Positions 1-64,000 of a DNA stretch of 64,000 nt are shown here, one piece after another. The notes under the pieces are model-generated. The model was not told the origin of the DNA and did no database searches. It worked only from the letters and a program-made list of their open reading frames with translations. Every line of letters starts with the position of its first letter. The stretch's first letter is position 1. Origin of the DNA: Octopus sinensis. Lineage: Eukaryota. Location: contig NC_043005.1 in assembly GCF_006345805.1 (NCBI RefSeq), forward strand, positions 93,186,001 through 93,250,000, read 5' to 3'. The position numbers and the translations under genes are program-made.

Positions 1-925
1 ATGTTAACTTACTTCAGTTTAGTATTTGCATATTTTAATCATGAATTTTGTAAAAGATCAAACATCATATAGAGATAAAAACAGATGCTGTATCATAAGA
101 GTATCATTAGCGTACGTGCTTAAATCTTCAGAACTGACTTTCTAAATGGAACATTTTGTCATTGGTTACAAATGGACAACTTCCTTGTGTTTTTTTTCTC
201 ACCAGTGGCTGATAACGAGTTAAGCTCTATGGTTATATATTGAGCACTAATATCTGGATAAATGGTTCAGTAATTACTAGTTGAAATATCTTTTGTTTTT
301 GAATGAGTAGTATTTATATGAATATAGTTCTATTAAAGCTTAGTCAATGTTTTAATATTTCTTAACTGGTTTAATAGTGATCTGATGATTGTATTTGAAA
401 CTTCATTACTGACTTATAACTATTGCTATGGTATATTTCAACATTTCACCATTGACTTATCCATGTTTTAGCCCAACCCACATATGAATGGTGTCCTCAT
501 TTATTACACTTAAAATCATTGGAATAACCTTTCAGCTGGTCTCTGTCAATTTAATTTGATTGATGATATATCAGGAACCTTCCCCAAACTTTTCTTATTC
601 AATTACATTTACTGCCGCCCTGAGAATCTTCATATCAGCTATTGTTCTTTCATACAAATTGGTCTATCCTCTCTTTATTTTTTCAACAGTATCCTGGTTT
701 CCAGTCTCTAAATATAGGCTCTTCTCTTGTTAAATACCTTCATTCATGCAACTGGCCAGTCCTTTCATGAGCTGCCATAGTACAGAGAATTAAAATTCTA
801 GTTTCTGTAGAGTGAAGCTAATCTGGGCCATATTTAGTTCCTAAACTGGTTCATACAAATTTTAGAACTAATAAAGCTAAGTTAAGAAATGTTAACAATA
901 CTGTGACATTTGCTACAGCTTAATC

Positions 926-1138
926 TTAACCTTTTCAATACCAACTGAACTGAGTCTGCCCCAATTTCCTGTTTTCAAGTGATCGAAATTAAAATCTTCC
1001 TTCAAGATTTCCTACTAATTTATGTTCCAAACACCAGCTTAATAACGACCAAAGTCATTTTATTAAATTCATTATCTTCAAAATTAATCGAAACAAAAGT
1101 ATTGCATTTCAACAGAAATGTGGTAAGACAAGCATTAA
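926..1138. mobile_element. Degenerate piggyBac-like non-autonomous element (TTAA-bounded); related copy about 25170-25378
   Basis: TTAA-CCTTTTCAATACCA ... TGGTAAGACAAGCA-TTAA weak TIRs; internal sequence recurs near 25200-25378. Confidence 0.4.
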
Positions 1139-1554
1139 TATGGTAGGCATTCTTGAGACGTAAGCCTTGTTGTTGATATCAAACTCAACATTTATGCTTT
1201 AGTGATTTGCCATTTTAACATATGGTAGCACATAAGTGAAAAATATTTAGAGCTGATATAACTTGATACTCTCTCTCTCATCTCATTCGATACCCTGACC
1301 CCAATGTTTGTTTTGTCTGTCCTTGTATCATCCCCTCTTTTTCTCAACCTTATGGTGAATAAAGAAATACTCTCTCTCTCTCTCTCTGTTTCTCTTTATT
1401 TTTAAAACTATTATAAATTATTTTAAATATTTGCATATGATGCTAATGATGTTGGCAGTGATGATGTTGAATCTATAGATTTGCAATCTGTTGGATTCTA
1501 TATTATTGTGGTGTGTGTGGATTTGTGCATGTATAAGCTATGCTCATGTATGTG

Positions 1555-2225
1555 TGTTCTGTTGTCAAAGGTTACTCCTCAAAATATGGGGTTGGTTTAG
1601 TTTGTCTGACCTGATAGGTTTGAAGGTGATTTATGAATTTTCTCTGGGTTAGAAATCCTCACCCACTTGAAGGGTACATATAGGTGTGTTTGGTGTTTGG
1701 CATATTGGCAGCTGTAGCTTTGTACAGGGAACACTTGCTCTTAGCAGCAGCATTTCTTATGTTTTTTGCTGTTTTGGTACCATTGTAAGTCTGGCTACAT
1801 AATTTGTATTGGTTTTGGACAAGCAATCACAATGTTGAGGTTATTAACGGCTTTTAAGCGGGTCTCGAATTTTTCACTCCCATCCCCCCACCTATATGCC
1901 CAGGCCATTTCACCTGCATGGAGCATGCTGGTTATTGAATAACTTGGGATGTTGGTTTGCTGAGGTACTCCGGTGAATGTGCAGGATGCTGTGGAGACAC
2001 CTGGTGTGAATATGCTTGAGAGGTCTTGTCTGTTCTTTACAGACAGTGCAGTGGACCTTTAGTTTGGTGGAGAAGTGGATTCCCCTGTGCTTCAATACAT
2101 TCTCTTGCAGTATTCTGAAGACCGTGCTGGCTTTGGAGATCCTGTTGTTAACTTTTTCAAGAGTGTACTGCTGAGCTAGGTGACCCTATCAACAAATGGG
2201 GTAGCCCCCTACCCCATTTGTCATG
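1555..2225 (-). mobile_element. RTE-clade LINE, decayed 3' fragment
   Basis: Minus frames read ..KVNNRISKASTVFRILQENVLKHRGIHFSTKLKV..HTRCLHSILHIH.. and a degraded C-terminal C2H2-like remnant (..G*GFLTQRKFINHL). Confidence 0.75.
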
Positions 2226-2235
2226 ACTTGTAGCT

Positions 2236-2266
<31 letters not shown>

Positions 2267-2594
2267 ACATGATTTCTTACGTAAGCATAAAGCCTGAAGA
2301 TTGGAGGAGGGAAATACTTCATTATATCGACCCCAGTGTATGACTGATATTATCAACCTCCCAGAAGAATGGAGGGCAAAGTTATCATCTTGAGGATTTG
2401 CACTCTGAACATAAGTAGCTTGGAAGAAATATTCTAATGCTCTCTCTCATACATCAGTGCACTTCGCCTTATCATCATCTTCACACACACAATCATCTAC
2501 CAAACATACATGCCAATATGCTTTGTTCACTCTCATTAGTAGTAACACTACATTATCACTGTCTCCTTCTATTCCCTTACACATTAATTTTCCT

Positions 2595-2626
<32 letters not shown>

Positions 2627-3173
2627 TTTGAGTATTTCCATTATCCTTACTTTCTTTTGCCCTTCCTCCACCTCTGTTGGCTGAATAAAGCCATTCCTTA
2701 CACTTTTACCAAATCTGCTGCCATTTTTTATCTACTTAGCTGCTTTTACTATAAATACTGTTTTTCACATACCCTCCCCCCTTTAATGTTCCAGTCGAGG
2801 GACCACTGTCTCATGTGTTGAATTCCTCACAGCATAATGTCATTGCACTCTTGTTCAATGCTTTCCAATCTGGGAAATATCAGCACAAAAATAATTAAAA
2901 AAGAAGTCTTTTACATTTGTGTAATTCTTCTTTCTTAATCGTTGGACAAGCTTAAAACCATCTTTTTTTTATTATTATTAAAAGTGGCAATTATTTTGCT
3001 CTTTTTTCATCCACACAAGGAGGAAGTGTTGTACTCTCCACCACTCTTAGAAAAAACTCTCCTCTTGTTTGTCGTTTTCTGGGTTTTTTCTTGAGACTTT
3101 TAGGATGGACACACACACACACACACTCACACACACAGATAATAAATGTAATTATTGGTATTTTAAGCATTAT

Positions 3174-3263
3174 AAAATATACGTTTCAGTGAACTTGGCA
3201 TTACTACTCAAGGCAATTAGTCAGAGGTTGCATAATACACTTGACTCACTTCTTCAGCATTGT
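3174..3263 (-). ncRNA. Decayed hammerhead ribozyme motif
   Basis: Minus strand ACAATG-CTGAAGA-AGTGAG...TTCACT-GAAACGTA-TATTTT; stem II 6 bp; stem I has one mismatch and one GU pair. Confidence 0.55.
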
Positions 3264-3330
3264 CGGTGAAATGTATGGAGTGTAGAACTTTTGACATGAA
3301 TAGCACCTTGCTGTGCACTTTTATATTGTG

Positions 3331-3371
<41 letters not shown>

Positions 3372-3946
3372 CATAAGGTAGTAAAAAGTTGCTGGTTATT
3401 TTACAAATAAAAAACTTTACAGGATTCCATTCTGTTGGTGGTGTTTGTCACAAGTGTTAGCTTGTATTTCTTAGAGCATATACCTGTGTTTAAAGTTTCT
3501 AATTTAATATATTTGTCTTGGCTTGTTACTATTTCCATCAAAAATAGTTTTCAAATTTTGTGTAGAAATTTTAGCCTTTACATTAAAATTTTAATCATTA
3601 GTTAATTATTTTTGAAATGAACTCGAAAGCAAGAAAAAATTAACGGAAAGCAAAGAAAACACCAAGAGGTTAGTTATATGTACTCGTCTTAAATTTCTGC
3701 TTTTCCCTCCAGCCCCACCACCACAATCACTGCTTTCCATTCTATTTCTGAAATATTTAATGTACCATTGTCTTTTTTTTTTTTTTTACTTTACTTTCTC
3801 TCCCCTCTTTGAATCTCAGGTAGGTCTTATGATGATGGTAACTGTTTCAATTTTCTTTGTTTTCACTCTTCTATCATGGTATCATGTTTCAGAGACATAA
3901 AAATGACTGAACTTTGGTAAGAATAGCTTTTGCATTATTATTATTA

Positions 3947-3978
<32 letters not shown>

Positions 3979-4253
3979 ATTATTATTATTATCATCATCA
4001 ATTATTATTATTTAACTATAGTTATATTTTCTGTTTTGAACGCTCTAAGTTTCATGCATTCCAATGAAGAACTTTTTTTTAATGTTTATTAGCAACAGAG
4101 ATAATATTTCTCCCCATTCAAATTTGGATGTTCTGTTAGAACAAACTATACTGCAGCAGAGACCCTGAGAGAATCCCTCATACTGGCTTTCGGTGCAAAA
4201 TTTGCTTTTGTTTATATGGCATGATCTGCTGGTCTCACATCTCATTTCATGTA

Positions 4254-4308
4254 ATACTGATGGTTAATAACGTCTGTAGTATTTATGAATAAAATTCTCA
4301 GCTTCAAG

Positions 4309-4349
<41 letters not shown>

Positions 4350-4371
4350 GTGTGTGTGTGTGTGTGTGTGC

Positions 4372-4408
<37 letters not shown>

Positions 4409-4409
4409 C

Positions 4410-4450
<41 letters not shown>

Positions 4451-4451
4451 C

Positions 4452-4484
<33 letters not shown>

Positions 4485-4690
4485 CATATATATATATATG
4501 TGTGTGTGTGCCTTGACCCGAGCTTAGAATGGGGCTCACCCCTTTGAGCTGGGAAATGAATGGAATGCCTGGTGTGTGTCTTGTTGTGGCTACCCACTCC
4601 TAAAAAAAAAACAAAATGAGGAATAGGCCTGGATATATGATATGAAGTTACATATCTACACACCATACTTCAATATCTACATACCATATC
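4254..4690 (+). repeat. Dispersed repeat copy 1 with an inserted compound (TA)n/(TG)n array at about 4311-4510
   Basis: Aligns by eye with 6479-6730 (gtatttatgaataaaattctcag..ccttgacc..gagctgggaaa..gaatgcctggtgtgtgtcttg). Confidence 0.85.
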
Positions 4691-6478
4691 TCAATATAGT
4701 CATACAAACAAGAGTGTACATTGTACCAAAAAGCCAGTATGAGAATTTCCGCCGTGGTCACTGCCACAGTAAAGTTTGTTCTAATAAAACATCCACGTTT
4801 AAGTAGGGAGAAATGTGTGTTTATGGTATGACTGTTATTTTCACTGCTACTAAAGGTTAGCTCACAGTTCTATACTAATTTCGTAACTTGGCAGTGACAT
4901 TTGTTTTCAAAATAATTTTTTTAATAGAAACTAAGAACAATAAAATGCAACCAAAGATGTTGGAATCTGGTGTGTGTTATGGCTTGCTTTAAGCATTGTT
5001 ATCTCTTCTTGTCTATGTGATTGACTTAGTTCTGAGAAAAACTTTCAAGTTGGCTATTTTCAGGAAGTTTTATCAAACATAATAGATCTTCTACATGTTG
5101 TCCAATTCTTATCCATAACATTTTGTTTTCCTGTATTTTAGATTCTTTTAGGATTTGCTAATCCTAACGAGTTACCATTGTTGTTGACTGGTTTTTAATA
5201 ATTATGGAAATTAGCTGAGCCAATTCTTGTTTTAGTATTCCTCTAGACATTCTCTTCTTTAAAAGTATTTTCCACTAGTGCACTCACCATTAACAATTCA
5301 AATGTTAAAATTAGAATGAAAGTATTTCTTTAGAAATCTTTGCAAAGAATAATAGCCTTATGTTAAGATTCTTCATGTTTTATTTTCACTTCTTCTGCAA
5401 CCAATTGGTTGTGTCTTTTATTAGATGCATTTCTGTTTTTGTATAAGTTTCAAGTCATGATTTATTATCATTGCAATGTTAATCTTGTCTCTTAGTTTCC
5501 AAGCTTCATGATATTTTCAAATATATTTCTTAATAATTACTGGAAATTTAGTTAACTGGAAATTATGATTTCTTTTAATCTGCAGGATATTTATTGTTAG
5601 AAATTTTGTTATTCTTCTCTGTGGGCTGCCGTTCATTTAATTAGGAAACTGTATTATTAGTTCAGCATGAAAATTTGTTATTTTTGTAGCTTTTCATCTT
5701 GTAAGTTGTTCCCAGTTGTGCATATCTATTAATTAAAAGTTCTCAGATGGTTTCATCAATTTGCTCACAATATCACCTCAGAATATTTAATTTTAGAATT
5801 TACTTTATTGTGAGAGAAACAAACTAGTAAAAATAAATAAAAGAGACATTTTCTAAGAATAAGTCAGCTAAAAATGCCTGACAGGAATGAAGCAAAATGC
5901 TTTTCCTTGAATAGAAATTTTAATTTTATTTAGAATAGCACTCCAAATATCATGACGATTAATTTTTGTAAGAGATATTTCAGTTATAATTATTGGTTTC
6001 TATTTTTTGCCTTCTATGTAGTTGTTTAGAGGTGTTATATGAAGTATCTAAACTATTTTGAGAACATGCAATTTCCAGTTTCTTAATCCAACAATGACTG
6101 CTGATTCTCTGCGTGGAAACTCAGTCTTTATTTATTTATTATTACTTTTTTTTTTTTTGTTTCTTAATGCAGTTCTATTTGAGCAAACCTGAAGCTTTGA
6201 AAGACTTGATACAGTCAAGAAGAGTTTGCTGCTGCTGCTGCATGGTGTGTGCTATTAGGGGTCACTTGTAATGCATGGTTGTGATGATAAATTCTTGCTG
6301 CTGTTTTTAGGATCATTTGAATGCTATCTGAAGTTTAATGTGTGCCATTAGATTAGAAATCTGCTTACATTTGTTTATGGAATCGGTTTTTAGAACCAAG
6401 TCTGGTGATTGTTTCTTATGTTGTGATCAAAACTAACCTGGTCTGTGTGTCTTTCTTTAGTTTATATCTCACTTCAAA

Positions 6479-6960
6479 TAATATTGATGGGTTAATAATG
6501 TCTGCAGTATTTATGAATAAAATTCTCAGTTTCAAATGATACATATGTTCTATGCCTTGACCTGAGCATAGAACGGGGCTCGCCCCCTTTGAGCTGGGAA
6601 ACGAATGGAATGCCTGGTGTGTGTCTTGCTGTGGCTAACCCCTTCTTAAAAAAACAAAAAAGAAAAGTGAGGAATCGGCCTGGGTATATATGATATGATG
6701 ATATATATCTACACACCATACCTCCATATAGTATGGAATGAGTTCCCCATGGACAGGCCACTGATATTAAATAAAGTGTGCAGCACAAATGGTGCAGCCA
6801 ATTGGTACTTCCACTTCTTTGTAGCATTTCATGTGTATATAAGCAGAATGACTACTTATCTGACTGGAATTCATTAAGTGATGTAGACATTCCTGATGAG
6901 GGACACTAATAAGGGTCAAAACTTGAGTGAAGATTTTCCCCATTTTTTTTCAGTCTAGGT
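6479..6960 (+). repeat. Dispersed repeat copy 2, longer, ending in a hammerhead-like motif (possible Penelope pseudo-LTR)
   Basis: Same-orientation homology to 4254-4690 over the first ~250 bp. Confidence 0.7.
6887..6934 (+). ncRNA. Decayed hammerhead-like motif
   Basis: ACATTC-CTGATGA-GG-GACAC-TAATAA-GGGTC-AAAAC-TTGA-GT; the changes fit CpG decay of GTCGAAACTCGAGT (inference). Confidence 0.4.
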
Positions 6961-7376
6961 AAATAGGTAAAATTGACTTTTTTGTATGTCTACTATGTAG
7001 CTTTACATCTACAGTCATTTTTTTTAATTCTTAAACTACTTTTTGCTCCAAGTCGTTTGGCCAAATCAGTTTAAATGATCAATAGCCATGAAATTTATAT
7101 TGTTTTTCATTAAATTTAATCTCAATTAAAACCCATTATTTAACCAATCAATAGGATCTTTAAAACTCTACTCACTCTCATCATTTATCAGATAGTTTGA
7201 CTGCAACAGTTGGCTTGCAATATCTCTTTTCCCCATTATAAGTATTTCCGTTATTTATTATTCACAACTGAAGTTTGAAAATTTGTCCTTTATCTTCACT
7301 TAATGTGTTGTTTTTTTTAATGCATATAACACACACTCACATACACACACACACACATACACACACACACACACAC

Positions 7377-7418
<42 letters not shown>

Positions 7419-9774
7419 CTTACACACACACATGTATAATCTTATGTAGAATATTCAATCATTTTACTTATTTGCTAGATGTGATTCTAGTTCTTCAGTA
7501 ATTTTCATTGGATTACATGGAATTTCAGTAGAGACTCTGTGATTGCTAGTGCCTATTTTGGTTTTGGTATTGTCTTTATTTAGTGTGAGTCAGGTAGCAG
7601 TAGACAGTGATGCAGCCCACTTAGTACACCTGTTTGTTTGTCTCTACACTTAAACGAACAAAATACAAATTAATGTATATTGTTCCAGTTTTAACTGCAT
7701 TATCATTTTCTTTGAATAAGTTGCTTTCTTTTCTTTCTTCAGTTGAGACTTTATTTGTTTGATTTCTGTATAGTTAGAAAATTTCTTTCTGGCTTTCTCC
7801 TTTATGATGTTTTCTTTCCATAGAAATAATTATCTTCTTGTAATTTTTGGAAAATGGACACCTACCACTTAAACTAGATCCAGCTGTATGCACATTTTCT
7901 CAAGGAACTTTAAGACTGCCGAGCTCAAGTTGACCGTTTCCATTTGTGTCTCACTGTTGTGCCTGTACTCATTCTAGATTGCATGGTTGTTGCCAGATAG
8001 TTCCCTCCGTTTCTTGTGTGTCCTCTCTCCTTTTTTTTTCTCTCACTCACTCTAATTGTATTAAACTGTTACTGAAAAATGAAAATGTTAGTTTATCTAT
8101 ATTCTGTTTTGATTTAGTTTGAAAACACTCAACCTTATCAATTTTTTGATATTGCTAATTTACAGTTCAGAAAAGAAAAGAAGAAAAGAAAGAAAAACAA
8201 ATTAGATTTCTCTCTTTAGTTTCACTACTTTTTAGCAAAAAACTGCTAGTTATTCCCCTCTGAGACTTTTAGAGTTCATTTGGCAAAATTGTTCTTAGTC
8301 TGTAACACTATTCCATTGGGTATTTTCTTGAATTATCGAAATCCTCGTCAATAAATATTTCTTTTATATTTTTCTACGTGGGTTTTATTTGATTTCTTTT
8401 CAAGAAAACAAAATTCTCATTTATCATCCATCTTTATGCTAATTACTCATTTGTCCTTGTCCATCTTCAGACATTTTGCTCCCTGGTGATTGATCACTAT
8501 TCAATGCCTTTTAACAAAGACTCCAACAATTTTGACAAAAAAATATCAATTTTTCAAAGCCTTTTTGTTATCATTTATTTAATTTGAGAAATATTGCACA
8601 AATACTGAAATTTTAATTCAATTATTCATTTTATTTTTCTCAAAATCAATTTGTATTGATAGTTTTTTTTTTTGTTTTTAAATTTTTACTGAATATCTGA
8701 TCTTTCAACAGCTTACATAAAACTAGACTCTGTTCAGCAACATAACATTGTTAGAGGGATCGAGCTGGAGCACTCGATATCAGAACAGCCCTGTCGTAGT
8801 TTGTTGCTTACTTTGCTGTTCTCAGTATTAACTTTTATCTTTACCTTTCACTCATCTCAAGTTTATAAAATAAATACAGCAGCACCATATTATGGTTCAT
8901 TTCATTGATTTTTGCCTTTTACTTTAATTATGTAGTTTATACAAATGAAATAATTACTGTTTCAAATTTTAAGAGATTCTAATGATGTGCAGGATGCAAT
9001 TTATTTGCAGCTTAATGAGTCACCAATAAAATTTATGAGATTTTCATCAAATGAGGATAACAATATGTAAACAAACAATTTTCTTTTTTTTCCTTAGGAA
9101 TAACTCTTAGTTCTGGTGTATTTGTTATTGTCATCATTTTGATGTCTGCTTTTGCCTGTGAGCCTGGGTTGGACAGTTTATTTAGACAGGTTTTCTACAG
9201 CCAGATGTTCTTCCTGTCACTAACTGTCACCAGAAAGGTTCTCAAAGAATGGTGAAATGAAAGACACTGCTTGTATAACAGTGATACTCATTTACAACTA
9301 TGACATGATATCAAGACAAGGAGACACATTCCTTTACTTGAATATGTGTTATTTTGCATTAGCTTTCTGATGTTGTCCTCAAAAAATACTAAACAGTATG
9401 TATAATGAGCAATCAACCAAACTAATTATTCTTCATTCCACTTAAGACATTCATTCTACATATTTCTTAAGATTTCTTGTTTGCTTTGTTTTTGTTAAAG
9501 AGTTTGTAGTTCATGCTGTCTATCGACATTGTTGGTGCTTGTTGAATGAATGGCAATGTTAACATTTTAATTTCTCCATCCATGATGTCCGATCGCTGTC
9601 ACAGGATGCAGTAAAGTGTTTTCCTTTGTGTTCCATTGTATTTCTACATCCAAATGCATTTGAACCAAGTTCAAAGCCAAGTTCCAAACAACTGCAATGG
9701 CGAAATGTATGCAGGAACTAATAATTCATACTTCTATTAATCTCAAAGTTGCGTGTGTGTGTGCATACACACAC

Positions 9775-9920
9775 ATGACAAGGCTTTTTTCAGTTTCCAT
9801 GTACCAAATTGACTCACAAGGCTTTAGTTGGCTTGGGGCTATAGCAGAAGACACTTGCCCAAGGTACCACACAGTAGTACTGAACCTAAAACCATGTGGG
9901 TGGAAAGCTTCTTACTACAC
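9775..9920 (-). mobile_element. tRNA-derived SINE, 5' half
   Basis: Reverse complement of the SINE head and body seen at 26630-26790 (cttgggcaagtgtcttctgctatagcc). Confidence 0.8.
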
Positions 9921-9934
9921 ACACACACACACAC

Positions 9935-9964
<30 letters not shown>

Positions 9965-9967
<3 letters not shown>

Positions 9968-10178
9968 AGAGGTGCAGAAAAGTTCCTGGCTTTAGGTAAA
10001 AGAAAATACAGGAAGATCAGTTAATTATGATTTTATTCAGTGTATTCCCCTCTCAGATTCACAAACTTATTGCAGCAGTCCTTCAATTTTTGTTACCCCT
10101 GTAAAAGAACTCAGAATGTTGGGCCTCCAACTGGGCCTTTCACCACACCCTTAAAGCCTGGAACTTTTCAGCACACCC

Positions 10179-10181
<3 letters not shown>
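9965..10181. mobile_element. Tc1/mariner-derived MITE, copy 1
   Basis: TIRs ..ggtgcagaaaagttcctggcttt / aaagcctggaacttttcagcacacc..; homologous to 41647-41863. Confidence 0.85.
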
Positions 10182-10214
<33 letters not shown>

Positions 10215-12641
10215 AAAACAATTTAACTTGAAACTGAGGAATTACTCAATACTTTTTCATGGAGTCCATATTTATTAAGTTTTGCTTGGAAAATGTTGAT
10301 ACTGAATTCAAAGTTTCCACGTCCTTGTCTTCATCAGGCAGTCTGCTAAAAGCAAGCAAGCCAAAACTTTACCTATAGCGGAACAGTAAACTCTGCGTGT
10401 GTGTGTGTGTAGGTTCAGGCATGGCTGTGTAGATAAAAAGTTTGCTTTGCATCCCTGTAGTTTCAGGTTCAGCTGCACTGCACGACACCTTTCTATAGCC
10501 CTGGGCCAACCAGTTTGGCATACAAGAATAAAGCCTTTTGTGTGTGTGTGCATGTATGAGGGTAGGAAATGTGTTTGAGAACAATAAAACAGCATGTTTT
10601 AGTCCCCAGGTTGTGCCAGAGCAGGAAGTTAGTTATAAGAATGAGCTTCATCAAGTGATTATGAGGATAAAAAAGACAAATAAACAAAGTAGGAATGTAT
10701 TTACAGGAAAATGTATAGAAAAATTATCGATTTTTAGAGATCATTAATGCAAAATTATACAATTTCATTACTATTCTCTAAAATATTCTAATTGACTGGC
10801 CCTGTCCCCCAAAATTTCAGGCCTCATGCCTAGAACAGAAAACAATATTCTGAGACCTTATTACATAATATATAGGTTTATGGAACCAGTCGTTGCTCAT
10901 CCAGAACATCTGTAATGATAAGACTATTGTATCATTTCTTTTGTTTATTTGTTTTCTCAACTTTCCATGTAAATACATTCCTTGCATCTACTTATGTTTA
11001 TCTCCCAGTTTTACTTGTGTGTGTGTGTGTGTGTGTGATCGTATGAAATCTCACTGGATGCAGTTGTTATTTCTCTGTCAACAAATCCCCGCTTTCGAAG
11101 ACAAGTGGAATGTAAACTCCTTTACATGTAAGACAGGGTTAGGGTTTGCTCACTGGAAAACAAACCAGTTGTAAAAACAAGGGGCTTCTCCAACAAATAT
11201 ATTGTCTAACCCATGCTAGCATGGCAAAATGGACATAGAATGAATGAAGAAACAAATGAATATATATAAAATTTAAAAGATTTCTCTTGAAAGTATCAAT
11301 TCTAAAGAGTTGTTTACCATTGGCTGTATTTAGGATTAGTGCATTAGTTTGAGTATTAACCAGGCTTTGTAAATGTATTTCTATGAATATTAGGGAACAG
11401 CTTATTCCGATTCCTGTGTTCAAATGTGGAGTGAATGTTCAATCTGTCTTAACTGTATTCTCGGCCCCTACGGTGTACATTATATTTACTGACAGCAATT
11501 CACAGCATGTATAGATTAACAATCAGGCCTCTAGACTTGTGATGTCTCCAAGGAAAACAACGCACTGGGCCCTATAGTATTCATTAACAGCATTGGGTCA
11601 CTTAATCCATGGCACACCCAGACAACTGCTCTGCATGTCCATACCTCAACATACCTAATCTATATTTTAAATGAAATAAGATGTTGTGATCTTGATGCTT
11701 TTTGCAAAAAAATATTTGTAAAAAGAGCTTCAACCTGTGCCCAAAGTTATGTCATAGTCTGGCCAAGAGAATTTACTTCTTACAATTGAAAATACTGTAG
11801 CAAGCAATAGAATCAGAACCACCAGGCAGAATGAACGTCCAATGCATTCTTAATCTCGCTAAAGCCATTTCACTTGACTGCATCTAATAAATGTACTTGA
11901 GAAATGCATGACTCTTTCAAATATGTAATTTAGCCACCTTTAGAATACCGGCTCTTATGCTGCCTCCTAAAAGGAAACAAATATTAATGGACACATTGAA
12001 CCAAAGTCTATCAATACATGTGAAATTGTTTGTTACATATTTATCTTTTCAGTTTCATTTTTACATTCAACTATTCTTTATTTTGTGGCTTCTGTTTGAC
12101 TGCTTAGTAAAGTTTAATCTGTGGAAAATTGACAAATCATACTGTGTTTATGTGTTTAATGAGTTGTTTAAATTACTTTTCTTCTCAATCATATAGGAAG
12201 GAAGCCATTCAACATTTTCTTTGAAAAGATAACTGTCATTAAATTATGGAATTTAAAAAGAAATGTTTGCATTTGTGTAACCCTTGTATATAACTTCATG
12301 TTTATTATTTATTTTAATTTTATATTTATTTTTAATTTTACAGCTTACCCTGACAAAAATTTATTTTATTTCTCTGTGTTTTGAAATTTCACAAATTTCT
12401 ATTGACTGTTAACTGTCATATATACATACATATATATATATATATATATATGATGATGATGATGATGATGAAGAGACACCGTTTCTTTTTTTAATATGTT
12501 GAATTAATTTTTACATGTTGGTCAGAATTCTGCTGCCTACTACTACTACTACTACTGCCATCATCACCAATCCCAGTAGCTGGTGCCAGCTACTTGCCTC
12601 TAGGCATGCTTGTAACAGTGTTGTCATGTTCTTGTTTGCAG

Positions 12642-12776
12642 CATCTGAACCTAATATACTTAAAGTGCGCTCAGCTCTGAAACAGAAAGTTATGGAACGG
12701 CGCATAACACACAGTCCAATGCTGCGGCGGAAGGATAAAGGCCCCTTGCCGCTCAAACGCAAATCACCTCTGTCAA
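12642..12776 (+). CDS. HDAC4: HDAC4-like exon: (A)SEPNILKVRSALKQKVMERRITHSPMLRRKDKGPLPLKRKSPLS; first 14-3-3 serine and NLS
   Basis: ttgtttgcag|CATCTG ... TCAA|gtatgt; 135 nt, phase 1-1; resembles vertebrate [29 protein letters not shown]. Confidence 0.96.
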
Positions 12777-12921
12777 GTATGTATTTATGTGGCATAATAG
12801 ATACAAATACTTTCCAATCATATTTATTACACTTATTATTATTATTATAAAAAAAAAATCATATTCTATATATTAGTTACTGTTCCTTTTTCTGTCTCAT
12901 GTCTACATAAATACATGTGTG

Positions 12922-12968
<47 letters not shown>

Positions 12969-13639
12969 ATATTTATATATATACATGTATGTATTTATAT
13001 ATAATATACATGCATGCATGCATACATACATAATCACACAGACATGCATATATTTGTAGTCTTCATGTTTGAGATAAATTGAGCTCTTTATAGACTTCAG
13101 CAATTTGTGGGCGTGTGGAACAATCCTCATCGTTGCTGTTTGTAAATGCATTGATAGGTCAAATTCAAGCAAATGAAATGCAAGAAATTAATAAAATAGA
13201 AATTTTGTTTTTAGTTACTATGTTTGTCATGCAGCTAAAGTGGATTTTCCCGCCTCCCTCCCCCCACCAATCAAGTTCACTGTTAATTGAATTTCTGTTA
13301 AGATGACTCAGAATTTATTGCTTGATATTGTTTGTACTCATTCATGGTAGAATTTATAGACTTTAGGGGTTAGAATTAATACTATTCGCTACAAATATTA
13401 CTGTTATTTGTTTTATGTATAAACTTATTATTATTTTGATTATTAGTTATTGTTGTAGAAAGTTTAAAACCTTTGAATTATTTTGCCTGCTTTTGAAGAA
13501 TCAATCAGAGAATAGGGGGGAAATGGTGTGTCAATAATGCAAGAATTTATAAGACTTCAGTTTTTTTTCTAAATCACATTTTACCTTTTTGAATACAGTT
13601 TACAGATGTCTTTAGATCAAGTTACCACTCTCTGTCTGT

Positions 13640-13712
<73 letters not shown>

Positions 13713-14692
13713 ATGAAAATATTTTTTTTTTGTTCAATGCAAGCCAAAAGATTGATAATGATTTTGATTCAGTGGTTGATTGCCAGGTGTTTTTGTATTT
13801 GCATATTTTTTTAAAACTTATAATGAACATTTTGAACCAATCCTATCTTCTTATTCCCTTCCCATGCAAAACTGTTCATTCGAAGACTTGGCATTAGATA
13901 TTTCTCCTCAAATCAATGGACACATTCCCTAAATTTTAGGCCTTTGCTCTTAAAAGATGTCACTTTGGAATTGTAGAGATTGTATTTGATTTCTTAATTG
14001 AATGAAAACTAAACGTTTGAAAGAAACCAAAATCCAACTTGCTATATTTTTCATCATTTTGCCAGGTTAGCATTGATGAAATGATTCTGTAGAAATAAAT
14101 AAATATTAATCTGTGGATGCAGTTATTGTGAGTCTTAACCAGAACACATTTCTCAGTTTTTAACTTGAAATGCTGTTTGTTATCAGACAAATTGATGTAA
14201 TTGAATTGTGTACCTTAAACTCAACTCTCTTGTGCTATGTTTTAAATAAGATCAGTTTTCATAGTAATTATTTTTATCCTGTCAACATGAAAATCATCAA
14301 AAATGGGTTTCATGTTTAGTTTCCCTAAATCTAAGAGTAATTTTCTATTTAAATTCCTGAACAGAAATTTAATCTGTTGTTTACAACTGCAATTTGTTGT
14401 TTACTGTTTGTCAGACAATTTTGCTTGTATCATTTATTCTTGCATCCAGAACAAAATTCTACTGGTTGTTCCACTTCCTGAGATTACTTTTGGTAATCTT
14501 CCTGTTGTTTTTCTTATTAAAATCTAAATAGACCTTACTAAATAACTTAGGTGGATGCATACAGGTGCACTCTGATTCATTTCATTTAGGACAATGGATA
14601 TGACTTCATCATCCTCAGATACTCACATTTGCTTTATAACTTCAAGCCTGAAGTCAACCATTGTGCTGCTCCACGGTGCATGATGCGCAATT

Positions 14693-14827
<135 letters not shown>

Positions 14828-15315
14828 CTCCAGTCTACCTGACTGTAAAACACAGCATCCAACTTTAAATAGTATTATTCCAACAATTGGCATCTTATGT
14901 GAATATTGGAAAAGTATCCGGCCTATGTTGATATAGAAGACCTGTAAGAGAAAGAAAAAACATAAGTGTGTGGGTATGGCATCCAAAAATTCTTTGGCAA
15001 AACCATGCTGGCATGAAAAAGTGGATGTAAACACCCACCCCCACACATGCACAATGGCCTTAGAAAACACATAGTTGTGAAGTGAACTCCTTAACGATAG
15101 AGCCATGCATGTACTTTCTAGCCTTCTCTCCCTCTCTCTATGTATGTATGTATATATATATATATATAGAGAGAGAGAGGTTATAAGAGGTAATGGTGTC
15201 AATAAGACCCAAAGGTGTCAGGTAATGCTGAGTAAATGTTATGGATAGATCATAGTTAAGCTCCAGGTTCTGTGATTATGCGAATAAAGAGTCCAACGTA
15301 AGTCATATATCAGCA

Positions 15316-15965
15316 TGTGACAGAGTCAATGTAGAAAAGACCAAAGTTCTAGAAAGTAGGAAGGGGAACTCATCACACACACCTCCAGGTAGGTAGCCCT
15401 GCCCAATCTGTAGAAAAGGTGTAAATAGAAACTCCATAAGATGTACCCAGTGTAAGCTATGGACACATAAGAGGTGTAGCAACATCAAAGGAAGATTAAC
15501 CGGGAAAGATAGCTTTCATGTGCGGCAGATGCACAGGGGCAATAGACACCACAGATACTCAGAAAACAGATTCCATCACACTCTGTGGGGAGAAACTAGA
15601 AGTAGTTGATAGCTTCTGCTACCTAGGTGACCAAGTTAGTAGTAGGGGTAGATGGTCAGAGAATGTTACCACTAGAATAAGAATAGCTTTGGCAAAGTTT
15701 AGAAAGCTTCTACCCCTACTGGAGACAAAAGGTCTCTCGCTCAGAGTGAAAGGTAGATTGTATGACGCATGTGTGTGAACTGCCATGCTTTATGGCAGTG
15801 AAACATGGGCTGTGCCTGCTGAAGACATGTGTAGGTTCGAAAGAAATGAAGCTGGCATGATCTGCTGGGTGTGAAATGTCATTGTGCACACATGGCAGTC
15901 TAAACGCCCTGAGAGAAATGATGGACATAAAAAGCATCGGATGTAGCGTGCAAGAGAGACTGCTG
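15316..15965 (+). mobile_element. RTE-clade LINE fragment with Cys-rich PHD-like segment
   Basis: RVNVEKTKVL..CPICRKGVNRNSIRCTQCKLWTHKRC..CGRC..LEVVDSFCYLGD..RIRIALAKFRKLLPLL..VKGRLYDACV. Confidence 0.9.
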
Positions 15966-17519
15966 TGCTTACCTTTGATCATAGGGTAACCTGCTGTGCT
16001 TGAGGAGATCTATTGAGTCAAGTACATCAACATCAAAATAAAAATCAAATGGCTGTGCTTTCTTAGCCTGTAATTTATTGATGGTAGATGTATACTGGTT
16101 TCATCAAAGACTTATTCATTGTTAATCCAGAAGTGATCATTACCTGAATAAAAAAACAATTAGATGAAGCAATCTACTAATGTTTGTTAATTTTCTTGAG
16201 ATAGAAATGGTAACTTGACATTGTGACTGGAATTAGCATAAAACCTGAATGGATGTCTGTGTCTGTGATTTTCAGTAAATAAGAAAGTAAAGCATCAAAT
16301 TTTATCAGATTTAATAAAGATAGTAAAGAAAGGCTGAGAAAGTTCATCAGGAGATATGAAGCGCCAAAAGAGAAACTCTTTTTTTCTTTCTTTTGGCATC
16401 AAAATTGAACACTCAACAGTAAAAAAGGTTAATATGATTGTTAGTATGCTCCCCCTTAAAACCAAGCCTGATAATGTTTGTGTTAATAATGTTGAAGATA
16501 ATTGTGATACTTGCTTTGTCTTTGTGTGTGTGTGTTAACATTCAGTTGTGACACCATTGCGAATAAAGGAATAATATCAAAGACAAAATAGAAACAATTT
16601 CTCCCATATGGCTGACTTACAATTAAATAGCCAAGCAAGATAACCTGCAAAAAATTGTGCATGAATAGAGGAGTCATATGAAACATTGAATTAGATTTAC
16701 TCCCTGAAATAAGAGGATCAGTGCAGAGTTGTGCACATAAGTATTTAAAGATGGTGAAAATTAATGGTACCAGATGCAGCAATAAAAAAATAGCATTAAG
16801 AACTATTACAGAATAAACAAATAGTTTTTAAGAAAAGAATTCAATTGACTCAATACCATTTGTCCAGTTCTGAAGTACAGCTTCAGTACAATACACTGGA
16901 GGATAAGTAAATGTAGAAAGACTAAATAGGAACTGCCAACAACTGCAGCTCAGACAAACCCATGACAAGGGAACAGAGCCTAAGTACAAATACGTTAGCA
17001 AATTGAGCTCAGTGGATCTTGAAGAATACAAGCAAATGTAAATTGATTAATATAAGGAACATAATTATAAACTATTTTGTGTATGTGTGTGTATGTATAC
17101 AGTTAAGTATGTGTGTATGTATGTACTCTTCCTTTATTGGTGGGATCAACAAGAAAACGTCCACCATACAGCAGAAGAAAAGTATTGTTTAATAAAAAAA
17201 GGATGTTTATTTTGAGCCTGAATCATTGCAGGATAATATACAATGTGCTAAACAAGCCCATCCAATTACTGTAGTATCTGAGCATGAAACTTATAGTAGC
17301 TCATATTTAATTCCTGTATTTATAAAGTATTTATAAGAGAACCGCAGTTCTCTTTCTGTGGAATTATTTTGTGATGCACATGGTAATCTTGGAGGCAAAA
17401 TATGAATTCACTCGTCTATATAGATTTGGATGTGCTGACTATCTTCTGTTATTTCCGATGGCGCTGGATCGGGATACAAAGGGTAGGTTCATAGCATTTG
17501 CAAATTTATAATTTATCGG

Positions 17520-17581
17520 ATTGTGGTGCTGATGACGGGAATGAGTTTTTTATAATTCTAACCCAGAAACGCGTCCACAAT
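17520..17581 (+). ncRNA. Type I hammerhead ribozyme motif (Penelope-associated minimal type)
   Basis: CTGATGA 17529-35; stem II GGG/CCC; GAAAC-GC-GTC 17566-75 with palindromic ACGCGT; stem I GTG/CAC plus ATT/AAT around a 3-nt bulge. Confidence 0.8.
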
Positions 17582-18058
17582 TGACCAAAGACTGTTTGAT
17601 TTCGTTATTTTTCTTCTTTTGCCTATGTGAGTTACAAGTAATGTTATATGTGGAGTAATATTTGCAGTAAAAAGGAATAAGCGGTATTTGGCTGCTATTT
17701 CTAAATTTTTGGTATACATATATATATATAAACTTTTTGTAAAAGTTACTACCGATAATGGTTCTCTTTCCATACCAAAACTACTTGGTAATAATTATTA
17801 ATTTTAAAATTAATAATTATTCACCCTTATATTAGTATATAAACACACACACACATATATATATATATACATTTGTATATACACACATAAATATATATAT
17901 ATATATATATATACCTATATATAAAAGTAATTTTAGAGACAGGACCACCTTCAACTCCATCAACACAGAAAAGTTTTATACCCAACCACTCCATAAAATG
18001 TTAAAAATTAAATCTAATACTAACTATATCTATTCTGAGTCTTCTATTTTCCGTTTAT

Positions 18059-18159
18059 AAGACTACACGTGTTTCATGAAAGTACGTCGGTATTGGTTAG
18101 ATGCGAGGTATCTAGTTTCAATACTTACTCGGGTTGACATGCTCCCAATCCTCAGGTCT
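18059..18159 (-). ncRNA. Type I hammerhead ribozyme motif with enlarged branched stem II
   Basis: Minus strand AGAC-CTGAGGA-T-TGGGAG...CTTTCA-T-GAAACACGTGTA-GTCT; palindromic stem III ACACGTGT; stem I AGAC/GTCT. Confidence 0.7.
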
Positions 18160-18814
18160 GGATTCCTCTACATTTTTCACTACCCCTATCTCTTATATAC
18201 TTCCATGATACTCTGTATCTTCAATATAATCTTACTTAACATGGCTCTGCATGTGTAATGGAGTTTACGAACACACACGTGTAATGGTATTTGGGAACAC
18301 ACACACACACACACACAGCAAGGTAGACAAAAAATTATTTCTTTACTAGATTTCCAAATAAACTGCCATGTTCCTCTCCCTAGATTTAACTTCAACTTGT
18401 TTGGGTTTTTTTTTATTTTTGTAAATTTTTATAGTGTATGTTTGTTTATTTTTCACTTTATTGTGAAATGTTAAAATGATGTATTTTGCTGTTTGTCAAC
18501 TTGTTTTAAATAATGAAAATATTTTTCTTAAAATAATTGTCACTTTCGGATTTTTTCGATATTTTGTCTGTATTGTAGTTATTAGTGATTGTATTTTTCT
18601 TTATTAGCCTTTATGTTGTGTTTTTCATTCCATGTTTCATGTCGTAACAATGTGTTTGTTACATATATGTTTATTGTTGTTGGGGTTTTTTTTATCATTT
18701 ATTTTAAAAGAAATTTTGTTTTCTAGCTTTATGCTTGGTGTACAAATTTAGAATGTTTCACCATAATAGATAAGACTTCCAAATGTTTACTTGTTTGTTA
18801 TTATTATTATTATT

Positions 18815-19010
18815 AAGGCAGTGGGCTAGCAGAATCGTTAGCACGTTGGATGAAATGCTCAGTGACAATTCTTGCAGCCCTTTATATTCTAAGTTCAAAT
18901 ACCACCAAAGATGAACTTTGCCTTTCACCGTTTTGTGGTTGGCCAAGTACTAGGGTTCAATACCATCAACTAACCCCATTGCCCAAAAATTCCTGGCCGA
19001 TTGTTTGAAA
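18815..19010 (+). mobile_element. SINE, second family (aggcagtgggctagcagaatcgttagc...)
   Basis: Same family as copies at 35812-36114, 43165-43585 and 48157-49335. Confidence 0.8.
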
Positions 19011-21118
19011 CGGTTGTTGTTGTTATTTTATGTTACATTCATGTCATGATCACCTTTATTCTTCATTCAATCAACCAAAGTTCTCTTCCTCTATTCATTA
19101 ACTGCTTTGTGCCAATGGGTGAAATCCTTGGCACCCATCATCATCATCATTATTATTATTATTATTAATTTTCATTATTCATAAATTTTGTTAGGTTTCA
19201 CTTAAGTCATTAACAACTTCAAATTCAATAAGTTCTACCAGCATTGGAATGGTTTTAGTCTTTCAGATATTCGCCTTTTCTCTAGTGTCTCTCACATGTT
19301 ATCAATGCTATCATCGTTATAATTCACTTGTCTTAATCAGAAATTGTCTATTTTTTCCCCTTTACTTTTCCTTCATTTCTCTTTTCTCTCTTATTTACCT
19401 TTCTCCTTTTTGTTTTTCATAAAAGAAAGAGGGATTCAACTTTTCACTTATTAATTTTCATAGCAATTACAAAGATTGAAAATTGACTTATTTACATCAA
19501 CACCTCTTTTAATTCAGGAATAGAATACAGTTTATGTGTTACAAACGCTTCTTCCATACATCCTGCATTTCGTAATTTGTTTCTTCCTTTCTAAAATGTC
19601 CTCTGCTACTAATTAACTACGTATAAGTGTCTGTGCATAGCCATTCTTTCCAGAATGATCTAGTTTAACATTGCATCTTTGAAGGATGAGATGTCTTTAT
19701 AAGTCTGCCATCATAATATCTCTTGTATGTTCTCAAAGGACACTTGCTTACACCCCCACTCTCTCTCTCAGAAATTGTTGAACATTTGGGTGCCTAATAC
19801 TCTTCTGGAATGGATACTTTAGTGTCATGGCAAATCTCTTACACACACGCACGCACACCCACACACATATATGATATGTATTTCAGATATATATATATAT
19901 ATATATATATATTTAAAGGTCTGTATAGAATTTGCATTTACATGCCTGTTTGTGAACACACATTAACAATAGAAATTCTTTTTTAAATCACCTATTTCCA
20001 TTTTTTCCAAATATTAATAAGATCGTTAATTCATTAATGGATTATCAAAGGAAACAATTCTATTTTGGTATCATTTAAACATGGGATTCTTAATCAAACT
20101 AAAACTAAATTAGATTAACACAACGAAACACTGTGTCAGTAGAATTACATATGAAAACACTGAATTTCTCATTGTTTTATTGTAGTAACAACCTACGGCT
20201 CTTGAATCATTCCTAAACTGTTCCAACTGTAAGATTTTCAAAGGGATGTTACACAATTGCTCTCTTTTGTTAGGTTCGTATCAGAACTCTAATAGCATTA
20301 TACAACAGCAACGCCTTTCTCTATAAACTATTACTTTGTACAAAATGGAACTGGATGAATAGAAGCCTCATCAGCAGAGAGAGAGAGAGAGAGAAATTAT
20401 TACTGCTGTTTGGCACTTTGAGCAGCTCTACATGTTGGACTACATCTTAGTTAGATATCTATTCATAACAGCTAACCTATCTGAAATGTATTTCATTTAT
20501 ATCATCATAGTATACATCTATTAAATCGTTGAATAAATCACGTTTTTTTGTCCAAAAAGGGACCATATTGCTCCAATGCAGTTTCTGGACTCCCTCCCTA
20601 CTTATTTATCATTAATTCCTTTTTTTTTTTTTTTTCAACTGCTGTTATTTTCATTCATTAATGAACATTCAGATATCTGACAATAAGTGTGAAAACTGAC
20701 ATAATCATCAGATGTTTTTTTGTCCTGGTGCACTGCAATGTTGATTCAAAATAGTGTCAGACATCCAGCTCCTATGGCGTTCATATATTTGGTAATGAAA
20801 CGGGAATCTATTAATTGGTCTTTGCTCATGAGATTACTGTGTTGCTTTGTTGACCTTATGTTCCAGCCTTTCTATTGTCTTCCTGACAATGTATTCCATT
20901 CTTCCATCCTAGACAATCTTCTGCAGTAAGAAGAGTATCCAACTGTAAAAAAAAAGAAAAAAAAAAAAACTGTAAACATGTCCCTAAATTTGCAAAACTA
21001 GCTAACCCAGATCATTATAGGAAATTGGGGGTAAAACAGCTCTCTTTGCTTCTCAATCATTTTGTTCCCTTTTCTTCTTTCAAATAAATTTCCCTTCATA
21101 AAGTTAGTGATAGTATTC

Positions 21119-21165
<47 letters not shown>

Positions 21166-21710
21166 TCACTTTTATATTATTGGGTACTTTTTCCAAATAT
21201 GTATATGAAACTATATAAACACACACACATACACACACCCATATATGCATGGTGTATGTAGTGAATGCAGCATGAAAACATGGATGTAAAATGCTGATGA
21301 TATCTATCTCGTCTATCTACCTGTATGTGTGTGCGTGTGCATGTGTGCGTGCATGTGTTTATATGTGCACATTTACACACGAATACATGACTAACCAGTT
21401 CAGGTCACTTTTCTTATTAATACGCACACACACACACTAACATACACACACACACATACATCATTGATTAATATTATTATAAGGCATTTCTTTATTTTTT
21501 GTTTCATTGATTGATTTTTTTTTTAAATTCCTTATTTTCTACACCAATTCTGTAGGGATTGATTCTGCATGATCTTGTTTTTGTCTTTTACTGCTGCTTG
21601 AAGACTGCAAATAATTTTTGTTCTCATTTTTTATCTTGTGAGCATGTTTTGTTTCTGTTTTTCTTTTCTTTTTTTTTTACTAATTTAAACTGTATAAACT
21701 GATGTGTATA

Positions 21711-21747
<37 letters not shown>

Positions 21748-23719
21748 GATTTTGATCAAATATCATTTCAGCTAAGCACAAATATTGTTTGATTTATAAA
21801 TCAAAACCTGTTGTAGTGTCAATTAAGTCTTTGTTTAATAAAACAAATAATAATCTCATTTGATTAGTAGTAGCACAAACTAAGATAGTCTTTTAATGAA
21901 GACCTTAATCACCTGTATAGTTTTCCATGTTAATTATTCTCAAATCATTAGTGCAGTGTTTTGTGAATTTATTGAAAATCTTAAATTTACATATTTTCTG
22001 CTTTGTATATTTGTTGAGCAAGAAACATCTGGAGTGTGTGTGTGTGTGCATGCATGTATTACTTGTAGCTAAATTTCAATAGGTTGGTTTTTAAAGTGGC
22101 AGAGAATGTCGAAAACTTAATTTTGAAAGTTCACAAAAAATGTGCCATTCAAAAACGAGTTCTAAAGTGTTTCAAGATATTACTTAAATGCCAAATATAT
22201 AACTAAATGAGTAATGTGTTTGGTCTAGATGTTGCCAGCAGACGTACAAGGCTGCCATTATGTGAGCTTTCTCAAAGGTGGCTGACTTGATCCTCAGTAA
22301 AACAAGGTATTGTAACGGCCAAACAGGGTAGCATTGGGCTCAGGACCTTAATGCTCATGAAATGAAAAAGCAAACGAAATGCTTTCTAATGAATGTGAAT
22401 TTCTTTAAAGAAAAACTCAAGAAGAGAAACACACATTCTTTTGTTTTGAGAGTTTTCCTCAATGTATCTTTTATGGTTTGTATATTCTGAAGGAAAACCA
22501 AGACCAAATAAGTAGATACTTATTTCGATTATAGAGTTAAAAAGAAAACTCTTTCTAATGTAAAGAGACAGATTTTCCTAAAAGAGAGCTTGATACTGGC
22601 CATTACTGTGGCTGCTTAGTGTCTCACAAATAGATAGGAAGATATTGACTTCATTGTGGAATATACAGAGAGTAGGTTGAGGTGGGGTGAAAAGAAGGAA
22701 GCATTTCACATGACTACTTCAGTCACTGGAATAGGAATAAGAATGGCTTTGAAAGAATTTATCCCAAGTAAAACCATCAGAACTTCTTGTTGAAGAAATC
22801 AAATGGTTAGGGAAGCAAATGGAGGACAGAATAATAAAAGAGAAAGCTGCAATTCTTTCAAGTATTGTTGAAAATGTGTTTTATGCATCAAGTTGGGTTT
22901 AGTATTGCATAACTCATTTGCTTCGTTAAGCATTTGATAAAAATTCAATTCTTGTAGTCAGCACAAATAATGTCTGCAGAAAATATGCACCACTGAGATC
23001 TCTGGCATACTGATAAGAAAGCAGAATTTTAGATGTACAAGATATGTTGGTTTGCTTGGCAGAAAGAGCAGCTATAAAAGGAAGATGGAATGTTCAGATA
23101 ATTTGCTTAAAGTATTTCTCTTTCCTCAGTAACATTACTAACACTGAAAGCAAATCAGTTAAAACACAGAGAGGGTGGTAACAATGCTAGATTGGAAATG
23201 TTTTTTAAATCTTGCCTCCAAATTTTAATAAATACAATACCAAGCAGAAGACTGAATATATCCAAGTTCTGATGAGAGAATTTTTTGAAATGTGTGTATT
23301 TCAGACAATGATCTACCAGTAAAATACTTTAAATTTCTCTCTCACACACACACATTCACACCACACACACACACACACACACGCACACACACGCACACAC
23401 ACACACACACTCACACTCACACACACACACTCACACACACACACTCACACACTCACTCACTCACGCACACACACTCACACACATTCACACACACATTCAC
23501 ACAAGCACAAACACACATGTAAAGCACACCTCTGATCTTTCAGATGTTCTTTTGCGAATGCAGATGTTGCTTCAAGTAACTGGTAAAGTGTTTCCTTATT
23601 TCGTAGTTTGTGGGGTCTGTTCAGAGTGCTCAAAGCAGGTCATGTGACTGGAAATGCTGGAGGTCCTAAGTTCAGTTGCTTGGTTTGAGATGTAGAAAAG
23701 GTTGGAAATTCTCCATTAG

Positions 23720-24010
23720 GCATGCCAATCTGTAGTGATAACACTTTGTATTTTCTGTTGAAGCATATTGTGTGCTGGTTCAGTATCTGGAAGTTTTCAG
23801 ATAGGCAATGACTACAATTATGTGACCAAATCAAATATGGACGAGCTCTATCAATAACATTATAAGTTATAGTGGGGTGATGGTGTCCTTAATTCTTGTG
23901 TTTCTAGATATATCAGGACAGGGAAGCAGAATTTCTTGTTGTTAAGGCTAAAGTAATTGTTATGTTGCTTGAAGTTATTAATGGTGAGTGCCATATTGTT
24001 CCTCTGGATT
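23720..24010 (-). mobile_element. Penelope-like element GIY-YIG endonuclease relic
   Basis: Minus strand YNVIDRARPY..SHNCSHCLSENFQILN..FNRK resembles the PLE motif W.II.RA.PY....CNLCL.EK..IL...LNKR. Confidence 0.55.
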
Positions 24011-26394
24011 AGGTAGTGTGACTGATGCTTGGTGTACCTTCCTGTTGGAGAGGTAATGTCCCATGAGTGGACAAGTGGGTTGATTTTGACAGTTGCAAGG
24101 TGACTGTTGGGGTGTTAACATATGTTTTTAAGTGAGGCATTTGGTGGTGGGGACAGTCTAGGCCAGAATAGTATGCATTAAATAACTTATGGTATTTGTA
24201 TTTTAGTGGTACCGTACAAAAGATACAAATATGTAGAGAAGACATAAGGGAGGGTGAGGGGGAGTGTCTTCTTAAGAGTAATTTTTCTCTATGATTAGCT
24301 GTGTCTTTTCTTTTCTTTTCCTATTTTGATGCATTTCAGATAATCCCAGTATACAGTTATTGGTCCACACATACCTATTTACATATCTGTACACACTGGT
24401 AAACACATGTAAAAATGTAAAAAAGTTATGGACATGTGAAAAATATGGGTGAAAACACCAGATGTTTTTTTGTGTTAGATTTTTGAAAAGTTTAATAACA
24501 CACATGACTGGTTTAATTCAATGCTGCTTCAATTGTGTATACGGGATTTTTATGCAGCCCAATGGCTATTTGCCTTAGCAATGGATGTATTATTCATTAT
24601 TCCCTTTATATCAAAAGTGATAAATCTTGTCTTGGCATGTGGCTGCAAGTACACATCATTGACAAAGCCTGTGTATGCTGGAAATGCATCTGGTATTCTC
24701 ATTAACTGCTACCAGGATGATTTTTCATTTGCCTCTGATATGTATTGTGTTTTTAACACAGCATATTTTTAAGAGATTTGATCTTGAGTGAAAACTACAG
24801 TCTTTCCTACCAGTAACGTTGTGTATGATGCACTGATGGCTATTTTGTTTAAAAGAAGAAAACTAAGGAGTATTAGTGAAGTGTCTCTGTCTTTACTGTG
24901 AATTTCTCTTTTCAATAAATTTGGGTTTAAGTCATCTCTGAATTTAAAATCGCACCAAATTTGTGATTTCATTGAGTTTTTTTTCTAATGTTTTTATTGT
25001 TTATCATAATTTCTGGATAAATAGAAAATATCTGCAATGTTACTTCTCTACGCTTCTTTAAAAAAATTTTGTGGGGGGAAATGAATGTCAGCAATATCAT
25101 CTAATTTCTGTCTCAGTGTGAGCTAAGAATTCATTGTATTTATTTCTTTGTTATCTATTTAAAGTGAAGTAGAACTCTGTTGAAACAGGGAAATTATTTG
25201 TTTGAACCCTGGTTCTTTGATATGGACTTCCCATTTTCCAGTGATCTAAGTTAAATCTTTCCATCAAAATTCCATGTTAATTAATGTTCTAAGTACTAGC
25301 TATATTGTTTGTTATTTCCAAAATTAATTGAAGGAAATTCAGTGTATTTCAACTGAAATTTGGTAACAAAAGAGTTAATGTATAACATTTCTAACCTAAG
25401 TTGGGGTGGAATTCTACCATGAAATTCTAAAGAAATTACAGATTAAGCTGTCTAATAAATAAAAATAAATCCAAAATGTAAAAGTAAGACATAACTTTAT
25501 GGTTCATTGATTTAGTCATGTAAATTATTTGAGCCATCTGTCTTCATTGGTTCATTGAGTTGTAAATTAATTTTTTGATGCCAAATACTCTGGTTCTATA
25601 AAAACTAAAATTCCTGTTTCAACACTATCTAAATTAAAATCTTGCATCAAAATATAAAGTTAATTTTCGTTCCAAACTTCAGTTTTATAAATCAAATGGT
25701 TGCTGTAGGCTACATATTTTTCAAAATTAATTGAAATAGAGGCAGTGTATTTTAATGATATGGTAACAAAATGGCTAAGCCTGTATACAAATAAATCTCT
25801 CTTTGAAAATAGACCTTGCCTATTTCAGATCAACTTTTTTAGGCAAAGATACTTTTAAACAGAATAATAATTTGCAAATATCTAAAAATAAGTAACATGC
25901 TCAAAGACTAAGAGGATGCCTGTATAGACTGTTTATGATCGAAAGATAATATTCTGCCATTTAGTATATTCAGATATTAAAATTCTTTATTCTACTAAAG
26001 TTGTTTCATCCTTAACTATTTAAAGATAGAATTAGCACATGAATAAAATTCAGTTTCTATTTAAAAGTAGTTTTGATAACTAAGTCATCATTTGTGATCT
26101 ACTAACAACACTAGGAGAGTTAAACCACCACATTTCAATCTGTTTTGTATTATGACAATTAGCTTCTATTTTTATGATTTTTCTTCATTTTTTTTAACCA
26201 CAAAGACTATATTGTGAGTACACCTGTCCATAACAAGTTTATACTTTACTTTTTTACTGACTTAAAGCTTTTTTAAAAAGAAAATCCATGAAAATTTCAA
26301 TGTTTTTAATGTAGTAATATAGTTTAATTCATAATGAAAAAATAAAATCCATGTGTTGTTTCTTCCTCTAAAAGATGCCCTTGTATCTTTTTAG

Positions 26395-26496
26395 TAGATT
26401 CCTCCATATGTAACAGTAACCCAGACTCAGGCCCAAATTCTCCACCAAGTGGTACACTTCCAAATGGAAGCCTAACATCCCTCCAATCAAAAGAGG
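26395..26496 (+). CDS. HDAC4: HDAC4-like exon: (I)DSSICNSNPDSGPNSPPSGTLPNGSLTSPPIKR
   Basis: ctttttag|TAGATT ... AAGAG|gtaaat; resembles vertebrate DSACSSAPGSGPSSP; ends in phase 1 while the next exon starts in phase 0 (see findings). Confidence 0.85.
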
Positions 26497-26629
26497 TAAA
26501 TATTTCTGGTATTCTCTCTCTCTCTTTTGCTCTTTACACTTTTTTATTGAAATATGTTTGTATCTATATATGTGTATGTATGTATGTATGTATGTATATA
26601 TATATAATGTATATAATGTATATATATAT

Positions 26630-27040
26630 AGGTGCAGGAGTGGCTGTGTGGTAAGTAGCTTGCTGACCTACCACATGGTTCCAGGTTCAGTCCCACTGCA
26701 TGGCATCTTGGGCAAGTGTCTTCTGCTATAGCCCCGTGCCGACCAATGCCTTGTGAGTGGATTTGGTAGACGGAAACTGAAAGAAGCCTGTCGTATATAT
26801 ATATATATGTGTGTGTGTGTATGTGTTTGTGTGTCTGTGTTTGTCCCCCTAGCATTGCTTGATAACCAATGCTGGTGTGTTTAAATCCCCGTCACTTAGC
26901 GGTTTGGCAAAAGAGACCGATAGAATAAGTACTGGGCTTACAAAGAATAAGTCCCGGGGTCGATTTGCTCGACTGAAGGCGGTACTCCAGCATGGTCGCA
27001 GTAAAATGATTGAAACAAGTAAAAGAGTAAAGAGTATGTA
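26630..27040 (+). mobile_element. Full-length tRNA-derived SINE with internal microsatellite and (aaagagt)n tail
   Basis: Pol III A/B-box-like head (tggctgtgtggtaag; ggttcagtccc), conserved body, tail; CpGs retained. Confidence 0.9.
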
Positions 27041-27364
27041 TTTGTGCTTTTATGATAGTTTAATGAGGCATATTTATAATATATGCCATGTATCTCCAAG
27101 CAATCTTTCAAGTTTTGTTTATGCATTAGATATATTTTAAAAACAAGGATACTGAGTGGTGAGAAAATAATAAAAAAAAAGTGACAAAGGTTGACGCAAA
27201 AAAATGGAATGAAGAGAACGAAACAAAAGCAAGAAAGCTAAGATCCCTGTCCCCCCTGATTGCAGAAGCCACAAATGATGCAGCTGCTATAGAACAAAAT
27301 AAGAGAAAATCTGTCAAAGTCTGCAAGAGAGTGACTTGATCTGCAGTTAGTGGTGTCCTCCAGT

Positions 27365-27785
27365 TCAACAAAAGAAATCTGTCTATGTGTTTACACCTGC
27401 TAAAAATTTCAGATCTGGAATTAAGCAGTGTGTTGAAAGTTTTGGATCTAAGAAGAATATGAGATCTTTCTGCTATGCATAAGTTGCATTTCTTAGACCT
27501 GTTAACATATGGCTTAGATTTCTCCCCTTGACTGTATGCAGTGTGCAGTTGATCTTCATACTTCATGCATGACTAGCCAACTTGCATTACTTTTGTCAAT
27601 ATACTAGAAAGAAGATAAATGGTTTGCACAACGTTTCTTGAAACCACCTTTGCTTTAACCCAATGTAATTCTTCTTTGCAATTATCTTGAAACATTGCTG
27701 TTACTTCCACCTTGAATATGACAGGGTTTATCATGCTTGGTCAATTGGACAAGCTTCCAGATCTCAACACTTTACAACTGGGAGT
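27365..27785 (-). mobile_element. Penelope-like element GIY-YIG endonuclease relic
   Basis: Minus frames read CPIDQA..NPVIFKVEVT..KNYIG.. then KPYVNRSKKCNLCIAERSHILL..LLNSRSEIFSRCKHIDRFLL. Confidence 0.8.
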
Positions 27786-27799
27786 GGACCATTGGTGAC

Positions 27800-27840
<41 letters not shown>

Positions 27841-27842
27841 TG

Positions 27843-28322
27843 TGTGCAGGCATGATTGTATGGTTAAGAAGTTTGCTCTTCAACCATGTGGTTCCAGCTT
27901 CAGTCCCACTGCGTAGCACTTTGGGCAAGTGTCCTCTGCTGTATGGCCCAGGGGCAACCAACATCTGCCTTGTGAGTAGATTTGGTAGATGGAAACTGCA
28001 AGAAGTCCATCTTTTAATACAAATGTACACACACATTTATGCATACACATGTATTATACATGTGAGTGTGTGTGTGTGTGGTGTGTGTGTGTGTCAGTGT
28101 TTGTCCCTTCACATTGATGTCACCCAATAAATGAACCTCACCATCATATAAGTGGTGTCCTTCATTTCCAATCTTCCATGAAAACCTGCCCAAGTATGAG
28201 GAAACATTCCCCTGCTTGAAACAAGTGATGGTTGGTGATAGGAAGGGCATCCAGTCATAGAAAATCGGCCTCTAACAATTCCATGCGAGTATGGAGAAGT
28301 GAAGATTAAAACAATGTTGACA
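27843..28322 (+). mobile_element. SINE with RTE-type 3' tail
   Basis: Head and body as at 26630; 3' part (gaagggcatccagtcatagaaaa..) shared with RTE tails; related copies at 32465-32895 and 53548-53915. Confidence 0.85.
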
Positions 28323-29421
28323 TGAAGATATATGACCCGGTAGATAAGCTTGTAAGTTCCATTCCTGCACCGCTCGTGCGCTGTGTTGTTGAGCAAGGCA
28401 GTCTAGTCACTAATCCACTGCTGGTGGAAATGCCTCTGCCTCCAGCTGTCAAATCTGCAATATTCCACTGGTTCAAAGGGTTATTGCAGGGATACAATAT
28501 CAAAGACAGGTTGAAATTTGAATAGCTTATCTTTCAAATACTTCCATCCTTTAAATTCTCCTTTCATTGAATATTCTACTTCTTTTTCTTTTCGAATGCT
28601 GAAGAGACGGACTTCTTTGTATGTTGAGATTAGACTGAAAAAGTAAAAGCAAAGGGAGGTAAATCTGTGCCTGCTATCGGGATATGTTTGTATTTTATGT
28701 TGCTGAATCGTACAAACAAACAAACAAACACACACACACACACGTGCCCTAACAATAAAACGCAAGCACATTAACTCACATTATATAGAAATATGTTCTT
28801 CAACCATCCATTTTCCAAAATTCTAAAAAAATAATATTCTTATCAGCTATTTTTCTTGCTTGACTTTTAGTTGACTTTTGTCTTTCCTTCGTTATATCTC
28901 TTTACCTAATCACTATCCTTTCCCTGCTTTTAAAATTATTTTTCTGACACTTAAACTCATTTATTAGGTTTTTATTTTTAATAAAATCAAACTTCCTTCT
29001 ATTCAGGATTTTAGAAGTAACAATAATTCATTTTTGCTATATAAACATCATAAAGTTTTTTTCTTTCATTGGTTGAATAAGCTGACAGATAAAACTTAAA
29101 GTTTGGGTCATCATGAAATTTACAATAAATTTGCCTCTACTTAATCTTCATATGTGTGTATATGCTCCTGTTGCTTAAATGTTTGTGGTTTAAATTATCT
29201 ATGAATTACATAATACTGTTGACATTTTTAACAGCTTCAACAAACATTGTTTGATAAAAGAGACAAATGTCTGTAGAAATAGATAATCGAACTGTTAAGT
29301 GTTAATTCCTTGTTTTGTGGAAGCCTGAAAGAGTTTGACAACAACAACAACAACAGCAACACTTCCTCTGCCTTCTAAACACCCTCCATGTAACTAATTA
29401 TAAATTTCCATTATATTCCAG

Positions 29422-29544
29422 GATAATGGTTCCTATCCTTTCCAGATATATAAAAGCAGTATTGTTCAACAAGGAGCAGATATAAGTTTGTATACGTCGC
29501 CTTCCATGCCAAACATTTCCCTTGGACGACCTCCAACCTCTACT
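29422..29544 (+). CDS. HDAC4: HDAC4-like exon: DNGSYPFQIYKSSIVQQGADISLYTSPSMPNISLGRPPTST
   Basis: ttatattccag|GATAAT ... TCTACT|gtaagt; 123 nt, phase 0-0; LYTSPSxPNIxLG motif. Confidence 0.95.
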
Positions 29545-31047
29545 GTAAGTAGGATTTTGGTCAAATTCTCTATGTAACTACTGTTGGGTTGGTAAACACA
29601 AGATTATTAACTTTTATTTTCTCCATTTTTACAGTACTTGAAGCTGATTGCAAACCTAATATCAAATAAAAGATGAAGTTATTATTTTAATCGGTGTTTA
29701 TCATTTTAATGTTTCCTGTGTGAAATATTGAAATGTTAAATTATTTTGTTTTCCTTATTTTAAAGAAAACTAGGACATAGCTGTCCCCTGCAAATGAGTG
29801 TGACTTTGTAACATGAACATTGTTTCAGATCCCTGTCTACTTCCAAGCAGACACAGATGCTCTCTGTACTTTCCATTCTCTCTTTTTTGTCAAACCTAAC
29901 AGAATTTAGCTCCATTGCTACCTCAAATTTTATTTCTCTTGTGCCATTCCTGATGGCACAGACTTATGGTAAAGAATTCAGAGTTTAGTCCCTTTTCAGC
30001 CCTACTATGTGTTTTCACTACTCAGCATACCCAGGTCTCATGCATTGTCTACACACACACACATTTGTTATCACTTGAAATATTCTTGGGGCATATTCAA
30101 ACCTGTATGAAAGCCATTCACTAAAGAAGAAAAGGAAAAGTTCAAAGATGGAAAAGAAATCTCCAATGACACACACACATGTATCCATGTTTATATGTCT
30201 TTTCTGGCCATGTTTGTCCTCTCCCACCCCCACCACTGTTTGACAACCAGTGTTCCTTTGTTTATGTCCCTGTACCTTGCAGTTCAAGTAAAAATGATCG
30301 AGTGACTTAAACACAGTCCTGGGGTTATTTTGTTCAATTAAGCCATTCGAGGTAGTGTCCCAGTATGGCCACAGACTAGTGAATGAAACAAGTAAAAGAT
30401 AAAAGATAAGATGTGTGTGTGTATAATATATGAATTATTTTCATTGAAGGTTTATTTCACTGTAGAAGTATGGTGGATATGAAGAGTTTAAATTTTTGCA
30501 AGTTTTACAACCACATAGTCTTTCTTTTATCAACTGTGATAAAAATGATTCTTTGTCAGATAAGGTAGCTCAGGAAAGTAACTTGACTTATTCTAGGCAC
30601 AATAAAGTGCCAATCAGAGATTAAGAGCTTTTCTAATAAAGGGAGCGCAGGCAAAGGGCCTTTTACATCTCTATGGCCTGTCATTAAATGGTATCTCTCT
30701 TCAGATAAAATTTCTTACATCATGTTGTTATTGATTTGATTGCTATTGGGTGACAGAAATACCTACAATACTAACAAATATTTTCTTGAGAATAATAATA
30801 ATAATAATTAAAAAAAAGAACAAACTGAGAGTCAGTAACCTCTTATAATTCCTCAAATTGTTTCTTAAAATTTCACATCATTTTCAGCCTCATTGCCAGA
30901 TTTTAAAACTGATATTATTGTCACTGCCATATTTTGTGAGGATAATTTTTTTATTGCAAAAGTAAATAGGTTTGTTAGGACTTTTCAGCTGGAATCCTTT
31001 CGTTTTTTGTTTTCACTCATTGTTTATTGTTCAACTTGTCTTTGCAG

Positions 31048-31183
31048 GGAAGTAGCAGCAACAGCAGCCCTTCATCAGGTATGACTGATGCTGATGTCCG
31101 TGCTATGAATGCTGCCAGGTATAACCTGCCATTGACCAGTCATATATTACCAAATACTTTACCATATTACCCATCACGCCATG
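31048..31183 (+). CDS. HDAC4: HDAC4-like exon: GSSSNSSPSSGMTDADVRAMNAARYNLPLTSHILPNTLPYYPSRH
   Basis: tctttgcag|GGAAGT ... CCATG|gtaggt; 136 nt, phase 0-1, open and phase-compatible with both neighbours. Confidence 0.9.
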
Positions 31184-31757
31184 GTAGGTCACTGTTATTT
31201 TGAGGCTTAATCATCCTATTTACTTTCCAGCATCCAATTAATTGAAAGAAAATTATAGAAACCCATCATTTGATTGAAAAAAAGTTATTTAACCCTCTTA
31301 TCTACTGCTGGTATTTTTCTCTTTTTGTGGTGGCCAAAGTGCAAATCCATTCGGTGACATGCAGAAGGCTTGCAGACAAGTCCCTCTACAAGACCCACAT
31401 CACAGGAGCCATACACAAAGGGCCAGTAAATTAAGCACCAAAGCGCCAGAAGTTGTTTCAAATCGGCATGGCAGTGGATCAAGAGTAGAGAGTCATTGGG
31501 TGGGGGTGCTAACTTGTTAGGGCTTTGAACAATTCTTGCTGGGTCACTTAAGTGAGGATGTCTAATTGTTGAAAACTCCAAAACATGTAATGGATGTAGG
31601 TAACATCATTGATGGTGAAACCAGGTGCTTTCCAAGATAATGTACGTAAAAGTAACATGGTTTCATTTTCCATATTGAATATTGTAAACAGCAACAAGAA
31701 AATAAAACAATGGAATAAAAAATTCAAAGAAAATTATTTTCCTTTTCTTCTTTTAAG

Positions 31758-31923
31758 TTATTGATGGGGAATTTCCTCAAAACCAAGCCTTCATGCCTCA
31801 GATGAAAGCATTTGAAGAAGGCCGAACCGGAAAATTAACCTCTCCCCTTGTGAGTCCATACTCTATTCCAAGCTCTGTGAGTTCAGGTATTTCCGATGCC
31901 CAGGTCGCTCATGCTCGTCTAAG
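31758..31923 (+). CDS. HDAC4: HDAC4-like exon: (V)IDGEFPQNQAFMPQMKAFEEGRTGKLTSPLVSPYSIPSSVSSGISDAQVAHARL(R)
   Basis: cttcttttaag|TTATTG ... CTAAG|gtaagt; 166 nt, phase 1-2, open. Confidence 0.92.
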
Positions 31924-33697
31924 GTAAGTTAACAACTTGTTTTTGTTTTCTTTTAATCCATTTGGCTTGTCAATAATATTCTTTGTTGGCAAAAGATTAT
32001 GGTGGTGGTGATGTTGGTACCAACATAGGCAGACCAAGCATTTTCACACTATTTGATTTCTGTAACCTCTTTTCAAACTTTACAATATTGAATTAATAAT
32101 TCTTTTTTCATTTTTTTTTTCAATAACTCTATCACTTTTGCCTAAAATCCAGACTCCTGCCTCTTTCAATGCTATCCACAGGATTTGTAGTCGGATTGGC
32201 ATATTTTTGTGATTGAAAATATATAAGGTTTATGTATGAATGAAACCTACATAAAAAATGTAAAAAGTTCGTTCTTCTCAGCCATCAAAGAACTAACTTT
32301 ATTATTTGTATCCTCCTCCTCCTCCTCATCATCATCATCATCCCATGAAAGATGACACTGCTTTTCATTCATCTCTTGATCACTAATATAAAATACCAGT
32401 AATACACTGTTATAAAATCAGTTGACAATTTATTTTTGATTTTTGCCAAATGAAAATTACTGCAGAGGCATTGCTGTGTGCTTTAGAAGTTTGCTTCCTA
32501 ACTACATTGCTTAGGGTTCAATCTCATGGCATGGCACCTTGGGCAAGTATTTTCCACTGTAACCTCAGGTCAGCCAAAGCTTTGTGAATAAATTTGGTAA
32601 ACAAAAGCTAAAGAAAAAGCCTGATGTGTGTATATGTATGTATGTGTGTGTGTTTGTGTTAATGTCTTCTCGTCTTAACATCACATAACAGTTGTAAACA
32701 AGTGCCACCCTCACACAAGTGGTGTCCTTCATTCCCAGTCCTGTCTTGAAAGTATGTCCTGCCAATACCAGCAAGCATTACCTCCCTTGGAAATAGGTTG
32801 GTGTTGGTGACTGGAAGGGCATCCATTCATTGGGAGTCTGACTCAGTAAATTCTATCTCACTCATGCAAACATGAAAAACTGGACATCAAAAAAACAGTG
32901 ATGGTAGTGGTGGTGGTGGTGGTGGTGGTGGTGGTGGTGGTGGTGGTGGTGGGTGATAAGATCTTCACAAACAGATGCTTAAGTGTAGTTTCAATCATGA
33001 ACTGATCTGCTTTAATTCTATAAAGCTAACTTTAACTCCAAAATTTTGTAAGCTCTCTCCCCCTCTCTCACTCTCTCTTTCTCTCTCCTCCCTCCTCCCT
33101 CTCTTAAGTGTGGAATAATTTTAGTTGTGGAGTAATTTTAGTCATTCCTGGTCTGGGCAGTGAGTTGTGTTCTTGGGCAAGACATTTCATTTCATATTGC
33201 TCCAGTCCACTCTGCAACAGACTGGCAACTCATTCAAAGGGGATGTTGGGGCCTTAATCACTTACACACTTTAGAAACTGGGTGACTGGCCCTATGACTC
33301 CTAGGCCTTGAGACATTCATGTCCAAAGGTTGATGATAGAGATGGATTGCAGAATTGACAGATCACAGGACAATGCCTTCTCCTACCAAGATAATTCTTC
33401 ATCGTATAATACAAAAAATATCATCAATCAAGTGGTTGGGGGTCAATTCAGTTCAGTAGCCCCCAATCCCCCAATAAATCTGTAGTTGTTCTGAATTCAA
33501 ATTCCATTGAAGTTTGCTTTCATCCCTCCCAAATATATACCAAAAAACAATATCTTAGGTATCAATACTTCATTCTTTAAAAACATTGGCTTTGTGCTTC
33601 AGGGAGACATTCTGATTTGTGGCTGGTGGGGGTGGGGTGGTGCAAGAACAGTGTCACAATGGTAAGCATCCAAGAAATTGTGTGGGCATGGAGAGTA

Positions 33698-34863
33698 TGA
33701 GGTGATATCATAGTTCAAGTTCCCAGACTTTAAATAAAAAATTACTTATTTACTTAAGTTTGAACATAAGTGAGTTGAGGACCTTCTACGATTTGTTCAG
33801 GATCGCGATAACAATGTTAAAATGGTGACCTTTGAGCTGCATTTCCATTTTGGGAAAGAGATGGAAGTGTGTAGGTGCTAAATCTGGTGAATAGGGCAGG
33901 TACAGAGACGGCACCATGTTGTTTTTGGTGAGAAACTCATGAGTGAGAAGAGCTCGGTGATAGGGTGCCTTGATGTTGTGAAGAATCCAATTCTTCCTGC
34001 TCCACAGATCTGGGGTCACTTTTGCTGAATGCCCTTCCTCAAAGGTTTCAAAACATTGCAGTAGAACTCTTGACAGTCTGGCTCTGGAGAATGAACTCTC
34101 AATGCACAATACCACAGATGTCAGAAAAACTGATGAGCATGCTCTTGGCCGAGCTGTGGCTCTGTCTTGCATTCTTCAGTCATGGAGAGGAACGGCTCTT
34201 CCATTGTCATGATTGCTTCATCTAAAGGTCACACCCATAGACCCAACTCTTGTTACCAGTGATGATCTTTGACATGAAGGATGGATTATCAGGAATCAGC
34301 AGGTAGAGGACAAATTTGGCACAGACACACTGCATGTTCAATTTAGACATTACAATTGCCTGCACAGACCCCATCCCCCGCCCCATACAACAGACCAACA
34401 ACATCAGCAATGTCACTGATTGTCTTCCAACGGTCCTCATGCACAAGCTGAGGAATTTCTTCCACATTTCCAAAGCTGACGCCCATCATGGCAGGTCTTC
34501 CACATCGTTCATCATATTACAAAGACATTCTTCTGCTTTGGGAAGCGTCCATGTCACTTAAGACATTTCCTCGTTGCCGTAAACTTACCAAAGCATGCTC
34601 AATGTCTCTGCAGCAGACTCTCCAAGTTTAATGCAAAATTTCCCCGTTGGTTCTTTGTTCCTGTCCATGACAAAAATCACAGACTACAGCATTCACATGT
34701 GATCACAAAGACACAAATTTCACAACTTGCAAAATAAACACAGCAATGTCACTCAGCCCACTGCCTCCTGAAGGTCATTGCTAGCTCATACTGTGCATGC
34801 AACCACGAGCTGCCATCTGTTGGTGCACTACAGAACTAGTCTGGATACTTTTTGATACCACTC
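33698..34863 (-). mobile_element. Decayed full-length mariner transposon
   Basis: Minus frames IITGNKSWVYG.., WILHNIKAPYHRALLTHEFLTKNNM..PYSPDLAP..LFPKMEMQLKGHHF; degenerate TIRs at both ends, each flanked by TA; about 1.17 kb. Confidence 0.9.
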
Positions 34864-35031
34864 TATGTCTATCCAGATCACTTGTTGAATCATGCTTTAG
34901 GCTTCTGTCTTTTCTGTTCAGTTCAAGTTGTGTTATGTCAATGGTGTGTCTGACATTAATATCGGTGCCATCCATTCATGGCACCAGCTAACTGCAAAAT
35001 ATGAAACATGTCTTGTTCTCGTTTTTCACAG

Positions 35032-35125
35032 ACATCGCCCACTCGGTCGGACCCAGTCTGCTCCACTTCCGCTTCAGCATCCTCTACTACAACAGCAACA
35101 ACAACAACAGTCAATGTTTTTGCAG

Positions 35126-35159
<34 letters not shown>

Positions 35160-35209
35160 CTCATCACCAACAGCAGCAGCAAGAACAGAAAAAGATGTTC
35201 TTAAAACAG
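35032..35209 (+). CDS. HDAC4: HDAC4-like exon: HRPLGRTQSAPLPLQHPLL-polyQ-KKMFLKQ; second 14-3-3 site
   Basis: gtttttcacag|ACATCG ... AAACAG|gtgatt; 178 nt, phase 2-0; RTQSAP motif. Confidence 0.96.
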
Positions 35210-35312
35210 GTGATTCTTGGGTTCATTTTAAAAAAGCAGGAGAGATTCTGCTTCTTGTAATTTTCAAATAAATGATTTGTTGAGACATTTATAGGAACTG
35301 TATTATTTCTAG

Positions 35313-35405
35313 ATTACAGACACACGATACTTTACCAGTGTGGAACAACCTCTGTTGGAAATGTCCAGCAAATCTCACTCATCTCATACCCTGCCATCAC
35401 GTAAA
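35313..35405 (+). CDS. HDAC4: Candidate cassette exon: ITDTRYFTSVEQPLLEMSSKSHSSHTLPSRK
   Basis: tattatttctag|ATTACA ... CGTAAA|gtatgg; 93 nt, phase 0-0, no stop; no recognised homology. Confidence 0.5.
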
Positions 35406-35811
35406 GTATGGAATGGGAAGGGTACATTATTTAAATTTAGTCTAAAATATTGTTTGACTTATTCAAAAATGGGATGGTCAGGTCAGGAATAGATTTTATC
35501 TTCTGGTCTGTTTGATCAGTGCTGATCTGGGATGAACTAACAACTGTGACTTCCATCTACTTAGCTGGAGATTTTGATGCCATTCCAAGTTTATTAGTAA
35601 CAAGTATAAAGAAGGTTAACCATCCAATTGTAAAGATGCATTTCATTTGCTGCAGAATTTCACTTGTAAAAATATTAAAACTTCATAAAGCCAGAGTAGC
35701 ACAGAAGGAAATAAGAAATAAATCTTTAAAGGATTTGCAAATCATTGCTGCATCAGAAATTATGGAATTCATAATATTCACAATAATTTTTAAAAAAAGG
35801 ATAATAATATA

Positions 35812-36114
35812 ATCTTTCCTACTCTAGGACACAAGGCATGAAATTTTTTTTTAGGGGAAGGGGGCCAGTCAATTAGATCGACACCAGTATGCAACTGGTA
35901 CTTAATTTATCGACCCCAAAAGGATTAAAGGTAAAGTCAACCTTGGCAGAATTTGAACTCAGAACGTAAAGACGTTCTAAGTTCAAATCACACCAAGGTT
36001 GACTTAGCCTTTCATCCTTTTTGGGTCGATAAAGTACCAGTTGCATACTGGGGTTGATCTAATTGACTGCCCCCTCCCCAAGAATTTCAAGCCTTGTGCC
36101 TAGAGTAGAAAAGA
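35812..36114. repeat. Fold-back SINE pair (two 3' halves in inverted orientation, 4-nt loop)
   Basis: Centre agaacgt-aaag-acgttct at 35961-35978; arms complementary out to tctttcctactctagg / cctagagtagaaaaga. Confidence 0.9.
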
Positions 36115-36405
36115 AAAGAATATTGTAGGTTATTGTTCTCAACCGATTCCAATCAGCATTGCTTGAGCTAACTTATGGTTAGATAGAAAAAGCTAAATAT
36201 ATATAGAATACCAAAAAAAGAATAGGAGTCTTTAGAGTCCATTAAATGACAACCTGAGCAATGTACTTCATACAGTTGAGTCCCGTTGCACACTGTGTCA
36301 CATTCTTTCTAATATGTTGGTCTGTTCATATTTCATTCAATTTGGTTTTAGACAATTGCTTAACTGGTGGAACCACTCTGAAACTAAGCAAACTTCACCT
36401 TCTAA

Positions 36406-36822
36406 TAATAATAATAATAATAATAATTGTGTACAGTGCTCAGGTGCACTACAACTCATCTAAAGTGTATATATAATCAGGTGTAGTTTCGGCGGATTTC
36501 GGAAAGCATGAGGGCCTTAAAGGATGCAGTGTCATGGCAGTCAACAACTGACGCAGGCAGTTTATTCCATGCTTCAGCAACTCTGAGCGTGAAAAAATGT
36601 TTCCGAAAGTCATGGGAGCTGTGTTGTTTTCTGACTTTGTAGGCATGTCCACGTGTGTTAGACACATGGAGATCAAAAAGGTGTTCAGTGTTGTTGTTGG
36701 TGAGGCGGTTGATAACCTTGTGGGTGTTTACCAAGTCCGTCGCCAGACGCCGGAGCTTCAGTGAATCCATGCCCAGGGAAACAAGGCGCTCAGAATATGG
36801 TAGGTGTCTGATGGAGGGTATT
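36406..36822 (-). mobile_element. CR1-like LINE 3' end, 5'-truncated, apparently young, with (ATT)n tail
   Basis: Uninterrupted frame RIPSIRHLPYSERLVSLGMDSLKLRR..NTRGHAYK..RKHFFTLRVAEAWNKLP..FK; possible TTCTAA target duplication. Confidence 0.92.
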
Positions 36823-38257
36823 CTAAATGTGAATAATTTATATTTGTTTAAATAGTCATGCAGCTAATGTATAGGACAGACTGTTGGCACTCATAAATTG
36901 ATTGTAGCTTTGGTGTGTCACTGAACACGGCATTTAATCCCATTTGTCTTAGATTACTTTAAAGAGAGATAGCAGCATCTTTCTAGAAAAGATGCTTATG
37001 AAAGAAGCATCCATCTTGTTTCATAGCACAGAGACTTGAGCTAAACACTGACTTTCAAATCACATACATTTGTAATGGGACTACTTTATGTACATGAAAG
37101 CTTTACAAATTTTGTTTGTTCATTACCAACTGGATGACATTTCAACATTCACTTGTCCACCATGATGGAAAGGAGGAAGTTGCTTATCAAAATATATAAT
37201 TTTTGATTTCTTTCTTTCAGTAACTTCTGTTTCATGGTTATTTAAGGTTTTGTGTTTCCAAAATTAATATGTTGAAAGGCCTCAAATGTTATTTTATATT
37301 TGAATCACATTCTGTTTTTTTTTTTTTTGATAATTTATTTGCTTTTTTCATTGATAGTGTTGTATTTTTGTTATGTATTTATATTTCTTATTTAGAAAAA
37401 AACGAATTGTTATGTATGTCCGTATGAATATTTGTATGTGAATTTGTTCATATTTATTGTGAAATTTGAAATAGGATTCCTTTTTTATATGTAATAGGTT
37501 TTCTCTTCTTTTTACAAACAAAACAAAAAAAGTAAAACAAAACCAAAAAAAAAAAAGGATCTGCTTATTATTTTGTTTTGGTTTTCAAGAATTGTAAACT
37601 TCAAGCAGCAGATGTTATTACTGGCAGGCAGACATTCTCATACAACATTATTTAAATCTTCATTTAATTATTTCAACAATGTGTGGCTTAAGCCATAATT
37701 GGTTTCATTTTTATTTTAATCATTAAGAAAGAAGGGAGGACATTCCTCCATATTCACATCAGAAGGGTGGTAGGAAGAGGAAAGTGGTTTAATTAGGGAT
37801 CTTATAAATAGTGTTTCTGTCTTCCATGATAGAAAGATAAGTTCGTTTAGTTTTAAAGAGCCAAAATCACTCCTATACATATGTTTGTTTGTGGATTGGC
37901 TCTTCAAATTGCTAAAATGTAAGAATGATTACAAATGGCAGGTGTCTTAAGTAATTTGAAGAGATGCGAATGATGTGGGAAAATCATAGATTAAGTTAGC
38001 TGAATCCATTTCTGCTGTTTTTAAATGGAATTTTCTGTAAAATTGATTAGTCCAATACTGAATGTGTGTGTGTGTGTAGATATATATAGATATATACTTC
38101 TCGTATCTGAAATGTGCTTTAATATGTTAACAGTAAGTAGGAATCATATTATTCTATAAACCTTCATTAATGGTAAGCAAGATTTATTTTCAATTATGTC
38201 TTTGGTGCAGACTACTATAACATTTCTTCACTTAAATTAAACATCTTCACAAGAAGC

Positions 38258-38302
<45 letters not shown>

Positions 38303-41300
38303 ATATATATATATTTATCAATTAAGGATAACTTCTTAATAAGGAATATTGTCCCTCTTAGTGTGAGGCATTTATGTGTAATAATGCCCTCTATATATAT
38401 ATATATATAAACATAATGTCACAACCTTTAACATCCCCCTTCTTAACTTAAACATGACAACACATATTTCACTTTAAAGACTAATTATTGAAGCAAGTTG
38501 AGAATAAATGTGTAACAATAATGGAACTTAAGCATCAGTAATAATCCAGTTATTCCAAGTTGAGTAAATATCATCGAAGCTTAATAAGGAAGTGAGCTCG
38601 TTGGTCACCTGGATAGGAAGACAAATGTCAAGGAAGACTACTTCACTTGTACATTTGTTTACATTTTTCAGATGCTTACTTAAATAAAGAACTGCTTGAT
38701 ACACAAATGTATTTGTGAGCATCTGTGCAAATATATATATATATATAAATGTGTGTGTAGGTACATTTGTGTATGATGTGTATGTGTGTGTATATAATAT
38801 TGTTTCATATGTGTTTGCTTTTTGTTTGGTGTTCTAGTTTGTGTGTTGATGTACCCCACTTGTTAGTTTTATATTTTGTTAGTGATTCCCATTCCTGCAG
38901 ATGAACACTTGTAGTTGTGTTTTATTACCCTAGGTTCAGTTTTGTAGTATTCCTTGTCAACCCACCCACCCCTTCACTAGTACCTAGTAGTGTTCTTTGT
39001 TTTGTTTCTTTTTTGTTGTCAGTAAAGTTTTTCATGCATGAATCTGTTTTATTTTAATGTTTAAGTGTTATACATATTATTTAAGAAATAGATTACAATA
39101 TTCTAGTATTTCAGAAATATCTTAAATAAAAGAGAATAGGTAAGGGAGAAGTTCAGATAGATATGAAAACAAAATTACCACACACACACTCTAGAATAAC
39201 TTGCCAATAGCAACATATTTCAAAATTTTTTGATTATTTTCTTCTATTTGAAAAGGGGAACTTTTTCCAAAATATTATTAAATCATTAAGCAACCTATGT
39301 AAAGTAATACAATATCTTTTCACTTTGTTTTCATTCATTCACATAACCTTACATATTTTGCCTAACACCCCACTAGCACTGCACATAGATTAAAAAAAAA
39401 AATTTTAAAGTATTTATCTCATTTATTAAAATTTTTAATTTTCAGATATCTGGGTAATTGATTTTAGATGAACAATTGTTCACATATTAATAGAATTAGT
39501 AATAAGCAATATTTAGTAAAAACAGAAATTGTTAAAAACTTTTTGAAATCTTAAAATTGTTTGGTCTGAATCCAATTGAAGATCCTACTGGATATTTACC
39601 GTTTCCAAGTACTAAAAATAATTTGGTTTATTCTGTTTAAAATTTTTTCACATCAGTAGATCATCTTTCTTTATCTACAATTTTAATATTATTTTACGGG
39701 ATGACAAGCACAAAATATTGCTAACCAATATTATTTTTAGAGAGATTGCTTTTGTTATAGTTGTTTCTTTATCTTTTCGGCTGCCAACCAATATCACTTC
39801 CCTATGTTCGAATGGAATTTCCCAGAAACATGTGATTTTCTGCAGAACATTTACTTCTGGGTATTGGACTGAAAGTAACTAAAAGCTAATGCTTAATGTA
39901 TGTTTGTCATTAATATACATCTTGTTTAGAAAATATGTTCTTGCCTAAAAGCAGAGTCAGGTTTCTTTTAGTTATGCAAAACTGAATAACATGTTTTTCC
40001 CTTTTCCTCCTTGTTACATTCAAGTTTAATTCAAGTTCTTGATCTATTTTGAAATGGGAAGTGATATTAGACATACTTTCATAATGAAACCCCTACATGG
40101 TTAAAGGCTGGAACAACAATTTTCAGTTTCAAATGACACCAGTAACCAATCTTTGTTTAATATAGTATTCAATTATGAAGTTACATCCTTTTTAGCTTCA
40201 ATTCGAGCTATTAATGCAATTTCCTTTTTCTAAGGGCTTAGGCCATTTCATAAAATTTTGTACCTGTTCTTAATCCCTTCTTGTTTATAATTTCTTGACC
40301 CCGAGTAGTTTTTATTATGAAATTAGTTTGAGTCTCATTTGCTCATTAAACATTTAACCAAGTGAGCTGAATTCTTTGTCTTGATGAATAAATCAAGCCA
40401 TATCTTCAACCTTGATTAAATCATTCAAAAGACTACTTTGTTCTCGATGTTCCCCTCTGCTTTTGCAGTCTTACTTAAACTTTGTAATATCTGGTTGTTA
40501 AGAAAATGATATCCTTCAAAATTCACAATGATAATATGAAGCAATGTGGTTTAATGCTTTCCAAACTTCCAATTCTACTCCTCTGTCTCCAGTCTTTTTC
40601 CAATAACTTATTATTGATTTCTTTTATTTCTTTTGGCTTTAGGAAGGGCATCCAGCCGTAGAAACACTGCCAAATCTGACTGGGCCTGATGAAGCCTTCC
40701 AGCTTCACAGACCCCAGTTAAACCGTCCAACCCATGCTAGCATGGAAAGCGGACGCTAAATGATGATTATTTTGATTTTTATTAGAAACTCTAAAGAACA
40801 GTGTTTGATTATGTCTTGAGAATTTCTTTAGCAAGAACAAAGCACTTTCTCTTTTCCTTCCATGTTCTTTTTCTGAAAGACAGAGTACCAAATCCTGCTC
40901 TGCAAACCTTCCAATACACTCCACTGTTTTTGGCTTCTTACTTTGAATAAGAGATTGGATACGAGCAATTTTTAGAAGAAGTCATATTTTCTGTGTGACT
41001 GGATTGAACTTTTATTTTCAGTTCAGTTCATATTCACAGAAGATTTCATTTATACTTTGGATCCAGTTGTCCCCTATTGCAAATGAAAGGAATATACCAA
41101 ACGGCTAATTTTGCATTGTCCCAAACCTTTAGTTGCCAAAAATGAAGTTGGAAGTCTTCAGCTTTTAGATGACAGTATATTGTTGGTATCTTATTGATTC
41201 CTGGAAGATTGAAAGGCAAGATTAAGATAAGTAGCATTTAAACTCAAACCTGTGATGTATTTAACTAGAAATTATAAATCGCAAACAGTCCAATACATCC

Positions 41301-41646
41301 CTAACACATTATGATAACTTTACAACCTTGGGAATCTTGATGATTAATTATACAAATAAATTAAATTGATTTTGATTTTATTCTTCTGTTGGTGCATATG
41401 TGGTGGGGGTGTATGCAGTTGAATATGTCTTTGTTTGTGGACAGCGATTCTGTTGACAGTATATGTTAGGCTGTTTTGTTTGGTCTCTGCAAAGAACCAC
41501 TTAGCAATTTGGGGCTTGGAATTAGGCACCTTAGTTTTAATATGTTAAATTCAATATGGCATTTTGCTTCTCTGCATAGTAGATTGTTGGTAGAAATAAA
41601 ACTTAGATAAGTCATCTAAAGGTGTATCTTGTAGTGAATACAGCTA

Positions 41647-41863
41647 CAAGGGGTCGCTGGAAAGTTCCTAGCTTTGGGTAAAAGAAAATACAGGAGGATC
41701 AGTTAATTATGATTTCATTCAACATATTCCCCTCTTAGATTTACATACTTATTGCAGTGGTCCTTCAGTTTTTCTAAATCTTGTAAAAGAACTTGGAATG
41801 TTGGACCTCAAACCAGGTCTTTTGTGATACTCTTAAAGCCAGAAACTTTTCAGCACCCCCTTG
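41647..41863. mobile_element. Tc1/mariner-derived MITE, copy 2
   Basis: TA|caaggggtcgctggaaagttcctagcttt ... aaagccagaaacttttcagcacccccttg|TA; TIRs of about 30 bp with TA target duplication. Confidence 0.9.
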
Positions 41864-43164
41864 TATATGGCTTGCAATATAGGGGATTAAAACTTTTTAG
41901 AGGGGTAAAAGTCTGCATGTTATCTATGAGACCTAAACAATGTTGGTGGTCTTCAGACTGTGTTCCATCCTGATAACTTTTGACCCAATATATTACAAGC
42001 TATAGTAGCTGTACCCTCTTCAAGATACACCAATAAATGATTTAGTTGTATATTTCTCAAGACCTCTACATATATATTTCTAACTGTAAACAGATAGAAT
42101 TGAACCGGCTTCTATGTTGGACTCTAGAAAAACTTAGGCCTTAGCAAAAACCTGCCATGTGTTGTTTACTTGATGTCTGTCTGTACACCTTCCTCTGTAC
42201 ATTTTGTGTGTCTGTGTTGACAACATTTCTAATTGGTTGTATCTCGTCAAGTCAGTGCTCATCAGTGTTTATTGTTGTACCTTTGGCCAAGACAGTTAGG
42301 TTTGTTTCATTTATTCTATTTTAATATATTTTTTAATGAAGTTATTATGACATTTAGTTTTACAGCTTTCATTTCAATTACATTTCTGTTTTTATTCATT
42401 TTTTCTTTTAAATATATTTAAGATCCTTGTGAGCATGGCATTTATTGTTTCACTTATTGTGTGTTATTTTTCAACCCTAAATTTACTTGCATGCTCAAAA
42501 GCATGAAGCAGTGTGTGTGTGCGCGTGTGTGTGCGCGTGCATGTGTGCATACCTGTATTTAGATTTGTGTGTAATTTATTTCATTGATGCTGTTGGGTTA
42601 GCATGTTACAGAAAAGCTGCTTTTTTATTTCCTGTTCCAAGAATTTTGTTTTTATTTTTTTGTCTTTTTTTTTTTAGTATTTTGCAAAACTGGCTCTGTT
42701 GCAGTATTGTGCCTGCTACTTTGTTTTAGAATTAAAAAAAAAATCAGTTGAGTTTTCCTAAAGGTTAACTTACTTGCATGTCCCTAAAAATTTGCTAACA
42801 TTGAATCTTGTTAAACAATCTCCAACTCCTCCAACCAATTTTGCTGTTGTTGTACTTGACTCTGCATTATATACACCAACAAATACACATGCACAGATGT
42901 GCGCACACACACACACATGTGCATGAATGTGTACTTTTCTTTTCTATTCCAACTGTTGATTTGCAACAAGTAAGAGAGGAATATTAAATTGTACCCGTCT
43001 TGTGAGCCGTGTCAGTCGGCCTGCAAAACCTGTGTGTACAAACCTTTCCTCCAGACCAATAAGAAAGAATATTTGTGTTAGACTCCTCAGTTTGCATATT
43101 CATGTATACGAGACTTGTTTCCTTGTCAGAAATAATGGTATGGGGAAATATTAATAATAATAAT

Positions 43165-43585
43165 AATCCTTTCTACTATAAGCACAAGGCCTGAAATTTG
43201 GGGGGAGTGGGGGGGGCTAGTCAATTATATCAACCCCAGCGTTTAACTGGCAAAAGTAGTCAACCTCACCACAGTTTGAACTCAGAATGCGTAAGTCAGA
43301 GCTTAGGACAAAATGTCCTGCAATACTTCTAATTAACGATTCTGCCAATCTCAAAAAAAAAAAAATGATTTCAAATTTCAGCATAAGGCCTGAAATTTGG
43401 AGGGGCGGGGGGACTAGTCAATTACATCAACCCCAGTGCACAACTGGTATTTATTTTATTGACCCCAAAAGGACGAAAGGCAAAGTTGACCTTGGTGGCA
43501 TTTGAACTCAAGAACGTAAAGACGAATTAAATGCCACTAAGCATTTTGCCTGGCATGCTAATGCTTCTGCCAGTTCGCTGCCTTA
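43165..43585 (-). mobile_element. Two tandem SINE copies (second family)
   Basis: Two reverse-complement copies, about 43165-43350 and 43365-43585. Confidence 0.8.
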
Positions 43586-43604
43586 ACAAAAGTAATAAGA
43601 AGAA

Positions 43605-43962
43605 GAAGAGCAGTCAGAGAGTGCAAACACCAGCATCCTCTCGGCGATTATCCAGAGATGATTTTTAAAATGAGAATATCTGAAATAAACTCAACTGCTC
43701 TCACTAACAGGAATACTGAAAATAAACCCAACTGCTCCAAAAAATTAAGTAAAAAAAAAACAGGAAAAAATAATCCAGAATCCTTGTCTGGTACATGATT
43801 GATCCCAAAACCTAATCAGTTTGTGCCAGTCATGAGGCCAAAACATCCCTGAAAGTTTCATCTGAATCCATCCAGTGGTTCTTGAGATATCTTGTCCAAG
43901 GACAAACAACAAACAAACACTACTGGAAACAATACCCCTGCCTTTGCTAAGGTGGTGGTAAT
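43605..43962. mobile_element. Helentron/DINE-like non-autonomous element
   Basis: gagcagtcagagagtgcaaac start; gaaagtttcatctgaatccatccagtggttcttgagatatc body; aaac microsatellite; terminal aacaatacccctgcctttgctaaggtggtggtaat hairpin-type end. Confidence 0.55.
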
Positions 43963-45389
43963 ATCGAAAGAGATGTGGGATCATGTTTCCTTTGAGACAT
44001 TAGTTGCATAATTGAAGTTAGTTTGTATTTTTTTAAGAATTACTCGAAGTTTATTTCTTGTTATACTCAACAAGTTACATGTGTACATATAGACTTGACA
44101 CTAGGCCAACTCATCCCATATCGACGACAAAATGAAAGAAGAAAATTAAATCAGTCCATTACTGTACTCCTACTGTACATTATGTAAAAGCATTTCATAC
44201 ATTAAGAGCAAAAACTATAAAGCAGTGTATAATACCAATGACCTTCTCTGTATCCAACTGTGACTTATGTAGTATGAGTCTCATCACACTGAAGTTGTAG
44301 GCAATAATATTGATTGTCAGTAATAAATATTCAAATTATCATTCAAATTGAGATTGTCCTATTTGCACACTCTCTAATCTGTCTTCTATCCTTTCACAAT
44401 TCAGTCTCTTTTTTTTCTTTTTTTTTCCCCCTTTCTTACTCTGGGAATTACTGATAGGAGATCAATCTTTAACATTAAATTCAAGATTCTAAAAATTTGT
44501 GTTCCTTATTTTATCCCAACAAATTAAACAAATATTTTTGTTTTAAATTTTAAAAAAAGCATTTTTATAATTCTTTCATTTTTATCATTATTCTCTTTGC
44601 TATTGTTATTGTTATTTCATAATTGAAGACTAAGTTTTAGTAAAGTGACAGTTAAGTTCTTCAAAAAATGGAATTTCCATCTTAATTGGGATTTGCTTCA
44701 ATCATATTCTAAATTTCTTGGGAAACGGTTGAATTCCATAAATTTCAATCATAACCCTTTGTATTCCTTAGGGGGACAAATCATTATTAATATTATTTTC
44801 TTGTATTAATATTATTTTATTGTCCATTGTCTATCACTGTTTTATTTTGGTTTCATGGAGGTGTTAGTCTAAACCAAAATAGGAATTAAAATGAAAAATA
44901 AGTTCCTCTGGTGTGATATTGATGTTTAGCATGTGATATTATCTCTGTTGTTATTTTGTAATGAGCTGCAAGATGTGTTGACTTTCAAATAATCTGAGCC
45001 CCTGACAGTCTTTCAAATTATATTCTATACTTCAGATTCATTGTTACTAAAGATTTTTTATCATAATGAGAATTATCTGGATTATTGAACTGTTAAATCT
45101 ATTTCTATTTAGATCATCCATTTTTGCTTTCACTCATTCAGTTGGGCAGTTATTTGCTTTCGGTTGGTGCATTTCATGGATGGTTGCACATTTCATTATT
45201 TTACAGTCCATTGCACATTGCACTTATAGCTGTTATAATCCATCAAGTTCTGGCAGATATTTTCTTTTTTATTGATTTTTTATAGAATGACTGATCACGT
45301 CAGAGATTTATCAACAATCTTTTAATTCTTGACAAGTTGGATAAATTTTTTTTGTACATCTTTTGGGCTTAAATTACATGTAAATATCC

Positions 45390-45880
45390 TTACTAAAGAA
45401 GTGGCCTGGACTCTATAGAAGAACTGTGTCACTTCTTAGACATTACCATGTAATTTTACATCATCAATATAAAGCATCATATTCTGAGGAATGTGGAGGG
45501 GTTCTTTGATTTGGAAAAAGTAATTTCAGGCCAGAAATCTTTGAAACTTACCAGAGCCCCATCCCTGCAATTAGGCAGTGCCAGGTGAGCCCACTCTAAA
45601 TGATTTTCATCATAGAAAATTGGCTGCCAATCCAGCAGATTGTTCCTACTTGTCTGTGTGAAATAGCCAGGCTATGGCATCCAGCTGGTGGTTTGCAAGG
45701 ATCTAACAACTGCAGATCACACCTACCAGAACTGCCTGCCAGAACTGAAAATGGTTTGTGCTACAAGTGAAAGCCAGGTAACAAATGAACAATATTCCAG
45801 ACGTTTGAGTGTGAAGAAACAAAAGGAATTCCTGTTCATTGAGATGAAAGACCAACCTCTAGCAATTTCTCAATAGAGGG
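45390..45880 (+). mobile_element. Possible piggyBac transposase relic
   Basis: Fragmentary frames ..CHFLDITM*FYI.. and ..LCYK*KPGNK*TIFQTFECEE.. resemble the piggyBac C-terminal region; heavily decayed. Confidence 0.3.
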
Positions 45881-47052
45881 CACTACTGCACTACTGCTAT
45901 TAATAAACAAGCAGCACAGCAACAGCACAATGTGGCTCTGTCAGTGTATTTATAGTGACATTTTTAGTTTAATCAAATGTTTTATAATATAGAAAATACT
46001 TGCAATTGGTAAGTAGTGAAATCAGTCCTTGTAAGTTAACCCTAAGAAAACTACAGTCCTTTCAGTTAACCCCAAGAAAACTACAGCAATAATTTCTCAA
46101 CTAGCATTGTGGAAGATACATGGTTATTTTCAAGGTAGTTTTCTTTTACAAGCAAATGTGCATCTTCCATGCTGCAAAATACAATGATTTGTTTTGAGAC
46201 TTTTAGGGTTGTTGTTATCATCATCATCATCATTGTTTAACGTCCGCTTTCCGTGCTAGCATGGGTTGGACGATTTGACTAAGGACTGGCGAAACAGATG
46301 GCTGCACCAGGCTCCAATCTGATCTGGAAGAGTTTCTACAGCTGGATGCTCTTCCTAACACTAACCAGTCCAAGAGTGTAGTGGGTGCTTTTACGTGCCA
46401 TAAAAAGGGCCCAACAGGTTTTTAAAAGTTCCTTAGTTTGGGGTTAGCACTTAACAGAAATGATAAAAGTAGTAAGAGCCAGATTTTCTAAAATAAACCA
46501 TTCCTTATTTGTACATTGTTTACTGTTAGAATTCTGGTTCTATTAGAATTAAATGAGTGCTTCACTTTTGTTTGCCATTTTCCTCATTCAAAGTAGTTGT
46601 ACCACCTCCAAGAGGCAGTGTTATCAAGCATTATTTTCTCTATCATTGAATTGGTTCTCGAACACAGACAAACCAGTACAGTCTTCCTTTGATTTCACAA
46701 CATTTTATCATTGTTTTGATATGTCTGTGATTTAAGTATCTCAATAACAGTTGGCAGACATGAGGCTATTTAATTTAAAGCTTTGATGTTGCCTCTATCC
46801 TTTCTTAATAGATAAATTATACCTTTAATAAATTGACTTGGTATTTCAGTTCATAAATAAAGACATTACTGAAAGCACTTGTGAGATACTTAATGCAAAC
46901 TGCATTTTGGTTCTGTCCAGATATTTTGAATTTTATGAGGTTTTTCTTTCTTTAGACATGTGAAGGCAGCTGATTTAATCTTTTGAAAGATCCCTTACCA
47001 GTTCCTATGTCGAGGTTTTCTGTTTCAGTTTGTCACTACTAGGTTTACTTTA

Positions 47053-47193
<141 letters not shown>

Positions 47194-47767
47194 ATTGTCA
47201 ACTAAGGTTTCAACTTGTATTTTACCAATGTTTAGTGCTGTATAAATATTGGGTTTGACAATGTTTTGTTTTGTCAGAAAAACGTTAAACACATTTTGCA
47301 GTATTTCAGATTATGTGTTTGCATTATTGGTTTTCTTCAATGTCTCCAGGTTCTGTTTGATCATAGACTTCCATCATGGTTGTGTTAATATTTGTTTTGC
47401 TCTTCACTAAATTTCACAGTTTCTGTGTATGAGGGTAGTTTCAAAGTTATTTTGTTTACCATTTTCAGAATTGAGTTCTTTAGGTTTTAGGTTTTTGCTT
47501 TCAACTTGGTTTTAAAACATTGAAATAAATTGCACTTGGGTCTGTCTGTCTTTTGAACTAATGATAAGCTTTTGGTTATTCATTGCTGGCATCTGGTGTG
47601 ACTTATTTCAGTGCTTTGCAAGATTCATGTGGAATCTTTTTGGTTCTTAAATTATGTTATAAATCTCTTATTATATTTCTTCTTAATGACTTGTCATTAA
47701 AGCAAATACAGTTTTCACCTCCCACTGTTGGGATATTTTCTTAACTGTAAAGAAGTTTTGATGAGGT

Positions 47768-49343
<1,576 letters not shown>

Positions 49344-49648
49344 TTGGTGGACAGTATTTTGTTGAAGGAAGTTTATACAGCGACTGAGTTAGGTCTGGTT
49401 TCAATCCCCTTCTGGGACCACTTCACTTCTGGCACTGAATTCCCTTAAAAGAAACATGAATGCCTTAATTTCTAGATATATCTTCTGTAGAACTCTACAG
49501 ATTTATTAAAGAAGTCTTCAGCAGCAACTGCAACATTTTTTTTTTCTTCTAATCAAAATCCTTAATTATCATCATCACCAATAACTAATGCAACAATAGC
49601 ATCATCATCATCATCAACTGCAGCAACAACAGATATTAGTCAAATTTC

Positions 49649-49680
<32 letters not shown>

Positions 49681-49887
49681 TTACTCACACACACAGACAC
49701 ACACACACACTCACATATAATGGAGCATTTTTTTGGATTATACAAAAAAAAAAGAGAGAAAAAACTTTCAAAATCTGGTTTTAGTAAACTGCCGGTCCAC
49801 TTGTAGGTGTTGGCCATATTGTTCCTCCTGATGCTGCTTCTGAGGTGTGTCGGTTAGTGTCTTATTTCCTTTTCTTCAAATTTCCAG

Positions 49888-49974
49888 CATATACGACAGG
49901 CTGTGTTACAACGAGCTGGCAGCAAGAGTCATATGGAGAATGTTGATGAGGAAACCGAAGTTAAAATAGCCCAG
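49888..49974 (+). CDS. HDAC4: HDAC4-like exon: HIRQAVLQRAGSKSHMENVDEETEVKIAQ
   Basis: ttcctttttcttcaaatttccag-type acceptor|CATATA ... GCCCAG|gtagat; 87 nt, phase 0-0. Confidence 0.9.
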
Positions 49975-50014
49975 GTAGATAGAGAACACAATAATCACCT
50001 ATTCTTTTCACTTA

Positions 50015-50024
50015 GTGGATTTAT

Positions 50025-50069
<45 letters not shown>

Positions 50070-50257
50070 TATATATTTGTGCACATACTTGTATATATAT
50101 ATGTATGTATGTATTTGTGCACATACTTGTATGTATATGTATATATATACACATGTATTTGTGCACATACTTTTATATGTATATATATGCTCATATTTGC
50201 ATATACCTGTGTATATGTGGATATAGATGTGTATATATACTCATATTTGCATATACC

Positions 50258-50327
<70 letters not shown>

Positions 50328-50352
50328 ATATATATAATATATATATATATAT

Positions 50353-50387
<35 letters not shown>

Positions 50388-50408
50388 ATATAATATATAT
50401 ATAATATA

Positions 50409-50447
<39 letters not shown>

Positions 50448-50671
50448 TATATATAATATAATATATATATAATATAATATATAATATATATATTATATAA
50501 TATATATATATATATAATTATATATAATATATATATATTAATATATATATATAATATATATATATATATAATATATATAATATATATAATATATATTATA
50601 TATATATATATATATATAATATATATATATAATATATATATATTATATAATATATATATATAATAATATAT

Positions 50672-50719
<48 letters not shown>

Positions 50720-50872
50720 TAATATATATATATATATAATATATATATAATATAATATATTATAATATATATATTATAATATATATATAATATATATATA
50801 TAATAATATATTATAATATATATATATATATAATATATATATATAATATATATATATATATGTATATATATA
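50015..50872. repeat. Low-complexity TA-type satellite; 50264-50861 contains only A and T
   Basis: Directly visible; preceded by degenerate units containing tttgtgcacatac (x3) and ctcatatttgcatatacctgtgt (x2). Confidence 0.97.
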
Positions 50873-51583
50873 GCTGATAGAACATTTGTCTTTTCAACTA
50901 AAAAAAAAAGCTCTCGTGCACTCTATCTCCACTGCCACCACCACCTACTTGTTAAAGGGATCTGTTATCAAGAACCAACTCTTGTGTGTTAAATATTTTT
51001 TTGAAATGGAAATTCTTATAAAGAAACAAATGCAATAAAGACACAAAAATTATGACCACCTTTTGTTTATATATATATATTTTTTTATTCTGTTCCAATT
51101 TTATTACTCTCTTCAAAAACAAACCACTTTTTACTTCCCTTCTTGTCATTTTCTTTCTTCGATGCTGGATCTTGAGGCTGTTAGTTTTGCATTCAAAGAC
51201 CTTGCTTCACTTTCACTGACCTCTGCTACTTCCATTCTTCTCTTGTTGTCAAGCTTCCATGTTTGACCTCTATTGCTCCCCTCCCTCACCTTCTTTATTC
51301 CCCACCACCACCACACCTGTCTAATTACATCTAATGAAGTTCTCAACTTGCCTATTTATGCTTCTTAACTAATTCTAAATGCAATGCTGATTTCAGTCTT
51401 TTTTTTCCCCTGCTCATCGTTGTTAGTAGACTGGCTCTGATTAATACTAACGCCTTTGCAATTAACCTACGAATGTCTCTAGAAAAGAGTTTGCAGCATT
51501 TTGGTTTTCATTTTGTTGTTTATATTTGTTATTTCTCTCTCGCTCAAATTTCAGTTATTCTTTCTATCTCTCTCCCTCTTATT

Positions 51584-51655
<72 letters not shown>

Positions 51656-52724
51656 CCCCCTGATGTTTCCCATTCTAGTTTCTATTATCTCTGTCTTCCT
51701 TTTTAACTTTACATTTCATGTGCAGCTGCCCCACCATCGCCTTCATCATTAGCTTATCAGTTTTGGTTGTGGTAAATTTCTTGAATGCCTCTTCTACATG
51801 TGGTGAATTCATTATTAGAATTTGTGTTTAATATCAAGAGATTGTAATAATGAAGAATTGGTAAGAACTAGTGGTGCACCCACCTAATTAATCACCTTGC
51901 GGGATTTAGCTGTGTGGCCCCTACATCCAACACTTCAATATCAATAAGGCTGGAGACCTGAAAAGCAAACGAATAGATTGCTTCCTGTAAAGAATGCAAT
52001 TTATTTTTAGATCTCCCTCTCTTGAGAATGGGATGAAGGCATCTATTGGAGAACCTCATGGAGCTCAGAAACATTCAAAATTCATTGATGATAAACCTTA
52101 ACAAAAAGGACATTCTCCTTAAAACATATTTGCATCACTATTACCACTGTATTTTCATTTCGGTTCCTCACATCACTTTGAGATTCAGTAAGTAATGCAT
52201 GAGGAATTGTTTCTTTAGAAGTTACTTAACATTGTTAACAATGCTACATAAAGTATTTTCTGTATCACTCATCCTGGACATATTTCGAGATTTGTTACCT
52301 GTGTATAAGCCTCTCTAATAAACTCCTAGCCTCAGTTTGTTAGTATCTTCCAACCTGATGGGTTGTATTTAGCTTATAGATGTGCAACTTCTATGCTTTA
52401 TTACTGAGCGAATTCTGTCTCTAGAGTTATCATTTAAGCTACTACGTTATCATCTTCTTTGCTTTAACATCCATTTTTCCTGCTTCTGTCCGATGGAATT
52501 CATCGAGAAACATAGATTTTCTACAGCTGAATGCCACCAGTCCGCACCCGTTTCTAAGCAAAGTAATATTCCCCCATCCCTGACATTTTTCCTTTTTTTT
52601 TCTTTTCCATTGAAGACTGGAAATGAAGACCATAGCTTGACAGTGATGCTCTTGGCAACTAGTATGATGTGAAGACAAAAGAACAATCACAGATTTTGAA
52701 ATGGTTAACTACAATAGTGATCGT

Positions 52725-53425
52725 CATTGTCGTCATCATATGGCATGGTTTGGACGGTTTGACTGGAGCTGGTAAGGGTTAGGGGTCACACCTGGCTCCA
52801 TTGTCTGTTCTGGCATGGCTTCTATGGCTGGACGTCCTTCATAACACCAACCATTCCATTGAGTGTGCTTTTAACATGGCACCAGCACTGGTACCAATTG
52901 CTGCTGTGGCAGGTGGGTCTCTTTGAGTACAGCCATGAGCCAGATATCTTGTTCCTTAGTCATCTCCTCCATAAGGCTCGATGTCTTGAGATCAGCCTTG
53001 ACTACTTTGTCCCGTGTCTTCCTCAGTCTCCCTCTTCTACAAGTTCCATCCACTTTGAATGATCGGCACTTCTGTATGCAACTGTCAACATGCATCTGCA
53101 TCATAAGACCAAACCAGTGCAGTCTCCTCTCTTGCACATTGCATCTGATTCCTCTTGGGTCCAACTTTTCCCTCAATACCCTGGCACTTTGTCGCACATG
53201 TACACTGGCATTGCACATCCAGCATTCTACCTTCGTTCCTCTCTACCCTTCGCATGTCCTGTATTCAGTTCCCATGTCCCACCACCATGTAGAATTGCTG
53301 TCCACACACAAGCATCATACAATCTTCCTTTCACATGGAGAGAAAGAGGGAAACTTTTTGATGCTGGCAGAGATAAAAGCTCTCGAAATTTTCTCCATTC
53401 TCTTGATTGATATAGAGCTGTAGCA
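52725..53425 (-). mobile_element. RTE-clade LINE 3' fragment including 3' UTR and tail
   Basis: Minus frames ..KGRLYDACVWTAILHGGGTW.. and ..VLREKLDPRGIRCNVQERRLHWFG..GTCRRGRLRKT.. Confidence 0.9.
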
Positions 53426-54769
53426 GGAGACATTTACCCTTACCCGAGGTGCCGTGCAGTGGGATTGAGCATGTGAACACATGGTTAGGAAGTAAGCTTG
53501 TTAACCACACCTATATACCATGCTATATATAGCATGACATATAGATGCAAGCATGGCTGTGTGGTTAAGAAGCTTGCTTCCTAACCATGTGGTCTCAGGC
53601 TCGATCCCACTGCATGGCAGCTTAGGTAAATTTCTTCTACTATAGCTTTAGGTCAACCAAAGCTTTGTGAGTGGATTTGGTAGATGGAAACTGAAAGAAT
53701 TTTGTATATATATGTGTGTTTGTGTGTGTGTACCCTTGTCTTGACATCACAGTCATATAAGTGTTGTTTATTTCCAGTCTTCCATGGAAAACATGTTTGG
53801 CCATGGGACATATTATTTTAGCTGGAAATAGGTGAAGTTTGGCAACAACAATGGTTTCCAGTCACAGAAAATCTGCCTCAACAAATTCTCTCTGGCACAT
53901 GGAGAAGTGGACATTTAAGAAAATCGACAATGATTTCCTCAGAAATGTTTGGTAAAATGGTTTTGCAATGTGGTGACAGACTTGATGTCGGAGGTCCTTG
54001 ATCTTTAACGCTATAATAGTAAGAGTGCATATAGCTACCTTTGCAGGTATTTTGTTGGGTCTCTCTGAGCCTACAAGAAAACTCTACATGTGACTCCCCC
54101 AACTTCATGTTTGAACTCTTCTCCACATAATACTGGCATTGATGAGAGGAATATTCTGGTTATCAGACAATCAAACATCTCTGCCATATCCACCTCAGAA
54201 TTGTGGCATTGCAGTATATGACATCGGGTGACAAAAATGGAGAACAAGCTTACATAAAGAGTTAATTAGACCCAGGTTAGTTGTGATCCAAATAGACAAT
54301 GTTCAAAGTCTTTCCAACTGGGACCATCCTGTCTTTTTCCCCAAAGAACAATGCAATCATGATCACTAGTTCAAATATGCAATAAGTGTCTGTTTTGATG
54401 CTGTTTCTAGCAGCTCAACTGACTACCTGAAGATACCTGTATGAGTTGTAATTTTCTTTAACCCTAGATCAACCTGGATTGAGCAAACAAGTGTTCATAA
54501 GTATTTCAGCCATGATCGTCATATCTTTATAAAGCTACTAAGGTGTGCTGAGGTTTGGGTTGCTATTTCTAGTAAGCTGAGCAACCACATAGAAACTCTG
54601 TTTTGTCTATAATGAGTTTTACAGAAAGGCAAAAATTAATAATAATAATAATCCTGATTACTGTTCTCCCTCATTAAAATTCATCAGTGACCAGAAACTC
54701 CATTAGCTTTATTGTCGAGCATCAGTTACATATTCTTTTCACATGATCATGTGACCAACCAGGCTATCA

Positions 54770-55010
54770 GATATTGTTACACATCGCTGGTCACAATGCA
54801 TTTTGCATTGTTTTAGCCTTCAAATGATGCTGCCCCACTCTCCAGGCAATCAGGCCAACATTCTCCACTGATTGAAACGGGTACTGAAGCAACATAAAAT
54901 GAAGTGTTTTGCTCAAGAACACAATGTGCTGCCCAGTCAGGGAATTGAACCCATGATCTAGCAATCCTGAATGCCACAGCATAACCACTGGGCCATGTGT
55001 CTTCACACAT
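54770..55010 (-). mobile_element. tRNA-derived SINE, third family; partial copies at about 60030-60160 (-) and 33150-33260 (+)
   Basis: Minus strand catggcccagtggttatgc..ggttcaattccc..gtgttcttgagcaaaacacttc. Confidence 0.75.
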
Positions 55011-56525
55011 ATTTGTCTTAAATAGAAACCCTTCCAAAATACCTCTTTGCAGTTGTTTTGATTTCTGTTTCTCTTTTGACTGTATTTTTAGACTCTACTC
55101 CTGTGGTTCTTAACCTGGACATCAACACCTCTGTGGGACCATTATGTACCTACAAGGGAGTGGAAAAGCATTAATGTCATATTTTAATTAGGCACAATAT
55201 ACATTTTCAAACAAAAATTTCAGAAAATGAAGCAGGCATTGTGTTATGAGTGACCAGAAACATGTCTGATGACGTGCCAAAGTCCAACATAATTTCAACT
55301 TATAGGAAATTTTTTATTAATTTCTATAAAAATTTTAGGGACCATTTATATCTGCAGATGTCTAAACAGAGGCATTCATACTGCACAGGATAATAAACAG
55401 GGGAAAGAAATGAGTTATTAAATGCCATTTTATAAGATGAGTTGCTGAACTATAAGTGTTTTAAGAACCATTGCTCTAAGTGACCGATATGTGCCATTTG
55501 TTTCTTTAAGAGCTTTCCACTTTCCTTTTATGTCACCAAATATGATTGCAGTTGTTTGATCTTTCTTCTTTTCTTTTTGTTATTGACATAAGTTCCTGTA
55601 CAAATGAACCCTTTTTAGTACTTGGTCCAGTCCTTTCCAGCCCAAATATTCTTCCTGTTTTATGTTCACACCAGCTAGATCTGGCCCCTCACATTTACCC
55701 GACAATGTCATACCAAAAATGCACAATCACATTATCAAAATCTCAAAGCTACAAGATTATGCATGATTAAGTCAAAACAATGTGACTAAATAAGCATTGC
55801 ATTTAACAGAGAATCTGAATGCTTAAGGGTTAAAAATTATAAAAAAGTTTTCATGGAAAATGCTTACCAGTTCTTCTTGAGGATTCAGATAGAAGAATGT
55901 TCATATATTTTGAATTTCAAAGTTTTTCTTGCACTCTTTGAGACTCTGCTGTTCTTTTCTCACCCTGCTATTTCTCTTGATCTTCTGTCTATATTCACAT
56001 TTCATATAAAGACTCATCATTTTCTAACTTACTAATGTTATTCTCTTTCCATTAAAAACAAAAAAAAAATGGAATCTTTTCAAGTCCAGCATTGGAACTT
56101 TCTTTCTCTTCTTCAAACTTTTGATTATCTTTTTGAAAATATTTCTCGTGTCATTTGATTAGCCGACAGTTTTATATTAACATCTGATTTCTCCTCTTTT
56201 CTTTTTACATTAGAACCTACAAAACATGTACACGTTACTTCACCCACAACTGCTATGATTCCATCAATCTTGCAACCACTACTACTACTACCACTACTAC
56301 TACTGCATCATTTAATGGTTGCTACACTAAACTTTCTTGTAATAATTAAAGTTAATATAAAGCTAACTCTACTATATTCCTTGCATCTACACCCAGTTCT
56401 TGGTGCATGTCTTTTTTTTCTTTTTTATTGTTTCATTTGTTTTCCAAAGAAGTTTCTTTGCATCATTCACCCACTGAAGGGGTCAGGTATTTCTTTATAT
56501 CTGTTTTCTCCTTGCTATCCACCAG

Positions 56526-56787
56526 GAAATGAAAGATTGTCGAGACCCTGATGATGGTGATGTCGTTGTTATCAAAGATTCTAAAATGGATGAGCAGAGC
56601 AGTGAACCAGACAAACAAAACAATCGGGAATCTTTCGTTGGTCAACAGAGAGACTTACTTAAAATACGACACAGAACATCACATCACCGTCCTTTGTCCC
56701 GCACTCAGTCCAGTCCACTGGTTACTTTCTCAATGCCTCCACAACAACCCCAGGATACTGGTCCTGTGCGCTATACATTTACTACAG
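56526..56787 (+). CDS. HDAC4: HDAC4-like exon: EMKDCRD...HHRPLSRTQSSPLVTFSMPPQQPQDTGPVRYTFTT; third 14-3-3 site
   Basis: ctatccaccag|GAAATG ... CTACAG|gttgca; 262 nt, phase 0-1; HRPLSRxQSSP and FTT(G) motifs. Confidence 0.96.
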
Positions 56788-57016
56788 GTTGCACTGCCTC
56801 TTATATTCTTCTTTACTTCAAAATATATAGTTATACAGCTGTTTGATATATGTATATATATATAAGTATATCACTTTGTGTATCATACTTAAAGCAGTAC
56901 TTTGTTGAAAGCCTTGTAAACTGTGATATTCATCTTGAAAAAGCATAGAATGTATGGTGTTCAAAAACGCAGAAATATATGAGTAGCAGAAGAACATCAT
57001 CCTACAGCAGTGATGG

Positions 57017-58110
57017 CATTTAGTCAAAAAGATTTGTGTAACTCTGGTGAAATTCTCCTGTAATTTTCTTGGTGCTAGTAACTTAGAAATCTTTTTATTC
57101 TCATGTATTTCATCAGTAGCAAAGATCTGCCAGGACTGCACACCTGCACAAAATCATTCACTACTGATATAGTAAAACAGTGAGTGAAGAATCACTGGTG
57201 TTGCAATTAACTACAGAAACAGTCTTAGTTGAAAATAGCAAGAGTCTATGTGTCTTGTTTTTTTCTGTAAAAATCATTATTTAAGGTAACAAACTTGGTA
57301 TTCTGATTTAGTTAGTGTTTTCTTTGAATTGCCATAACATTTCCTCCCATTTAGAAACCCAATTGAACAATTTTGTTTTATTGACTCCTAGGACTGGCTT
57401 ATGATACTGTAATGTTAAAGCATCAATGTTCCTGTGGTAACAATTCTGCCCATCCTGAACATGCAGGGCGTTTGCAGAGTATTTGGTCTCGTCTGCAAGA
57501 AAGAGGTCTTGTGTCTCGATGTGAGGTAGGAATTGTAGTTTTTCTGCATTTGTTGTAACCGATTTGGTACCAGCATTATTGGTCTAAAAGAACTAATGTC
57601 TTCAGACTCTAATGTTAGGTTTGTATTTAATACACACACACACACACACACATTTGTGACAAACTGAAAGAATGAGTTCTCAACACTGTGTAGCTGGAGG
57701 AATATTTTAAATGTTCTTATTTCTGTGCAACATAAAATCAATCTTCGCAACTTGCTTGACTTTGATGGTTTATGAAAATTGACACAACTCTTTACAAAAG
57801 TAAATTCACAGTAAGAAGGGTGCTGCGTAATAAATGTAGGTCAACTCAGTTTATTGGGTCAAACAATATTTTAACAGCATGTCAGTTTTCCTTGGATTTA
57901 AAATGAAAAATACACAGAAATACAGAAATCCAAATCTGAACAGGAATATCCTGCTTTCTTTTCTAGACAAAACCAATATCAGGTTGCACTTGTTCGTAAT
58001 TGGTAACAAAGAGAGAAAACAAGAAAGAGAACATTTAGTCAAAAAGCTTTGTGGAACTCTGGTGAAATTCTCCTGTAATTTTCTTGGTGCTAGTAACTTA
58101 GAAATCTTTT
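57017..58110 (+). repeat. 79-bp direct repeat (57017-57095 and 58032-58110) flanking an HDAC exon
   Basis: Two substitutions in 79 nt; offset 1015 bp. Confidence 0.95.
57392..57525 (+). CDS. HDAC4: HDAC4-like exon, start of deacetylase domain: (G)[44 protein letters not shown]
   Basis: actcctag|GACTGG ... TGTGAG|gtagga; 134 nt, phase 1-0; carries the C-x-C and His ligands of the class IIa structural zinc site. Confidence 0.98.
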
Positions 58111-59551
58111 ATCCGCATCTGTTTTGAAAACTGAAAGAGCAGTGGATTCAGAATATTGTCTGAGAGTGTGTATCTTCAGATTTTCCTCCAATTTACAGCC
58201 ATTTGGTGTAAAATGTTCAGCAAGTTCCACCAAACCACTAGGCCCATTTGAATTTTTTGTTGAATTTCAATGTTATGTAACCAGCACAAATCAAATTGTG
58301 TTTGGTGCATTCAGCTGCATCCATCAAACAGGAAGTATTACAGGTCCCACAGTCATAACAGTTCTCTTAGAATTTGTGATTGAGTCAACCTGACTCATGC
58401 TATTGCACAGTGAACAGGAGGTATCTCCCTTATGACTGTTTTTGGGTTACAGCCTTCAAAAACTCCAATGGAGTTTTTTTTTTATTATGATTAAAGGTAT
58501 TAATTAGCAGTTATATTTTTGTTGTCTAAAGACTACAATAGGTGGATGAGGCTACACTTTTGAAATGCCAGCAAAATTCAGTGCCAGTTAATCACTAAAA
58601 GAATTTGGTTATAAATTTTATTTTGACTACTAAATTAATTAGGTATTAAAATTTGACTTAATTCAGAGTCAATTTTATCATTTGCAATTTCCTTTGATCA
58701 GAATTCATTAGAGCTGCATTTAACATAATGGCATGCAAAATCCTTTGCACGTTTCCAAAAGTTCCCTATATCAGTACAAATCCAGTCTCAAACTGGGTCT
58801 TCAGATTTGACTTAACTGCATGGTGTGAAGGATCAAAGCAATGCTGGAGGTAAATATAGGATGACTGGAGTTTCTAAAATAACTCTGTTCCTATGCAGCC
58901 TTCTGTAAACTTTTGTTTCCAAAAATGCTAGCTTTGAAAGGTTTGATGAGAATTTTCTGTTCTACTTAAAGCCATAGTTTTGTGCAAAGCAATCACAGAA
59001 ATGCTAAAACTTGGCTAGACTATCTTGTATTCTTTCACAGACCAAAAAAATTTCTAAAAAAGACAAAATCAATAAGCCACAGCTAGAATATTGGTTCACG
59101 ATCCATGCAGGAGTTTGAATGTTTTCACTTCCTGTATCTCGTATTTCATTATAAAGATATTTGTGAAATTAAATTGCCATGATGCATCCAAATTGGTACT
59201 GAAATGAGTTTGGGAAAACTGTTCACAAGCACTGTTTGAGTTTCTGAAATCTTGTCAGACACGCATTAGGGAAAGCCTTAAGACAAATAGAAAAAATCAC
59301 CTAGAATAACCTCACAAACTCTGAACATATTGCACTCCATCACCTAGCTAACAATGACAAGAAGGGTATTTGGCCATAGAAAGGCTACTTCAACAAATTC
59401 TGCCAGTGTGGCAAAGTGGACATTAAAGGATGATGTTTCAGTAATGCAGTCCAAGTCCACTCGTCCACATTGGAAGGGTTAGTTTAACAAACCGGTTCTC
59501 ATAGATGCTTTGTGTTGTGCTTTTCCACTCAATCTGGTTATTTATTTACAG

Positions 59552-59666
59552 CGTGTGAAAACGCGAAAAGCCACTTTGGAAGAATTACAGAGTTGCCATA
59601 CAGAAGTCTACACATTATTGTATGGAACGAATCACCCAAGACAGAAAATGGACCCTAAACTAATTG
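59552..59666 (+). CDS. HDAC4: HDAC4-like exon: [38 protein letters not shown]
   Basis: tttatttacag|CGTGTG ... TAATTG|gttagt; 115 nt, phase 0-1; RKATLEELQ and LLYGT motifs. Confidence 0.97.
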
Positions 59667-60691
59667 GTTAGTTCTTATGATTCATTTCCTTCAAATTTAT
59701 TTCAGAATTTTTGCAGTTTCTCAATCATAACTTATTGTAATGAATTTTACTTTTCAGGACCTGATAACCAAACTGTCCTCATTCAATTAACATAATTTGC
59801 TAATTTTTTTACCTCAATCTGAGGATGCATTACACTAACACCTGAGTTTTAAAATCTTGAAGTAACAAAACTATTCCCACTTTAACTTATCCTCCATTTC
59901 CTTGATATGAGAAAGATTTTTTCTGGAAATCTCCACAGTTTTTTTTTTCTTTAATCAACAAAATAATATTTAAGAAATCAACACTTGAACATTTCTGTAT
60001 TGTGTGCCAGGGCTCACAAGACCAGTTACCTCAGGACACAATATTCTTGCTCGACAGGATGCCATTCCATCAGAGGTCCACTCGTTTACAGCTGAGTGAA
60101 CTGGAATTGAACCCATGATCTTGCAATCATGATTGCAACACTAATCACAAGGCCACTTGCCTTCATTGTTTAACAAAAGGCTAACCTCTTACTAGCAGAG
60201 GAGAGAGATTTCAATTTCCAGCCCAAAACATTTCAAGCTTCTACCCACTCCCAACACTTTTCTTTTTCTCTTCCTTTCATTATCCTGAAAATGCTATCAT
60301 TCTCACTCCACCATCCATGCTCAGATTCCACAAAAGAACAAATACTTTGAACATTTCTTCCATCTTGGAACTGCTCTCCTGTGAAATACTCTCTTGTAAT
60401 TTTCTTTCATTCTACAGACATTGCCATGCAGATATTCAAACTGAATAGAACCACATTGTTCTTGCTGGTCAGCAGGGGCCGATACAACAACATTGCTCTT
60501 CCTATAAGGCTTAATTATAAACAAAACTTCATTTATTAACAAAGATATTGAAAAACAAATGTAGAGGTTGCCATACCTTGACAGTTTTTATAGATTGGAA
60601 TTAGAAAGAAACACAGTGAAATTATTGAATTCTTTACAGTTTTTGTCAGTTCTTGGATTCGTTATATAAAAGATCATTATTCTATTTTCAG

Positions 60692-60792
60692 ATTCTCTTT
60701 CTCTGAGATTTTGTATTCTCAGCTGTGGTGGTATTGGTGTGGATTCTGATACAGTGTGGAATGAATCTCATACAACCACTGCTGCACGCATG
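60692..60792 (+). CDS. HDAC4: HDAC4-like exon: (D)[33 protein letters not shown]
   Basis: ctattttcag|ATTCTC ... CGCATG|gtaagt; 101 nt, phase 1-0; CGGxGVDSDTxWNE motif with the fourth structural zinc Cys. Confidence 0.98.
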
Positions 60793-61424
60793 GTAAGTAG
60801 GAAGCAGCTTGTTTGGTGTCTTTTCTTGGGTTTTTGTATTGCTCTGCAACACACTGCCACCTTTTTATTCAACATATAAACATTTGTATTGTAGAACTGT
60901 TTGAATTCTACTCAAATTAATAGGGGCTAGCATAGCTGTGTGGTTATGAAGTTGGTTTCACAACATCATCTTCGGCAAGTGTTTTCTACAATAACCTCAA
61001 GTTGACCAATGTTTTGTGTGATGAACATCCTGGTCTGAGCTGATCTCTCAATGACAAGTCTCCAGAACAAAAATTTGAAAACCAAATTCATAGTTGCTGG
61101 TCAGTAATGATACCTTGGCCATAAACACTGCATTTCGGTGGCGTTTTTTCCATTCTTAAACTCTCACAACATCACATGTGGAATGTGCACTTTCAATTCA
61201 TCCATTTACGGGAGTGAAATTTAATTTTAAACAATGATGTACACACTTTCACTGCTTAAATATGGATGACAGTTGAGGTTCTTTTAAAAACGGTAGTTTC
61301 CATTTCAACTTCAAACATCTTGAAGTCCAAAATGCTTCATTAGAATTTATTTCCAAAAACGGGAATTATTTCTGATTCAACCCAATAGTTTAATGTTATA
61401 ACAGGAGTTGATTATATATTTCAG

Positions 61425-61478
61425 GCTGCAGGCTGTGTGATAGAACTGGCATTTAAAGTTGCTTCAGGTGAATTAAAG
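61425..61478 (+). CDS. HDAC4: HDAC4-like exon: AAGCVIELAFKVASGELK
   Basis: atatttcag|GCTGCA ... TTAAAG|gtaaaa; 54 nt, phase 0-0; resembles vertebrate AVGCVVELVFKVATGELK. Confidence 0.97.
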
Positions 61479-61599
61479 GTAAAATGATTGCTTTTTAATT
61501 TGCAACAATTATATTCTTCTCTTTCCAATTCCACTCACGTTATCTTCATATGTTGCTTGTGTTTTCTGGTTGTATTCTTCTTTGGTTGGTTTCTTGGAC

Positions 61600-62530
61600 T
61601 TTAGTCATGAATTTAGCATGAAGCTAAAAGTCCATCAAGGTCCAGTCTTCCTCCTGTTCTTAGTCATCATAATCCAATCCTACAAACTGTTACCAAGGAG
61701 TTTAAGACTGGTTCTTTCTGGGTTACTGATGATCTTGTTCTCATAGTTGAATCTATCTGGGAATTAGAGAAGAAATTCCTGGCACGGAAGCTAAACCTTG
61801 AATTGAAAGGCCTTAGGTAAGTAGGGAAGAATACATTCAGGGAAATAGCCTTGTTCAATATGTAGAAAAGGGTTAGAGATAAGTTCCATGCGTTGTACTT
61901 GATGTAAGCTATGGACTCACAAGAGATGTAGAAGACTGATAAGCAGACTCTCCAAGGATGTGATGGATGCAATGGAGCAGAGGCAGAGCAGAAAGGAAGT
62001 CTCTTGAATACTGAGATGGCTCGTTAGAAGTAGTTGATGGCTTTTGTCGGGAGATGTAATTAGGAAGAGAGGTGGTTGCTCTGAAAGCAGCCAGGTTAAG
62101 AACTGGTTGGAGAAAGTTCAGGGAACGACTGCCACTGTTGATGACAAAGATTTCTTCCCAAGACTGAGGGGCAGATTGTACAATGCTTGTGTTAGAAGTG
62201 CAATGCCACATGCTTGTGAGACATGGGCTTTGAATGTAGAGGACTTGAGGGGTGTTCTTGGTTGGATGTGCAATGTGAATGTGCATGAAAGAATTAGTAC
62301 AAGGGTGCTAAAAACTGGGCATAAGAGGAATCAGATGTTGTATTCAAGAAAGAAGTTTGTGCTGGTCTGGACATGTGATGCATGTGGACAAGGATGGCTG
62401 TGTAAAGAAATGTCATGTGGCTGGAACTTGCAGGAGATCCAGGAAAACATGGAGTAAAATGATGAAGACTGACCTCAGGATTCTGAGCCTGGTGAAGAAG
62501 ATGACAAAGGAAAGGGATCTCTGGTGATAG
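61600..62530 (+). mobile_element. RTE-clade LINE fragment (end of RT to C-terminus), decayed
   Basis: ..VTKEFKTG...DDLVLIVES..ELEKKF..LELKGLR; CKLWTHKRC; RLRGRLYNACVRSAMPHACETWALN; an RTE-type 3' tail with (GAT)n follows at about 63130-63287. Confidence 0.88.
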
Positions 62531-64000
62531 GAGGCCCTCAAAAAGATTTGCCCTCCTTAGTGAAACTGAGTTCTGGAAGTGCTAAGTTACAGTGCCCCTC
62601 CCTGTTCATGTTACAGTGCTACCCTCACCTCATGCATTATGCCTGCCTCTTCCACTTACCCACCCCAGCTCCTACAGGCTACCCAATCATGTCATCTCTC
62701 TCTCTCTCACCCGCCCACCTGGCAACTGTATCATCTTTACCATTCATGCTGTTCACCCCTGCTCTCTCTTCATCCTTCTATCTTTTCCAGCACATGGTTC
62801 TTTGTTCATCCATCCTTCAGCCCTACCCATTCTGGCAGTCTGCCTCCCCAACTCCTCATTCTCTTTCCCACACAATCTTGCAAACAACCCACCCACCCCA
62901 CTTCTACTCAGCTTCTGCCCTTAAAGGGCCACCTGAGCACCTCATCACCATTATCTCAGTTCCTGCTGGTCATTCTCTCCCTCTCCCCTACTTGATTCCT
63001 CTACAAGAACCCCCCACCCCACTCCACCTATCAGTGTTCATAGTCCTGTGAACTGCATAGTAACCACAATAATGCATGTGCCATGTAAAGAAGAAAAGCC
63101 CCCCCCCCCCAGTCCAGACTAGAATAAGAACTCGTTGGAGGTGTTAAGGGGGCCGTCCAGCCTTAGAAAGTTTGCCAAAACGGACATTGGAACACGAAGC
63201 AGTCCTTAGACACATCAGATCCTGTCAAACTGTCCAACCCCTGCTAGCATGGAATGCGGATGATAAATGATGATGATGATGATGATGTTTTCTCATACTA
63301 GTCTATATTTTGTTTCATCATAACATTGTGCTTCTTTGTATCTGAGAAAACTGAAGAGAGAAGTGAGTTGTGAATGATTTATTGGAAGGCAAACAGATGG
63401 GGGGTGGTTTAAAACACTTGCCTCTCAGCCGTGTGGTCATAGGTTCAGTCCTACTCTTTGACACCTTGGTCAAGAGTCTTTTACTTTGGAGTCAGGCTGA
63501 CTAATGCCTTGTAAATGGAATTGGTTGATGGAAACTTTATGGAAGCCTGTTATATGTACGTGGGTGTGTGTGGTACACATGTACATGACAGGCTTCCCTA
63601 CAGTTTCCATCAGACATTCCTGCTTCTTGCATGAGGTCATCTAAGCATAAGAACAGTGTCACAGTCTCACCCAATATCTGTAATAGAGAAGTATGTGTGC
63701 TGGTGCAGATATGTGATGTAAATGAATGCCACTTACCAGAAAGGAAGATGCCATGTGCCAACAGTAGAATCTTGTCATGGCAGAGAAAGACTAAGAAGGA
63801 TCTAGAAGAAGAAATGGTCAGGTGTTAGTTGGGTTTCGTAGACAAGAAGAGAGAGGATCAACAAGAATAGCAACACAACATGCAACAGATGTTGCAACCC
63901 AATGAATGGTACCGTGGACAAGCAGATGTTGAATGGTGTTGGCAGCAAGGATGCTGACAACAGCTCCTCTTCATCCTTGTTTTCCACCTCATCATATTTC

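What the first reader, a model, noticed from the sequence alone, without database searches (positions are those of the whole stretch)
17520..17581. Near-intact hammerhead ribozyme in sense orientation inside an HDAC4 intron
Seen: CUGAUGA and GAAA cores, stem II (GGG/CCC under a C-A mismatch), palindromic stem III (ACGCGU) with a GUC cleavage triplet (predicted cut after 17575), and stem I with a 3-nt bulge. Established: Penelope-like elements carry minimal type I hammerheads whose palindromic stem III favours cleavage as a dimer, and stem I bulges can contact loop II. Inference: it is transcribed as part of the 13.6-kb HDAC4 intron, so it could cut the pre-mRNA co-transcriptionally or in trans with transcripts of other genomic copies.
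Basis: partly seen in the sequence, partly recalled or inferred. Interest (0 to 1): 0.8.

Follow-up and report, generated by a model that had tools for sequence, protein, structure and literature searches.

The report
Degenerate hammerhead motif in HDAC4 intron
A hammerhead-ribozyme-like motif does sit in sense orientation inside an HDAC4 intron, most likely as a relic carried in by a small retroelement, but it is damaged next to its core, is predicted to fold into an inactive hairpin and probably does not cut the pre-mRNA, so it is an ordinary find.

Summary
They lie in sense orientation in a 13,618-nt intron of a class IIa (HDAC4-like) deacetylase gene. A tailored descriptor matches about 0.002 times per simulated 64-kb window, so chance is unlikely for this window but not excluded for a genome-wide scan.

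"Near-intact" is too generous. Rfam gives no hammerhead match even at E<=10, whereas clean minimal hammerheads with the same boxes from metagenomes score 25-29 bits. A custom covariance model gives 28 bits, within the range of chance sequences sharing the boxes (19-33) and far below clean ones (52-64). The minimum-energy fold pairs C3 and C17. About 7e-6 of the ensemble leaves the core free, against 1e-3 to 6e-2 in the controls.

The motif lies in a 404-nt block (17357-17760) that retains CpG (o/e 1.09 against 0.24), is bracketed by a perfect 10-nt direct repeat, and folds as a rod (z = -4.3). This fits a solo retrozyme or Penelope pLTR-like insertion. No second copy, RT or GIY-YIG remnant, or homologue was found.

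Verdict: probably a decayed retroelement hammerhead, catalytically doubtful. Interest is low.

The parts
17357..17760 (+). Candidate inserted element of 404 nt (GC 0.34) that carries the hammerhead-like motif; proposed solo retrozyme or pLTR-like unit
   Evidence: CpG o/e is 1.09 over 17400-17700 against 0.24 for the window, in the top 0.5% of 300-nt windows. MFE is -108.7 kcal/mol with z = -4.26 and 0/100 shuffles as stable; the neighbouring control has z = +0.9. Among all 404-nt windows of this sequence it ranks only in the top 5.6%.
17347..17356 (.). Left copy of the perfect 10-nt direct repeat GTTCTCTTTC (putative target-site duplication)
   Evidence: Comparable pairs of segments in the window share a 10-mer in 2-4% of cases.
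17761..17770 (.). Right copy of the direct repeat GTTCTCTTTC (putative target-site duplication)
17520..17528 (+). Stem I, 5' strand AUUGUGGUG; three of its bases (a GUG) must bulge or remain unpaired at the junction
17529..17535 (+). Core box CUGAUGA (C3-A9)
17536..17565 (+). Helix II region: C17536/A17565 mismatch (or an extra nucleotide on each side), GGG/CCC, a 3x3 internal loop, GAGUU/AAUUC and a 6-nt loop
17566..17569 (+). Core box GAAA (G12-A15.1)
17569..17574 (+). Palindromic ACGCGU (A15.1 to U16.1); it can form helix III only with a second copy
   Evidence: The same GAAACGCGUC box occurs in clean minimal hammerheads from metagenomes.
17575..17575 (+). C17; the predicted cleavage would be 3' of this base
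   Evidence: It is paired with G17526 in the predicted MFE fold.
17576..17582 (+). Stem I, 3' strand CACAAUU
12642..12776 (+). Upstream HDAC4-like exon (the SEPNILKVRSALKQKV... region)
   Evidence: AG/GT boundaries. The exon is conserved at 73-80% nt identity in three ENA assemblies.
12777..26394 (+). Host intron of 13,618 nt
26395..26495 (+). Downstream HDAC4-like exon; the 3' end is inferred from a GT donor
   Evidence: the reading frame is continuous with the upstream exon.

Best explanation
The motif is a relic hammerhead of the minimal, dimer-dependent type I kind carried by Penelope-like elements and their non-autonomous derivatives (metazoan non-LTR retrozymes). It arrived inside a ~404-nt insertion (17357-17760) that landed in sense orientation in an intron of the HDAC4-like gene. 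The insertion duplicated 10 nt of target and is young enough to keep its CpGs in a strongly CpG-depleted intron. The catalytic boxes are intact, but the helices next to the core are not. There is a C/A opposition, or an extra A, between helix II and G12, and three extra bases in helix I. As a result the RNA is predicted to fold into a long hairpin that pairs C3 and C17. It has no second copy nearby with which to build helix III. It therefore most likely does nothing to the HDAC4 pre-mRNA and is spliced out with the intron. Shown here: motif anatomy, gene context, CpG contrast, direct repeat, fold predictions and model scores. Inferred: the retroelement origin, the target-site duplication and the lack of activity.
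For: It is the only such motif in the window and is rare in simulations, at about 0.002 per 64 kb. The palindromic ACGCGU, and a possible extra nucleotide after A9 followed by a G-C pair, match traits listed for PLE minimal hammerheads (PMC4209133). Clean natural minimal hammerheads with the identical UGCUGAUGA...GAAACGCGUCCA boxes exist in metagenomes. The CpG-retaining block is shown. The bracketing 10-nt direct repeat has an empirical chance of 2-4%. The 404-nt size, GC of 0.34 and a repeat longer than 4 nt match published retrozyme features (PMC7229834). The fold is rod-like with z = -4.26. For inactivity: there is no Rfam hammerhead hit at E<=10, while controls score 25-29 bits. The custom model gives 28.3 bits, against 52-64 for clean motifs and 19-33 for chance box-sharers. 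The MFE of -17.4 kcal/mol pairs C3 and C17. The canonical hammerhead register is at -3.2 kcal/mol. The core-free fraction is 7e-6, against 1e-3 to 6e-2 in controls. The double hammerhead is at -16.5 or -29.7 kcal/mol, against -34.8 for two monomers. Intact PLE hammerheads are themselves weak or protein-dependent (PMC4209133, PMC11167929).
Against: No second copy of the motif or of the block is in the window. No RT or GIY-YIG remnant lies within about 1.5 kb on the sense strand. No homologues of ORFs across the block were found. The specific pattern has no match in metagenome or viral contigs. The source genome is not available, so membership in a family is untested. Each supporting sign is modest on its own: the direct repeat has p about 0.03, the fold ranks only in the top 5.6% of this window, and 3 of the 11 CpGs belong to the motif itself. 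One bacterial contig (L086) carries a chance-looking match with stems of similar quality. Nearest-neighbour folding ignores hammerhead tertiary contacts, so inactivity is predicted, not shown.
Confidence: 0.6

Rival explanations
1. The motif is a chance hammerhead look-alike. The two short boxes and partial complementarity arose by accident in unique intronic DNA, or in an unrelated inserted element, with no ribozyme ancestry.
For: Rfam finds nothing. The custom model score of 28.3 bits falls within the 19-33-bit range of box-sharing sequences from bacteria and phages. No copies or PLE coding remnants were found. A genome-wide scan would meet tens of such chance hits, given about 0.002 per 64 kb.
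Against: The per-window chance is about 0.002 or less. None of the 56 viral box-sharers has both stems. The motif lies exactly inside a block that independently looks like a young insertion, on the basis of CpG content, a flanking repeat and retrozyme-like size. The 6-nt palindrome ACGCGU is the kind of helix III seen in real minimal hammerheads (PMC4209133).
Confidence: 0.3
2. The motif is an active intronic ribozyme. It cleaves the HDAC4 pre-mRNA after 17575, either as a dimer with transcripts of other copies or helped by a PLE protein or chaperone, and so influences HDAC4 RNA processing.
For: The core boxes and GUC site are intact and in sense orientation. The CpG retention and strong local structure could also reflect constraint. 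Conserved intronic hammerheads exist in amniotes (PMC6155905). A PLE hammerhead has been shown to cleave with help from its protein (PMC11167929).
Against: Both helices are flawed next to the core. The predicted fold sequesters C3 and C17, and the hammerhead-competent fraction is 100- to 10,000-fold below that of clean controls. There is no partner in 64 kb. No conservation can be shown, because the orthologous exon is found in three assemblies but the introns do not align and carry no such motif. Retrozymes are reported to be depleted from introns (bioRxiv 10.64898/2026.07.22.740005). No RNA-seq reads beginning or ending at the cleavage site were found even for an intact PLE hammerhead (PMC11167929).
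Confidence: 0.05

Closest known systems
Minimal hammerheads of Penelope-like elements (Cervera & de la Pena 2014, PMC4209133; Lunse et al. 2017, not readable here)
   Same: Type I topology, no stable helix III, a palindromic 15.x-16.x segment that implies dimer action, a possible extra nucleotide after A9 followed by G-C, and occurrence as a solo copy away from any ORF, as for most genomic copies.
   Different: There is an extra A between helix II and G12 and a 3-nt interruption of helix I. Helix II is 3 bp plus an internal loop plus 5 bp, rather than a continuous 6-8 bp. No pLTR or RT-EN context is present, and no consensus family is available.
Metazoan non-LTR retrozymes (Cervera & de la Pena 2020, PMC7229834; Li et al. 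2026 preprint)
   Same: A unit within the 150-450 nt range, low GC, a flanking duplication longer than 4 nt, a highly self-paired RNA, and one type I hammerhead per unit.
   Different: It is a single unit, not a tandem array. The hammerhead is of the minimal rather than the canonical kind with loop-loop contacts. It lies in an intron, where retrozymes are reported to be depleted. Expression or a circular RNA was not tested.
Newt satellite 2 / amphibian dimer-dependent hammerheads (Forster et al. 1988, cited in PMC4209133 and PMC7229834)
   Same: A short palindromic helix III, so that activity needs a double-hammerhead made from two copies.
   Different: Those occur in tandem repeats that supply the partner in cis. 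Here no partner is present in 64 kb.
Conserved intronic hammerheads HH9/HH10 of amniotes (RECK and CTCL introns; PMC6155905)
   Same: A sense-strand hammerhead motif inside an intron of a protein-coding gene, thought to derive from retroelements.
   Different: Those are canonical, active as monomers, deeply conserved and recognised by Rfam models. This one is degenerate, is not recognised by Rfam and has no demonstrable conservation.

Membership tests
Hammerhead ribozyme, type I (Rfam RF00163, clan CL00010) | Conserved core: C3 U4 G5 A6 N7 G8 A9, G12 A13 A14, A15.1-U16.1, H17 | tested here: met
   CUGAUGA 17529-35, GAAA 17566-69, U17574 and C17575.
Hammerhead ribozyme, type I (Rfam RF00163, clan CL00010) | Three helices that abut the core directly, with a Watson-Crick 10.1-11.1 pair | tested here: not met
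   C17536 is opposite A17565 at the base of helix II. Helix I has either only 3 bp before a 3-nt bulge, or 3 unpaired bases at the junction. Helix III exists only with a second molecule.
Hammerhead ribozyme, type I (Rfam RF00163, clan CL00010) | Match to the family covariance model | tested here: not met
   There is no hit at the gathering score, none at E<=10 in 301 nt and none at E<=5 in 1.7 kb. Positive controls with the same boxes score 25.5 and 28.7 bits for RF00163 and 21-23 bits for HH9.
Hammerhead ribozyme, type I (Rfam RF00163, clan CL00010) | Site-specific self-cleavage giving 2',3'-cyclic phosphate and 5'-OH ends | not testable with these tools
   Only folding predictions are available. 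The core-free ensemble fraction is 7e-6, and the double hammerhead is less stable than inactive folds.
PLE minimal hammerhead (PMC4209133) | Palindromic 15.2-16.2 segment, and loop 3 when present | tested here: met
   ACGCGU at 17569-17574.
PLE minimal hammerhead (PMC4209133) | Extra nucleotide between A9 and 10.1, with a conserved G10.1-C11.1 pair | tested here: inconclusive
   C17536 can be read as the extra nucleotide and G17537-C17564 as the 10.1-11.1 pair. That reading leaves A17565 as an unexpected extra base before G12.
PLE minimal hammerhead (PMC4209133) | Location in a pLTR flanking an RT/GIY-YIG ORF | tested here: not met
   No Pfam domain was found in the sense frames of 16050-19140. 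No GIY-YIG pattern occurs in the window. The nearby RT-like fragment at 15.3-16.05 kb is a LINE tail with a PHD finger. Most genomic PLE hammerheads are solo, so this weakens the case but does not exclude it.
PLE minimal hammerhead (PMC4209133) | Member of a multi-copy consensus family with compensatory changes | not testable with these tools
   The source genome is not available. No other copy is in the window. Public collections gave nothing.
Metazoan non-LTR retrozyme (PMC7229834) | Tandem array of 150-450-bp units, each with a type I hammerhead | tested here: not met
   This is a single unit. No tandem repeat covers it.
Metazoan non-LTR retrozyme (PMC7229834) | Unit size, low GC, flanking duplication longer than 4 bp, highly paired RNA | tested here: met
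   404 nt, GC 0.34, a 10-nt direct repeat, and z = -4.26. Each sign is individually weak.
Conserved intronic hammerheads (HH9/HH10 type) | Conservation at the orthologous intron position across species | tested here: inconclusive
   Orthologous exons in L001-L003 align at 73-80%, but the introns do not align, and no motif lies within 10 kb of them. The species are too distant for a fair test.

The most novel reading that the evidence does not exclude
The 404-nt block is a recently inserted retrozyme-like element whose hammerhead still works in vivo, as a dimer with transcripts of sister copies or with help from a Penelope-element protein. The HDAC4 pre-mRNA would then be cut co-transcriptionally within a 13.6-kb intron. 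That would be an invertebrate case of a retroelement ribozyme acting on a host regulatory gene.
Probability: 0.04. Interest if true: 0.6.

Novelty: new member of a known kind. Interest (0 to 1): 0.2.

Why it matters
If the best explanation holds, this is one more decayed copy of a class of retroelement hammerheads present in thousands of copies in many animal genomes. Its main value is as an annotation, and as an example that core boxes alone do not make a ribozyme. It would matter only if the motif proved active. A self-cleaving RNA in the sense strand of a long intron of a key chromatin regulator could then be used to study how severing an intron affects splicing in vivo. It could also show how host genes tolerate, or exploit, ribozyme-bearing retroelements, which are reported to be depleted from introns.

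Tried and rejected
- **Rfam.** I searched at the gathering score over the window and at permissive E-values around the site. No hammerhead was found.
- **Second copies.** I searched the window for either half of the motif with up to 3 mismatches, and ran a self-BLAST of 16-19 kb. Neither found a copy.
- **Cross-species test.** The orthologous exon was found in three ENA assemblies, but the introns do not align, so no conservation or empty-site test is possible.
- **PLE coding remnants.** A Pfam scan of the sense frames of 16050-19140 and a GIY-YIG/YxDD regex over six frames found nothing PLE-like.
- **Spurious-ORF trick.** I searched for ORFs across the block to find paralogous copies in public assemblies. 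There were no homologues.
- **Pattern scans.** The specific pattern gave 0 hits in metagenome and viral contigs. Broader patterns gave only controls, not relatives of this locus.
- **Literature.** A full-text search for the box sequence returned only unrelated primers. Lunse et al. 2017 and the supplements of Craig et al. 2021 are not held.
- **Organism.** I tried to name it from HDAC4 homologues. Only fragments of varied taxa were returned.
- **Metagenome ORF.** I tried to confirm that the ORF upstream of the clean metagenome hammerheads (L081/L093) is a PLE reverse transcriptase. Pfam and PDB searches do not recognise it, so its RT-like motifs are only my reading.
- **MITE origin rejected.** The block's ends do not pair with each other. 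The rod spans 17357 to about 17650, and a separate hairpin follows.

Full report
**Observation.**
The + strand at 17520-17581 reads AUUGUGGUG CUGAUGA C GGG (22 nt) CCC A GAAA CGCGU C CACAAU.
- CUGAUGA at 17529-17535 and GAAA at 17566-17569.
- A 3-bp GGG/CCC helix under a C17536/A17565 opposition.
- The palindrome ACGCGU at 17569-17574, and GUC with C17 at 17575.
- A stem I that works only if three bases (a GUG) are bulged.

In stem I, either GUG/CAC abuts the core and is followed by the bulge and AUU(G)/(U)AAU, or a continuous AUUGUG/CACAAU helix leaves GUG unpaired at the junction.

A relaxed descriptor finds this motif and no other on either strand of the 64 kb. In 1,093 simulated 64-kb sequences with the window's dinucleotide statistics, a hit with stem I >=7 occurred in 0.18% of sequences. 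With a palindrome of 6 nt or more it occurred in none. An earlier, looser run gave 0.3-2%. The motif is therefore more than chance for one window. However, the descriptor was written after the fact, and a whole-genome scan would still meet tens of accidental matches.

**Gene context.**
An ORF at 12.5-12.85 kb carries a class IIa HDAC signature. Its core (12627-12784) is conserved at 73-80% nucleotide identity in three ENA assemblies. Splice signals place the exon at 12642-12776 and the next exon at 26395 onward, in frame, so the intron is 12777-26394 = 13,618 nt. Exons at 57.4 and 59.5 kb match the start of the human HDAC4 catalytic domain at E = 1e-32, ahead of HDAC7 and HDAC6. The gene is on the + strand, so the motif is in sense orientation, 4.7 kb into the intron.

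**How good a hammerhead is it?**
Rfam gives no hit at gathering thresholds, none at E<=10 in a 301-nt search and none at E<=5 over 1.7 kb.

This absence is informative. A scan of metagenome contigs for UGCUGAUGA...GAAACGCGUCCA turned up clean minimal hammerheads with exactly these boxes: L066, L068/L073, L081/L082/L093 and L090. They have a G10.1-C11.1 pair, 4-8-bp helix II and 4-6-bp helix I. Two of these controls reach 25.5 and 28.7 bits with RF00163, and two others 21-23 bits with HH9.

I built a covariance model from the five clean motifs. It scores them at 52-64 bits and the bacterial or phage sequences that merely share the boxes at 19-33 bits. The candidate scores 28.3 bits, with helix II not aligned. 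By model-based criteria the candidate cannot be told apart from box-sharing noise.

By simple stem counts it does better. None of the 56 viral box-sharers has both stems. One GC-rich bacterial contig (L086) does.

**Folding.**
The minimum-energy fold (-17.3/-17.4 kcal/mol, z = -2.9) is a long hairpin in which C3 pairs with G17571 and C17 pairs with G17526. Other conformations compare as follows:
- The canonical hammerhead register scores -3.2 kcal/mol.
- The register with three unpaired junction bases scores -10.6 kcal/mol.
- The fraction of the ensemble with core, helix III segment and C17 unpaired is 7e-6. In the clean controls it is 1e-3 to 6e-2.
- A double hammerhead made of two copies scores -16.5 (canonical register) or -29.7 kcal/mol.
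- Two inactive monomers score -34.8 kcal/mol, and a domain-swapped inactive dimer -37.6 kcal/mol.

Nearest-neighbour energies ignore tertiary contacts, so this is a prediction. It still points clearly away from activity.

The literature adds three relevant points. PLE minimal hammerheads cleave poorly even as dimers (PMC4209133). The Anolis Poseidon hammerhead cleaves only with its own protein, and no RNA-seq reads were found that begin or end at its cleavage site (PMC11167929). Retrozymes are reported to be depleted from introns (bioRxiv 10.64898/2026.07.22.740005).

**What the surroundings show.**
The window is strongly CpG-depleted (o/e 0.24). The 300 nt around the motif have o/e 1.09, in the top 0.5% of windows, and the CpGs are confined to 17413-17753.

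A perfect 10-nt direct repeat, GTTCTCTTTC, lies at 17347-17356 and 17761-17770 and brackets exactly this block. Comparable segment pairs elsewhere in the window share a 10-mer in 2-4% of cases.

The 404 nt between the repeats fold into a largely rod-like structure with the hammerhead hairpin as a side arm: -108.7 kcal/mol, z = -4.26, with no shuffle as stable. The neighbouring 404 nt give z = +0.9. Against all 404-nt windows of this repeat-rich sequence, the block is only in the top 5.6%.

The size, low GC (0.34), a duplication longer than 4 nt and a highly paired RNA are the published features of metazoan non-LTR retrozyme units, which are thought to derive from PLE pLTRs (PMC7229834; 2026 preprint). 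I read the block as a comparatively young insertion of such an element, present as a single unit.

**What argues against that reading.**
- There is no tandem array and no second copy in 64 kb.
- No RT or GIY-YIG remnant lies on the sense strand within 1.5 kb. The RT-like fragment at 15.3-16.05 kb is a LINE tail with a PHD finger.
- ORFs across the block have no homologues among 5.8 billion clusters or 1.84 billion representatives.
- The specific pattern has no match in metagenome or viral contigs.
- The source genome appears absent from the collections, since the best exon match is 83% identical. Family membership, the decisive test, could therefore not be run.

**Conclusion.**
- About 0.6: a decayed, solo hammerhead of the PLE/retrozyme kind, carried by a 404-nt insertion, transcribed within the intron but catalytically inert or nearly so.
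- About 0.3: a chance look-alike.
- About 0.05: an active ribozyme that cuts the HDAC4 pre-mRNA.

The first case is a new member of a well-known and very abundant class and is of low interest. The 'near-intact' label and the proposed pre-mRNA cleavage are not supported.

Noticed in passing
window 15300-16050 (+), 52874-53433 (-), 62038-62524 (+): These are fragments of one LINE family: the C-terminal part of an RT ORF with ...GEKLEVVDSFCYLG...RLYDACV...GSETW... motifs. In the 15.4-kb copy it is preceded by a PHD-type zinc finger (Pfam PF00628, E = 1.4e-5). They are unrelated to the hammerhead block.
   Followed up: partly
window 18795-18953; copies at 43462-43604 (-), 35913-36040, 48209-48277, 49074-49117: A short dispersed repeat with 73-78% identity between copies, possibly a SINE or MITE family. 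It lies 1 kb downstream of the block and is not part of it.
   Followed up: no
whole window; 26676-27175, 34351-34675, 36426-36950, 18052-18130: The window is strongly CpG-depleted (o/e 0.24), which suggests germline methylation. A few non-exonic blocks keep CpGs (o/e 0.5-0.7) and may be other young insertions or regulatory islands.
   Followed up: no
window 35755-36259, 53228-53833, 50000-50900: Two regions have extreme predicted RNA/DNA self-pairing (404-nt MFE of -180 to -217 kcal/mol) and are probably large inverted repeats. There is also a ~0.9-kb tract of almost pure A+T (GC near 0).
   Followed up: no
L081 2555-2598, L082, L093 2060-2103 (metagenome contigs VFQS010025570.1, Ga0172376_10263873, SXGQ01337292.1): Clean minimal type I hammerheads (stem I CCGUG/CACGG, palindromic ACGCGU) lie about 300 nt downstream of a conserved ~500-aa ORF. 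By eye that ORF has RT-like motifs (GTAMG..., FIDD), but Pfam and PDB searches do not recognise it. It may be an unannotated PLE-like retroelement.
   Followed up: partly
L066 968-1013, L068/L073 862-903, L090 286-333: Three further distinct minimal hammerheads with GAAACGCGUC and 5-8-bp helix II occur on short metagenome contigs of unknown origin. They score 21-23 bits with Rfam HH9, below its gathering score.
   Followed up: no
L064, L065, L075, L077, L079, L088, L094, L095, L098: Nine marine or polar metagenome contigs share an almost identical 77-nt stretch that contains both hammerhead boxes but no stems. It is evidently a conserved (coding?) sequence, and it shows that box co-occurrence alone is not evidence of a ribozyme.
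   Followed up: no
window 17716-17930: (TA)n and (CA)n microsatellites start inside the 3' part of the block and continue beyond it. PLEs are reported to insert preferentially at microsatellites (PMC8557442), but such repeats are everywhere in this window.
   Followed up: no
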